Shown: positions 1-64,000 of the stretch, piece after piece | Layout: the number at the start of each line of letters is the position of its first letter | Position numbering within the stretch: the stretch's first letter is position 1 | Assembly: GCA_037447605.1 (NCBI GenBank) | Contig: CM074807.1 | Coordinates: forward strand, 3,670,829-3,734,828 | DNA length: 64,000 nt | Reading direction: 5' to 3' | DNA from: Zygnema circumcarinatum SAG 698-1b | Lineage: Eukaryota > Plantae > Zygnematophyceae | Notes under the pieces: generated by a model | The model's database searches: none | Seen by the model: only the letters and a program-made list of their open reading frames with translations | What the model was told of the DNA's origin: nothing | Program-made: the position numbers and the translations under genes

Positions 1-2832
1 TTGCCAAGTTGCAGCAGGTCACCATTGGATGGTTGTTCTGCTTCAGAAAGAGGGGAAGTTTCAGACACCGCTGAGAAAGAGGTTCCGTTGGATGCAACGT
101 CAGACTGGCTACATCCTCAACTTCACGGTGTTGGAATTTCCCCAACATTGGCTCCCTCTCGATCTTCCTCTGCAGTAGCTGCAGAGCTTCGAAGGCAATA
201 TGTCGATGGATTGGAGTTTGAATCAAGGAGGAGTGCGGCTTCGAACAGCTCCGTCGTTGCCGAACGAGACTCCTCTCTCTCTCCTTCTGGTTTAGAACAG
301 CTCCTTTCTTGCCCCCTGATTGTGAGAGCGCCATCTTCGACAGAGGGAGCATTCAGTGAGGGGTCGCGGAGTAGTGATATTGAAGCTTCTCAGCAGCCGG
401 CTAAAAGATGCGACTGTGCAGAATGTCAGGTTTCAGGATTGAATCTTCAGCATGCTGACTGGGCAGCCATGTCCAGCGTTTACAATGCGAATTCAACACT
501 ACATTCCTCTTCTTCCACAAGTCATAAAAGTGAGCAATCGGATGATTCAGAAAAGCATCCTCAGCAGTTACTTGCAGTAGCTTCTAGCCGCGAGACGCGG
601 CCCAAAGACATGTCGAACCGGCTCGCAGCTCTTGTTGAGAAGATAACTAAACCCCCACTTGAGTCAAATTCAGGTGTGGTGGTTCAGTTTCGGGGTTCAG
701 GAAGGAAGAATAGTGACGAGTCTGAAAGGCAAAAGGAAGCTGAAGGAGGACCCTTCCGAATTGCCTCAGAAGTGGACGCATGGATGAAGGCAAAGCAGGA
801 GGTGTTGACCTCAAGGAGAGAGGGAACAGTCCAATCCCTTCAAGTTCGCAGAGCTTGCAGGAAGCTGAGGAGACGGCGGCCGGCCATGGATGGAACTTTG
901 ACTCCTTCGGCTGCGACTAAAGTAGTCATGAATCCCTTTATGGAGCTCGCATTTCCTCCTGCGGCTGTAGTAGACAGTTTCAAAATTGTAGACAAGAGAA
1001 AGGGAGGGGACAGTACGCTTCGACAGCATCTTCTCTCGTATGCAGAGGCTGTGGCCACACACGATGAGGTATTAAACGCTGTTTAGATGTCTAAGCGTTT
1101 CGTGATTGGTTTGGGGGCTGCTGCATCAATCTTCCAAAAAGGGCTTATGAAGTTGCCGACATGAACCCTGTTCTCTGGCTAACAGACAGTTTGTATGCGG
1201 TGTTTGTAGGCTCGCATGAGATTCTTGTTGAAGCTGCTTAAAAAGGAGACTTCGTCACGAGGAACTACGATGCAGCGTTTGGCCTTCTTCTTCATGGAAG
1301 CTCTCACTGCCCGGGTAGCCAACACGGGAGCAGAAATATTCTTTAGCAAGTTGAATGTGCAGGCAGAGGTAAGCAGCATGCCCCCTTAACCCCCTGACCA
1401 TGCAGAAGGAGTACACTTTTCGCACGTCTCACATTCTCTCCTTCATCTCCATCCCTTCATTTCATCATCTTCACTCCCACCTTTGACGCACAGCCCCCTC
1501 TCTAAGCCCCTTCTCCATCCCCTCTACGAAAAGCTGGTTGCTTATTTCTATCCTTAACAACTGTGTGCAGGATATCGCTTTCGCTTTAGAAGCGGGAGCC
1601 TCCTGCACTCCGTACGTCCGACTCGCCTTTGAAGCCGCCAACGCTTCCATAGTTGACTCTGTGAGGGGAGAGAGGGCAGTTCACGTTGTCGATCTCGGAA
1701 TGTGGCAGGGGGGGCAGTTTGCCTCCATTCTCCGCCAGCTTGCAGCTCAGCCGGGAGGGCCCCCCAGTGTGCATCTGACATGTGTCGATGCTGCATGGAA
1801 TGCGAACCCCCTGAAGGAAGCGATGACAACTCGTCCGGCTGTGATTGGTAGAGATCTCACAAAGTTGGCAGCAAGTTTGGGGATTCCATTTGAGTTCAGT
1901 GTGGTGAAGACGCAGCTGGAAGAGCTTCAGCCGGAGATGATAAGGAGGGAGGCGGGGGAGGTGGTGGTGGTGACCAGCGCTATGAGATTGTCTTATCTTT
2001 ATGATGGAGGAGTGGTTCGGAGCAGTCCTCGCGATGCGCTTCTGCAGGTAATGATGCCTGGAGACGGCTTCATGGTTCATTATATTTCAGCAGTTTGCGT
2101 CTTTTCAATTTCACCTGTCTCATCTGATGATGTTTGATATGTGCTGCGAATGGCCTAGTTTTTTAATAGCCCACATGGGTTTTCTGATATGGTCTCTTGC
2201 TTTCCTGTCAGCACAAGCACTTAAAGGAAGTCTGTGAAGTCGGCGACTCGGTTGTTGACCCACAACTTTTTCACCGTTCCTCACCTGCTTGCTAGAAAAG
2301 ATAAATATCTCTAGGATATCTCTAGGATATTATATGTCCTTATCCTGAATTACTTTGCCGTGATTTTCCTTCTGTTGGTGTTGGGCAGCGGCTCCGCCTC
2401 CTCTCCCCTCATCGCATTGTGGTTGTCGAGTCGGATGCTGACCTGAACGGGCCCTTCTTTTTGGAGCGCTTTCGCGAGGCTCTGGATTACTTTGGTGCGC
2501 TGTTCGCATCTTTTGAAGGCATCGCTCTGAGAAGGGACGGCGCTGCACATTGGGAACGTTTGGCGAGAGACAAATTTGGACGTGATATTACGTCCGTTGT
2601 GGCGTGTGAGGGGGTCTTCAGAGTCATCCGTTATGAGAGGCTGAGCAAATGGCAGGCGCGGTTTGCTAGGCATGGCTTTAACAGCGTTCCTTGTGCGAGT
2701 CCGGAGCTGGTTCGCAGCTTAGAAAAGATGTTGGTCAGCTTTCCAGCGGGGTATTCTCTGCAGCCTCACGAAGGGGCCCTGCAAATCATGTTTCAGGAGC
2801 GGCCGATTTTATGTGTGTCGGTATATCAGTAG
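1..2832 (+). CDS. GRAS-family transcription regulator (4 exons: <1-1068, 1210-1368, 1571-2047, 2389-2832; 5' end probably upstream of the window)
   Basis: The spliced translation gives the LHRI region (LRQHLLSYAEAV...SRGTTMQRLAFFFMEALTARV), a VHIID-type motif (VHVVDLGMWQGGQF...GGPPSVHLT), a PFYRE-type region (PRDALLQ|RLRLLSPHRIVVVESDADLNGPFFLERFREAL) and a SAW-like C-terminus. GT-AG junctions are all phase 0 and in frame. Long Ser-rich N-terminus. Confidence 0.9.
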
Positions 2833-3784
2833 CTTTCGTTGGTTGGATTTTCGGTTGTTGCTGGAGTATGAAACATGTACGTTAGAATTTCTAAAATAGA
2901 AACGCACCTGTTAGTCATAACAACTTGTACATTTTATGAAGGCGGTTGGTAGCTTTAGGGGAAGCCCTGTGCGAAACATATTCCGTGAAGGAAAGTTCGT
3001 CTGAGAGAGTTTTAAAAAACAGACCGTGTCCGTGTAACGGCAGGTCTTCGGCACGTAGCACATCGTCATCCACTCCAAGAGATGGGTCGGAACCATGGGA
3101 TTTTTCCTGCTTAGAGAGCTCCTGCTATGCTAAGTTCCAGCGTACATCCAGGTTTCTGTTTAAAAAATAGAACGCCAGCTTTTATAATTGGCCAAGCACT
3201 TCGAGGGATTCATCTGCATTGATATTCCTTTCTCTTTCAAACAGCGTTTGCAAGCAGACGAGGGATTGGCAGCTGTGGGCAAAACTGCTTCGGTTCCCAT
3301 GTGACGTGTCATGCCTTGTGCTGTATGTGCAGCGCCTTCACAATACTGTAAGCTCAGTATGCCGAAACGCAGTAAAAGTTGCACAGCTAGCGCTGTAACA
3401 CACAGGGGAAAATATCGCTATGAAGTTGTTCCGGAAGCAGCGAAAGGGAAAAACAGTGCAATTTTCACAAAAGCAGTTTCTCTGCCACATTTCATTTGAC
3501 TTAAAAACTCTGAGACATTAACAGCACGCTGCCACATGAAACCCCAAACTACAGCTTACAACCTTAGCCGTGTCTGCATTTCCACAAAATGGCTACCAGG
3601 GGGTTCCCTGTACAGTGAGGGAAGGAAAGGGACAGGGAGAGCGAGGGAGAGGGAGAGGGAGAGGGAGAGGGAGAGGGAGAGGGAGGTGAGAGACGGAGAG
3701 GGCGAGAGAGGAGCAGCCCTGAGCGAGAGAGAGGGAAAGAACAACAACAGGGAGACGTGCGGCCCCTCTAAGGGAGCTGCCTGT

Positions 3785-9461
<5,677 letters not shown>

Positions 9462-9891
9462 AACCTGCAACACAGAAATCGATGAGTTTCCCTCCAAGCA
9501 AGCTGGCTCCTTAACACGAGCATGCAACGAACAGAAGCCAGTGCAATACCAGAGAAACGAGCCAGCATAGCAAGAAACTCTCACAAGGAACCACCAAGAA
9601 CTCTCAAGCAATCCACCGCCGGTCTCGATGTTCAAGATTCATGACTTCCAGCATCCCCCTTCCAATCCTGGCGAGCCCTCACTGAACCTGCCGTTCTGAA
9701 GCAGCCATGCAGCCAGGCCCCGCCGCCACTGCATTCCCTTCCCTTCTCTTCCCTTCCCCTCCCTCCCTGAGCCCTCCCTCACCTGCAAGCCGGCGCGGAC
9801 GGAGCCACTCCTTCCCTGCCTCCTGCACAAATGGCTCCTTGCCAACAGAAATTGGGTCCAGTCAAGCTGCACCTCCGCCCGCCAAGGGCAT

Positions 9892-9934
9892 GCCACGTGG
9901 CGGATGAAAGCTCGCTGCCCGACCGCCACGTGGC
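9892..9934. promoter_or_regulatory. Two palindromic G-boxes (GCCACGTGGC) upstream of LACS
   Basis: Perfect GCCACGTGGC at 9892-9901 and 9925-9934. Function is inferred only. Confidence 0.4.
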
Positions 9935-10142
9935 GCAAACGCCACGTCAAGTCCTACGAAGGGTCGTAGCAAGTGCGTGCCGTGAACCGTCCGTACGGTT
10001 ACTGGGCAATTGTCCGTACAGCACGAATGTCGTACAAGGTAACCGACCGCCATCGTCGGGCACCGATTCCGTTGCGGTGCGGAAGGCTCCGTCCTGTACG
10101 GACCATAGGAACCGTACGTGTCTGGCTGGAGATAAATGGAAA

Positions 10143-10306
10143 GGGTAGTGCTAAATTCACACCTTTTTTGTCTAGACACAGGCCTTTTTTCGCCGGGCAG
10201 ATTTTAAAATAGACCAAAAATGATTAAAAACAGAAAATGCTTTGTTCACACCTTTTTGGAATCGATACAGCCCTTGTTCCGTCGGGCAGATTTTATTTCA
10301 CAATCC
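10143..10306 (+). repeat. Left long terminal inverted repeat (~164 bp, starts GGGTAGTGCTAAATTCACAC)
   Basis: Reverse complement of 18614-18776 with about a dozen differences by manual alignment (~90% identity). Contains two internal ~50 bp sub-repeats ending GGGCAGATTTTA. Confidence 0.85.
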
Positions 10307-10375
10307 TTCACGCCCGTGTGGTGATTCCGTACCACACTATTCCATTTGGAGAATGATAACCCGTTCCCCCCATTA

Positions 10376-10508
10376 GGGCGTGTCAGACTTAACGAAATCT
10401 TACGAACAAAAAAGTTTTGTAAGTACTCCGCCGCACCAGGATTACGATGTCACCGAAGTACTCGTTCTGGTCTCAAACTTACGAGAGTTTTTTAAGTCTG
10501 ACACGCCC
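10376..10508. mobile_element. MITE family A, copy 1 (TA-flanked)
   Basis: TIRs GGGCGTGTCAGACTTAA / TTAAGTCTGACACGCCC with TA on both sides. The body is highly similar to 18436-18565. Confidence 0.8.
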
Positions 10509-10513
10509 TATTA

Positions 10514-10713
10514 GGGGGAGTCAGACCTTGACCATCGCCAAGCGATTTCGTAAGCCTGTCGGGCAAATTAAGCATTGACTAGGTACTGTACGCATTTCGG
10601 TACGGCTGTGTACGGCGGAGCCGCGGATCCCGAACCGGAATTCGTACACGAAAGAAGTGACTTGTATAAGGAATTCGGGAATTTCGTAAGCGATGATCAA
10701 GGTGTGACTCCCC
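10514..10713. mobile_element. MITE family B (TA-flanked, TIR related to family A)
   Basis: GGGGAGTCAGACCTTGACCATCGC versus the reverse complement of GCGATGATCAAGGTGTGACTCCCC (2 mismatches in 24 bp), with TA flanks. Confidence 0.7.
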
Positions 10714-11540
10714 CTATTTTGGATACCCCCTCCCCCTGAATTTTGTTGAGAGACCGGAAGATCCGTCCGAATCGCAAGTGCGAGTGAGCTCGTTCCTCGG
10801 CCCGAGATCTCCGCAAAACAACGAGCTGGACCGGCCAGCCTGTGGAAATAATGAAGCCAATCACCATCTGCCACGTGTCCTTCTGTATGACGTAGCAAAT
10901 TGTGATTGCTCCAGGCTCTCAATGTTTAACGGTATTTCGCATTTCCTCGAAGCTGCGACCATATGACTTTGGAACGGACTCGATTCAGTTACAGTACAGG
11001 GTAGTCGCGTTATAGTGACAGTTTTTATAATGACAAAATGGTACCCGACGTTTTTTCCGGGAAACGGAATTGCACCACTGCAGATCCTGCGCCAGTAGTG
11101 ACGTCAAAACGGATATAATGACATTTGAAAAGCCCTCATTGTCCGATTGTCGCGATGGCCTCGCCATCGCGAGTTCAATGAAATTTCCCCCTCATTGTTA
11201 CTATGTATTCATATATATATATATAAATATAACCTTACCTGATCTATTTTTCAATTCAAAACCTGTTAATCGAAACGGCTTTCGAACATGGTCACGCTAT
11301 GACTCTGTACGGTAGTCACGCATAAAATCTCTAAATCGTACGGTTTGTGTACGGCACCAATAGGAGCTCGTGTAGTTATACTCATGTGTGTTGGTCTACA
11401 GTGAGAAATATCTGTAATAACATTGTCACTATACCTGTAAAGTGACAAATGGGTCAAAGGGGTGTGCATGGAGATTTAATGTTTTTACTTTTTAGGTTTT
11501 CCGGGTGGTTTGGTCAAGGAGGTGGAGCTGATGTTGGGAT

Positions 11541-11588
11541 CACGGAATCACGGAATCACGGAATCACGGAATCACGGAATCACGGAAT
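11541..11588. repeat. Tandem repeat (CACGGAAT)6
   Basis: Six perfect 8-bp units. Confidence 0.9.
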
Positions 11589-12250
11589 GCAAGAAGAAGT
11601 CTAACGCAGTGAATCATGAAACCAAAATTATTTACAGAGGTGGATCAAAGGGCAGATTCAACGGAGTTGAATTTTGCTTCATGGTAGCACTGTCACAGTG
11701 GACCTCCATCCACATGATGGTTTTAATCAACGTGTTCAATCTACTTGTTATAAAATTCATAAATTTTATTTAATCTCAATTTGATTCACAATTTAATTTC
11801 GTATATTAAGCTGTTGGCATTATAATTGTGGATTGGAATTGATCTTGAAAAAAAAAAAAAACCAAGTCATGTTACATTGAGGGCGGGACTCCCTGCGTTT
11901 ACATTCAACCGATCAAAAAAAAGGCCCTTCAACAGCCGAAGCCAAAGTCCTGAAAGAAAATGAATTAATGCACCGAATGCTGGCCAGCCCCTCGTCTACT
12001 TCTGTGCGCCTATTTACAGTCCTCTGATAAACCGTTCTGTGGGCCTCCCTCCCTCCCCTCTCTCTCTCTCCCACTTCTGTCCCTCTCCCTTCCTCTCCGT
12101 CTCTTCCCTCTTCTCCCATTCCTCTACTTCCACCCCCATCTCTCACACCTCCCTCTTCTCTCTCCTACACTTTCTCCTCACCCCCCACCTTCACTTCCCC
12201 ACCTTTTGCTCCCCGCCTATCTCCCTCCACCTTCTCTTCCTCCTCCCTCT

Positions 12251-12375
12251 CCACTCCCTCCACCTTCACTCCCTCGTCCGCCTTCTCTCCGTCTCCCTCT
12301 CCACTCCCTCCACCTTCACTCCCTCGTCCGCCTTCTCTCCGTCTCCCTCTCCACTACCTCCACCTTCACTCCCTC
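12251..12375. repeat. CT-rich 50-bp minisatellite within a larger low-complexity tract (~12040-12600)
   Basis: 12251-12300 and 12301-12350 are identical, followed by a partial third unit and degenerate copies. Confidence 0.8.
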
Positions 12376-12600
12376 CACCTTCACTCCCTCCTCCGCCTTC
12401 TCTCCCGTCCTCCCTCTACACTACCTCCACCACTCCCTCCTCCCCCTTCTCTCCCTCCTCCCTCTCCACTCCCTCCACCTTCACTTCCTCCTCCATCCTC
12501 CCTACCTCCTGAACCTTCTCTCCCTCCTCCCTCTCTACTCCCTCCACCACTCCTTTCTCCACCACTCCTCCCTCCACCTTCACTCCATTCTCCATCTTGC

Positions 12601-15600
12601 CTACCTCCTGTTCTCCTTGGGCACAAGTCCCAACACTTCCATCATCAACGGGTCATACCGCCTCTCTCTCGCGTGCTCCGAAACTCCCTCCTGCCGCGAA
12701 TTCCGGAAATTTGCGCTCTCTCTCTGCAGCCCTCTCTTAAATTCCAACATCGCTTCAAACTGGTTCTTCCGAAAGCTCTGCCTTCTCTCCTCCTCGTCCT
12801 TTTCGTACCTTGCCAACTCCACGGTGAGATCATTTCCCTCTTTCAGAGACACTTCATACACTCGCAGCTCTTCCTCAAGCTCCTCTTCGTCTCTCCTGCC
12901 AACAAAAAAGACAAATCCAACGCTTTGAGGAGTACATAAACCGAATCCCTTGCAAGGTTTGCTGAACAGCAGCTATCTTTCGGTCACAAATAACTTCATA
13001 AAAGATGTCTTTATCGAAAAATAAAGACAACGCAACACTCCCTGGTCTCCGATGAAGCTCACCCATTCGAACCCTCACACTTTCCCTCTCTCCCTTTCCT
13101 CCGCTTTGCACACCTGCTTTGCTCCTCCTTCGGCATGGGACTTCCCGCTCCGTCTCTCCCTCCTCCTATGGTCGGATGGGGGGAAGAGTTTCTCTGCTGA
13201 AGCTTCTTCTCCATCTCACGCTTCACTTGGTCAATCTTCTTCTTCGTCTCCTCCTCCGAGTACTTCATTTGCTCTTCGAAAATCAGTTCCATCTCCTTGA
13301 CCTGAACCACCCGGAAAACCTAAAAACATTAAATCTCCATGCACACCCCTTTCATCCTCCGCTATCCACTCATGGCCCTCCCTCTTCCCCTTTTTCCCTC
13401 TCTCCCTCCCTCCCTCCCGCCCTCCCCTCCACTCACCATTTTCTTGTTCTCCCTCTCACGCTTCGAAAATATGTCTCGCAGTGCCTTCACCTCCTCCGCT
13501 TTCCCCTGAAGCTTCTTCGACAACTTCTGAATGTGATTTTCCACATTCATACTCTGCTCCTTGAGCTGCTCATTTTCCGCGATCGTAACATGAAGGTTCA
13601 GCTGAAGGTGGCGGGCTCTCTCCGCATCCAACTGGGCCTGCTGCATGGGAATCTCTACTACCTCCTTCCACTTGCAGAGAAGGGCCTTAACAGCAGATTT
13701 GCCTGCGGGTGAGAGAAGAAAACAGAGCAGAAGGAGGAGGAGGTGGAGGAGGACGAGGAAGGGTAAGATGAGGATGAACATGGAACTTTAGGATCGAAGG
13801 TAGGGAAAGGTAGGATTGCTTGGTACCTCTCTCTACTTCCTCCCTTTCTACCCTCCCCCCTCCCCCCNNNNNNNNNNCCTCACCCAAGTGCTTGTTGAAA
13901 CCCTCCAGGTCGTCCAGCGTGGCCAGCCATCCGTACAGGATGACCTTCCCGTCCGGGCCCACTTGCCGGCCCGAACCCTTCCTCAGCCACGCGCTGCGCC
14001 CTCTGTTCTCTTCGTTGAAGAGCACACTCAGCCGCACTGCCTCGTTGTAGCCCTCATAGCGGGGCTCGAATATGAGGAGGGAGAGGCCGCGGTGGCCCTA
14101 CAAAGGACGAGAAAAGGAAAGGAATTCGAGCAACGATTGGGGGGGCATAAGGGGCTTTGGATTCGTGTTTTTCGCGTTTGTGGGGTTTGATTTGTGTGCA
14201 AGAGTTAGACGAGAGTGTGGATTTGTATGGTTTCGGGGGGTTTTAGGTGTACCTCTGGGCCGTATGAATGCTTTCGTCGCTGTATGTGTTTGAAGGACTT
14301 GAAAGTGTCGTTAAGTTCCTCGTTGCCCATTCCAATCCACTGTTCGCACCAGAAAACAAAGAACGAAAGAAATATATATTAAGGGAGATGGCGGGCTAGA
14401 GATGGGGCGGGGACAAAAACAAGCGGAGAAAGAAAGAGAGAGGGTGGGGGAGAGAGTGGGAATGAATTGGAGAGCGAAAGAGGGGGAGGGAGGGGAAAGA
14501 GTGGGAGAAGACGAGCGCAGGGGAGGGATGTGAGCGAGGGCGCGAAAGGGAGGGGTAAAGGGGGGAGGGGCACTAAGGGGGAGAGAGAGGGAGAGAGAGA
14601 GAGAGAGAGAGAGGCGGACCTTATCCCCATCATGGTGCGAGCGTGTATCGACCACAATCACAATGGGAGGCCAAACCACCATCTTCTCCCTCTCCTTGGG
14701 TGCCTGCTCCCCCGGAGCACTCCACCGGCCTTGTGGCTCAGAGCTGAGGATGGTCAATCCCCTCCTCTCCAGCACTGCCTTCATATCCACAGCCAACTTT
14801 CGGTGCTCCCTCTCCCTCCTCTTCGTAAAAGTGGAAGCGTGGAGGGCGAGGGCAGAGAGGCTTGCATACCATTTGGTCTCTCCCCGCCCTCCTAAACACA
14901 ACTTACATTTCCATTCCCTCCCCACCTCGTCTGCCAGCTCGTTCGTAGTATAAACGGACTCCAGCTTCATCAGAAACTCCGACACCGCTTTGCTGTGCTT
15001 GCCGGAGTCTCTCCCTTCCGCTGCCACACTCGCCGAATGGATGTCCAAATCCTCATCACTATCAAACACTAAAGGATCGTCCTCCTCGTCTTCGTCGTCA
15101 CTCAGAATTCGGCCCAAGCTCTCTCTCTCACCGTCTTCCTCCTCTCCTCCAGCTTCCTCCTCTCCGTTCTCTCTCCCGGTCCTTTCCCCCGAAGGCCTTG
15201 TTGAGCTCAAACTCTCGACCTCCAAGGGGTCGAATTCGCACACCCATTTTCCCGTTCTAGCAGATTTCTGCATGTCCCATGGAACTGTTGTTCCTGCAGA
15301 AGACAATCCGTGGGCCGATTCCTCTATGAAGGATTCCGGAAACTGATATTCTGACTTCTCTTCCCATGCATTATTTTGTTTACTAATCCTGTTGTTGTTC
15401 TTGTTCCCTCCCCTCCTTCCTCTGGCAGTTTTTGTCTCCCTCCCCTCCTCCAACCCCTCTCCCTCTGCTCTCGCATACTTGGGCTCCCACCCAGGGCCTC
15501 CTCTGGGAACAGGAAGCTCAAGACTGCCCCCACTGCTGACTGAACGCCTATCTGCCTCCATGGCTGCGCAGTTTCCTGCAGGAAAATACGTGTTATTAAG

Positions 15601-16586
15601 AATAGCCGACCAGCTTCCTTCCGCCGAGACTTTCCCTCCAGACCCAAAGCTCCCGACGGGAGAAACACTCCCTCTCCCTCTCCCTCTGCCTCTCCCTCTT
15701 CCCGCCTCTCCCTCCCTTTCCGTCCTTCCAGCCTCCCCCCATCCATCCTTCGCTTCATTGCCGGCCCATGGAGAGGCTGCAGGCTCTTGACCTTTCCTCC
15801 CTCTTCCACTCCCTTGGCCCTCCTCCCTTACCAGTGCTGAACCCCGGCCTCTCCCTCCCTTACCCCCCCAATGGGAGGGAGGGGGAACAAGGGGCTTAAC
15901 CCCGAAATCCTCTGAGGATAAGCTGCCCTCCCCATCTGTTCCCCAATAATTCCTCCAGCTCTCTTCCACCTGAGATCGTGACATCCCCCATGTTCCCTGC
16001 TCCAACGGGCTCCCGTTTGAAGGAATGGACTCTGCGGGAAGTCGCATAGAACCCCTTGGTTGCGTGGCAGGGCCATTCCCTCCCGTTGAATGCGTTCCAT
16101 GTGGTGGAATTTCTTGAATTTTTTTCTCCGGTGCCTCCCTCCAAAAGCCCCATCCCTTTCCACTGCTGCTGAACAGAGTGCTCGAACCCGAGTTCATGGA
16201 AATATGCGGCTCGGTTTTAGGGTTTGGTTCGCCCCACCCCGTCGCAATTCCGGCGGACCTTTGGACGGAATTACGGGCAGAGCTTTGGACGTAATTAGAA
16301 ACGGAGTTCGGAACAAAATCATGAGCCGAGTTCTGAGTGGAATCTTGAGCAGAACTATGCGGAAAAGCTTCCACGTTCATGGATTCCTCAAGAGGAGCAT
16401 CCTCCCATCCAGTGATCTTCCCCCACCTGGTCTTTACCGGAACCTTTCCGGGCGGCCATGTTCTCCTTACCTCTGCCTCAGCACTACAAGTACCCCCCAC
16501 TTCAGCAGCAGGAGGAGGAGGAGGAGGAGGAGGAGGAGGAGGAGGAGGAGGAGGAGGAGGAGGAGGAGGAGGAGGAGGAGGAGGAG

Positions 16587-16621
<35 letters not shown>

Positions 16622-16640
16622 GGAAGAGGAGGAGAACGAG

Positions 16641-16675
<35 letters not shown>

Positions 16676-17187
16676 GGAGGAGGGAGAGAGGGAGGGAGAG
16701 GAGGGCGAGGGGGACCTGAGCCCCCGTCCTCCCACCCCTTCCCAATGTATGGCGGCTCCATGTCCGACCGCGAGGCGCTGTCCCTTCCCCCATGTGTCAG
16801 CCCCTTCCCATAGTCGACGCTCTCTCCGCTGTCGGACACCACGCTGCCCCAATGGTGCTTTCTGGTCGGATCCATGGCCATGGCCACGCGGGACACCCCC
16901 CATCCGGAAGCCCATGCATCCGCTCCGCCCTGGCTGAGGCCCTGGCTGGCACCTGCAGGAGGAGGCGGAGAGGGAGAGGGAGAGGGAGAGAGAGGAAGAG
17001 GGTAGCCATGGAGGCTTCCTCCAGCTCCACCTCCACCTCCCCATCCCTCTCCCCTTCCCAACCCTGCTCCTGCTCCTGCTGCTGCTCGTTCTCCTGCCCC
17101 TGCTCCTGCGTCTGCTCCTCCTGCTCCTCGTCCCTTACCTGTCGTTCCCTTACCTTTCGCTTTTCTAGGAAAAACTGAAGAAGCCAT
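12601..17187 (-). CDS. SGS3: SUPPRESSOR OF GENE SILENCING 3-like protein (GW/WG-rich N-terminus, zf-XS, XS domain, coiled coil)
   Basis: zf-XS WKCKLCLGGRGETKWYASLSALALHASTFTKRREREHRKLA. XS domain VVWPPIVIVVDTR...|WIGMGNEEL...RKHSYGPE|GHRGLSLLIFEP...LYGWLATLDDLEGFNKHLG. Downstream coiled-coil exons. Exon 1 is 17187-14620, exon 2 14339-14253, exon 3 starts 14097, and the last exon ends at TAG 12601. A 10-N gap lies in an intron. Confidence 0.85.
16511..16681. repeat. (GGA)n/(GAA)n trinucleotide tract encoding the polyproline run of the SGS3-like protein
   Basis: Near-pure GGA repeat; the minus strand reads CCT/CTT codons in the SGS3 frame. Confidence 0.9.
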
Positions 17188-17809
17188 GCAATCTGGAGGG
17201 GGCAGCCGGAGAGGGGGCAAGAGCGAGAGGAGAGGGAGAGTGGGGGAAGGAGAGATGGAGAGGGAGAGAGAGAGGGAGGGAGAGAGGCAGGGAGGGAGGG
17301 CGCGTCTCCCTCTTGAGAGGGAGCTGCAGCTTAGCAGAAAATCAAGAAATTTGCAGATAAGCAAAACCTTCTCCGGGGAAAATTTCATGACTTATTTCCC
17401 CCCTCTTTCTCCTTTCTCTCTCTCTGACTCCCCTCTCTCCGTCCTTTCAAATTACTTTTTTACCGCAAATTTCCGACTTATTGCTCTCCTGCCCTTCCTC
17501 ACGGTCCGTCCTTCAAGAGACGCCGCCCTCTGCATGTTTCAGCAGCTTTCTAAATCTTTTTAGCCCAAAGAAATCCCAACTCTCGCGCTTCCCTCCTCAA
17601 TTCAGTCCATGCTTGCATGTATTCACCCCGCCCGCCGGCGCGAATGCATGCGCCTCTGACTAACTGGCGCGCTCCCTGCGCGTGCGAAGTCTGCCCGACC
17701 AATCAGCGCGCGACATAGGACAAAAAAATGCGTTTCGCACTTGATCGAAGGACGAAGCAGCCAATAGGAGGCGACCGAGCCCTGGAGGTTTCCACAAAAT
17801 AAACTATAA

Positions 17810-17913
17810 TTTACGCACCTTTCTCGGCTAGATACACATTTTTTTGGGTTAAATAGAAACCCTTAAATCTGACTAGTGAAAAAACTGTGTATCTAGCCAA
17901 AAAGGTGTGCAAA
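17810..17913. repeat. Short foldback/MITE-like inverted repeat related to the long TIR sub-unit
   Basis: Arms TTTACGCACCTTTCTCGGCTAGATACACA (17810-17838) and TGTGTATCTAGCCAAAAAGGTGTGCAAA (17886-17913). They share a CACCTTTTT-G...TAGA-ACA core with the 164-bp TIR. Confidence 0.6.
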
Positions 17914-18273
17914 TAGCCTCCCAGTCCACAAAATGGGAGAACATTTCCAAGGCAGAAATGTTGAGTTTGCCTTCTCGTCACCGACATAAGCTCCTGAGAG
18001 CAAATCTTCCTTCAATCTTCTTCAATTTTCAGTCTTCAGTTTCAAGACAGAACTTTTTCACCCATCCCCTTGTTTAGACAAAAGCTTCATGTAACTGGCA
18101 TACATAACTTGCTCGAAAATAATGGGTCTGAAAAGAAAAGAAGAAGAGACTGAAATTCGTACGATCGCAGTTTCGAGGAAAGGTGAAATACCTTATAAAT
18201 TGAGAGTCTATACCAATCACCATCTGCCACGCTTTTTTATGACGTGACAAATGGTTGGTTCAAGCTCTCAATA

Positions 18274-18430
18274 GGGGGTGTCAGACTTAACAAAATCTTA
18301 CGAAAAGCGTTACGAAAAAAAAGGTTACGAAAGTACTCCGCCGCAGGAGGATCGCTATTATACTGGAGTACTTGTTCTGATGTCAAACTTACGAACACGC
18401 GTACTGAAATTTTTTAAGTCTGACACCCCC
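18274..18430. mobile_element. MITE family A, copy 2
   Basis: TIRs GGGGGTGTCAGACTTAA / TTAAGTCTGACACCCCC with TA flanks. Confidence 0.8.
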
Positions 18431-18435
18431 TAATA

Positions 18436-18565
18436 GGGGGTGTCAGACTTAACGAAATCTTACGAACAAATTTTTTTTGTAAGTACGCCGCACCAGGATT
18501 GCGATCTCACCGAAGTACTCGTTCTGGTCTCAAACTTACGAACAATTTTTAAGTCTGACACCCCC
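18436..18565. mobile_element. MITE family A, copy 3
   Basis: Same TIRs as copy 2, separated from it by TAATA. Same orientation as copy 1. Confidence 0.8.
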
Positions 18566-18613
18566 TAATGTACGGTATTTAAATTTTTTTTGAACGGATC
18601 TTCCGCTCCGAGC

Positions 18614-18776
18614 GGATTGTGAAATAAAATCTGCCCGCTGGAACAAGGGCTGTATCGATTCCAAAAAGGTGTGAAAAAAACATTTTCTGTTTTTGATCCT
18701 TTTTTGTCTATTCTAAAATCTGCCCGGCAAAAAAAGGTCTGTGCCTAGACAAAAAAGTGTGAATTTAGCACTACCC
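18614..18776 (-). repeat. Right long terminal inverted repeat
   Basis: Reverse complement of 10143-10306; ends ...GAATTTAGCACTACCC. Confidence 0.85.
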
Positions 18777-18881
18777 AAAGGAAATTGGGGGCAGGAACAC
18801 AAACACAATCACGGTTGGGCCAATAGGCGCTCGCCACGTGACAACAAATTGGAGTTTTAGAGTTTTTGCTGTACCGGAACT

Positions 18882-18966
18882 CGTTTCCGGTTTCCGGTTT
18901 TCGGTTTTCGGTTTTTGGTAGTCGGTTTTCAGTTTCTGGTTGCCGGTTTCCGGTTTCTGGTTTCTG
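18882..18966. repeat. Degenerate 7-bp tandem repeat (GTTTCCG/GTTTTCG) upstream of SF3A3
   Basis: About a dozen variant units, read directly from the sequence. Confidence 0.7.
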
Positions 18967-19202
18967 GAGGGGAGTACCTTACGGTACCGACTAGGTCGAT
19001 TTTTGGCAGTGTCCTCGAAAGGGATACGTCTTCATACTAAGTGTTTAACGTCCGCTTTACTGGGTACTGGCGTCCGCAGCTTACTTTTATTCTGCGGAGC
19101 AAAGAAAGGCCTGTTGCTGGCTGAAGGAAAGCAGGCTGGTCTTCCAGGAGGAGAGCAGCAAGCAGGGGTGGGAGAGGGGAGGGTAGTGGGGATTGCGACG
19201 CC

Positions 19203-22200
19203 ATGGCGTCGACTCTCTTGGAGCAGACGCGAGCTGCGCACGAGGAGAACGAGCGTCTTGAGCGGCTGATTGTGAAGGACCTGCAGCAAGAGGTGCAGGG
19301 ACATCGAGAGCGCCTCCATCAGAGCCACCGCGTCAAGAATTTCGTCGAAACCATGGTTGCAAATTCTGCTCGCTTGGTGAGTGCTGCGCTGAGGGATTGA
19401 ATCGCTTCTTGCTTTCGCGCGGCTCTGTCCTGTTTTAGGGTTGTTTGGATCGTTAGGGTTTACCTCTATTTAGAAAGTGAAGCCGCAAGCATGTACTTTT
19501 GCAGGCGGAGGTATATGAAGACAAGGATCACGCGCGGAGGGATGAGATTGCTGCGCTTGGAGGGCAGGGGACAGCTGGCCAAAATGTTTTTAGCTCTTTT
19601 TATGACCGCCTTAAGGAGGTGGGTTTGCATTCTTGACCTTCATATGTCGCCAGCGTTCTCGACTTCTCGCATATTTTTTGGGAATGGTCTAGTTTTGGGA
19701 ATACTTTTGACTAGCCGGAGACATTCAAAGGTTGCAGTTAAGCAATTCGAAGCAGGAGGTTGTTTCGAAAGCTAGAATGAAGTCTGGGCGCAAAAAAAAA
19801 TAAAAAGCTTTTCGTCGTTACTGTTGTTATTTGTATCTCACATGAACCTTTCCCTGCAGATAAGAGATTATCATCGTAGACATCCGGGAGCGAAAGCTGT
19901 TGATCCGGGCGAGAATCCTGACGAGCTTATCAAGGAGGAGCCATGGATTGAGTTCAGCGGAGAGGTGAATATTGTCACGTCACATTGCCCATTAATAATA
20001 GCTTAAGTAAACGGAGAGTTTAAACTGCTTATGGGCCACGCACGAGGTTAAACAATGCATATTGAGCTTTCCAAAGGTCAGAGGGACCATGAGTACATTG
20101 CTTGTTTATAGATACCTCTGCTGTTCTGGGTCACGTGTAACAGGAGGCGTACGGGCGCTATCTTGACCTACACGAACTCTTCAACACTTTTATGAACGCT
20201 AAATTTGGGCAACCAGTTGAATACTCCGCTTACATTGAAGAGTTTCATCAAACTCACAAAATTCGACAAAGCTTGAAGTTTACAAAGTAAGGATGCGATT
20301 CAATCTGCTTGCGGAAGACTTGCAATTATTGTTAGTTTGTTTAGGGTTGTAGGAAGCTTGTTCTTGTTCTGGTGGTTCCAGTTCTGTCGATTGCAGTATA
20401 CTCTATAGAATCTTTGGCAATGTTGCTTAAAGCATTGCTCGTCATACCCAAGCGATGGTAACCCTGTACTTGCATTCAAGGTCACCTAATCGTGCTCATA
20501 AGTGATTGCAAGTTCAGGCCTGGGAGGGCCTTTTTTGTTAGGTCGTTCTATGACACTTAGCTGATTGGGTGGATGATCTCTTGTGAAGGGGCTATAAGGA
20601 GTATCTGGGAAGCCTGCTTGAGTATTTGACATCATTTTTCGACCGAACTCAGCCCCTACAACCATATGAGAAGATCATGGCAAAGGTAAACTTCATCTTA
20701 GCTCTTCTGTTTCGGGCTTCCGTTGCACCTGTAGGTTGGTTTCATTTCTAGTCAAAACTTTGAATAAATAGCTTTGGGAGATATCTATTGAGGAATGTAA
20801 TTTAGTTATAATGTGCACGGGGCGAAAAAATTCTGTTCCACTGCTGCTTTTGCTAAACTGTTAGACCTAGAGGACTAGGTTACCTAAGTTACTAAGGTTA
20901 CAATTGGGTATTCAGTCAAATTGATGACGTCTTTCTATCAACAAGTGGGGAACTTAAAAGCATAAAGTATAATGACTCTAAGCATCATATACATAGAGTA
21001 GCATGTCTATGGTAGTTGTGGAGGAAACCAGTATAATGATTCGTGTCGCTGGGAATTTTCCCCTAACTATTGCAGCACTTTGTCAAGCATGGGGCATGAC
21101 TGAATGAATTCTTGTCGGCTGTATTCTGCTTACGCGTAATGAACTGAGGTAGATTTTTCATAAGGAAACAGTTTCAGTCTCCAAGTTGGCAATGTCGACA
21201 AGCTTTGGATTCTTGACGTGAGTATTCTGGGTTAGGTCTGATGAAATCTTCGTTAGAGGATATACTCTCTAGTTTTTTTCCCCTCGTAAACGTGTCGGTC
21301 GTCATTGTGGAACTAACTTATATTGCGGGAAAGCTTTGATATTTCCTGCACTTAAGATAGCATGGGGTACAAAGCTTAACGTGTGGAGGTTTGCTACGGA
21401 GGCAAACATTGCCCTGACTCCCCTTATACTTGTATTGAACCTTATGCCTACAATATTATCGGCCAGACTCACTGTAGACTTCCTCGATTGTGGTCCTTCT
21501 ACTTAGCCTTGCTAGTCATTTACTTACAGAGTCCTCTCACTCCTGATTTTATTTCTGTACTCATGCCCGAGTCTTTCATCTTGGGACTGTGTTTGCATAC
21601 TGAAACCATGCGAGGTTGTTGTTCACAGCAATGCGAAACTCATGCTAGGCTGTGCTCTACATACTAGCTGTAGAACGGCTTCAAAGCATGCTTCCATGAA
21701 CTAGAACTGTGCAATTGGACATGCAGGTCTTATCCTGGATGACGATTTGACAGCAAATATTGGCAGTCTGCGCCGAAAAATCAATGGGGTTCGAAAACTC
21801 GGGTATTCAGGCGAATGCCTGACTTTATGTGGTTCTGTGTTTCCTTCTGGTCGTAATTCCGTCAGAGTGGTCGGAACTCCCCTCACCATCAGTAGGACAT
21901 CTTTTTGTAGCAAAGTGAGGTAGAATAACAGCAGCCAAAGCATTTGAAGGTGACGAGAAGTGGATGAAAGTTGAAGCTAACTGTGTGATTGTTCTGAGAG
22001 GTAGACGGTCTGTTATACTTGTATGGAGTGTATGGAGTTGTTTGGAGTTGCTATCATCGAGTAGTTTGGAGATGGAGGACCCGGGTGAGTATTGAAGGCG
22101 TTTGGTGTCACTTGAACCAAGTAGACGGATCAACCGTGATTTTGAAGTGCGACATCATCGTTACTTTGCACATAGGACGGATTAGCATCACTTGCTATAC

Positions 22201-25159
22201 TAGCATTTCCCTATTTTTGTTCTTAGCTCTTGTCCTTGTATTTCTCGTATGCTGTTCTCTTCGCCACTCCTCTGCTTAAGGTGCATTGGCATCTGCACCA
22301 GCATCTTCAACCTCGCACTAGTGGTTTCTGCAAGGCTGGTTTTCAGTTCGTGGGTCATATTCCAAATGAGAAGTTCTCTATTTCTCTAGTTTTTTTGACT
22401 CTCTGAGTAGCTTTTCGTCCTGTTGTGAATCAGTGGCGTGGGAGGAGTAGGAACAGCCTTAGATATCAGCACTTGCAATGGCTAGGAGGGCTGTCAGGGG
22501 CCATGTTGCCTCCTGTTTGAACAGTTAGTTCACCGACGTTGTTTTGCATTTGTTATTCCATGTAATTTCATCTTGTAAATGTAATTTGGCGGGTTGAAGC
22601 TCGTTTTAAAGTGGCTTTTTTTGTGGTTGCAGGTGGAAGCAGATTTTGAACCCAAGTGGGAAGAAGGCAAGGTGGCGGGGTGGGAAGATTCTGGAAGAAG
22701 CAATGGAGATGCTTCCTCTACCGCGAGGCAACAGGACATTGTCGACCTGCAAGAGTTTGACACAGTAGAGGAGCTCCTTGATCCTGAACTTGTGCCTCTG
22801 GAAAAACTCAAGCAGGTTGGATGCAATGCCTTGTTTGAGTCCCTTAATAGAATTGAATTGGCCTGAAAACTTGCACACATAGGCTTATTTAGTGGTAGTT
22901 GGGGCCCAACATTTGCTGTTCTCTGACTTTCTAAGGGAGCCACTCAGTCGTGCTGTTGAACTGAAGTGCGTTCAGGAACGGTTCTATGCAGGCTCTTGCA
23001 GCTCTTGGACTGAAAACTGGAGGGACCCCACAGCAGAGAGCAGAGCGACTTCTGTTGACTAAGGTATGCACAACAGACCACTTACCGCTGCATCAATCTC
23101 CCCCCTTTCTTTACGGGATGTTTGCCTCTTTGTTTACCCAGAAGTTGGGTTCTTTTGCATTCTCAATGTGCTTTTGGGTTTGTTGACAGGCGACGGCTCG
23201 AACAATTAATATAAGCATTGGCTCCACTTTTGTTGCATGCCGAGCATGATTTGCAGGAAACTCGTTTGGATGATTTGGATCCCAAACATTTTGTGAAGGG
23301 GGCGAGACCGTCCAAGAAGACAGCAGGGGATGATGCTATCCGTACAGCAGAAGGAAAAGACATAGCACTCATGGAAGTTAAAGTGCTGAAGTTGGTGGAG
23401 CTGCTTAAGGAGGTGGGTCTGCAAGATACTCTATATTTCAAGTCAAGTAGTGGGATAATGTAGACTTGGCATTTGCTTTTCTACCTGTTTAAAGGTCGTC
23501 TTTCCCGAAAAGAATTTCCTTTCTTTTCAAGTGAAGAAGGCAATGACTCCCTTCTCGAAACGCAATCTGTGGTAAACTCTTATTTTCTTATTCGGACAAA
23601 CTGAAGGGCTTACAAAACGCGTTCTTACTTGTAATGGGCTTGAAAAATTTTACCTTAACTTGCTCCCTCCTTTCATTCTCTCTTTTGGTGCCCAAGAGGA
23701 TCTGATCATCGCTTTTGCTTTTGTCCGCCATTGTGTGCAAGCTCATGGTATGTGGGAAGCCTTTGATAAATCTTTTATCCCATTCCTATTTGTCTCCTTT
23801 GTTCCCGCAGGCAATTGCAGAGACGAAAGCGCACGTGGAGAAGAAAATGGCTCTCACATATGAGGAGATGGAGGCAGAGAGAGAAGAGGTGAGGAAGGGC
23901 CCAACTCACATGGCCTTGCTCTCTGATATTGGTGTTTGTTAGAGGCCATTTTCCTCGGATTACTTTACTTTACCCTAGGCCTTCCGATCGACATGATATG
24001 GTCTTTGAATCCTAGACTTTAAGGTGGAGAAACCAAGACACAAACTTCTTCATGTGTATATGCCGAGACTTAAGAACTTCAGGAACTTTTCGTCTGCTGA
24101 CTGTGCTGTAGCACATTGGCAAGCCTGCGCTTTATTTGAAAAGGCAAGCAGGGTCTGTTCAAATCCCTTATAAGCTGATTGGGGTATGGGAGAGGTGGTT
24201 TTGCAGCATGAGGCAGCTACTGTTGAGGAGGAGAGCGATGATGAGGAGGGGCAGATTTACAACCCTTTGAAACTTCCTATGGGGTGGGATGGGAAGCCTA
24301 TTCCTTATTGGCTTTACAAGCTGCACGGTCTCGGTCAGGTAAATTTTTGCAGCTTTGGGGGGCAATGTTGACTGTGGAAAGATTGCACGTTAGCATTAAG
24401 GGAGGTGTAGCAGCTTACTTTTTTTGTAGACAGTACCAGGTTTGAGATGATTTTTTGAAGTAAAAGGGGGTTGTTATTAAGCAGCAGCTTATGTTTATTT
24501 TTTTCATTTTTAGAACGAAGGCAGTGTTTCAGTCTGAAAGAAGAGTTGCTCAAGGGATAATTCAATAAAGCAGTTAACAGGAAGGGCCCCTGGATTGTGC
24601 AGGAGTTTAAGTGTGAGATTTGCGGCAATTACAGTTACTGGGGAAGGCGTGCTTTCGAGAGACACTTTAAAGAATGGAGACACCAACATGGAATGCGTTG
24701 TCTTGGCATTCCTAACACCAAGAACTTCAACGAAATTACCGTCATAAAGGTCAGAACCATGCCTCCTGCTTTTGCAGAGTCGACTTGTCTCACTCTCTCT
24801 CCCAGCTCTGCCTTAACCTAAACGTCATTGCTTCATTGGAAAGGAGTAAACAAATCACTCGGAGAGCAGAGACTCATGGCATGCTGATATCACCCGCACA
24901 AGCAGATGCATGTAGAGATAGATGGGTGAGAGCTACTGTCTTGATCCTCTTTGGAATTTAGATGCGACGAAGAGATGATGGACTTTATTAATCTGCATTG
25001 AACGCAACGCAGGATGCGGAAGCCCTGTGGGAGAAGATCAAGGAGAAGCAGGGGGTGAACAAATGGCGGCCGGAGGTGGAGGAGGAGTACGAAGACACGG
25101 AGGGGAATGTGTACAACAAGAAGACCTACACTGACCTACAAAAACAGGGCCTCTTGTAG
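19203..25159 (+). CDS. SF3A3: Splicing factor 3A subunit 3 (SF3a60/ATROPOS), multi-exon
   Basis: N-terminus [27 protein letters not shown]. Internal [24 protein letters not shown] and zinc finger [40 protein letters not shown]-terminus [26 protein letters not shown]. Confidence 0.95.
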
Positions 25160-25780
25160 GGGGGCTTCAGGTAGACGGGGCCATGTGGGTTCTATGTGGT
25201 CCGCACGCTGTTCAGTTAATCTGAAGGTTGAGGATATAGCCGAGGTGTTTGCCAAAGGGAGAGTTTCTAGCAGAGGGGGGGTTCTGTAGCCCTTCATCAA
25301 ACGGTGGGTTGACGGAAGTCTGTAAATCAGAAAAAATAAAGCAGTTTTCAGCGTCTTCCTCCTCGCATGAAGAAGCGCATTGTGCAAGAGATACTTTTTT
25401 GGGGGAAAAAACCCTCGTCTCGCACATCACTTTTCTTCTCGTCGCTCGAGTAGTACTTAACGGTTTTTGCTGGGGTTGCCAGTTGCTCTTCTTTTAAAAC
25501 GCCCAATGACTCTATATAGACTATTACAACAGCAACGACTGGGTCCGTTTCCATGACCCACTTTCTTTTTCCAGTTTCTTTCCCCAAGTTGCAAACTCGC
25601 CCAGTTCTGGTTTATAGAAAAAAACCAAACCGGACTCGAGAACCGTTCGCTCGCACGTGCGGCTCTAGCTTCAGACTGGCGGGGACAAATAAAGATATTG
25701 TCCAATAAGAAATCGCCAGCAGTGCCAGACAAGCAGGTTACTTGGGCTCGTTGTTTTTGCAAAATGTCCACTTAGAAATC

Positions 25781-25931
25781 GCCACGTGGCTGCCACGTGT
25801 ATGGCTATACCGGCTGCGTGTTTGCAAAGTGTCCACTAAGAAATTGCCACGAAAAAACAGGCTCGTTTTTGCTCCCACGCTGCCACGGAAAAGCAGGTTA
25901 AAACTCGAGTGCTCCATTGGCCGCCACGTGC
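25781..25931. promoter_or_regulatory. G-box cluster and ~31-bp direct repeat upstream of CCD-A
   Basis: CACGTG at ~25783, ~25794 and ~25925. TTTGCAAA(A/G)TGTCCACT(T/A)AGAAAT(C/T)GCCACG occurs twice. Confidence 0.4.
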
Positions 25932-26415
25932 ATTTATTTACAATTTGCAACAAATAATTGTTCCCTTAACAGCCAGTAGAATTTCGAACTTAAAAAACGG
26001 CCTTTTTTTTCTTTTTTCCCAATTCGGGCAGCTCGCCGGCTTTGAAACATTTTTCGTCCCCCTGCCTGCACCCGGCCGTACGGTCAACATTGAAATGTTG
26101 TCCGGGCGATCCTGTCGGTACATCCGGGCAGCCGTACCGTAACTCGAACGTGACGTGACGTGATATGACGTATGCTATGCTACCTGACGTGTCGTGACGT
26201 ATCGTGTCGTATTTGTTTGTCGCGACGCGAGGCTCGCGTCACGATCGTGAGACGTCCACAGGCGGCCACGTAGTCACCCCTCCCGCGCTGCCCGCCGGAG
26301 GCCCCGCGCTCGCTCGCCCACTCACTCTCCCTCACTCTCTCCCTCTCTCTCACTCTCTCGCTCTCTCTCTCTCGCTCTCTCTCTCCTCTCCTCTCCTGAT
26401 CTTCCTACAGAAGCC

Positions 26416-29400
26416 ATGGCGGCCGCTCCTGCAACAAGCCTCTTGCACTCCCTGCAAGCACCGCCCTCTGCAGCAGCAGGCGGCAGCCATGGCGGAGGGC
26501 TCCGGGAAGGAAAGGGACTTGCGATGCAGCGCACGGCCGCCTTCCTCGGGCGGCCCTCCCAACACTTCACTTCTCGACCCGCCTTGCGAGCTCGCAGAGG
26601 TCCCATCCTCGCGGGAGTCTCCCCCCTCGAAACGGAGACAGAGAAGCAGGGAGAGGCGAAGGTAGTGGAGCTGCTCGAGAAGCAGCTGTCGGAGCCCAGT
26701 GCGGTACTCGTCGGAGAAACGCTGGCACAGAGAGAGGGAGAGGGAGAGAGAGAGAGAGAGGGAGAGAGAGAGGGAGAGAGAGAGGGAGAGAGAGAGGGAG
26801 AGAGAGAGGGAGAGAGGGGCTCCAGAGTGAGAGAGCTGCTTGGAGAGCTCCGCCACAGCCGCGCCCAGAACACAAAGAGGGAAGTCTCCCCCTTGGCCTC
26901 CCTCCAGGCCTCTCTCTCTAAGGCGGTGGCCTCCTCCTTTTTGGGATTACTGAAGGTGGTGGTGAAGGAGGAGGAGGTGGTGGAGGAGGAGGAGGAGGCC
27001 CTTCAGGGGAACTGGGGGCCCGTGCGGGAACTGGGAGCCATGGCGGGCCCTCTGAGGGTCATATCTGGAGAGCTTCCTGCCGACTTTCCGCGGGGAATGT
27101 TCATCAGGTGGGAAGATTTCAAAGGGCATGTTTGTAGAATGTTTTAAAAATGTTGAGCAATGTTGAACGAGTCAGGCAATTCTCCGTAGGGAGCTTTTTT
27201 AGATTTTTTTTTAGATTCTGTTTCTTACCTTCCTTTTGTGTTCTTATTTTCTTTTCCTACCTCAGCAAGTTAATCTCTGTTCTTTTCGCTTTCCCTCTTA
27301 ATTAAAAGTAATTTACGGATCGTTTTAAGCATCCAGATCAGCATGCTTCCATTTTCTTGCTCACTTCTTTTCTGGCGCCCCTTATTTTCCCTGAACCAAT
27401 TCACATTTACTCGTTTGATTAAACAAGTTTTTACCTCTGTTCCTTTCTTCCTCCCATTCCTCATCTCCACTCTACAATTTTTCCTACCCCCCTCCTTACC
27501 ACTCCCTCTCCCTATCCCTCTCCCTCTCCCTCTCCCTCTCCCTCTCCCTCTCCCTCTCCCTCTCCCTATTCCTATCCCTCTCCCTCTCCCTCTCCCTCTC
27601 CTTCTCCCTCTCCTCCCTCTCCCTCTCCTCCTCCCTCCCTCCTCCTCCCCCTCCCCCTCCCCCTCCTCCTCCCCCTCCCCCTTCCCTCCCTCTCCTCTCC
27701 CTCTCCCTCTCCCTCTCCCTCTCCCTCTCCCTCTCCCTCTCCTTCTCCCTCTCCTCCTCCCTCGCCTTCTCCCTCTCCCTCTGCCTCGTCCTCCCTCTCC
27801 CTCTCCTTCCCTCCCGCCCTCTCTCCCTCCCTCCCTCCCTCCCTCCCTCCCTCCCTCCCTCTCTCTCTCCCTCTCCTCCCTCTCAGGAACGGGCCCAACC
27901 CATACTTCCCCCCCCTCCGGCGGGTCACTCCATGGGGCCGCGCCGAGCACCACCTCTTCGAGGGTGACGGCATGCTCCACGGCGCTTACGTCAGCAGCCA
28001 TGGCGGCGTCTTCTTCGCGAACCGCCTCGTGCAGACGGAGGGCCTCCGCGCGGACATGGCTGCCGGGAAGTCGGTCTTCTGGGGGGGCTTCAATGGGGAC
28101 CCGGGAGCGGTAATAGCCGGTAAGAGGGGAGCGAGAGAGAGAGAGAGAGAGGGAGAGGGGGGGGGGGGGAGGGAGAGGGGGAGGGAGAGACTTTGCGTAC
28201 TTCAGGAAGAAGGAGAAAAGAAAGACAAGAAGGGGTGGGGGGAAAGAGGGAGGGAGGGAGGGAGGGAGAGAGGAGGGAGGTGGGGCATGGCTTTATTGAG
28301 CATGAGTTGCATGCACGTGTGTGGCAGGTTTCTTGTCGAACTTGGCGGTCTCCGGGAAAGTGTTCAAGAAGGTCGCCAACACGAGTGTGATCGCTCACCA
28401 CGGGAAGGTGTTCGCTCTCAACGAGGCAATGCTGCCCACGGAGGTGTGCCTTCTTGGGCTGGGGAAGGGGAAGGGGGGGTTTAGAAGTGGGTAGATGCGA
28501 AAATGCCAAATATTTTCCTATAATATTTGCATATAATATCATGGGAAAGGTCGTCTCTTTCATTGCGGCATTGAAAGAGAAGGCTCACATGAATGCGGGC
28601 GAATGTCGTTGTAGTTATTGTGTCAGCAGAATGCAATAGAGGTGAAATTTGTGATGACAAATTAGAAGAGCATAGAACGGCAAGCTTTATTCCGACTGCA
28701 CCTCCGGTGATGATTCATGATTCAGCTGCTCTTGTTGCAGATTCTCCTCCCGAGCCTTGAAACAGTTGGGGAGTACGACTTTAACGGAAAACTGGATACG
28801 GCATGCACAGCACACGCAAAGATCGACCATTCAACAGGTATGTTCGAAAGGTTGCCTTACGTTACTGAATTGGCTTTCAGATGTTCAAAATTAGCAAATT
28901 GTTACTTGCTTCTGAGATATGGGGTTAACGCAGTTTTGCCTCCATGGATTGTCCAGGGGAGCTTATCTTCTTCAGCTATCAGGTCTCAGCCCCACATGTT
29001 ATCCTCTATGTGGCATCACGTGAAGGTGAAATCAAGCATCGTGTGGAAATCGATACAGGCTATGCCACTCCGATGCATGATTTCGCCATAACGGAGAAAT
29101 ATAGCATCATAGTGCACGAGGGTCTCACCATCAATCCGCAAAGAATCGCAGAGGGGAAGCCTTTGGTCGATTTCGAACCGGAAAAGGGATTGAGGTTTGG
29201 GGTCATTCCGCGATTCGGAGATGCATCCTCTCTTAATTGGTTTGACGTTGAGCCGGGCTTCACATTCCATATTATGAACTCGTATGAGGGTAAGCTTCTC
29301 TCTTCCCGCTCTTCGCTTTGACAGTCACTGTTTCGAACTGAAACTGAAACTGAAACTGAAACTGAAACTGAAACTGTGCAGATGGAGACGAGGTTGTGTT

Positions 29401-29731
29401 GCACGCCTTTCGACAAAAGATTGCGGTTTTGAGAGCTCCTGCGGGGCAGACGTGGAAGGAGTTTTTGCCGCAACATTTTGAATCTCCTGATGGGAAACTG
29501 CTCGCGCATCTTCATGAGTGGCGACTCAATATGAGGACGGGAGAAGTCGTAGAACGGCAGCTCGGACCTACAGGTCTGTCGGCGGAGTTTCCGCGGATTA
29601 ACGATAACTATGCCGGTCAAAAGTATAGGTAAGGGCTCACAATTGCTGTAGCTATGTGGTTACTTAGGTTTCATTTAGCCTTCTACTCAAGCTTACAGAG
29701 GACGAGAGAGAGAGAGAGAGAGAGGGGGGGG

Positions 29732-29765
<34 letters not shown>

Positions 29766-30193
29766 GAGAGCGAGAGAAGTGACATGCGGAAGTTGTACGG
29801 ATGGCTGGTGGGTGGTGCAGGTTTGGGTATGGTGCAGTGTGTGACATAGAGAATAGCGTAAAGAAGGGCCTGTACCAATTGTACGGTTCAATTGCAAAGT
29901 ATCACCTTCCGGAAGGCTCCGTAGATACAGCGCTGCCTGTGAAAACAGAGGTCCATTCGTTCGGGCCGCGACGGTACGGAGGAGAGGCGGCATTTGTACC
30001 GCGAGTGAATGCAAAAGCTGAGGACGATGGGTGGCTTGTGACCTATGTCTATGATGAAGGGGAGGATGCTTCGGAGTTTTATGTCATCGACGCACAGAAC
30101 ATGGGAGGGGAGCCGACGTTGAGAGTCGCTCTCCCGCAGAGAGTACCCTATGGCTTTCACGGCTCCTTCATCCCTGGAGAGTGGGATGTGTGA
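26416..30193 (+). CDS. Carotenoid cleavage dioxygenase (RPE65/CCD family), copy A, CCD1/4-like
   Basis: [43 protein letters not shown]. Four iron-ligand His in [21 protein letters not shown] and VPYGFHGSF. YGGEAAFVPR, EDDGWLVTYV. Ala/Ser-rich N-terminus. Confidence 0.93.
27503..27880. repeat. CT-rich low-complexity/(CTCTCC)n tract in CCD-A intron 1
   Basis: Read directly from the sequence; explains the spurious LP/GR/EG ORFs here. Confidence 0.85.
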
Positions 30194-31264
30194 AAACGTT
30201 GAGAGTTCATGATGTCTTGAAATGTGTATAGCTTGTACGTGTCAATTGACGCACGGGGGCTGCTTATGTGTGGTCTATGCCTATGATAGTATTGTGTGGC
30301 TGCGTTCAAACAGCCTATAATCCTGCGGGAACTTCAGGAAGCCTTCGCGATAGAAAGGTCGGTGTATAGCATGCAACTGCATGTGCAGACATGCACATTG
30401 TACAGATTCAATGAGTGAAGTTCGTGGTCCGCCCACCCATTTCATCGATTATTTCTGCGCTGATTTGCGCCATCTTGAAGCCTGGGGATTACAAGGCTAG
30501 GAGGCGCATTCTTCTTTATGTGAAAGGCCCTCGGGCCCGTTTGCGCCCCCCATTCATACAAGGTGTGCAAGGCCTACAACTCATGTACTGGAAATTCTAT
30601 AAGACGCGCGTACTATTGTTTAGTTAAACCGTCTGTTCCCGCACCACATCATGTCGACGAATGCCTGAAATTCTCAGCCCACACATGCATGCCCATGCAT
30701 ACATACATCAGCCACCCATCCATCCTCGTCTCTCCGCCCGGTCGGTCGCCGCACGCAGGCCCGCCACGTCGTCGTCCGACCCATCTAGAAGCTTCGCGAG
30801 GCATAGGACGGTGCCACCGACCTACATGCAGCACGTGGCACTCTCCGTATGTTTTCGTACGGCCTCAAACCGTACGAATTTGTTCTGTACCGCAGATCAG
30901 CAATGCAGGATGGCCCTATCATCTACTGTCACGTGACATGCACGTCACGTGGCACGGTCCTACGGGCTCGTCTCCCGGGCTTTCCGCTGCGTGCTCCGAT
31001 GCGCCCCAAATCGCGCATAGGGGCACCACGTGGCAATGGCTGCGGACCGCCGGCACATGCAGAGGCTTGCAACGGAGCGGCGCGCAGAGTGGCCTTCGAC
31101 TCCCCGAGGTGAGCACACGGCATCTCTTACAAGAGCACCTGCTTAAAAATTCGTCGACCGGGGGACGTGTGACGAGGGAGTTTGAAAGAATGTTGTGACG
31201 GCTGTCACGTTTTTCTCATCTTTTTTAGCTCCATCCCCAGGTGAGACTTTGGAGGAGGGCAGCA

Positions 31265-34195
31265 ATGGCGGCGGTGGCGGCTGAATTTAGACACGGGAGG
31301 GTACGCGTATGGGAAGATGGAGAGGGTTCAGGAGGACGGAGAGGAGTTCTCAGCTGCGGGAGAGGGGGGCGGGGAAGCCATGGATTTCAAAACTGTGTCG
31401 CTGCAAATTCTATGTTTGAGAAGCCTCTCTTTGGTTGTGAACTCCTCTCCTCCCCTTTAAATAGGAAAATCTTAATGACTTCTTCTCTCCCGACGACCAT
31501 GGCGGCTATGAAAGCCCCCCCTGATAAGAGAGCGAGCGAGAAACGCAAGACAATAAGCGCGTGGCAGTATGTGATGGGAAAGCGTCGGAAGGAAAGGAAA
31601 GGACGAGACGCAGAGTCTAGAAGTGGTTTGTTAGGTAGGACGGTGGAGAAGAGAGAGCTGCTGCTGGCCCGCTTCCTGAGAAATATCGACCTCCGTTTGG
31701 TCTTCACCCGCGCAACTTCACTTCTCGTCGCACGGCTCTTGGAGGCCTCCGTTGAGGAGGAGAAGCTTCCGGAGGATTGTTCACTACAAGGGAATTGGGC
31801 GCCTGTCAAGGAGATAGGCCACGTGGCCGGCCCCCTGCGGTTGATTAAGGGGAGCATTCCCGAAGATTTTCCGCCAGGCATCTTCCTTAGGTGGGATAGT
31901 GCGTGGCATCGTTTTCCGCTATAAAATTCATCGTTACATGATTTGCTTCTGCTGGAAGTGTTCTAAGTTTCTGGAAGCCTGCAATGGACCGTCTTTTCGC
32001 ATGGACGAACCAAGATGATTGGTGAACCAGGAAGAACAACGAAATTTCAGCCAAAAACGGATATCAGAAATTAAAACAAATAAAGAAATGCCTTGTTCCA
32101 CGTCTGCCCGCAGAAACGGCCCAAACCCGTACTTTCCTCCTCTTCTTCGGCGATCCCCTTTGGGAACCGCACAGCATCACTTCCTGGAGGGAGACGGCAT
32201 GCTGCACGGCACTCACGTCAGCCATGGCGGCGTCTACTACACCAACCGCTTCGTGCTGACGGAGGGCCTCAGGATGGACATGGCTGCCGGGAAGTCTGCA
32301 TATTGGGGGGGCTTCAACGCTGACCCTGCTGCTGCGGCAGCTGGTAGATCCCTCCACTCTCTTATCACCCCCTCTCGGTCTCTCTCCCTCTCCCACTCCC
32401 ACTCTCACTCCCTCCCTTTCTCCCCCCTCCACTCACTCCTAAATGACAGCCAATGTTGACTGTATCGCAGGCTTCCTTGCCAACGTGGCGATCTCGGGTA
32501 AGCCATTCAAGAAGGTCGGCAATACGAGTGTGATAGCTCACCACGGCAAAGTGTTTGCGCTTCACGAGATGTGTCTCCCAGTCGAGGTGCTACTCCTTTC
32601 CGTATGGACTTTCCAGGACTGCTACAATTAGAACACATTATGAACTTGGGCCCGGAAGGTTAGAAACAGTCTGGCCAGGTTGATGAATTTTTTGGTGGTG
32701 ATCGGTGATGAGCGATGTTGATTGACGTCGATAGCATTCGTATTATTTTCATGATTTGAGGGAAGCGTGGATGGTCCAGATTTATTTGCCGGGGCTCGAT
32801 ACAGTCGGTGAATACGACTTTAATGGGCAGCTTGACACGGCATGCACAGCCCACCCCAAAATTGACCCCGTTACAGGTAATTCTAAAGGTCCCTTTTTTG
32901 CCAAGGATCGTAATTTGCTGTCGCTGTCTTGCCAACATCCATAGGTAGTCACCAAAGTTTGAACCATGCTCCTCACTTAACCATGCTCTTGCTCACATTC
33001 ACCGACGGACCATGCAGGAGAGTTCATCTTCTACAGCTATCAGCCGTACGCTCCCCATGTCACCGTCTACGTGGCCACTTCAGAGGGGAAAATCATTCAC
33101 CGCGCTGCTCTAGATATCGGCCACGCCGTCGTGATGCATGACTTCGGAATTACGCCAAAGTACACCATCATTGTGGACGAGGCTCTCACCATAAACCCCC
33201 GACGGCTAATAGAAGGGAAACCTCTCGTGGAGTTCGAGCCCGACAAGGGCATGAGGTTCGGAGTACTCCCAAGGTTTGGGAATGCCGCCTCTATTCGATG
33301 GTTCAATGCCGAACCTGGATTCGCCTTCCACATCATGAATTCTTACGAGGGTAAGATGGGCATTCAAGAAGGGATTTTTGCTACATGTCATGCTGTATTC
33401 TCGCAATTTGCTTTCGGACCCAATGAGGTTCAGTACTCGTTTGCTTGCGGTAGTGCAGACGGCGAGGAGGTGGTCGTGCATGCATTCCGTTTGACGATCG
33501 AGTCGAAGACGAAGCCGAATGAGCAAACGTGGGCGGAGTTCATGACGGCGCAATTTTTGGTGCCGGACGGCGAAGTGCTCACGCACCTTTATGAATGGCG
33601 TCTTAACATGACAACGGGCCAAGTTGCAGAGCGCCACCTTGCGCCCGATTTGGCAGGAGAGTTTCCAAGGATAAATGGAAACTACGTGGGCCAAAAGTAC
33701 AGGTGAGCCGGTCGCAGGTCGTCCCAACAGGCCAAGGAAATATGGTTCTTTTGTTGTTTGTTGCTGCTGGTTGTTACAGTCAATGTCCTGTCCTTGAACC
33801 CTCTCTATTGTGGGTTTTATGGCAGATACGGATACGGCTCAATCTCCGATTTGGAGACTGGGTCTAGGAAGGGAAGATACCAGTTTGGCTCCGTGGCAAA
33901 GTTCCATTTCTCGGAAGCTTTTGACCCTGTTGAAGTGCCCGTGAAGACGGAGATCCATTCATTTGGACCGAGAAGATATGGCGGGGAGGTTACGTTTGTG
34001 CCTCGGGAGAGCTCAGCCTCTGAAGATGAGGGGTGGCTCGTGACCTATGTCTATGACGAGGAGGCGGAGCAGTCGGAATTTTACGTTATCGACGCACAGA
34101 ACATGGAGGGGGAGGCAGTGGCTCGAGTCGCTCTGCCTCAGAGAGTGCCCGACGGGCTGCATGGCGCGTACGTTCAGGGGAGTTGGAAGCTTTGA
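31265..34195 (+). CDS. Carotenoid cleavage dioxygenase, copy B (tandem paralogue of copy A)
   Basis: [62 protein letters not shown]. Intron positions match copy A. Start ATG 31265 is tentative. Confidence 0.92.
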
Positions 34196-34931
34196 CAGTG
34201 GAAATATCACGTTTTGGGTTTTGGGAAAACTGCGTTTGTAGCCCTTGCGGCTTCTTGTTGCCTGTAAATAAATGATTTTCGAGAATGCGCAGAGTTATCC
34301 GTGTACATGTCTTGCTTCTTTTTTTCTATTATAGCCATCATGATGTGGCCACGATAGATGGCTATTATTGGCACTCGTGTTAGTATCCTCTTGTGGGCGT
34401 GCATGGTCTGGCTTTTTATAGCGAGATGGTTTTGCTTGTCAATGTTGTACAATGTTCCAACATTCGATGAGGGAAGGGGGTTGAATGAAAGCTCCTGTCG
34501 CAGTGATCAATTTGTAGACACATGGAGACACCTTTGAAGCATGTTCTGTGTGAAATTTTTATTTGCAACGTTTCCCCCCATTAGAAAAGTCTAAAAGTTT
34601 TCTATATATATATTTTTTTGTTTTTAAGAAAGATTACTAACAACAGAAACACCACTCAAAACAAAGTTAGACAAAAACAGAGTACACAAGGATTTATCGT
34701 TTCATTTTTGACGGCACTTCCCGCAGCACAAGCGAACGCTACTCCAAAGCATGGCTGCAAAATTTTGCATTCTAGGAACATTGTGTTTAGAGAGAAAAGA
34801 ATCGACAGCGAAAGGAATGCGATTTGAATAAGAGGGAAAAAGAAATGTTCTCTTTGCTATGCACAAATGTATGGTACAACATCCTCTTTCTACAGCTTCG
34901 CTATTTACTCCTCACAGTTCGTCCACCACTT

Positions 34932-37510
34932 TTAAGCAACCAAAGTTTTGGGCTCTGGGCTCTTCTGCTTCATCCCGAGAGCTTGCGACACCTTCTCGGC
35001 CAGTTTCTCGTCCACCTTCCTGAAGACCTCCACCTGCCGCTCCTGAAGGTGAGGCATTGCGTTCCCCAAGTGGCCTGCAATGTTCATCACGGTCTGCTCC
35101 TGCTCAGTCTCAGTCAGGAGCTCCCACAACTTCCTTGGCTGTTCGAAGTCGTCTTGGTTTCTCCACATTTCAGGCGAGTAGCGAGCAACTACTCCACCCG
35201 GATGGCTGCATGCGAGAGAAAGTTTGTTAGCTTCATTATCCAAGGTGAATGAATAAAGGCAGTTTTAAAGTGGCAGAGGAAGGACTTCTAGAAACTCTTA
35301 TAGTATGGGGTGAATTTTCTTTAACGACAGACGTAGGTTGAAGAATGTCACTCACTTGTACGGCGCAAAGTCTTCCTTTGTAGGGTCTGGCTGCGGGGTT
35401 CCCTGAATGGAGTTGGGATAGTAAGTTACTTGCCCCCCTCCATTCGCTGTTGTGTTCATTGCACCATCGCGCTGATAATTCGCGGTACTGAATGGGCACT
35501 TGTTGACTGGCACCTGCAGTAATTTATGTCACAGCACATGGAGCATGAGAGCAGGTACAAGAAGAAAGTCATTCATTCATTCATTTTCTCATTGAATATG
35601 CTCTTGAAGAGGTTCGAAAGGAAAGAGTTTTACCTGAAGGTAGTTGGTGCCAACACGGTAGCGGGCAGCATCATCGTAAGCAAAAAGACGAGCTTGAAGG
35701 ACACGGTCTGGTGAAGCTTCAATGCCAGGTGGCATGTGTGCAGGGCTGAATGAGGCCTGCTCCACTTCAGCAAAGTAGTTTTCTGGCAGTCGGTTGAGCA
35801 CCATTTTCCCAACTTCACGGAGTGGGTAATCCTTATGCGACCATACCTGTTGAGCATTCAAGAGGAATATTTAAGTACATGTCTTCTATTTCCCTTTCCT
35901 GCAACACTCTGATAAAAGACCACTCACAGTAAAGAGTTCATTAGGAGTTCAGCAAAAACGCAGAAAACGGAGCATCAAAAGCATTAAGACAAGGTCATTA
36001 CCCGACCACATACAATGTACTGCCGGGAAAACCTGCCGCATATACCTCACCTTGGTCACATCAAACGGATCGAATTTCTGCTTTGCTGCGTCCTCCAGCG
36101 GCATCACTTGCACACAAAATGTCCATGAGGGAAAGTCACCCTTCTCGATCGCCTCCACCAAATCCCTAAGCGAGTAATCCGGGTCAACGCCGGCCATCTT
36201 CACCGCCTCTTCGTGAGTCATGTTCTTGATACCCTGATCAGTTTTGAAGTGATACTTCACCCAATGCGACTTCCCTTCCTTGTTGACCCACCTAAATGTA
36301 TTTGACCCGTACCCATTCATGTGTCGGAACCCATCGGGAACTCCTCGCGGAGAGAATGTAACCAGCACTTGGTGCACTGACTCTGGAACAAGGCTCAAGA
36401 AATCCCAGAAAGAATTCGCATCCTTGAGATGGGTTTTAGGGTTTCTCTTGAGTGCGTGGATAAGGTCGGGAAACTTCATTGCATCGCGGACAAAGAACAC
36501 CGGAGTGTTGTTCCCCACCATGTCCCAGTTGCCCTCTTCAGTGTAAAACTTCACAGAGAATCCTCGAGGATCGCGCTGCGTGTCAGCATATCCGCTCTCT
36601 CCCGTCACTGTAGAGAACCGAGCAAACACTTCCGTCGTCTTCCCGACCGAGGAAAGAAACGCCGCCTTGCAAATGTCCGACACGTCACTGTTAAGAAGAA
36701 TAGGAATGAACAGCAGGAGGTAACTAAGTCAGATATCTGAAGCACATGAGAGCATTACCTGCTGCAGATTAGGGTACGGAGCGTGCCACAAAAGAAACAT
36801 CTAAACAGGCTTCGGCAATGCAGCTTCATCCAGCGGTGTGAGAAAAAGGACATAAAACTGAAGGCTAGAGCCGACCTTCGTTTGAACCAATGATCGAGCA
36901 CACAAAAGAGAGTTGATATAAAAGTCTTACTTTGTAACTTCAAACTGTCCAAAGGCTCCCATGCCCTTGGCATGCACTACTCGCTCGGGTACGCGCTCGC
37001 GATTGAAATGTGCGTGCTTGTCAAAGAAGTGGAAATCTTCCATGGTCAATGTACCAGTCTCACCAATCGTGATGCTGCGCAAGAACACAAATCATAATCA
37101 AAAGGGTTTCACTTTCAAGACGAAGTCCTGGGAATAAGGCAGCAATGAACATGTATGTCTGCTCCAGTTTGGCAGGGAAACAAACATCAAGAAATTAACT
37201 AAAATAATAAGGAGGATAAAAAAACACTTCTAGTAGCGGAAATGTCTGATGCGAACCTGGTATTGTCATCCGACACTGGGTGCCCGCCTGCAGTCGTATA
37301 CAGCGGCTGGCCATGGCTGCTGGACAAGCCATTGCTGCGCCCGTTGCCCTTATGCTGACTCTCTGGGCCCGGCATGGCTGCCTGACAGGCGACTCTCTTC
37401 GGACGGCAGGAGGCAGCGGCGGGCGATGCCTTGAGAAGAGAGGGCGAGAGAGACGCGAAAGAAGAGAGAGAGACGAGGGAGGGAGGCGCTGTGAGCGATG
37501 CCGGAATCAT
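34932..37510 (-). CDS. CAT: Monofunctional haem catalase, clade-3-like, with N-terminal transit-peptide-like extension
   Basis: [15 protein letters not shown] (distal His), [42 protein letters not shown] and RLFAY (proximal Tyr). In-frame GT-AG exon chain from ATG 37510. Confidence 0.95.
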
Positions 37511-37643
37511 GGAGGGAGGGGAGGGAGCCTTCGTCCAAAACCGCGGCTCTGAAAGGCTTGGGAGGAGGGAGAGCGGGAGGAAGGGATGGAGGAAAAGAGA
37601 GAAAGAGAGCGAGAGAGGTAGGATTTGCTGGCTCCTCCCTCCT

Positions 37644-37937
37644 TATATAAGCGCCTGGCAGACCAGGCTCAACCAAACAAGAAGCAGTACAAGGGGTATG
37701 GAGCAGAAGGGGGAAATCGCCCGATGCAGACTACTGAATTCGATCGGTTCAATGACACGGGGGCGTGGGAGGCTCGTCGAGGCGTGGCAGGCTCCCGCGA
37801 CGGCCTCTGGACGCCACGTGGCGGCAGGAGGAAGCGGGACGGCTGCCACGTAAGCCGACGATGGGCGCCACGCTGGCTGCTAGAGGACTTGGCAGGAACG
37901 CGAGGTGCCACGTGACGTGTCGGGATTCACCACGTGG
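37644..37937 (-). promoter_or_regulatory. Putative catalase promoter: TATA box plus G-box cluster
   Basis: TATATAA at ~37644-37650, about 135 bp upstream of the ATG. CACGTG at ~37815, ~37909 and ~37930, plus several ACGT half sites. Confidence 0.45.
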
Positions 37938-38808
37938 CGTGCTCGGAGCGAGCCACGGTGTTGCCGTGCTTGCTTTTGGAGGACGCGGTTGGCCGAGGCC
38001 CGGGGCTGGACAACGTGGCAAGTGGGAAATTTGCCACGTAGGAACAGGTGGCGCTCTACATGTGCCAGAACGGCGTTAAAACTGCATAACTGAAACCGCT
38101 GAACTGCAACTGATGAATCGACACTACTGAACTGAGACTGCTAAACTGAAACTGCTGAACTGGAAGTAGCACTGTAAAACTGTCCCATTTTAAAGTAACT
38201 GTGATTGCCCGCCTGGCGGGATGGCTCCTAGACCTCGCACATGTTAAACAAAACCATGCGATGTTTAATGCATGCATGGATGCGTTTGATCATTTGGGGC
38301 TCATGGATGCGACATTACAAAAACTATGAAGTAGGAAATAGCGCACACTACAGATGACGCCGCTTGTCTCCGGAAAGTTTACTTTTGTAAACACATCGAT
38401 TAAAAGTAATGCTCAAAATGAATAAAGAAATACATCAAAGACACTTTAAAAAGGGTCGCAGAGACTCTACAAACTCTACCTCGTACCCACCAATCTCACT
38501 CTCTACCTTAAACCAAGCTCAAAACAAACTGCCTCCCTACAGCAGCAATCATCCTGCCCAATGTACAAGTTGCTGTTACACCTGCCACTGACACTCCTCC
38601 ATAGCCAAATGCAGAAGCACTAAACACTAACCCCTCTGAACCCTTCCCTACAAGCCTACAACCCTCACACCCACGTCCATGTCCATGCCCTCCCCCCCCC
38701 CAACTCGCTCCCTCCTCTCCCTCCTCTCCCTCCTCTCCCTCCTCTCCCTCCTCTCGCTCCTCTCCCTCCTCTCCCTCCCTCTCCCTCCCTCTCCCTCCGT
38801 CTCCTCCT

Positions 38809-39881
38809 TCACTCGGCCGATGCCGATCCCGAGGCCGACCATCCCTGATACTGCGAGAAGGCGCAGTCGGCGTCCATGACGCCCGAGGTGACGTAATCCG
38901 CCGGCTCGCCGTCCAGGAAGCCCTTCCCGCTCTCCCCCTCGGCCGCTATTGGGTGATGGAGGAGGGCGGCGACCTTGGAGAATTCGAGGGCTCGACTCTC
39001 GCGGCCCTCCCTGTAGGTCTGTCCCAGCACGCCATGGATTGCGGGAGTGTTCTGGGAAACAAAGGGAAGCAAAGCAGAGAGGAGTGTCAGCATCCCATGG
39101 TTCACTGTCCATCAAGAATTTAGATTGAGAAAGGGATGGCGCAAAAAAAAAAAAAAAAAAACATCAAACAAAAAAAAAAAGCATCAAACTTCTCAGAAAG
39201 TACCCACCTTGACCCAGTTGAATCCAAGGCTGAAGTGGGTCTCCGCATCGTCCGGGGTCTGCAGCAGCGGGTTTGCAACGCGAATGCGCACATCCATGTC
39301 CAACAAATCTTCAATCTTGACTGTATAGAAGTCCACATCGTACGGCCCCTTCTTCTCGACAGCCTCCAGCTTGATCGTGAGCCCTCCCTCATAGTTAAGC
39401 GTGTCTCCTACCTGCATCACCGGCACCCTCTCTCCGTCCACCTCCGCCCGCGCCAAGAAGCCCTCCCCGCGTGCCGCATCCTTCCCTCCCCTCGCCACGA
39501 GGTGCAGGCTGTGGCCCTCCCTCTCCGCGTGCCATAGCAAGCCCACCTCCTTGATCCATGTCCGCACCACCTCCTTCCCGCCCTCCGTGCGGTTGTCGAG
39601 GTAGCCGGTCATCTTCATGTTGACGTGCAGGCGGCGGTCCGTGACGAGCGCGAAGGTCTTCCCGGGCTCGCCGTTGAAGTCGTAGTGCGTGCCGTGCGCG
39701 CCGACGAGGTGCGGGTCGTCGTTGACCGTCGCCTTGCACTTGCCGCCCACGTTCGTCTTCACGAGCACGTTAGAGGTGCACTGCGGGCCCTGCCCGCCGC
39801 GGTAGATGAAGCACAGACCGCCATAGGAGCCCCTGCTCCGCCCAGGGACAGTCCGAGTCAGTCTCATCAGCGCAATCCCAC

Positions 39882-39927
<46 letters not shown>

Positions 39928-40268
39928 AGGGGGAGAGGGGGAAGGAGCGTACAGGTTGAGCCACTGCCAAACGGTGCACTTGGAGGCGGACTTGCACTTC
40001 TGGCAGCACTTGTCCGCGCTCTTGCGTTCCGACACGCGGATGTTCGCGTTCAGGACCGTGTCGTCGTCGAGCGTGCCGGAGAGGTAGAACGCGGCGGTGC
40101 CGTACCCGACCAGGAGGGGGCAGTCGGAGGGAATCTGCGCACGCACGCAGGCAGGCAAGCAGGCGCCAAGGGCGGGCTCAGAGAGACTCTCTATGTCCCT
40201 CCCTCCCTCCCTCCCTCCCTTCCTCCCTACCTCTCTCCCTCCAATCGGACATCAAGAATATGGCGGTC

Positions 40269-40307
<39 letters not shown>

Positions 40308-40474
40308 CTCTGACTCACCTCGAACTTGCCCTTCATGCCCTTCCCGATGCACGGCCCCGTGTTGCACCCGTCGTTGGCGCGGTAGTCGGGGCACAGGTCC
40401 GCCGCTCCGCTCGCCAGCACCGCCAGCAGGCACATCGCCAGGCCGGTGGCGAGCATCTTCGAGGTCAAGGCCAT
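38809..40474 (-). CDS. Secreted protein: signal peptide, Cys-rich PAN/apple-like module, root-cap/LEA-related C-terminal domain
   Basis: MALTSKMLATGLAMCLLAVLASGAA signal peptide. CCQKCKSASKCTVWQW...LCFIY. DDPHLVGAHGTHYDFNG...FALVTDRRLHVN...TWIKEVG and IHGVLGQTYR...FLDG...DY...DCAFSQY match the recalled root-cap family pattern. Confidence 0.8.
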
Positions 40475-42446
40475 GGCTAACTCTCACTCTCACTTTCAAT
40501 CTCTCTCTCCCTCTCTCTCTTCTTCCTGTTATATCCCACTCTCTGTAGGTCACCTTCTCTCCCTCTCTCTCCCTCTCCCTCTCTCCCTCTCTTCCGGTGG
40601 TAGTGGCAGTGAGCTGCTGCTGCTGTCTGTGCTTACTTGCTGTGGTGGCGGCTGGCGCCCCTTTAATGGAGGCGCCCTCCCTCCCTCCCTCCCTCCCTCC
40701 CCTCCTGGCGGCGGGGGCGGCGCGCAGGGGAATCCAGCAGACGGCGCCGACTGTCGGAGATTTTCTATTGAAATGGAAGCGACAAAACTGAGATTGCGGT
40801 TTCGGATTTCTGATGTCGGAAATTCATAAACGGACAAACGGCAACGGGTCAAAGATTTGCAGGGTTTGTCGGCTGCATTCAATTAATGTTTGTCGGTTTT
40901 AGCTATTCTGTACGGTCTGTTGAAAGGCTCAGACACTACACGACAGGTATGGGATATGAGCCGTAAGATGGGCGATTTTTGTCACGTGGACGGACACCGG
41001 CCGTCGATCTGGCAGTACCAGGTGAATGCGATGAGCTGGTAGGTTTTTGGTCTTTTTCCTCACAGGCTCAGATCTCTGTTCGCGCTGGCACCCGCGGAGT
41101 GGCCTTTAGGGCCGCTTGCACACGTGGCAAGGCTGCATGCTGCTCCACTTTACAGAGATGACGAAACTCCGCTACGTGACAGGCTGTGAACCGCCCGCGG
41201 CCGTACGAAGGGTGTGCAACTTGCAGAAGCCTTCACAGGAGCATTGAATGTCGTCCGCTACGCGACAGCATGATGCGACAAAGACAGATGAGGCTGCGAC
41301 GTGAGTCACAAAACGTATCTTCGTTTTGTACTTGAATTCTTGAATGCGTGGCCTGCTCCGATTTAAAGGATTTCAACCATGGATCTGCAGTTTCCCGATT
41401 GCTCATAGAGCATGCCGGGCTGTTGCACGGAACTGAACGGCAGCATGGAGCGTGTGGCTTAGCCCGACGCCCTACGGAGCAACCGCTCCATGCGCGCCGC
41501 GGACCTCCTCGTCGAAGTGCGCTTTGGCGCGTGCGGGGGATAGCGCTCGGCTCTTGTTGTGCTTTCACGTTTATGAACAAATGATGCAAAACAAAACAAT
41601 CACAACAAGGAATAACTATGCAATTATAAATTCCTATGGAAAAAGTTATTAGGGAAATATACCAGTACATTTATAGGGAGAGATGAGAGTGGGGGGGGGG
41701 GAGATGGAGGGACGGCGAAAGAGAGAGAGCGAGAGTTGGAGAGATGATTGACTAGGATACATCTCACGTAAGCGAGGCCATCGTAAAGTTAGATACAACA
41801 TGCGCCGTATATTTATACACCGTAAAATTTTACAAGAGAAGCGAACAACTTCAATTCCTACCTTTCCTTATTTGAAGCATACATCGACCATGGTTACTGA
41901 CAAGCGAATTCGATGTATATGCATCTCATCAAGAAACCCATTTGTGCTAGCCAAGCCAAGCCAAGCCAATCCAAGCCAAGCTCCGACCCAGCTTGCATTT
42001 GAGCCTGAATTCCTTCACTTGGTTCGAGCAATTGAGGTGCCCGAGATAGCCAATCGGTGAGTGCTTTTGAGATCATTTGCATGGCGCGCGTGACATCACA
42101 GGCTCAAACCAGGAGTCTGCTGTTTTCTTAATCCGCCCGCCAACACAAACACTCGCCAATGCGCCTCATGCAATTCGCACCATGTTGTAGGCAACTTAAT
42201 TGGGGGCACAACTGCACCGCTCTTCCAGAAAAATCAACGCCTTGTTCATCAGCATCTCGGCACCTCTCCTTTCCTTTCAAGTGTTTTTGAAACCGACTGC
42301 CTCTAAACAAATCCGTGATCTAGCCACGAGGAATCACTTCAACCCATCTTCTACCCTGCATCGTTAATACCATTATTCCTCTCCCTCCTTCCCTCCCTCC
42401 CTCCCTCCCTCCCTCCCCTTCTGTCCTTCTCTCTCCCCCTTCCACC

Positions 42447-45343
42447 TCAGAACCAGTTGGACTTCTCATAGTCGCGGTATCCCCGCAGAAAGCCATCCAG
42501 CGCCGTTCTGCTCTTGTTCCATTGGTACTCCTCGATGATCTCGTCCGGAGTCCTCCTCTTCTCCTGCACCCCCCACAAGCAGCGCCTGCAATTCAGGGCA
42601 GCCTCTCTCCATCTCTCTCAAAGCGGCAAAAGGCATCTCGCTCAGGCTGTAAAGCCGCAATTTCCATGCTCTGAATCAAACCATATCGTCAAAATACGCT
42701 CCCTACCAAAGACGTTGCAAATTTACCATAGGGACCCTAATTTTCGTAAGAAAGCCCACTTTCATATTTCAGCCTCCTCTCTGTCATGCTCCCTAACCCT
42801 AAAAACCCTAAAATCCTAGAAACCCTAAAATCCTAAAAGCCGTCTTTAAGGAAAGAGTATTCTTCAGCTCTGAACCTCAAAACCCATCTTGAATATTACC
42901 TCGGGAATTATGGAAAACGATGTTCCGTTGTCACGAACGACCAAAGTCTCATTGTTGCGGTCTCTGCCACTTCCCCCGGGCACTTCGACCTGCTCCAATT
43001 CCACCACGCAATATTAAAGAATTTCGCAACCCTTTCCCTGCCTCATCAGCATGCCGAACTGAATAGCAATTAAGAACCAGCATTGACCAAGTGACAAAGA
43101 GTGGAAAGGAGGCCATAGCTTCAAGCTGACCTTCACATCCGCCCGCCGAATGGAACGGTCTGCCCCGTCAAGAACATAGATCTCCTCAAAGTCAAGCACA
43201 AAGTCCTCCTCAGTATCCCTCAGGTTATCAAGGTGCTTTATCAAAAAGACCTGGAGACCCATATGCCGCTCAAGGAAACAACGCGTAAGCGCGAGACTTA
43301 TGTCCCAAAAGGAGAATGCGGGAAGGGAGAGCTAACGAAATACGCAAAGAAGTGAGGGCTGAAAGAAAACCATGGAGGACCCAGATGGACGGAAACAAGT
43401 GGGAACATATACGCATCATAGACTCACTCCGAACGCGGGAGAAAAAAAAACGCACCTTCGCAACTTCATCCAAGCATACAGCCATGGGCGCTCTCGGAGC
43501 TCCGCTGGGAGGGAGGGCTTTGGTGAGAAGCAGCTTCCACTCCCCTCTCATACATCGCAGAGGCTGGCATGGAAGGAGAGCAGCACAGGGCAGGTCAGAC
43601 CCTCAAAACCTAAAAAGCCCTAAGAGAGGACATGACAGACTTCCAACTATGCTGCAGCAGTGGGCAGAGAAAAGAGACAACATAAACGTACACAGCTAAC
43701 GCTTCGACAATTCAGCTTAAAATGTGTGACTAATCGAATGTGTGGCTAGTCTAAGTGTTACTTTTGACATACACTTGTTGTTGGATGAACAGAAGCTCTG
43801 AATCAGCCACACAGCTCCAGCATAAATACTGGCCCCACGAGTTCCTTTGGCTGACAGTAAGAAAGCATGCCCGCATGAGAGAGGCCGCTGTATTTTTTTA
43901 TCATTGTAAGTGCGACTAGTTTCCGCTTACTGATCCGATTGCATACGCATGCAGCAATACCGTCATGGGATAGGCAAGTGCTCAAGCTGTCGGCCATATT
44001 GCCGACACCAGAATGCAGATATATCTTTTCTGGAGTGACATGTTTTTGCTTCAAATGGCAAGATCCATCGATTATTAGGGGGATCCTAAACATTCGACAT
44101 CGAATAGACGTCAGGAACCCATCATTACTCAGAATCAAGTACTTTTCCTTTCCGAGCCGTAACCTACAACAGAGGTTTCAGACATTTCCCCCTTTTATGT
44201 TTAATGCTTAACAACAGTAAGCACATTTTTCTTAAGTTCTCACATTCCGCAATTTTCAAGCGGAGTAATTAAACTTTTTAAGAACTGCGTGATTTCCTCC
44301 TAACATAAGATGAGCCCTGGTGTAGGCTCACCAGGGGAAGGCGTTTAAGCATCCTCTGAAGCCTTGAGAGAAGAGTGGGACAAGTGCAGAAGTGCCACCT
44401 TTGCGGGCATGCTGCCAAATATTTTGGGAACGGCGTACACCTCCGTGTCGGGAGCTGTGACATACATCTACAGAAGAGCAGAGGCAAAATCCCAATGAAA
44501 CTCACGTTAAAGCGACGAAACAAACGACAGAAAAAGATGTGTACATACTTAACATAAACACCCTTATTGACCAACGCATTTCCACACTCTCATATTGTCG
44601 CAATGCAAGTGCAGGAACGAGGAACGTGGGAGACGAGCAAAAGCGAGCAGTGGTTTGAGAGGTTTGAAAAAATTGAATGCACGCCTTACCTCTTGGAAGT
44701 TGTAGACGTCGTTGTCGGGATCCTCAACCATGCGAACAAAAAAGTCGCATGCGTGAAGCTTTATCTTGTGGAATTGACTTCTGTCAATCTTGTAGTCCAC
44801 CTCCTCTACTTCTACCCACTGCGGATTCTCGCCCTCCCCCACCTCGCTATCCCGCACGGAGAAGCTGCCCTCAGGCATGTCGTACTCCGTCTCTACCTCT
44901 ACCTCCATGTCCCCCTCCTGCTCCTCATCTTCCATCTCCGTCCCCATCTCATCTTCTCCCTCATACCCTTCAAAATCGTCGACGTCAAAGTCATCCTGCC
45001 GCGCAATCATTCTTTTTCCAAGGGAGAGATGTGAATTCTGCGGCCTGCGAGGCCACTCACTAGTAATAATCTCACCCTTTCTGCAAGCCGAACTTTTGAC
45101 TATCTTTGGAGCTCTAGTCACCGCTTGCGGCCCGCAGTATCTGGACTGAGCGCGTTGTTGAAGCCGCAGCTGTCGCAATTGTAGCGAAGGAGATGATGAG
45201 AATGGAGGCTCAGATAGTGCAGGAATAGAGCGTGAGACCCAACATTGAGAGGGAGTCGATGCCATGGAAAACCTGAAGTGACGAGGGTGGGGGTGATGCC
45301 AAATGGCTTGCCAGGAGCAATGCGAAGACGCAGCGAGCTCCAT
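42447..45343 (-). CDS. PTAC6: PLASTID TRANSCRIPTIONALLY ACTIVE 6 / PEP-associated protein 8 homologue
   Basis: The spliced product VDYKIDRSQFHKIKLHACDFFVRMVEDPDNDVYNFQE|MYVTAPDTEVYAVPKIFGSMPAK|PLRC...EVAK|VFLIKH...FVLDFEEIYVLD...|VEVPGG...LVVRDNGTSFSII|...SNWF* is collinear with the recalled Arabidopsis pTAC6 sequence. Transit-peptide-like N-terminus followed by an acidic tract. Confidence 0.85.
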
Positions 45344-46334
45344 GGCTTCCAGCAGCGCTTCTCCGCCTACTGCAGGAGCTGCTGCTTGCTGCCGGCAGCC
45401 ATGGCGGTCCTTTAGACAAGGCCTCCTTCAAAGGGGCGGTGAGAGGGAGCCTCTCTTTGAAGATGGGGACTTTTGGGGAGGGATAAGGGAACGGGTTCAG
45501 GGACACTGCGCTAATTCGAAATCAGTACTTCCCTAAAAACTATCGTATCTCGTTACAATGTATTTCGCAGCAACGCATGTACCGGTTTCGAAACCTTCTG
45601 TTTCGAGACATGTCAAAATTTGACAGCTGATGGTTGTTTGTCCTCTCTTCTGGGGCTTCTGTTAAAAAGAAATTTGACAAAAAAAACGAATAAGTTTTGC
45701 CTGGGGAAGTTGTTTTGAAAATAATGTTCTTCGGTTGGCAGTTGGTACTTTAACGGGGGATACACGTACTAGTTTCAAGGTATTTTTTTTCCCCTTTTTT
45801 TTTCTTTCTGCCCTGCTTGCATTTCATGATGGTAAGCTTCCAAAGCAGCACACGCCTCTGCAGGCACTCGATTGAAGATTTGAGACAAAGGAAAGAGAAA
45901 TGAGTGGCAAAGCAGCGACAGATTAGGGTTCACAAAGGCACCTCGACTGATCTTAAGAATTTCAACTAACCATTGAAACATATTTTTGCTTTGACTAAAA
46001 ACTTGATTATCTCTTCCATGTTCTGTTGCCCTCTCCACACAAGGAGATCCTACACTCATCTTCAAGAGCCAACTTTCTATGAAGCTGTGCACAGAGAGCC
46101 GGCAATAAGGTGCCGTTTCAAACCCACGTAAATTGCAAGAACACACACAGTAAGCTGTAAGAGGCTAATGCTGATTACATTCGAAACCCTAAACTCCACG
46201 CCAAAGCGTAACGGCTGTACACTACCCGAGACACGCAGACCTCACCATATTACCGCAACATTCATTCCATTCTAAAGCAGGCCGACTCAAGTGAAACAGG
46301 TCCTCTCGCTCTGCTGTCACATAGAGTTCGAGAG

Positions 46335-48220
46335 TCAGTCTCGTTCCACATCGCTGCTGTCAGCCCTCTCACTCTCCCTCCTCTCGCCTGCCGCATAGGC
46401 TCCAAGCTCCTCACTTTCATCCAAAGCAGTTGCTGCATCTGCAATGCTCCAAAGCGCAGTGTTACTGAGAGTTCCGAACCCTATGATAGCGTTCTTGGGT
46501 CATGTCTGCAGAGCTCAAAATCATTCATAGATGACAAAGCATGGACCCCAGATCTCCATCGTATTTAGAAACCAAAGACATAGTCTCACCTTTGCCTTCA
46601 TCCTCACTCAACTCTCCCGGCTCCTCTCTCACAAGCTCCTCCTCCTCCTCCCCTTCTCCCTCGCCCTGCTCCTGCTCCGCCTCCAGCGTCTCCAGCTCCT
46701 CGCTCACCTCTGCCTTCTTCTCTGAACGCCACTGTCGGCAGACCACCAGAGAGGTATTCAGGCACAGCTACACACTACAATGATATGATGATGAGCTACA
46801 CTGGTTGACAGCTTTGACTACGTTGAAAGCAGAAATGACAGGAACTCTTGTCACTTTCGAAAAGGAGACAAGGCCTGATTGGACAGCAGTAGATGGGCTT
46901 GAAGTATATCAAAATGATGATAATTCACCTCAAAGAAGATCGGTTTACAGGCATTCTGGCACGTTGCCAAGCCTATGACCTGGCTAATGACTCAAGAAAG
47001 TAAAATCGAGCAAAGCAAATGCAGTCCAAGAACAGTGAGAACTCCACCTTATCAAGATCATTATCAAGCTCCTCTTTAGTTGGTAATGGGCGACTATCCC
47101 TTCTCCCTCGCCCTCCTCCTGGAGAATACACAGAAAGGATTGATACGATAAGCTGCCTCAAGCAAACCTAAAATTGCTTTGAAATTGCTTGTTAAAACTA
47201 ACTAAACCTAGCCTAGTCGCCTAACCCACAATCTGGATGTCGCCAGCAAAGTTTTGAGCACACTCAGTGAACTCCTTCCTAACCCCCCAGGGTCCTAGGC
47301 AGCCCAATTGCTATACTGAACTTGTGATCGTATCTCCTCAAATTGTATTACAAAAATTGTCCATTGCCGGCTGATCTTGACTTTCAAAGCATTAATCTGT
47401 CTTCACATAAGCGATTTAAACAACTCTATTTTTTGCAGAAAAAAAAGGGCCAATCTTTTTCCTAGCAGACTGAGTCAGGTTTGCATGAATTTCTCAAAAG
47501 AACCTCCATTAGCCTGTCGTTGGACCTGGTGATACATTCAGTTTCAATGAGTTTTGTTCGCAGACATATAAGAACACTCGAGTACTTGTTTCCGAATTAG
47601 TTCCTTCTAACGGCCAATAATTGACCAAAGACCGATTCTGTATCCTCACCGTGTAGTCACAATGTGGCAAAGCATCATCTTGCTTGAAGAATAAAAAAGC
47701 TTAACCAGGAAGTGGATACTAAACGATCCACATAACAGCCAACTCAGAAAAGCATAAACAGCACGTCTGATTACATGCGCAGACAGGCTTCACCTCTGCA
47801 TACAGCCCTGTTTTTCCATCCTCATATTGAATTCACACTCCTGGTTCCTTCTTTCTCATCTGAACTATACTCCCTTAACTGCACATAAAACGAAAGACAG
47901 ACCAAAAACACAACTGCTACCGATTCCCAGAACTCAAGTGGCAGTAGCTCACCAAATCCGCCTCTTCCACTACTTCCTGCTCCTCCTCCCCTCATCGGCC
48001 CTCCCAGAAATCCATGATACTCTCCTCCAAATCTGTACCGCGCATAGGGCCCCTGCCCTGGCTTGTACACTCCTCCCCCATACACGCCCAGGAGGCCTCT
48101 CCCATTAGCAGGCCAGTCAGGCCGCCTCAAGAGGCCTGAATTGTAGCCTCCTACATAAGGATATCCGCCATAGCCGGCCTCCCTGTAGCCCCTGTACGGT
48201 CCTCCGCCATAACCTGACAT
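46335..48220 (-). CDS. Gly/Tyr/Arg-rich protein with FoP/CHTOP C-terminal-duplication-like motif and acidic tail (probable RNA/chromatin-binding)
   Basis: Exon 1 is YG/RGG-rich. Exons 2-3 give GGGRGRRDSRPLPTKEELDNDLDK|WRSEKK, resembling the FoP motif. Four exons join in consistent phase; stop at 46335-46337. Confidence 0.6.
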
Positions 48221-48472
48221 GCCACCTGCTACAAGAGCTGTCCTTGCAGGGTTGCAATTTGGAATGGGGGGTGCCTGCGCCTTCCGGTGCTACTCACGAA
48301 TTGAACTCAGCAGACATCGCGCCTGCAGCGAGAGAGAAGCGGTGGGAGAGGCAGCGGGTGAGGAAGGTAGCAAGGCCGTTCGGAGAGCCGGAGAGGGCGA
48401 AAAGGCGAGGAAGGCGTCGCATATTTGAAGGGGGCGAACGTGAAGGAGGGAGGGAGGGGGGAATGCTATAGC

Positions 48473-50608
48473 ATGAAGGGAAGACAGCAGGTAGAGCAGC
48501 TTACAGGATGGCAGTGGTACACTAAGCTGTCTGCTATCTGCTTCATAACAGGAGCTGCCATGGAGCTCTTCATGATCAAAACTGGATTCTGTAGGTTTCT
48601 CAGACTGACATATGGGGACATGAGCAGCAGCTAGGCTCTTATCTTTGCAGATAGAACTGTTTCTACAGAAACTTGTCTGAACTTGTGTTGAGAGAGAGGA
48701 GAGAGAGGGAGTGGGGGAGAGAGAGAGAACGAGAGAGATGGAGAGAAAGGAGATCCACCTACATGAATGAGTTGTGCTCTGACTGATGAGACATAGTACG
48801 GGCCATTGGTCATCGTTAACAATCTGCCCTTTACACATTCATTGACCTCCAATCTCGTATACTTAATTCTTACAGAAGCAAGGAAAGCCAACAAAGCGTG
48901 GAACTGAATTTGGCTGTCTTATGAGTAGCAGCAGTACATGGCTTTTGGTATTTTGTGTTGTGTAGGTCAGGCTTAAGCAGAGCGATACATTCCAGCTTTT
49001 GTTCTTCCCAGGGTCCACTTAACATCCGAACTTACACGGAATAACGACTCCAATCATACATCCCATAGAGCGAAGGATTCAGTGGATCAATAACTTTTTG
49101 TGAAGCCAGGTCTCTAGAATGTCAACTCCATTGCCCATTTTAAAAAGTGTAAATTGCCTGGACAAGGGTGCCATCGTATGTTCTGACCAGCCACAGAAGC
49201 ACCAGTATGATACACTCGCATTGTCGCATCAGCTGACTAATCGTAGGTTTGGTCATCCTGTCAGCCTGCGGAGGCAAGTTTTTAAGGGGGATCTCGAGAG
49301 CGATTTGTTGCGACCAATAATTGAACCTCCTTTGGAAGGTGGCTCGAAGCTGTTCTCCTCATAACTAACTTTCGTTTGATTGTTACATAAAGATGCAACG
49401 CTGAAATGGGAAGCGCCTCTTGTATTGCTGAAAATTATGCACTTTCAGGGCCATTAGGATGTCAAACATAAATGAAGAGTAATCCCAGTATTTTCTTTGC
49501 ACTTTGACAAAACTTCCAATTAAGGAATGCTTTGAGGAACTTTTTAGTCAGTCAATCTGGCAAGTCGAATAACTTCAAAGGCTTTGCATTAGATGACAAT
49601 CTCTTGATAGGACCTTTTGGGAACTCAAGGAGGGTTCAAAGATTTCTTCAAAATAAAATACATACACTTCAAGGATTTGAGCGGCTTTAGACTGGGTTAG
49701 AGTATAGCCACCAATTTCTAGGTCATGTACAGTCTTGTCAGTAGCCATAGATGAAACTTAAGGCTATAGACTTGATTTTATGATTGACAGGCTTGTTTGG
49801 ATCCATTTGATCTGTCCTCTGTGGCACAGTGAAGGGCTTGTCCATCGCAATGCTTGAGCGAGCTCTAGTCAAGTTGCAGATGTTTCAGACACTGATATCA
49901 GCGCTTTAGCCTGGTTTTACACCAGAAGGGACTTTAAAGTAACTGGTAACTGAAGCTGAAGCTGGTAACTGAAGCTTTTCAAAACAGACGAGCGTTTCTC
50001 AATATCAACAGCTAGAATAAACTTCCAACAGCAGGACTGTGGCAGAGAAGTCATCTGTATGCTTCTAGCAGTGGGCTCGTCTAATGCTCGTTAGGGTTGT
50101 TGTGATGTGACAATGAACTTGTTAGGAGGCAACATTTCCCTCCTTTTCAATCTTATTCACCATTCGTGGCATGTGGATGGGGCATAACAGACGAGAAGGT
50201 GACTGAGATTGAGGCACAACGACGTGCTGAGCTGCACGAACAGGTGAAGTCTTGGCAGGGTTTGCCTTCGATTGGCTGCTTGGCTGGTTGGAGCTTGGCA
50301 CCCTTAGGGTCAAGCTGATTGGCTGCGCATCCTATCACCTCTCATCTCTCTCATCCTACTCTTCTCTGACCTCTCCCTGCAAATAATGTAATTTGCATGA
50401 AAGTTATGCACAGCCTGCATCCTCTCTCTCTCTGCTCCACATGAGCCTGTGTCTCATAGGTTTTGAATGGTAGAGTAGCGCAAGAAATACCCAGCTAAAA
50501 GCAGGCAACTTTGCCATCGTTGACCTGCAGATGAGGCAGTTGGCAGAATTGGATAGCAGCAAGGCGGGAGGTCCTGCCGGAAGGGCTCCACAAGAGGAGC
50601 GGCCATAG
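48473..50608 (+). CDS. Small single-TM mitochondrial protein, UQCC5/SMIM4 (UPF0640)-like; exons 48473-48590, 50191-50243, 50531-50608
   Basis: WQWYTKLSAICFITGAAMELFMIKTGF|YEKVTEIEAQRRAE matches the recalled plant GxxMExFMIKTGFYDKVT pattern. Splice phases are consistent. The third exon is tentative. Confidence 0.65.
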
Positions 50609-51438
50609 CCTGCCATTGACGCATCTCTCCCCCCCCTTTTCCAGCCCTTGAGCTCACTGCTGCTCTGCCTTGCAGCTGGGCCATCCGAGAATGCTTGCAG
50701 CGGCCCATGCATGTATGTGGCCACGCTCTCAATAAAATGCATGCATGGATGTGATGGCATCCCCTCCTGCAAGCGATCCATGACGGGCTCCATCATGCAT
50801 CATCATGGGGACTTTACTAATAAGAAAATCTTAACCGAGGGGAGGTTTCTAACAGGACAATGGCTAAACACTGGTTGTCGCCGACTGTCAAAATGAGACC
50901 GGAAAAGAATACCACAAATGCGAGTAAACTGCATCTGAGAGGAGTGTGTGTGTGTGCTTGAAAGTCAAATGAGAGAGAGAAAAAAAAATGAGAAAAAAAA
51001 TAATGAAATGAGATTACAGAAGCCAACCATCTTTTTACTGCCGCGTGTTTAGTCAGAGTCGATGGTCACGACTTCCCTAGTGGTTAGTCGTGGCCATGAC
51101 TTTCCCTTTTAAGGGTGAGGGGTGCTCCTGCAAGGGGGGGGGATCCAAACGCTCCGGCATTGGTTCGTTTGTTGACGTGGACGCCACGTGGCGCTTTCTA
51201 GTTGGCCCTAAAGCCGTGAAGCGGCGCCCCTTCCGTCATCCAACCCGGCATGCAACCGTCAGGCGCTTGCGGACGGTTTGTATCCAACTGGTTGGATGCA
51301 AGTTCTCGCAGTTGGATGAAGTCGAATAAACGAGCTTCGTTTCGGAGGTTTAGAAAAATACACTGCCGCAATTTTTACTCCGGAGCTTCAACCGGTTGGA
51401 GAAAGTTGAACCAAGGAACCCCAGCCTGACCATGACCG

Positions 51439-51440
<2 letters not shown>

Positions 51441-51524
<84 letters not shown>
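51441..51524. repeat. (CCCATG)14 hexanucleotide microsatellite
   Basis: 14 perfect units followed by degenerate ACCATG units. Confidence 0.9.
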
Positions 51525-53527
51525 CCTATGACCATTATACCATCACTATGACCATGACCATTCGAGGTACGGTTGGCCGCGGAGTACGCACGTCAGTCTG
51601 GTCGGTCATAGTCATGTCATGGTCAAGGCCATGGTCATGATCCGCGAATCTGCCATCGCGCGGCTCCTCGTGGTTCCCACGCTGCTTTGGCCCACGGCCT
51701 TTCGGGCCCTCGAATGGACGTGGGCCGCGCCACATCCACTCCCCTCGTCTGATGACTGGTCCACGTCGGCACTGCCGTACTCCGTTTTGTCGTTATAAAG
51801 TGACGTGGCTTCACGCTAGTCCAAACCCCCGCAAACAAACAACGACGTGCGTTGTCGGCGGACAACCGTACCCCGCGCCGACCGCCAACCGTCGCCGGGC
51901 CGCCCGCTACACGACAGCGCTTCCGCGTGCCCGCAGCGCGCCCCGCCGAAGGGTGAAATGTCGCCCGGCGGGACTGCTTTGTCGCCTTCAATGCTGCCGG
52001 CCTGCCGTACGGCGCCGACCCCTCGCCTTTCAAGGCGCGCAAACTGTCGGGGGCCGCGGCCCCCCGCGCTCGTCTCGGCCATTTTGGAGCATTTGCGAGA
52101 TCGAATCTATAGGTACGAAAGGGTGGGACCGCTCAGATCAGATCGGATTCGTGACCGTACGTACACGTGAGTGTAAAAGTCGTATTAACCGACAAACGTG
52201 ATTGAATGATCTAAGCAGATCGACAGTTCAGAAAATCTGTGAGTACCAGGTCAGCAAGAATCGGGATCCGCAGAGTGTACGGAGAAGCAGCAGGACGCCA
52301 CGACGTCGGGAAGAATCCGAATTTCGAATCTCTCTGGATTGCAATCAGATTCGAAATCTACGGCTGGGGCGTATTTAAAGGATCCGCACGATCTGGAAGC
52401 TAGCGCCGCAAGGGGACAAATAAAGGCCCTGCCGGCGGGCGGGCCGACCGGCCGCGACCGTACGCCTGGTCAGCGGCGGGCGTACAAAGGTCGTTGACGC
52501 CACGGTACGGCAACAGAAGTGGACGGGGAGGGGGGGGCGGCGACAGAGAGCTTGGAGAGGGAGAGGGAGAGGGAGAGGGAGAGGGAGAGAGAGAGGAGGC
52601 GCGGGCGCACAGGGGCCATGGCTCCGGCGCAGACGCAGGAGGCGGGGTGGGCGATGCTTCCAGGTGCATGAGAGGGGCAGGGGAGAGGATATATGGGAGG
52701 GATGGAGGGGCTAAGGTTGAGATGAGAGGTAGGATGGGAGGGAGGGAGGGAGGGAGGGAGGGAGGGAGGGAGGGAGGGAGGGAGGGAGGAGCCCAGAAGG
52801 AGGGAGAGAGGAGAGGGAGGAAGGAGTTGGAGTGAGGTAGGAGGAGGCTGTTGGAGGAATAGAAAGATTCCCGGAAATGTGGGAATGTCTATGGGGAAAC
52901 TGCGAAGGATGAGGGAGGGAGAATGTGAAGGTGGTGGGAGAGGCGAGAGGAGAGGATCAAGAAAAAAGAGGGAGAAGGCAAAGATCGAGGGAGAGGGATG
53001 TGGCCTGTTTGCAGGGGAAGGGGTGGGAGGAGCGAGGGAGAGGAGGTAGCAAGGCGGCTGAAATGCTCGGAAATGGCTCAAACAAATGTCTTATCTATAC
53101 ATAAATGCGTAGAAATGTTTCTATCTTGCTCAGAAATTATAAAAATACTTTGAAAATGGCAGTGGAACGTGAGCTCTATGTGCAAGGTTGTCATAGAAAC
53201 AGCTCAGAAACGCTCGGGCACGTCACAGAAATGCTCAGTAGTGATAAAATATTGTCCTGAATCGTGCCGGAATTTCTCAGACAGCCCTCACAGAAAGATT
53301 CAGAAACCTCTTCTAAATGTTACATTCGAGCTCGGAAGTGCCCTAAAACCGTCTATGTCCCGCCGACTCGATGCCGCACCCTCTGGAATGCTCCGAAACC
53401 CCTGAAACTCCTGCTGACCTAAACCTAAGCTTTCAGAGGTGCTGCCGAGCTGAGCAGGAGGCAGGGGGAGGGAGGCGCAGGCTTTTGGGAGCGCGTGTCG
53501 GGGCGGGCCCGCCAGAAGAGGCAGCCA

Positions 53528-53944
53528 ATGGAGGGGCAGGAGCCGGCCGGCCACACGTGGGGACGCGCAGGGCGATTGGTGCAGGCGCAGGAGGCTCAGC
53601 GGGAGGGGGAGGGAGGGGGGGGAGAGTGGAGGGGTCGGGACGGGAAGGGGGGGGAGGGAGGGGCAGGATTGGAGATGCCAACGGAGGACTTTTGGAAGAA
53701 TTGGAAGGCGACGAAGGCTGAACTTGAAGAGGGACTGAGGTGAGGGAGTGAGGGGCGGGGGGGAAGGGAGGAAGGGAGGGGGAGGGGGAGGGGGGGGGAG
53801 CTGGTTTGGGGGCACGTAGGTTGAGTTGTGTGCTCACATTGAGCATTTCTTGCTTTCGGTTTCAGCTTTCGGATGTTCCTCTTGCTCTCCTACTCTCTCC
53901 CCTTCAACCTTTCTTACTCCCCCTTGCCCGTACCTTGCATGCTT

Positions 53945-53975
<31 letters not shown>

Positions 53976-56488
53976 CTCCCTTCCCTTCCTCCCACCCTTC
54001 ATGCACATCGCAGGTGTTCTGAATGTGGCCACTGCAAAGACTCCAGCTCAGTCCAAGTGCTCATCGCCTTCATGGAACGAATTGCTTTAAACCCTAAGAC
54101 TATCGCCTCTCTAAACGAGGTCCCAGCAGGAGGACCAGTAGGAGAGAGGCACGTGGCAGCAGCTGGAGGCAACCGGCAATCAGGCAGACCTGCTGCAACT
54201 CCATCGATTCCAATTGAAAGGAAATCAAAAGTTGCTCTCCCGCACGGAGATGTCTCTCTTAGCGCAGAAAACGATTCCAATTTTTCCCAATTTGCAAATA
54301 ACTCAGCACGTGGAGAATGTACTAGCACGAAAAGACTTGAGATTAAGTCACCAAATGGGCATATGAGTCCTTCAACAAGGGAAAGTGGTCAAAAAGAAGA
54401 TCATTCACACTTGAGGCAAACTGCAATTGAGGAAGACCAAGCAACGGAGAGAGTCTCCAACGGAGAGGTTTCAGACGCTGCAGATATCCCAAGAATGGCA
54501 CCAAATAGTAGGCCAATTTCAGAGGATAAAGGTCTACCTATGTCTCCTATTCAAGAGCCAATCCACCTCCTAATGCGGCCCTCTTCAAAATCTCGGTTTA
54601 CATCGTCCTTGAACAGTGCCGAAATTCCTCCAAAACGAAGCTCTTTGAAGTCTGAGCAAGAGGCTTGCCCAGCTTTAGGCTCCAATGGGGTCCCAAAAGG
54701 GAGTACAAAGCAGCAGACTGGACAGCAGCCATGGAGAGGAAACGTGGAGGAAAATGGAGTCTCTTGGGGGGAGGGGGAGGGTGGTTGTCAGAGGGGAGAC
54801 AATGAGAGCATTCAGAAACGTTTGCTAGAGGCTATCACTCGTGTGCATCAGGTTTACTTTGTTGAACAGGTGAACATTCATTCTGTGTTGCTTTTTTGAA
54901 ACATTGTATACAGTCTCACTCGGGCTGCAGGTGCCCTATTTGAATAGAAAAAGTGCTGCTCGAGAAAGGTGCTGTTCGCTACCCTAACCCTAAACCCTAA
55001 ATTCTAAGGCCCTCCTTGGGCTCTCGGAAAGTGCAGGATGGGCGGCAAGTGTTTGATCTCATGCTTACCATTCTGCTCGAAGTTACGCAGTCCGAATACG
55101 GATTCATCGGACATGTAGTTCTAAAAGAAGATGGCTCGCCCTGCCTCAAGGTCAGGCAGGCATTCTCACAACCCTAAACCCTAAACTTGTCATTCCTCAT
55201 GTTGTCTTCTCTGTCTGTGGCAGAAAAAAGGGATGCATATGAACATGGTTTGTATGTGTGTTGCATGGCAGACCCAAGCCATCTCCAACATTGCATGGAC
55301 CCCTGAACTCAGAGAATGGTTTGCAAAAACAGCACCCCAAGGTCTTGTCTTCAACAATTTGGAAACTTTGTTCGGAGAAGTTCTCACTAAAGGCACGCAA
55401 GTGATCAGCAATGATCCAAAATCCGATCCGCGATCAACCGGATTGCCTGATGGGCACCCTCCTATGCATAATTTCATGGGAATGCCCCTTTACACTGGTG
55501 AGGATTCACAGACTCTTTTTTGCCTTTAGCATGTGCAGACAGTTGGTTGGACATTTTAGGGTTTCTTAAGACCTGTTCGGAATAAGATGGCTGTGGTTGC
55601 AGGGTCGGCGATGATTGGAATGTTCGGTATCGCTAATAGGCCGGGAGGATATGATGAGAAGATTGTGAAGGAGATAGAGCCGTTGACTGTGACGGTGGCA
55701 CAGATTCTCTATGCGGCTGGAGAACGGAACAGACGCATGGAAGCCGAGCAGCATCTCTCCAGCATAGTGCAGGTCTGTCACTGCCATGCTTGAAACCTAC
55801 GTACTTGTACAGAAACTCAGAATTAATCGACAAAAGCCGTTTTTTTTTCAAAGTCAACAAGGAGAGAGAATGTTCTGCAAAAATTCAGCTGCTTCTGTGA
55901 AGAGGCAGAGTCTCTCCAGCAGTCCAAACGTCTCTTGAAAACCTCAAAAAGGAGCCCTACACCTTAGTTGCTATGCCGACCTTAGAAGAAGACAATCTTC
56001 TGAACGAAGCTTACATAATTTGAATCCAAATACCCGAGCTGTTTGTGAGAATTCCCAGTTAGCTAATCCGAGTAGTCAAATGCCGTTCGTTACTTAGTCA
56101 GCTCCCCTCTGCAGACTGTGCGAGAGGGAATTCTCTCTATGGCGGAGGATGGGCGAGTCACATCAATGAATCTTTCCGCTAGAAGCATGTTCGGATACCA
56201 AGTAGAAGGCAGCAAAAGGAGCAGAGCCCCTCCCTCCAACCTTCACTTAAAGGAGCTTTTCTCAGTATTGGATGACGATCCCGACTTCATGTTGCAAGGT
56301 AAAGCAAGGAGAAACCCAAGCTTCATAGTCTTCATATGATGCTTTATTGCTGTCAGAAAGTGGGAAAATATAAGAGCTTTAGATCGCGNNNNNNNNNNNN
56401 NNNNNNNNNNNNNNNNNNNNNNNNNNNNNNNNNNNNNNNNNNNNNNNNNNNNNNNNNNNNNNNNNNNNNNNNNNNNNNNNNNNNNNNN

Positions 56489-56541
<53 letters not shown>

Positions 56542-59500
56542 TCTCTCTCCCCCCCTCTCCTGCCTCTTCTTCCATGTGAAGCGACCCTGACGATGCTGCT
56601 TGGAATAACATCAATCACATCAATCCCAAAAAGAGGCTTCCATGGGGCCGGTCTGCCTCCCCACCCCCACCCCCACCCCCACCCGCATCCCCTGTTTTTG
56701 CTTAAAAACCCTAAAAACCCTAAAACCCCTAAAAACCCTGCTTTACTCGCAGCCTTTCTAGCGACGATGAGCCACGAGATTCGCACTCCTTTGAACGGAG
56801 TGATCGGAATGACCGCGGTGCTGTTGGACACCGCCCTCGCCCCCGAGCAGAGGGACCACGTGGCGACCATCCGGGACTCCGGGGACATGCTGCTGCAGAT
56901 CATCAACGACATTCTCGACTACAGCAAAATTGAGTCTGGGAAACTCGAGATGGAGAGGACCCCCTTCAACGTGCTGCAGGTGCTGCTGCCGACATTTGTC
57001 ACTATAACGGCTAACGACTGACGATTAATGGCGAATCACCAACGACTAGGAAATAATGCCCAGTGACAATGAAGATGACCAGTGATTAGTGATTAGTGAC
57101 TAGTGACTAGGACTAATGACGAATGATGGATGAATTTGGGCTGTTGGTAGTTGATTACTCGTCATTGTTTCTGATAGAGACGCAAGTGGCACGAGTGTGT
57201 GTGTGTAGGCGGTGGAGAGAGTGGCGGAGCTTCTGATCCATAACGCGGAGTCTAAGGGGCTGGAAATGGCCATAGAGGTCTGCGAGGGGGCGCCCACATA
57301 CATAGTCGGAGACGCGGGACGCACTTCGCAGGTGGGAGCAAAATGGCAGTGAGGGCCCCTCCCTCTGCAAGTCACAGCTGCAGGGAAGAAGTGAATGGTT
57401 GTTGGGTGAAGTTCATCACGCTGGGAGACATGAAAGCTTTGAGTACAGAATGTTTCAAATCTTCCAATCGAAGCTTAGGTAGATGTGCGGTCTCATGTGT
57501 TGTCCTAACACCTTACAAACACGGCCAACCAACCAACCAACCAACCAACCACTCCCTCAATCCCTCCCTCCCTCCCTCCCTCCCTCCCTCNNNNNNNNNN
57601 CGCTCTCCCTCCCTCCAGATCCTCATAAACCTCGCCTCCAACGCCATCAAGTTCACACACAGCGGGCACATGCTCTTCCGCCTATCGGAGGAGATCGCCG
57701 TGACAGGCGGTCACACCTCCCGTCTTCTTGTCTGCAGCGTAGAGGACACGGGAATCGGAATTCCCGCCGACAAAAGGGACCGCCTTTTTCGCCACTTTTC
57801 GCAGGTGGACGCCTCTACCACCCGGCGGTTTGGCGGCACAGGTCTGTGCCCCCACCCTACTTTCAGAAAATTGACAGAGTTACAGCTACCACACTGACCC
57901 CTCTAGGAAAACAACATGGACATGCATTTTGGTAGCCAAAGTTGTTTGAAGCTCTATACGAGAGACACGACTTGTACTTTTCTCGTCTTGCAGGACTTGG
58001 ATTGGCGATCTGTAAGCAGCTGGTAGAGCTCATGGAGGGGTCCATCTCCTTCACAAGCGAGGAGGGGAAGGGGACCACTTTCACTATAAAGCTGCCTGCA
58101 CAATCCCCCGGGAATGGCAAAGTTCTGAACTGGTCAGACTCGTCCGATTTCGAGCAACCAGAAAACATTGTGGTAACGGAGGAAGTTCAGTCGGCCCGAG
58201 TTCTCCTTGTGGGACCCTCAGAGGTGAGTGGCTCACTCCCTTGGTTTTTAGGGTTTTTAGGGTTTTTAGGGTTTTTAGGGATGATGACAGACAGATGATG
58301 ATGATGGTGATGATCTGATGTTTTGACAGGGGGGGGGGGGTCAGACATGTGCAATATCACAAAGGGTGAAGGTTTTCGGATCCCCAACTGCCTCTGTTTG
58401 GTCAGGATGAGTCGGTTTTGCGAGCTTAATAATGGGTTCAAACAGAAGGGGACCTTCAATCTCGAGTTCGAATCCAATTGCCGGTATGCAGGTTTGCAGT
58501 TTGTGCTCATCTTTGGAGTAGATGGCGGGTGGCAGGTCACACTCAGAGCCATCGCAACACAGCTGTCGAGCTGGCAGATGCGCCACGTGGCAATCTGTGG
58601 GAACCCGGAGGAGGTTTTCGCGAAGCTTTTAGGGTTGGGGAGAGCGGGAGAGGAGGGAGGGGAGAGGGGGCTCGCGGAGGACTACGAAGTGGTGTTGGCG
58701 GACTGCTCGCGGGTGGCCCAACTTGAGGAGGGCCCAATGGGGCAGCTGTTAGAGGCACTGGGGAGGGAGAGGGTGGGAGTGGTGCTGCTGGCGGGTCGCT
58801 CTCATCTGGGGGAGAAGGGGAGGTTGGAGCTTAAGAACAGCCGCGCGTGGAAGGAGGAGAAGCCTGTCATTCTTCGCAAGCCCATGGTGAGTGCTTGTTG
58901 GGCCTGGCTTCCTCTCCTCTCCTCTCCTCTCCTCTCCTCTCCCTCTCCCTCTCCCTCTCNNNNNNNNNNCCTCCCCTCCCCTCGTATTCTCCAGTCGTCG
59001 TTTCACTCTCGTCTTCGCCCCGCTGCCCGTCTCCTCTCCTTCAGCTCTGATCTGACACTTCTCTCTTCTGCCTTCCCTCTCTCGGCTCCCATCTCCCATC
59101 CACCTTTCCTTTCCCAACCCACCGAGGCTCACTGGAAGTTGTCTCTCTCCGTGGTGGGAGAGCAGGTCCGCCCAAAACCTCTCCTGCTTGCTTTATCCTC
59201 CGCCCTTCACAGCCTGCAAGCCTCCAAGCAGGTGGGCGGTGCAGAAGGTGAAGGGATGGTCTTTGCAAGGCAGCGCCGGCCGAGGACTCATCGCCAAAAG
59301 GGCTCGCGGATGTCCACGGAGTTTCCCCGCATCGATGCGAGGATTCTGCTTGCAGAAGATAATCATGTATGGGAGAATTCAGTCTGCATTGTCCCCTTCT
59401 AAAGTCATGTCTGTTTCAGCATTCGGTCGTTTAGAACTATGGTTGTCTGCTGAAGAATCTATCTCAACTTAGGATGAGGAGAGTTGCAGGAGTTTGACCC

Positions 59501-60204
59501 TCTTTTGCTTTCTGTTGGGTGTGGAGGAGCAGATCAACCAGAAGGTTGCTCAGTCAATGCTGATCTCGCTTGGAGCAACGGTTGACGTCGCCAACAACGG
59601 GCTTGAAGCTTTGGCAGCTCTGCAGAGAACTTCCTACAAGCTCATTCTCATGGACTGTCAGGTTACATTTCGTACCACTTCGCCTCTACGATCTGCATTC
59701 GCATTTCCAGCAAGAAAAGGGGACTCTTTTGCACATGTGATTGCAGCCGGCTCAGGTTATATGGAGGGGATGTGCAGATGCCGGAGATGGACGGGTGGGA
59801 GGCTACGAAAAGAATACGGCAGCTCGAAGCAGACCGAGCGGATGGGGCTCCGCCTGTTCCCATCATTGCACTGGTAGAGGGAAAACGAACTTTCCACTTC
59901 CTCTTTTCTAAATGCAGGAGTTCGCAGTTCACTAGCATTTGTCTTTGTCCTTGCTCTATCCCACGTTTTTCTTTCTCCTTAAAGCATAGAATGTGGCTGA
60001 AGCTGCATCTTGTTGGCGTTGGGGATGATGATGCAGACGGCGAACGCTCTCAAGGGCGACCGAGAAACATGTTTGGAAGTTGGAATGACGGATTACATGT
60101 CTAAGCCGGTGAGCAAAGCGACGCTGGCGAAGATCCTAACGGCTTATCTCACGACTCCTTCTCCCGGGGACGCCATCGAGAAGGCCGCCACTCCCTCCTT
60201 GTGA
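53528..60204 (+). CDS. Hybrid sensor histidine kinase: low-complexity N-terminus, GAF, PAS-like, HisKA, HATPase, degenerate receiver, receiver (possible upstream start exon at ATG 52618)
   Basis: GAF: [13 protein letters not shown]...[12 protein letters not shown]...[18 protein letters not shown] start: [26 protein letters not shown]-box [19 protein letters not shown]-box [15 protein letters not shown]1 VEDTGIGI, G2 GGTGLGLAI. REC: LLAEDN...LILMDCQ|MPEMDG...SKP. A 100-N gap interrupts the PAS/linker part. Confidence 0.92.
56389..56488. other. Assembly gap (100 N); smaller 10-N gaps at 13868-13877, 57591-57600 and 58960-58969
   Basis: N runs flanked by CT microsatellites. The gap may hide exon(s) of the kinase. 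Confidence 0.95.
56703..56739. repeat. Telomere-like (TAAAAACCC)n array just before a 3' splice site
   Basis: About four 9-bp units, one of them variant. Confidence 0.75.
58245..58280. repeat. Telomere-like (TTTTTAGGG)4 array just after a 5' splice site
   Basis: Four perfect 9-bp units, inverse in orientation to 56703-56739. Confidence 0.8.
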
Positions 60205-61256
60205 ATGCGCGGCCTCTATTGGGGGAGGTAGACGGACAGGACCCCTCTTGGCGGGCCCCGGCCCTTAGGGCCTGAGTCCTTCAAAGCCTATCCTTTGCCT
60301 ATCCTTTCCTTAGCACATGGGCAGAGGAAAGCAGATTCATTACAGGCAGAGGTGCGATGCCGGCTGTGCAATTGCTTTTTTTTTTTTATGTGTGTTGATT
60401 CCTGACGGGGGCGATTCTGGATGCAAGAGGTGCAGTGGCAAGCAGCGGTGAAGGGAGAAGTTTTCGCCTTCCTAGCTTGATAAAGTTTCTTCCAGCGCCA
60501 TTTCTCGATAAAGATAACATATCCTTCCCTGTCTTGTCAAATTCGCGGACCTTGATGAAGTTATTTATTGTAAAATAAGCACAAGCTGTCAAATTGGCGA
60601 TAGGGACTGCAAAGAGAGGGGGCTATGTTGCACTCCACAGGTGAGACGTTATCGTCTCTAACGTTGAGGCTAAGAAGTTCTTCCCCGGATAGAGCGAGGA
60701 TAAAGGGGGAAGAGAGAAGGAGCTCTGCAGTCTTGTAAGAAGTGTACAATTTTAGCTTAGAAGTCTAGTCCTACTTCGGGGCTTTCGGCTCAAGAGTAAT
60801 GGAGAGGCGGGGGTTGGAGGGTATTCATTGTAACCGATAGTTAATTTATTTTTCTATCTCAATAGAGTTAGCATCAAGATGATCGCTCAATCGCTGCTGA
60901 ATGTTTTGCGTCTTTGAAAAGGTGTCCAGATTTGGATGACTTGTCTGCAGATGCAAGATGAACCGCGACTCTGTGGTCGATTGCTGACCTACTCACCCTG
61001 CATCTTCTTCCATGGAGGGGCTCTTACCGACTCTATCTGAGGCTGTGTTGAGAAATAATAACCACAAGACAGCACTTAACAAGAGACCCAGCACCTACCC
61101 AAACAGGTCATGCTGCAAATCAAATGACAGGCAGGAAGACAAGAACATCCAAAAGGGCAACCGCCACTGAAAACGAGCATGGCTTCAGCAGCCGCCTGAT
61201 TCACGTGTAGGCAAAAACGAACGCATACAGTTACATTAAACGATGAGAATCCCCCA

Positions 61257-62547
61257 TCATTTCTTTCCTCTTAGCTTCACCCCAAGGACCCTCTCCAATT
61301 TACTGATCACTTGTTGATTTGGTATGGCTTTTCCGTTCTCATATTCTTGTATCACCTGCGGCTTCTCATTGATTTGCTGCACAAGACAACCAAAAGCAAT
61401 ACCGTTACAGTCGAATCCTTGAAACTTTCCACTCCCGTACAGCCATCTCCTAGCATAAGCTCCATACCAGGGCCGGACCGAGCATCTAATGAGAAAGAAG
61501 GTAAAGAATACCAGACTTGCAGAAATCGAACAAGGGGGGCTTTATATGCGATTGCAACAACTATGCTACCGACTTACGAGGTCGATGATGGCACATTCAT
61601 GTGGCATGTTCCAACGACCTAAGACAAGCTTGAGCTTCCCAAGGGCCACTAATCCTCTCATAGCCAGAAAATGGCGAATACTTCAAGCAGGACCCATTGG
61701 ATGAAAGACACTGACCTGCGCAAGTTGTGCTTGAGTCATCTTTTTGTCTAACCGAGCTTTCATAATTGAGGTCTTAAGCTCACGGCTGACGTGCTCGTCT
61801 GCAAAACAAGAGTCAGACACCTTGCCGCCTTCAGTCTCAGCACGTCAAACCCACTATTTGAAGCCTGAGGACTACAACATGCTGATATACAATCCCATTG
61901 CTCCTCAGAAAAGAGGTGAAAATTAGAGGACGCATGGAATATCTTCAGAGTGACACCAATTCACCGCGCGGCAACACAATTGCAGCGATTAGAAGCCAGA
62001 ATTCCGCTAACGCCATGACTGTGCGCCTGCAAGTTCAGGCATAGCAATGGAACTTACGCGTCAGATTTTCTGTGTCCTCTTCTAGTTTCTTTGTGTTCAC
62101 TGAAGGGCCGGCAGCCGCCGCTTTGTTTGTTCCCGCAGTAACTGCACCCGATAGGCCACGAAAGTGAATTGAGCTCTGTGGCCTTCACAGCAGAGAGGGT
62201 GTGCAACGCAACTTGGACGCGCACCAACAGGACGGGGAAGCAGACTCACGCTTGGGCTCTGAAACAAGGCAAACCCTACAATACTGCTCTGAAATGGCGA
62301 AATCCAGAACCCGCAAGCATCAATATGCAACTGCTTCCATTGCAAAATTGCGCAAACAGCAGCCAGAACCGTGTGCAGAAGGAAGACAATCTTGAGAGCA
62401 AACGCCATCCATACATTTCTTCACCGTCTCGATCGCAGCTCCTGTGCGCCTCGCTTCATTCACAGCCTTGTCGTCCTTCTTCGCCGCCGCGTTGGGCGCT
62501 CTCTTCCTGATGACCACCGGCTCCCAGTCCTGCGAGAATTGACTCAT
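61257..62547 (-). CDS. MBF1: Multiprotein bridging factor 1 (MBF1a/b-like), 4 exons
   Basis: MSQFSQDWEPVVIRKRAP...ETVKK|FTAGTNK...NTKKLEEDTENLT|HEHVSRELKTSIMKARLDKKMTQAQLAQ|QINEKPQVIQEYENGKAIPNQQVISKLERVLGVKLRGKK*. Confidence 0.95.
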
Positions 62548-64000
62548 TTTCGCCCTCCCTCCTTCGCTGCTTCAGAGCCCGCTTAGTAACCGCTCGGACC
62601 GCAATTTGCACTCAAACGTATCTGCTTCCAAATTAGGGAAAATAGAGCGGCGGTGCAGCGGTCGGAAGTTAACCCTAACTTGGTGAGCACTGAGAGGCTG
62701 AAGCAGGAACAGGAGCAGGAGCTGGAGCAGGAAGCTGGAGCAGGAGGGGGAGGTAGAGGGAGAGGGAAAGGGAGAGGGGCTTGCAACGCCGTACCTGGGC
62801 CAAGGCTTGGAGGGAGGGAGGGAGAGAGGCAGGGAGGCGTATGGGGTGCAAATGGGGTCGAGAAAGAAGGCCCGTTTGGTAATATTAGAAAAGGACATTT
62901 CAGGGCCGGCTCGGGACGGTCATCCAAAACAAATATGATTTTCCTGCCCATCGGATCGACAGGCAGAAATAAATTTCAGATTTGGCCCAGCGCGATTATT
63001 TCAATGGACGCGATTGGCGACACCGACCACTCCAAGCGATTTACGCATGCCACGTGGTACTTTGGCATTAATTTGTTTTCTATTACAAATGCAGTGGACG
63101 AAAGGTATCAATTTTTTTCCCATATTCTTTGCTTTTTCCGTACATATGCAAATTCGATTGTCAACAAAAATTGACAATTTGTACGAACTCGTACGGCCTT
63201 TGCCGTACCAATACTGAACTGGACACTGTGGTAATCTCGATATATCATAATATCGTAGAGTAGCGTATTGTATCTCGAAATATTGTATCTTATCATATTG
63301 TTCGTATCGTATAGCTTAGTATCGTCCTTTGCTTCTTGGATTCAATGAGACTCCTGCACAAATTTCCTTCTCTTTTTTGGCTTGCTGCTGCTGCTGCCAG
63401 ACGAGGAGCCAGCCATGGCTGCCGGAAGGCGCCGCTGAAAGTCTGGAGGCCCTACTGCGCGTGCCTCTGCACAATGCCTGGACGAGCGGCCGGTTTCGGA
63501 GCATACGTCGGGCACAGGGACAGCTAGAAGTCAGGAAGGCTTTGCTTGCAGCTCGGTGGCCTTCGGCTTCGCCTCAAGCAGAGTCGCTGATTCCTTCTAG
63601 GAATAATGTTTTAGGGCTACTCTTTTCTCACGGGTGCATCTGGAATAGAAAGCGATGTCTTTCAGATTTGGCACTTGTTCGCCCAGTCTTCCAAGTCGGG
63701 GGGATAGCAAAAGTTTCTGTTCCCTATTGCAGAAGTAATCGAAAGCTGTCTTTGAGGAGCATCACTATGTGGCCGCTATTGGAAGGGATTGTGTCCTTGC
63801 CTCTGTTACTGCTCGGAACAGCATTTGTGAGCTCCTTGTCGCCATAAACTTCGTGCCTGCAAACATCCCTCCCATGAAAAGAACTTGGAACTCATGAACT
63901 TGGTGCGCATCGGCTCTACAATTAAGAGGAATTCAAAAATCAAAATTATGTACGCAAATTAGTCGCAGCTTAGAAGCTTTGAGCTTGCTCACAGTAGAAT

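Follow-up and report, generated by a model that had tools for sequence, protein, structure and literature searches.

The segment analyzed here, 10143-18776, lies in the divergent intergenic region between LACS and SF3A3 in a window of 64 kb, which is the whole stretch of DNA that was studied. Without the segment, an ordinary 1.5-kb divergent LACS/SF3A3 promoter region would remain. The segment and its flanks contain the following features, numbered from the first base of the window.

10135-10142, no strand: left flank, candidate target-site duplication (TSD) AATGGAAA, matching the right flank at 7/8 positions in the 8-bp register
10143-10306, plus strand: left terminal inverted repeat (TIR), arm A, with two sub-repeats of about 64 nt, a 25-nt spacer and the tip GGGTAGTGC
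10374-10510, plus strand: MITE B, 137 bp, with a 19-nt TIR starting TAGGGGGTGTCAGAC and TA on both sides; 88% identical to 18434-18567 in direct orientation
10512-10716, no strand: second MITE, 205 bp, with B-like 27-nt TIRs that are 93% complementary; a single T away from B
10857-10970, no strand: left block X, made up of x1 (10857-10923) and x2 (10924-10970), common to 18153-18272
11456-11535, plus strand: inverted 80-bp copy (85%) of the SGS3-like intron/exon-E junction at 13279-13352
12601-17187, minus strand: SGS3-like gene (XS/zf-XS), the sole gene inside the arms, with six exons and about 1,210 codons (summed exon lengths); exon A 17187-14620, exon B 14339-14253, exon C 14097-13884, exon D 13702-13437, exon E 13319-13114, exon F 12895-12604, stop 12603-12601
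13868-13877, no strand: assembly gap in the intron between exons C and D
17791-17934, no strand: small A-like foldback element (17801-17924) of two inverted A-like units, with the perfect 10-bp direct repeat TCCACAAAAT on both sides
18153-18272, no strand: right copy of block X
18272-18432, plus strand: MITE B, 161-bp copy
18434-18567, plus strand: MITE B, 134-bp copy, separated from the 161-bp copy by a single A
18614-18776, minus strand: right terminal inverted repeat, arm A
18777-18784, no strand: right flank, candidate target-site duplication AAAGGAAA

Exon A of the SGS3-like gene was started at 17187, the first ATG of the open frame, and the protein searches were run exon by exon. Exons A-D and F were collinear with P0008, an mRNA-derived algal homologue, and the exons also mapped seamlessly onto conifer SGS3. 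The best SGS3 matches in a set of 5.8 billion proteins came from conifers, at 34-35% identity. Against conifer SGS3, identity was 49% in the XS core and 34-35% at the zf-XS/XS start. Exon C contained the XS domain (PF03468), which scored 44.3 bits in Pfam against a cutoff of 25. This domain was spread over exons A-C, collinear with P0008 and with Cryptomeria SGS3. Exon A was 35% identical to residues 226-364 of Cryptomeria SGS3, including the zf-XS region. Pfam gave no zf-XS (PF03470) match in exon A. Cryptomeria SGS3 does carry PF03470, and where exon A aligns to its finger, the CxxC and the downstream His are conserved. A putative coiled coil was seen by alignment: exons D and F matched the coiled-coil region of P0008, and exon D that of P0002 as well. 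The N-terminus of about 690 residues was of low complexity and rich in GW/WG and proline, and its similarity to the Closterium protein was not significant.

The assembly gap falls inside this gene. Exon C stops in phase 1 at a GT donor (13883-13882), and the codon is completed by the start of exon D at 13702. Exons C and D correspond to residues 193-263 and 266 onward of P0008. Since the two exons are collinear and in frame on P0008, the assembly across the gap is sound in their order, orientation and reading frame. A contig joined the wrong way round at the gap was considered as a source of the repeat and was ruled out, because the exons to either side follow the mRNA-derived homologue in order and in frame. 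The gene is apparently complete, with no exon missing. The first-pass annotation had described an apparently complete, intron-containing SGS3-like gene as the only gene inside the repeats, and the six exons collinear with the homologue agree with that description.

We also compared the neighbours of SGS3-like genes in other genomes. The Closterium gene (P0037) is surrounded by Mpv17, protein kinase, Rad60-SLD and RanBP-finger genes, and the gene on an algal genomic contig from Logan (L015) by a kinase and GOSR1. LACS and SF3A3 were absent beside the SGS3-like gene in both, and both are too distant to show the ancestral location. The best match to LACS exon 1 (61%) was found on short metagenome contigs, and no SF3A3 or SGS3 exons were detected on these LACS-matching contigs by tblastn.

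The two arms were then aligned (10143-10306 against 18614-18776). They were identical at 152 of 164 positions (92.7%), and the 12 differences included one 1-nt indel. The arms are 8,307 nt apart and bracket a span of 8,634 bp. Their tips read GGG...CCC, with GGGTAG as the outermost bases. Both the outer and the inner borders were sharp, and the inner similarity broke off at ...CACAATCC in each arm. Each arm contained two sub-repeats of about 64 nt spaced 25 nt apart. The inverted repeats had been put at about 164 bp and about 90% identity by eye, with GGG...CCC termini and sub-repeats, and the alignment confirmed this. The arms were the sole pair of their sequence in the window. Both arms were checked for an inner partner end and a private TSD, and none was found for either. 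Because each arm lacks an internal TIR and a private TSD, the idea of two self-contained small elements was rejected too. We likewise discarded an RNA origin for the arms, since no arm matched any Rfam family at E <= 0.1. The only Rfam hits at this threshold were sub-threshold microRNA-like matches on GAG/CTC low-complexity hairpins in the SGS3-like gene and just upstream of it. When the tip 18-mer was searched against metagenome contigs, the 12 matches were each confined to 18-46 nt and were regarded as chance matches.

The flanks AATGGAAA and AAAGGAAA agreed at 7 of 8 positions in the 8-bp register. In a 9-bp register the agreement was 6/9, or 8/9 when a 1-nt deletion was allowed. For random position pairs in the window, the chance of a match of at least 7/8 was 6.6e-4, and the chance of a match of any length from 7 to 11 with at most one mismatch was 2.7e-3. 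When both 8-mers were A-rich, the chance of at least 7/8 rose to 1.0e-2. TSD-like flanks of this kind are therefore unlikely by chance (P about 0.001-0.01). The resemblance to a decayed 8-9 bp TSD, noted earlier with the caveat that the flanks are A-rich, is supported by this match. The imperfect and A-rich duplication counts against reading the segment as one unit.

An nhmmer search with an A-unit profile detected the two A-like units of the small foldback element at 17801-17924, with E-values of 5.4e-5 and 0.067. The perfect 10-bp TSD of this element indicates that ends of the A type do transpose. The arms were only about 55-61% identical to the small element and 93% identical to each other, as expected for two ends of one element. 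With this TSD-bearing relative, the arm-type ends fall into a mobile family, either Mutator-like or hAT-like, whose target duplications measure 8-10 bp.

Mutator superfamily elements have TIRs of about 100-500 bp and TSDs of 9-11 bp, and their autonomous members encode a MURA-type transposase. Here the TIRs are 164 bp. The large unit has a TSD of 8 bp (7/8), or of 9 bp if a 1-nt deletion is allowed, and the small element one of 8-10 bp. hAT elements have a strict 8-bp TSD and short TIRs (10-25 bp) with the typical start (C/T)A(A/G)NG. The present ends depart from this pattern in their 164-bp TIRs, their GGGTAG tip and the 10-bp repeat at the small element, with an 8-bp register being possible. 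TSDs of 8-10 bp together with 164-bp TIRs would suit a Mutator-like assignment at least as well as a hAT one; a Mutator-like origin is favoured and a hAT-like one is possible. Pfam detected no transposase domain in the exon pieces of the gene or among the 23 internal ORFs that reach at least 51 aa, a search that shorter or heavily decayed remnants would escape. This is in line with the statement of the first-pass annotation that the interior has no transposase.

From the outside inward, the blocks on both sides of the gene follow the same order, A, B and X, so that the two sides mirror each other. The sequences of A and B occurred nowhere else in the 64 kb. The mirroring is partial. All B copies near both arms have the same orientation, x1 is likewise direct (78%) while x2 is inverted (79%), and the spacers adjoining the arms (65 and 46 bp) could not be aligned. 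Given the direct B copies and x1 and the unalignable spacers, the ends do not amount to a plain long TIR, which counts against the one-unit reading.

Same-orientation B copies near both arms are also what independent insertions could produce. SGS3 may be native between LACS and SF3A3, with two solo ends of one dispersed repeat family inserted independently in opposite directions and flanks that are alike by chance. MITE-like repeats gather near genes, four other small elements lie in the same intergenic stretches, and the A-rich flanks lift the chance match to about 1%. However, this explanation demands three coincidences, namely the 7/8 flank match, identical inner borders and the same A-B-X order on both sides. 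Moreover, A and B have no further copy in the 64 kb, both arms lack a TSD and a partner end of their own, and the arms resemble each other far more (93%) than they resemble the other family member in the window (about 55-61%). Two chance solo repeats had been offered earlier as the alternative. The flank match, the inner borders and the mirrored order weaken it, and we keep it as a rival that is somewhat unlikely.

Mirrored blocks over 0.6-0.8 kb would also fit a local inversion by staggered breaks without any transposon, in which the inverted block, here the SGS3 segment, ends up between inverted duplicates of the breakpoint sequence. The divergence between the two sides was uneven, however: the outer 164 bp were 93% identical, the adjoining spacers were unalignable, and sequences further in were 79-88% identical. 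The arms also contain transposon-like sub-repeats and are related to a TSD-bearing element, and an inversion leaves the 7/8 flank match unexplained. We consider this origin very improbable.

The inverted gene fragment at 11456-11535 bears on a further explanation. A small foldback member, now the outer 0.6-0.8 kb per side, could have produced the duplication on inserting between LACS and SF3A3, and the SGS3 segment of about 7 kb could have been copied or moved into its centre later, when a break in the palindrome was repaired. In that case the gene would lie in a transposon with which it never travelled. Such a history accounts equally well for the TIRs, for the TSD and for the mirroring of the blocks, and the 80-bp inverted fragment shows that repair of the template-switch or filler type took place inside the unit. 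Nevertheless, templated insertions of 7 kb with a whole working gene are very rare, and no junction signature of such an insertion was found. We judge this course of events distinctly unlikely.

We favour the reading that 10143-18776 is one non-autonomous, long-TIR DNA-transposon-like unit of the Pack or composite type that encloses the whole SGS3-type gene with its flanks, at a probability of roughly 0.5. The structural part of the Pack-MULE-like or composite interpretation proposed in the first-pass annotation is supported by the sharp TIRs, the TSD-like flanks, the mirrored blocks and the TSD-bearing small relative. That the unit moved together with the gene, that the gene is a captured duplicate or that SGS3 as cargo is of use to the element goes beyond these structures and is hypothetical. 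Under this one-unit reading, two nearby family members, or the halves of a foldback-type member, would have flanked SGS3. A transposase supplied in trans would have acted through their outer ends only, and the whole SGS3 segment would have been cut and pasted between LACS and SF3A3 with the duplication of 8 (or 9) bases. The subterminal regions would have been altered later by MITE insertions and by minor repair events, the inverted gene fragment among them. The arm divergence of about 7% and the single change in the duplication indicate that the insertion is old and has probably lost its mobility. A single instance of the unit was seen, within the 64-kb window, and we know of no autonomous partner. 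Complete multi-exon genes, here 4.6 kb with about 1-2 kb of flank per side, are captured much more rarely than fragments. It is unlikely, in our estimate, that a Mutator-like transposon of a streptophyte alga picked up a complete SGS3, carried it to a new chromosomal site and perhaps exploits it.

DNA transposons are well documented to capture gene fragments, but they rarely relocate a whole working gene. To our knowledge, no such relocation has been described for a component of the transposon-targeting silencing pathway, or in the algae that are sister to land plants. If SGS3 was indeed carried to a new site in this way, a core component of the siRNA amplification that polices transposons would itself be transposon cargo, and the position, copy number and perhaps silencing state of SGS3 would differ among strains. 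Movement of the unit with SGS3 would show a route by which essential single-copy genes change their neighbourhood. It would also have placed SGS3 between long inverted repeats that could draw siRNAs or invert by recombination. If the unit did not move, the locus would be a clean case of MITE-type elements piling up in a divergent promoter region.

Composite or macro-transposons, such as the Ac/Ds macrotransposons of maize and the foldback-flanked giant elements of Drosophila, hold whole host genes between two ends of the same family with one TSD. The Ac/Ds and foldback composites keep two complete elements including their inner ends, whereas inner ends are absent from the present unit, which is known from sequence alone.

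SGS3 acts with RDR6 in siRNA production against aberrant and transposon RNAs, and the algal gene may have the same role. The predicted algal protein resembles land-plant SGS3 in the succession of a candidate zf-XS-like region, the XS domain and a putative coiled-coil tail. It differs in its low-complexity N-terminus of about 690 residues and in the lack of a score with the Pfam zf-XS model.

A Mutator-like element tied to a protein that touches the silencing machinery has a parallel in the VANDAL elements, whose VANC is reported to be an element-specific protein that strips silencing marks (refs 60-61 in PMC13317346). Unlike VANC, the cargo here would be an ordinary host silencing gene whose benefit to the element is hypothetical.

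The unit can be compared with Pack-MULE and Pack-TYPE elements, which likewise have TIRs and a TSD, no transposase and host coding DNA inside (PMC8903248, PMC6379663, PMC5861414). The long TIRs and the TSD size of 8-10 bp are also those of Mutator-like elements. The present unit has a TIR pair, an 8-bp TSD with one mismatch, host coding sequence and no transposase; the packFinder program tolerates up to 2 TSD mismatches (PMC8903248). Pack-TYPE pipelines drop singletons as possible false positives (PMC8903248), and for clustering the window provided one related small element with its own TSD. The origin model for Pack-TYPE elements, in which two neighbouring elements are used via their outer ends (PMC8903248, PMC6379663), is the one adopted above. 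Pack elements usually carry gene fragments, often of several genes, and occur in families, whereas the unit described here, a single known copy in a streptophyte alga, encloses one gene in full, with its introns, its flanks and about 1,210 codons.

The unit at 10143-18776 (8,634 bp) is enclosed by genuine long inverted repeats, as the first-pass annotation had proposed. The two arms (A; 10143-10306 and 18614-18776) are 164 nt long, 92.7% identical and separated by 8,307 nt. In a two-sequence alignment the arms agreed at 152 positions, a single 1-nt indel was needed, and the tips were GGG/CCC. The identity ended sharply outside and inside, with the inner border after ...CACAATCC in both arms. 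Each arm consists of two sub-repeats of ~64 nt, about 69% alike and separated by 25 nt. When the whole window was compared with itself, the only repeats apart from low complexity were the arm pair, a small TA-flanked MITE family (B), an 80-bp copy of a gene fragment and tandem dioxygenase genes. An 18-mer scan of metagenome contigs for the arm tip gave only chance-level matches. Three unrelated metagenome contigs (L008, L009 and L012) matched the tip over 30-31 nt at 87-90%, with nothing beyond, and were taken as chance.

The outer flanks of the arms, AATGGAAA (10135-10142) and AAAGGAAA (18777-18784), agree at 7/8 positions in an 8-bp register. In a 9-bp register the agreement was 6/9, or 8/9 with a 1-nt deletion allowed. 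Among random position pairs of the window, a 7/8 match occurred at a frequency of 6.6e-4, and a match of 7 to 11 bases, whatever the length, with one mismatch or none at 2.7e-3. When both 8-mers carried at least five A, the 7/8 frequency was 1.0e-2. The earlier concern that A-rich flanks weaken the evidence for a target-site duplication (TSD) was therefore justified, but the signal survives it.

A sensitive comparison of the inner flanks showed the same outside-in order on both sides: arm A, spacer, MITE B and a further block, X. The spacers between arm and B (65 vs 46 bp) could not be aligned. B elements are 134-161 bp long and present in three copies, one left and two right. The elements are as follows.

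10374-10510, plus orientation: left copy of B, 19-nt TIRs, TA on both sides
10512-10716: 205-bp element with B-like ends, one T after the left B
18272-18432 and 18434-18567, plus orientation: right copies of B, 19-nt TIRs, TA on both sides, parted by a single A

All copies of B (3/3) point the same way on the plus strand and hence form no simple mirror image. Within X, x2 is inverted between the sides at 79% and x1 is direct at 78%. The mirrored block order, taken with the direct B and x1, shows that the ends of the unit are related across 0.6-0.8 kb, yet reworked. At 10374-10716 and 18272-18567, MITEs lie end to end with exactly one base between them; the junctions (...CCCTA-T-TAGGG... left, ...CCCTA-A-TAGGG... 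right) are one junction on opposite strands. A simple reading is two insertions at adjacent TA sites of TWATWA, with Stowaway-like TA duplication, and not ligation of cut ends.

The first-pass annotation had named as its alternative two independent solo repeats on either side of SGS3. This would require three coincidences, namely the 7/8 flanks, the identical inner borders and the shared A-B-X order. Moreover, no further copy of the arm was found in the 64-kb window, B was confined to both ends of the unit, and neither arm had a partner end or a private target duplication. We consider solo repeats rather unlikely. An inversion-linked duplication is very improbable: it would account neither for the uneven divergence of the ends (93% in the arms, no alignment in the spacers and 79-88% further in) nor for the transposon-like arms or the flank match.

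Inside the unit lies a third member of this family of ends. An nhmmer search with a profile of the four ~64-nt arm units detected two diverged, inverted A-like units at 17801-17924 (E 5.4e-5 and 0.067), which have the core CACACCTTTTT-G-CTAGA-ACACAG in common with the arms. This 124-bp foldback, between perfect 10-bp direct repeats of TCCACAAAAT (17791-17800 and 17925-17934), lies upstream of the SGS3-like gene, about 0.6 kb from its start codon. Its right tip has a GGG-type terminus, and its left tip lacks one. The foldback is only about 55-61% identical to the large-arm units. Between the two large arms identity reaches 93%, as would be expected for two ends of one element. The perfect 10-bp duplication of this related foldback gives independent evidence, from within the window, that A-type ends belong to a mobile family making 8-10-bp duplications. 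Such duplications combined with 164-bp TIRs would favour a Mutator-like element; two hAT hallmarks, the tip motif and short TIRs, were both absent from the unit.

An apparently complete, intron-containing SGS3-like gene had been reported between the arms, and our searches, with each exon as its own query, bear this out. The gene (12601-17187, minus strand) has canonical GT-AG introns when its sequence is read directly. An open frame of 1,025 codons on the minus strand (17388-14311) covers a zf-XS-like region and the first part of the XS domain. The exons, all on the minus strand, match P0008, an algal homologue, as follows.

Exon A, to 14620: P0008 residues 29-163
Exon B, 14339-14253: residues 164-192
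Exon C, 14097-13884: residues 193-263
Exon D, 13702-13437: from residue 266
Exon E, 13319-13114: residues 364-400, weak match
Exon F, 12895-12604, stop 12603-12601: residues 419-524

Exon C scored 44 bits against Pfam XS (cutoff 25). Cryptomeria SGS3 was 35% identical to exon A over residues 226-364 and 49% identical to exon C over residues 402-469. Matches in the large protein set were conifer SGS3 proteins with PF03468 and PF03470. HMMER, run in full against 1.84 billion representatives, gave 102 relatives, and those looked up were SGS3/XS-domain proteins of land plants and Closterium. P0008 was the best relative (49% over exon A). Since its 693-codon ORF is uninterrupted on a 2.3-kb Logan contig, that contig is probably mRNA-derived. 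The exon-by-exon mapping indicates that the predicted gene model is seamless and collinear with P0008.

The assembly contains ten N (13868-13877) that lie six bases past the exon-C donor GT (CACTTGG/GTGAGG). Exon C stops in phase 1, within a Gly codon whose two remaining bases come from exon D. Only P0008 residues 264-265 fall between the two exon matches, and one is explained by the split codon. The preserved codon and this short interval show that the gap is intronic and hides no exon, and that order, orientation and frame are correct where the flanking contigs meet. The correct join rules out the inverted repeat as an artefact of a mis-oriented contig.

The N-terminal extension of ~690 residues (15118-17187, minus strand) contains 22 Trp, 13 of them adjoining Gly, and a long proline run from a GGA/GGAGG repeat. 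Shuffles gave 6.6 +/- 2.1 Trp beside Gly, and 15/5000 reached 13. GW/WG repeats are an Argonaute-hook motif in other silencing proteins. Such repeats are much less frequent in the N-termini of the homologues from Closterium, Marchantia and Cryptomeria. All Rfam matches were below threshold and fell on hairpins of low-complexity DNA, among them many to microRNA precursors at 16950-17090 and 17205-17452 (29-41 bits, gathering scores 58-137). These come from GAG-rich vs CTC-rich hairpins within the gene's 5' part and just upstream, and are not credible as RNA genes.

The reported absence of a transposase inside the unit was also upheld, with no such domain in 23 internal ORFs of at least 51 aa or in the exon pieces. 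About 1.1 kb past the stop codon, 11456-11535 is an inverted 80-bp copy, 85% identical, of the intron 4/exon E junction (13279-13352). Roughly six copies of an 8-nt microsatellite (ATCACGGA) come next, and together they span 11456-11590. The fragment looks like filler DNA of a repair or template-switch event. If the SGS3-like transcript read through it, pairing with its own pre-mRNA would be possible.

The unit lies between two genes.

Exon-1 first ATG at 9050 (listed ORF start 9062), minus strand: LACS, AMP-binding match
19203-25159, plus strand: SF3A3, SF3a60 matches of 43-85 bits

Without the 8.6-kb unit, they would stand head to head with 1.5 kb between them. The searches turned up genomic relatives only in Closterium and on a single Logan contig; there the SGS3-like gene has other neighbours, and both are too distant to inform on the Zygnema locus. 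The window is eukaryotic, with about 50% G+C, introns and abundant CT/GA low complexity, and shows nothing resembling human sequence. It also contains GRAS-family-like ORFs (1-2137, identified by eye from translation), catalase exons and carotenoid-dioxygenase exons. The GRAS-like ORFs would assign the organism to the GRAS-bearing streptophytes, Zygnematophyceae or land plants. Two tandem carotenoid-cleavage-dioxygenase-like genes lie at 26400-34200, each preceded by GA/CT-rich low complexity and directly similar at 27946-28093/32173-32317 (82%) and 29934-30148/33936-34150 (75%).

We put the probability that the SGS3 segment moved as one TIR- and TSD-bounded unit at roughly one in two. A single such unit explains all the features except that B and x1 are direct, and later MITE insertions and rearrangement can account for this. 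The Pack-TYPE route as published mobilises two neighbouring elements by their outer ends (PMC8903248, PMC6379663), and the unit could have transposed with its gene in this way. Alternatively, the gene-bearing segment would have entered a foldback element already resident there, which seems improbable. The Pack- or composite-transposon reading is structurally the best, with movement of the unit and any role of its cargo putative. These results suggest that it is a candidate gene-carrying, non-autonomous DNA transposon of a kind already known. What makes it unusual is that it holds a complete silencing gene, and does so in an alga.
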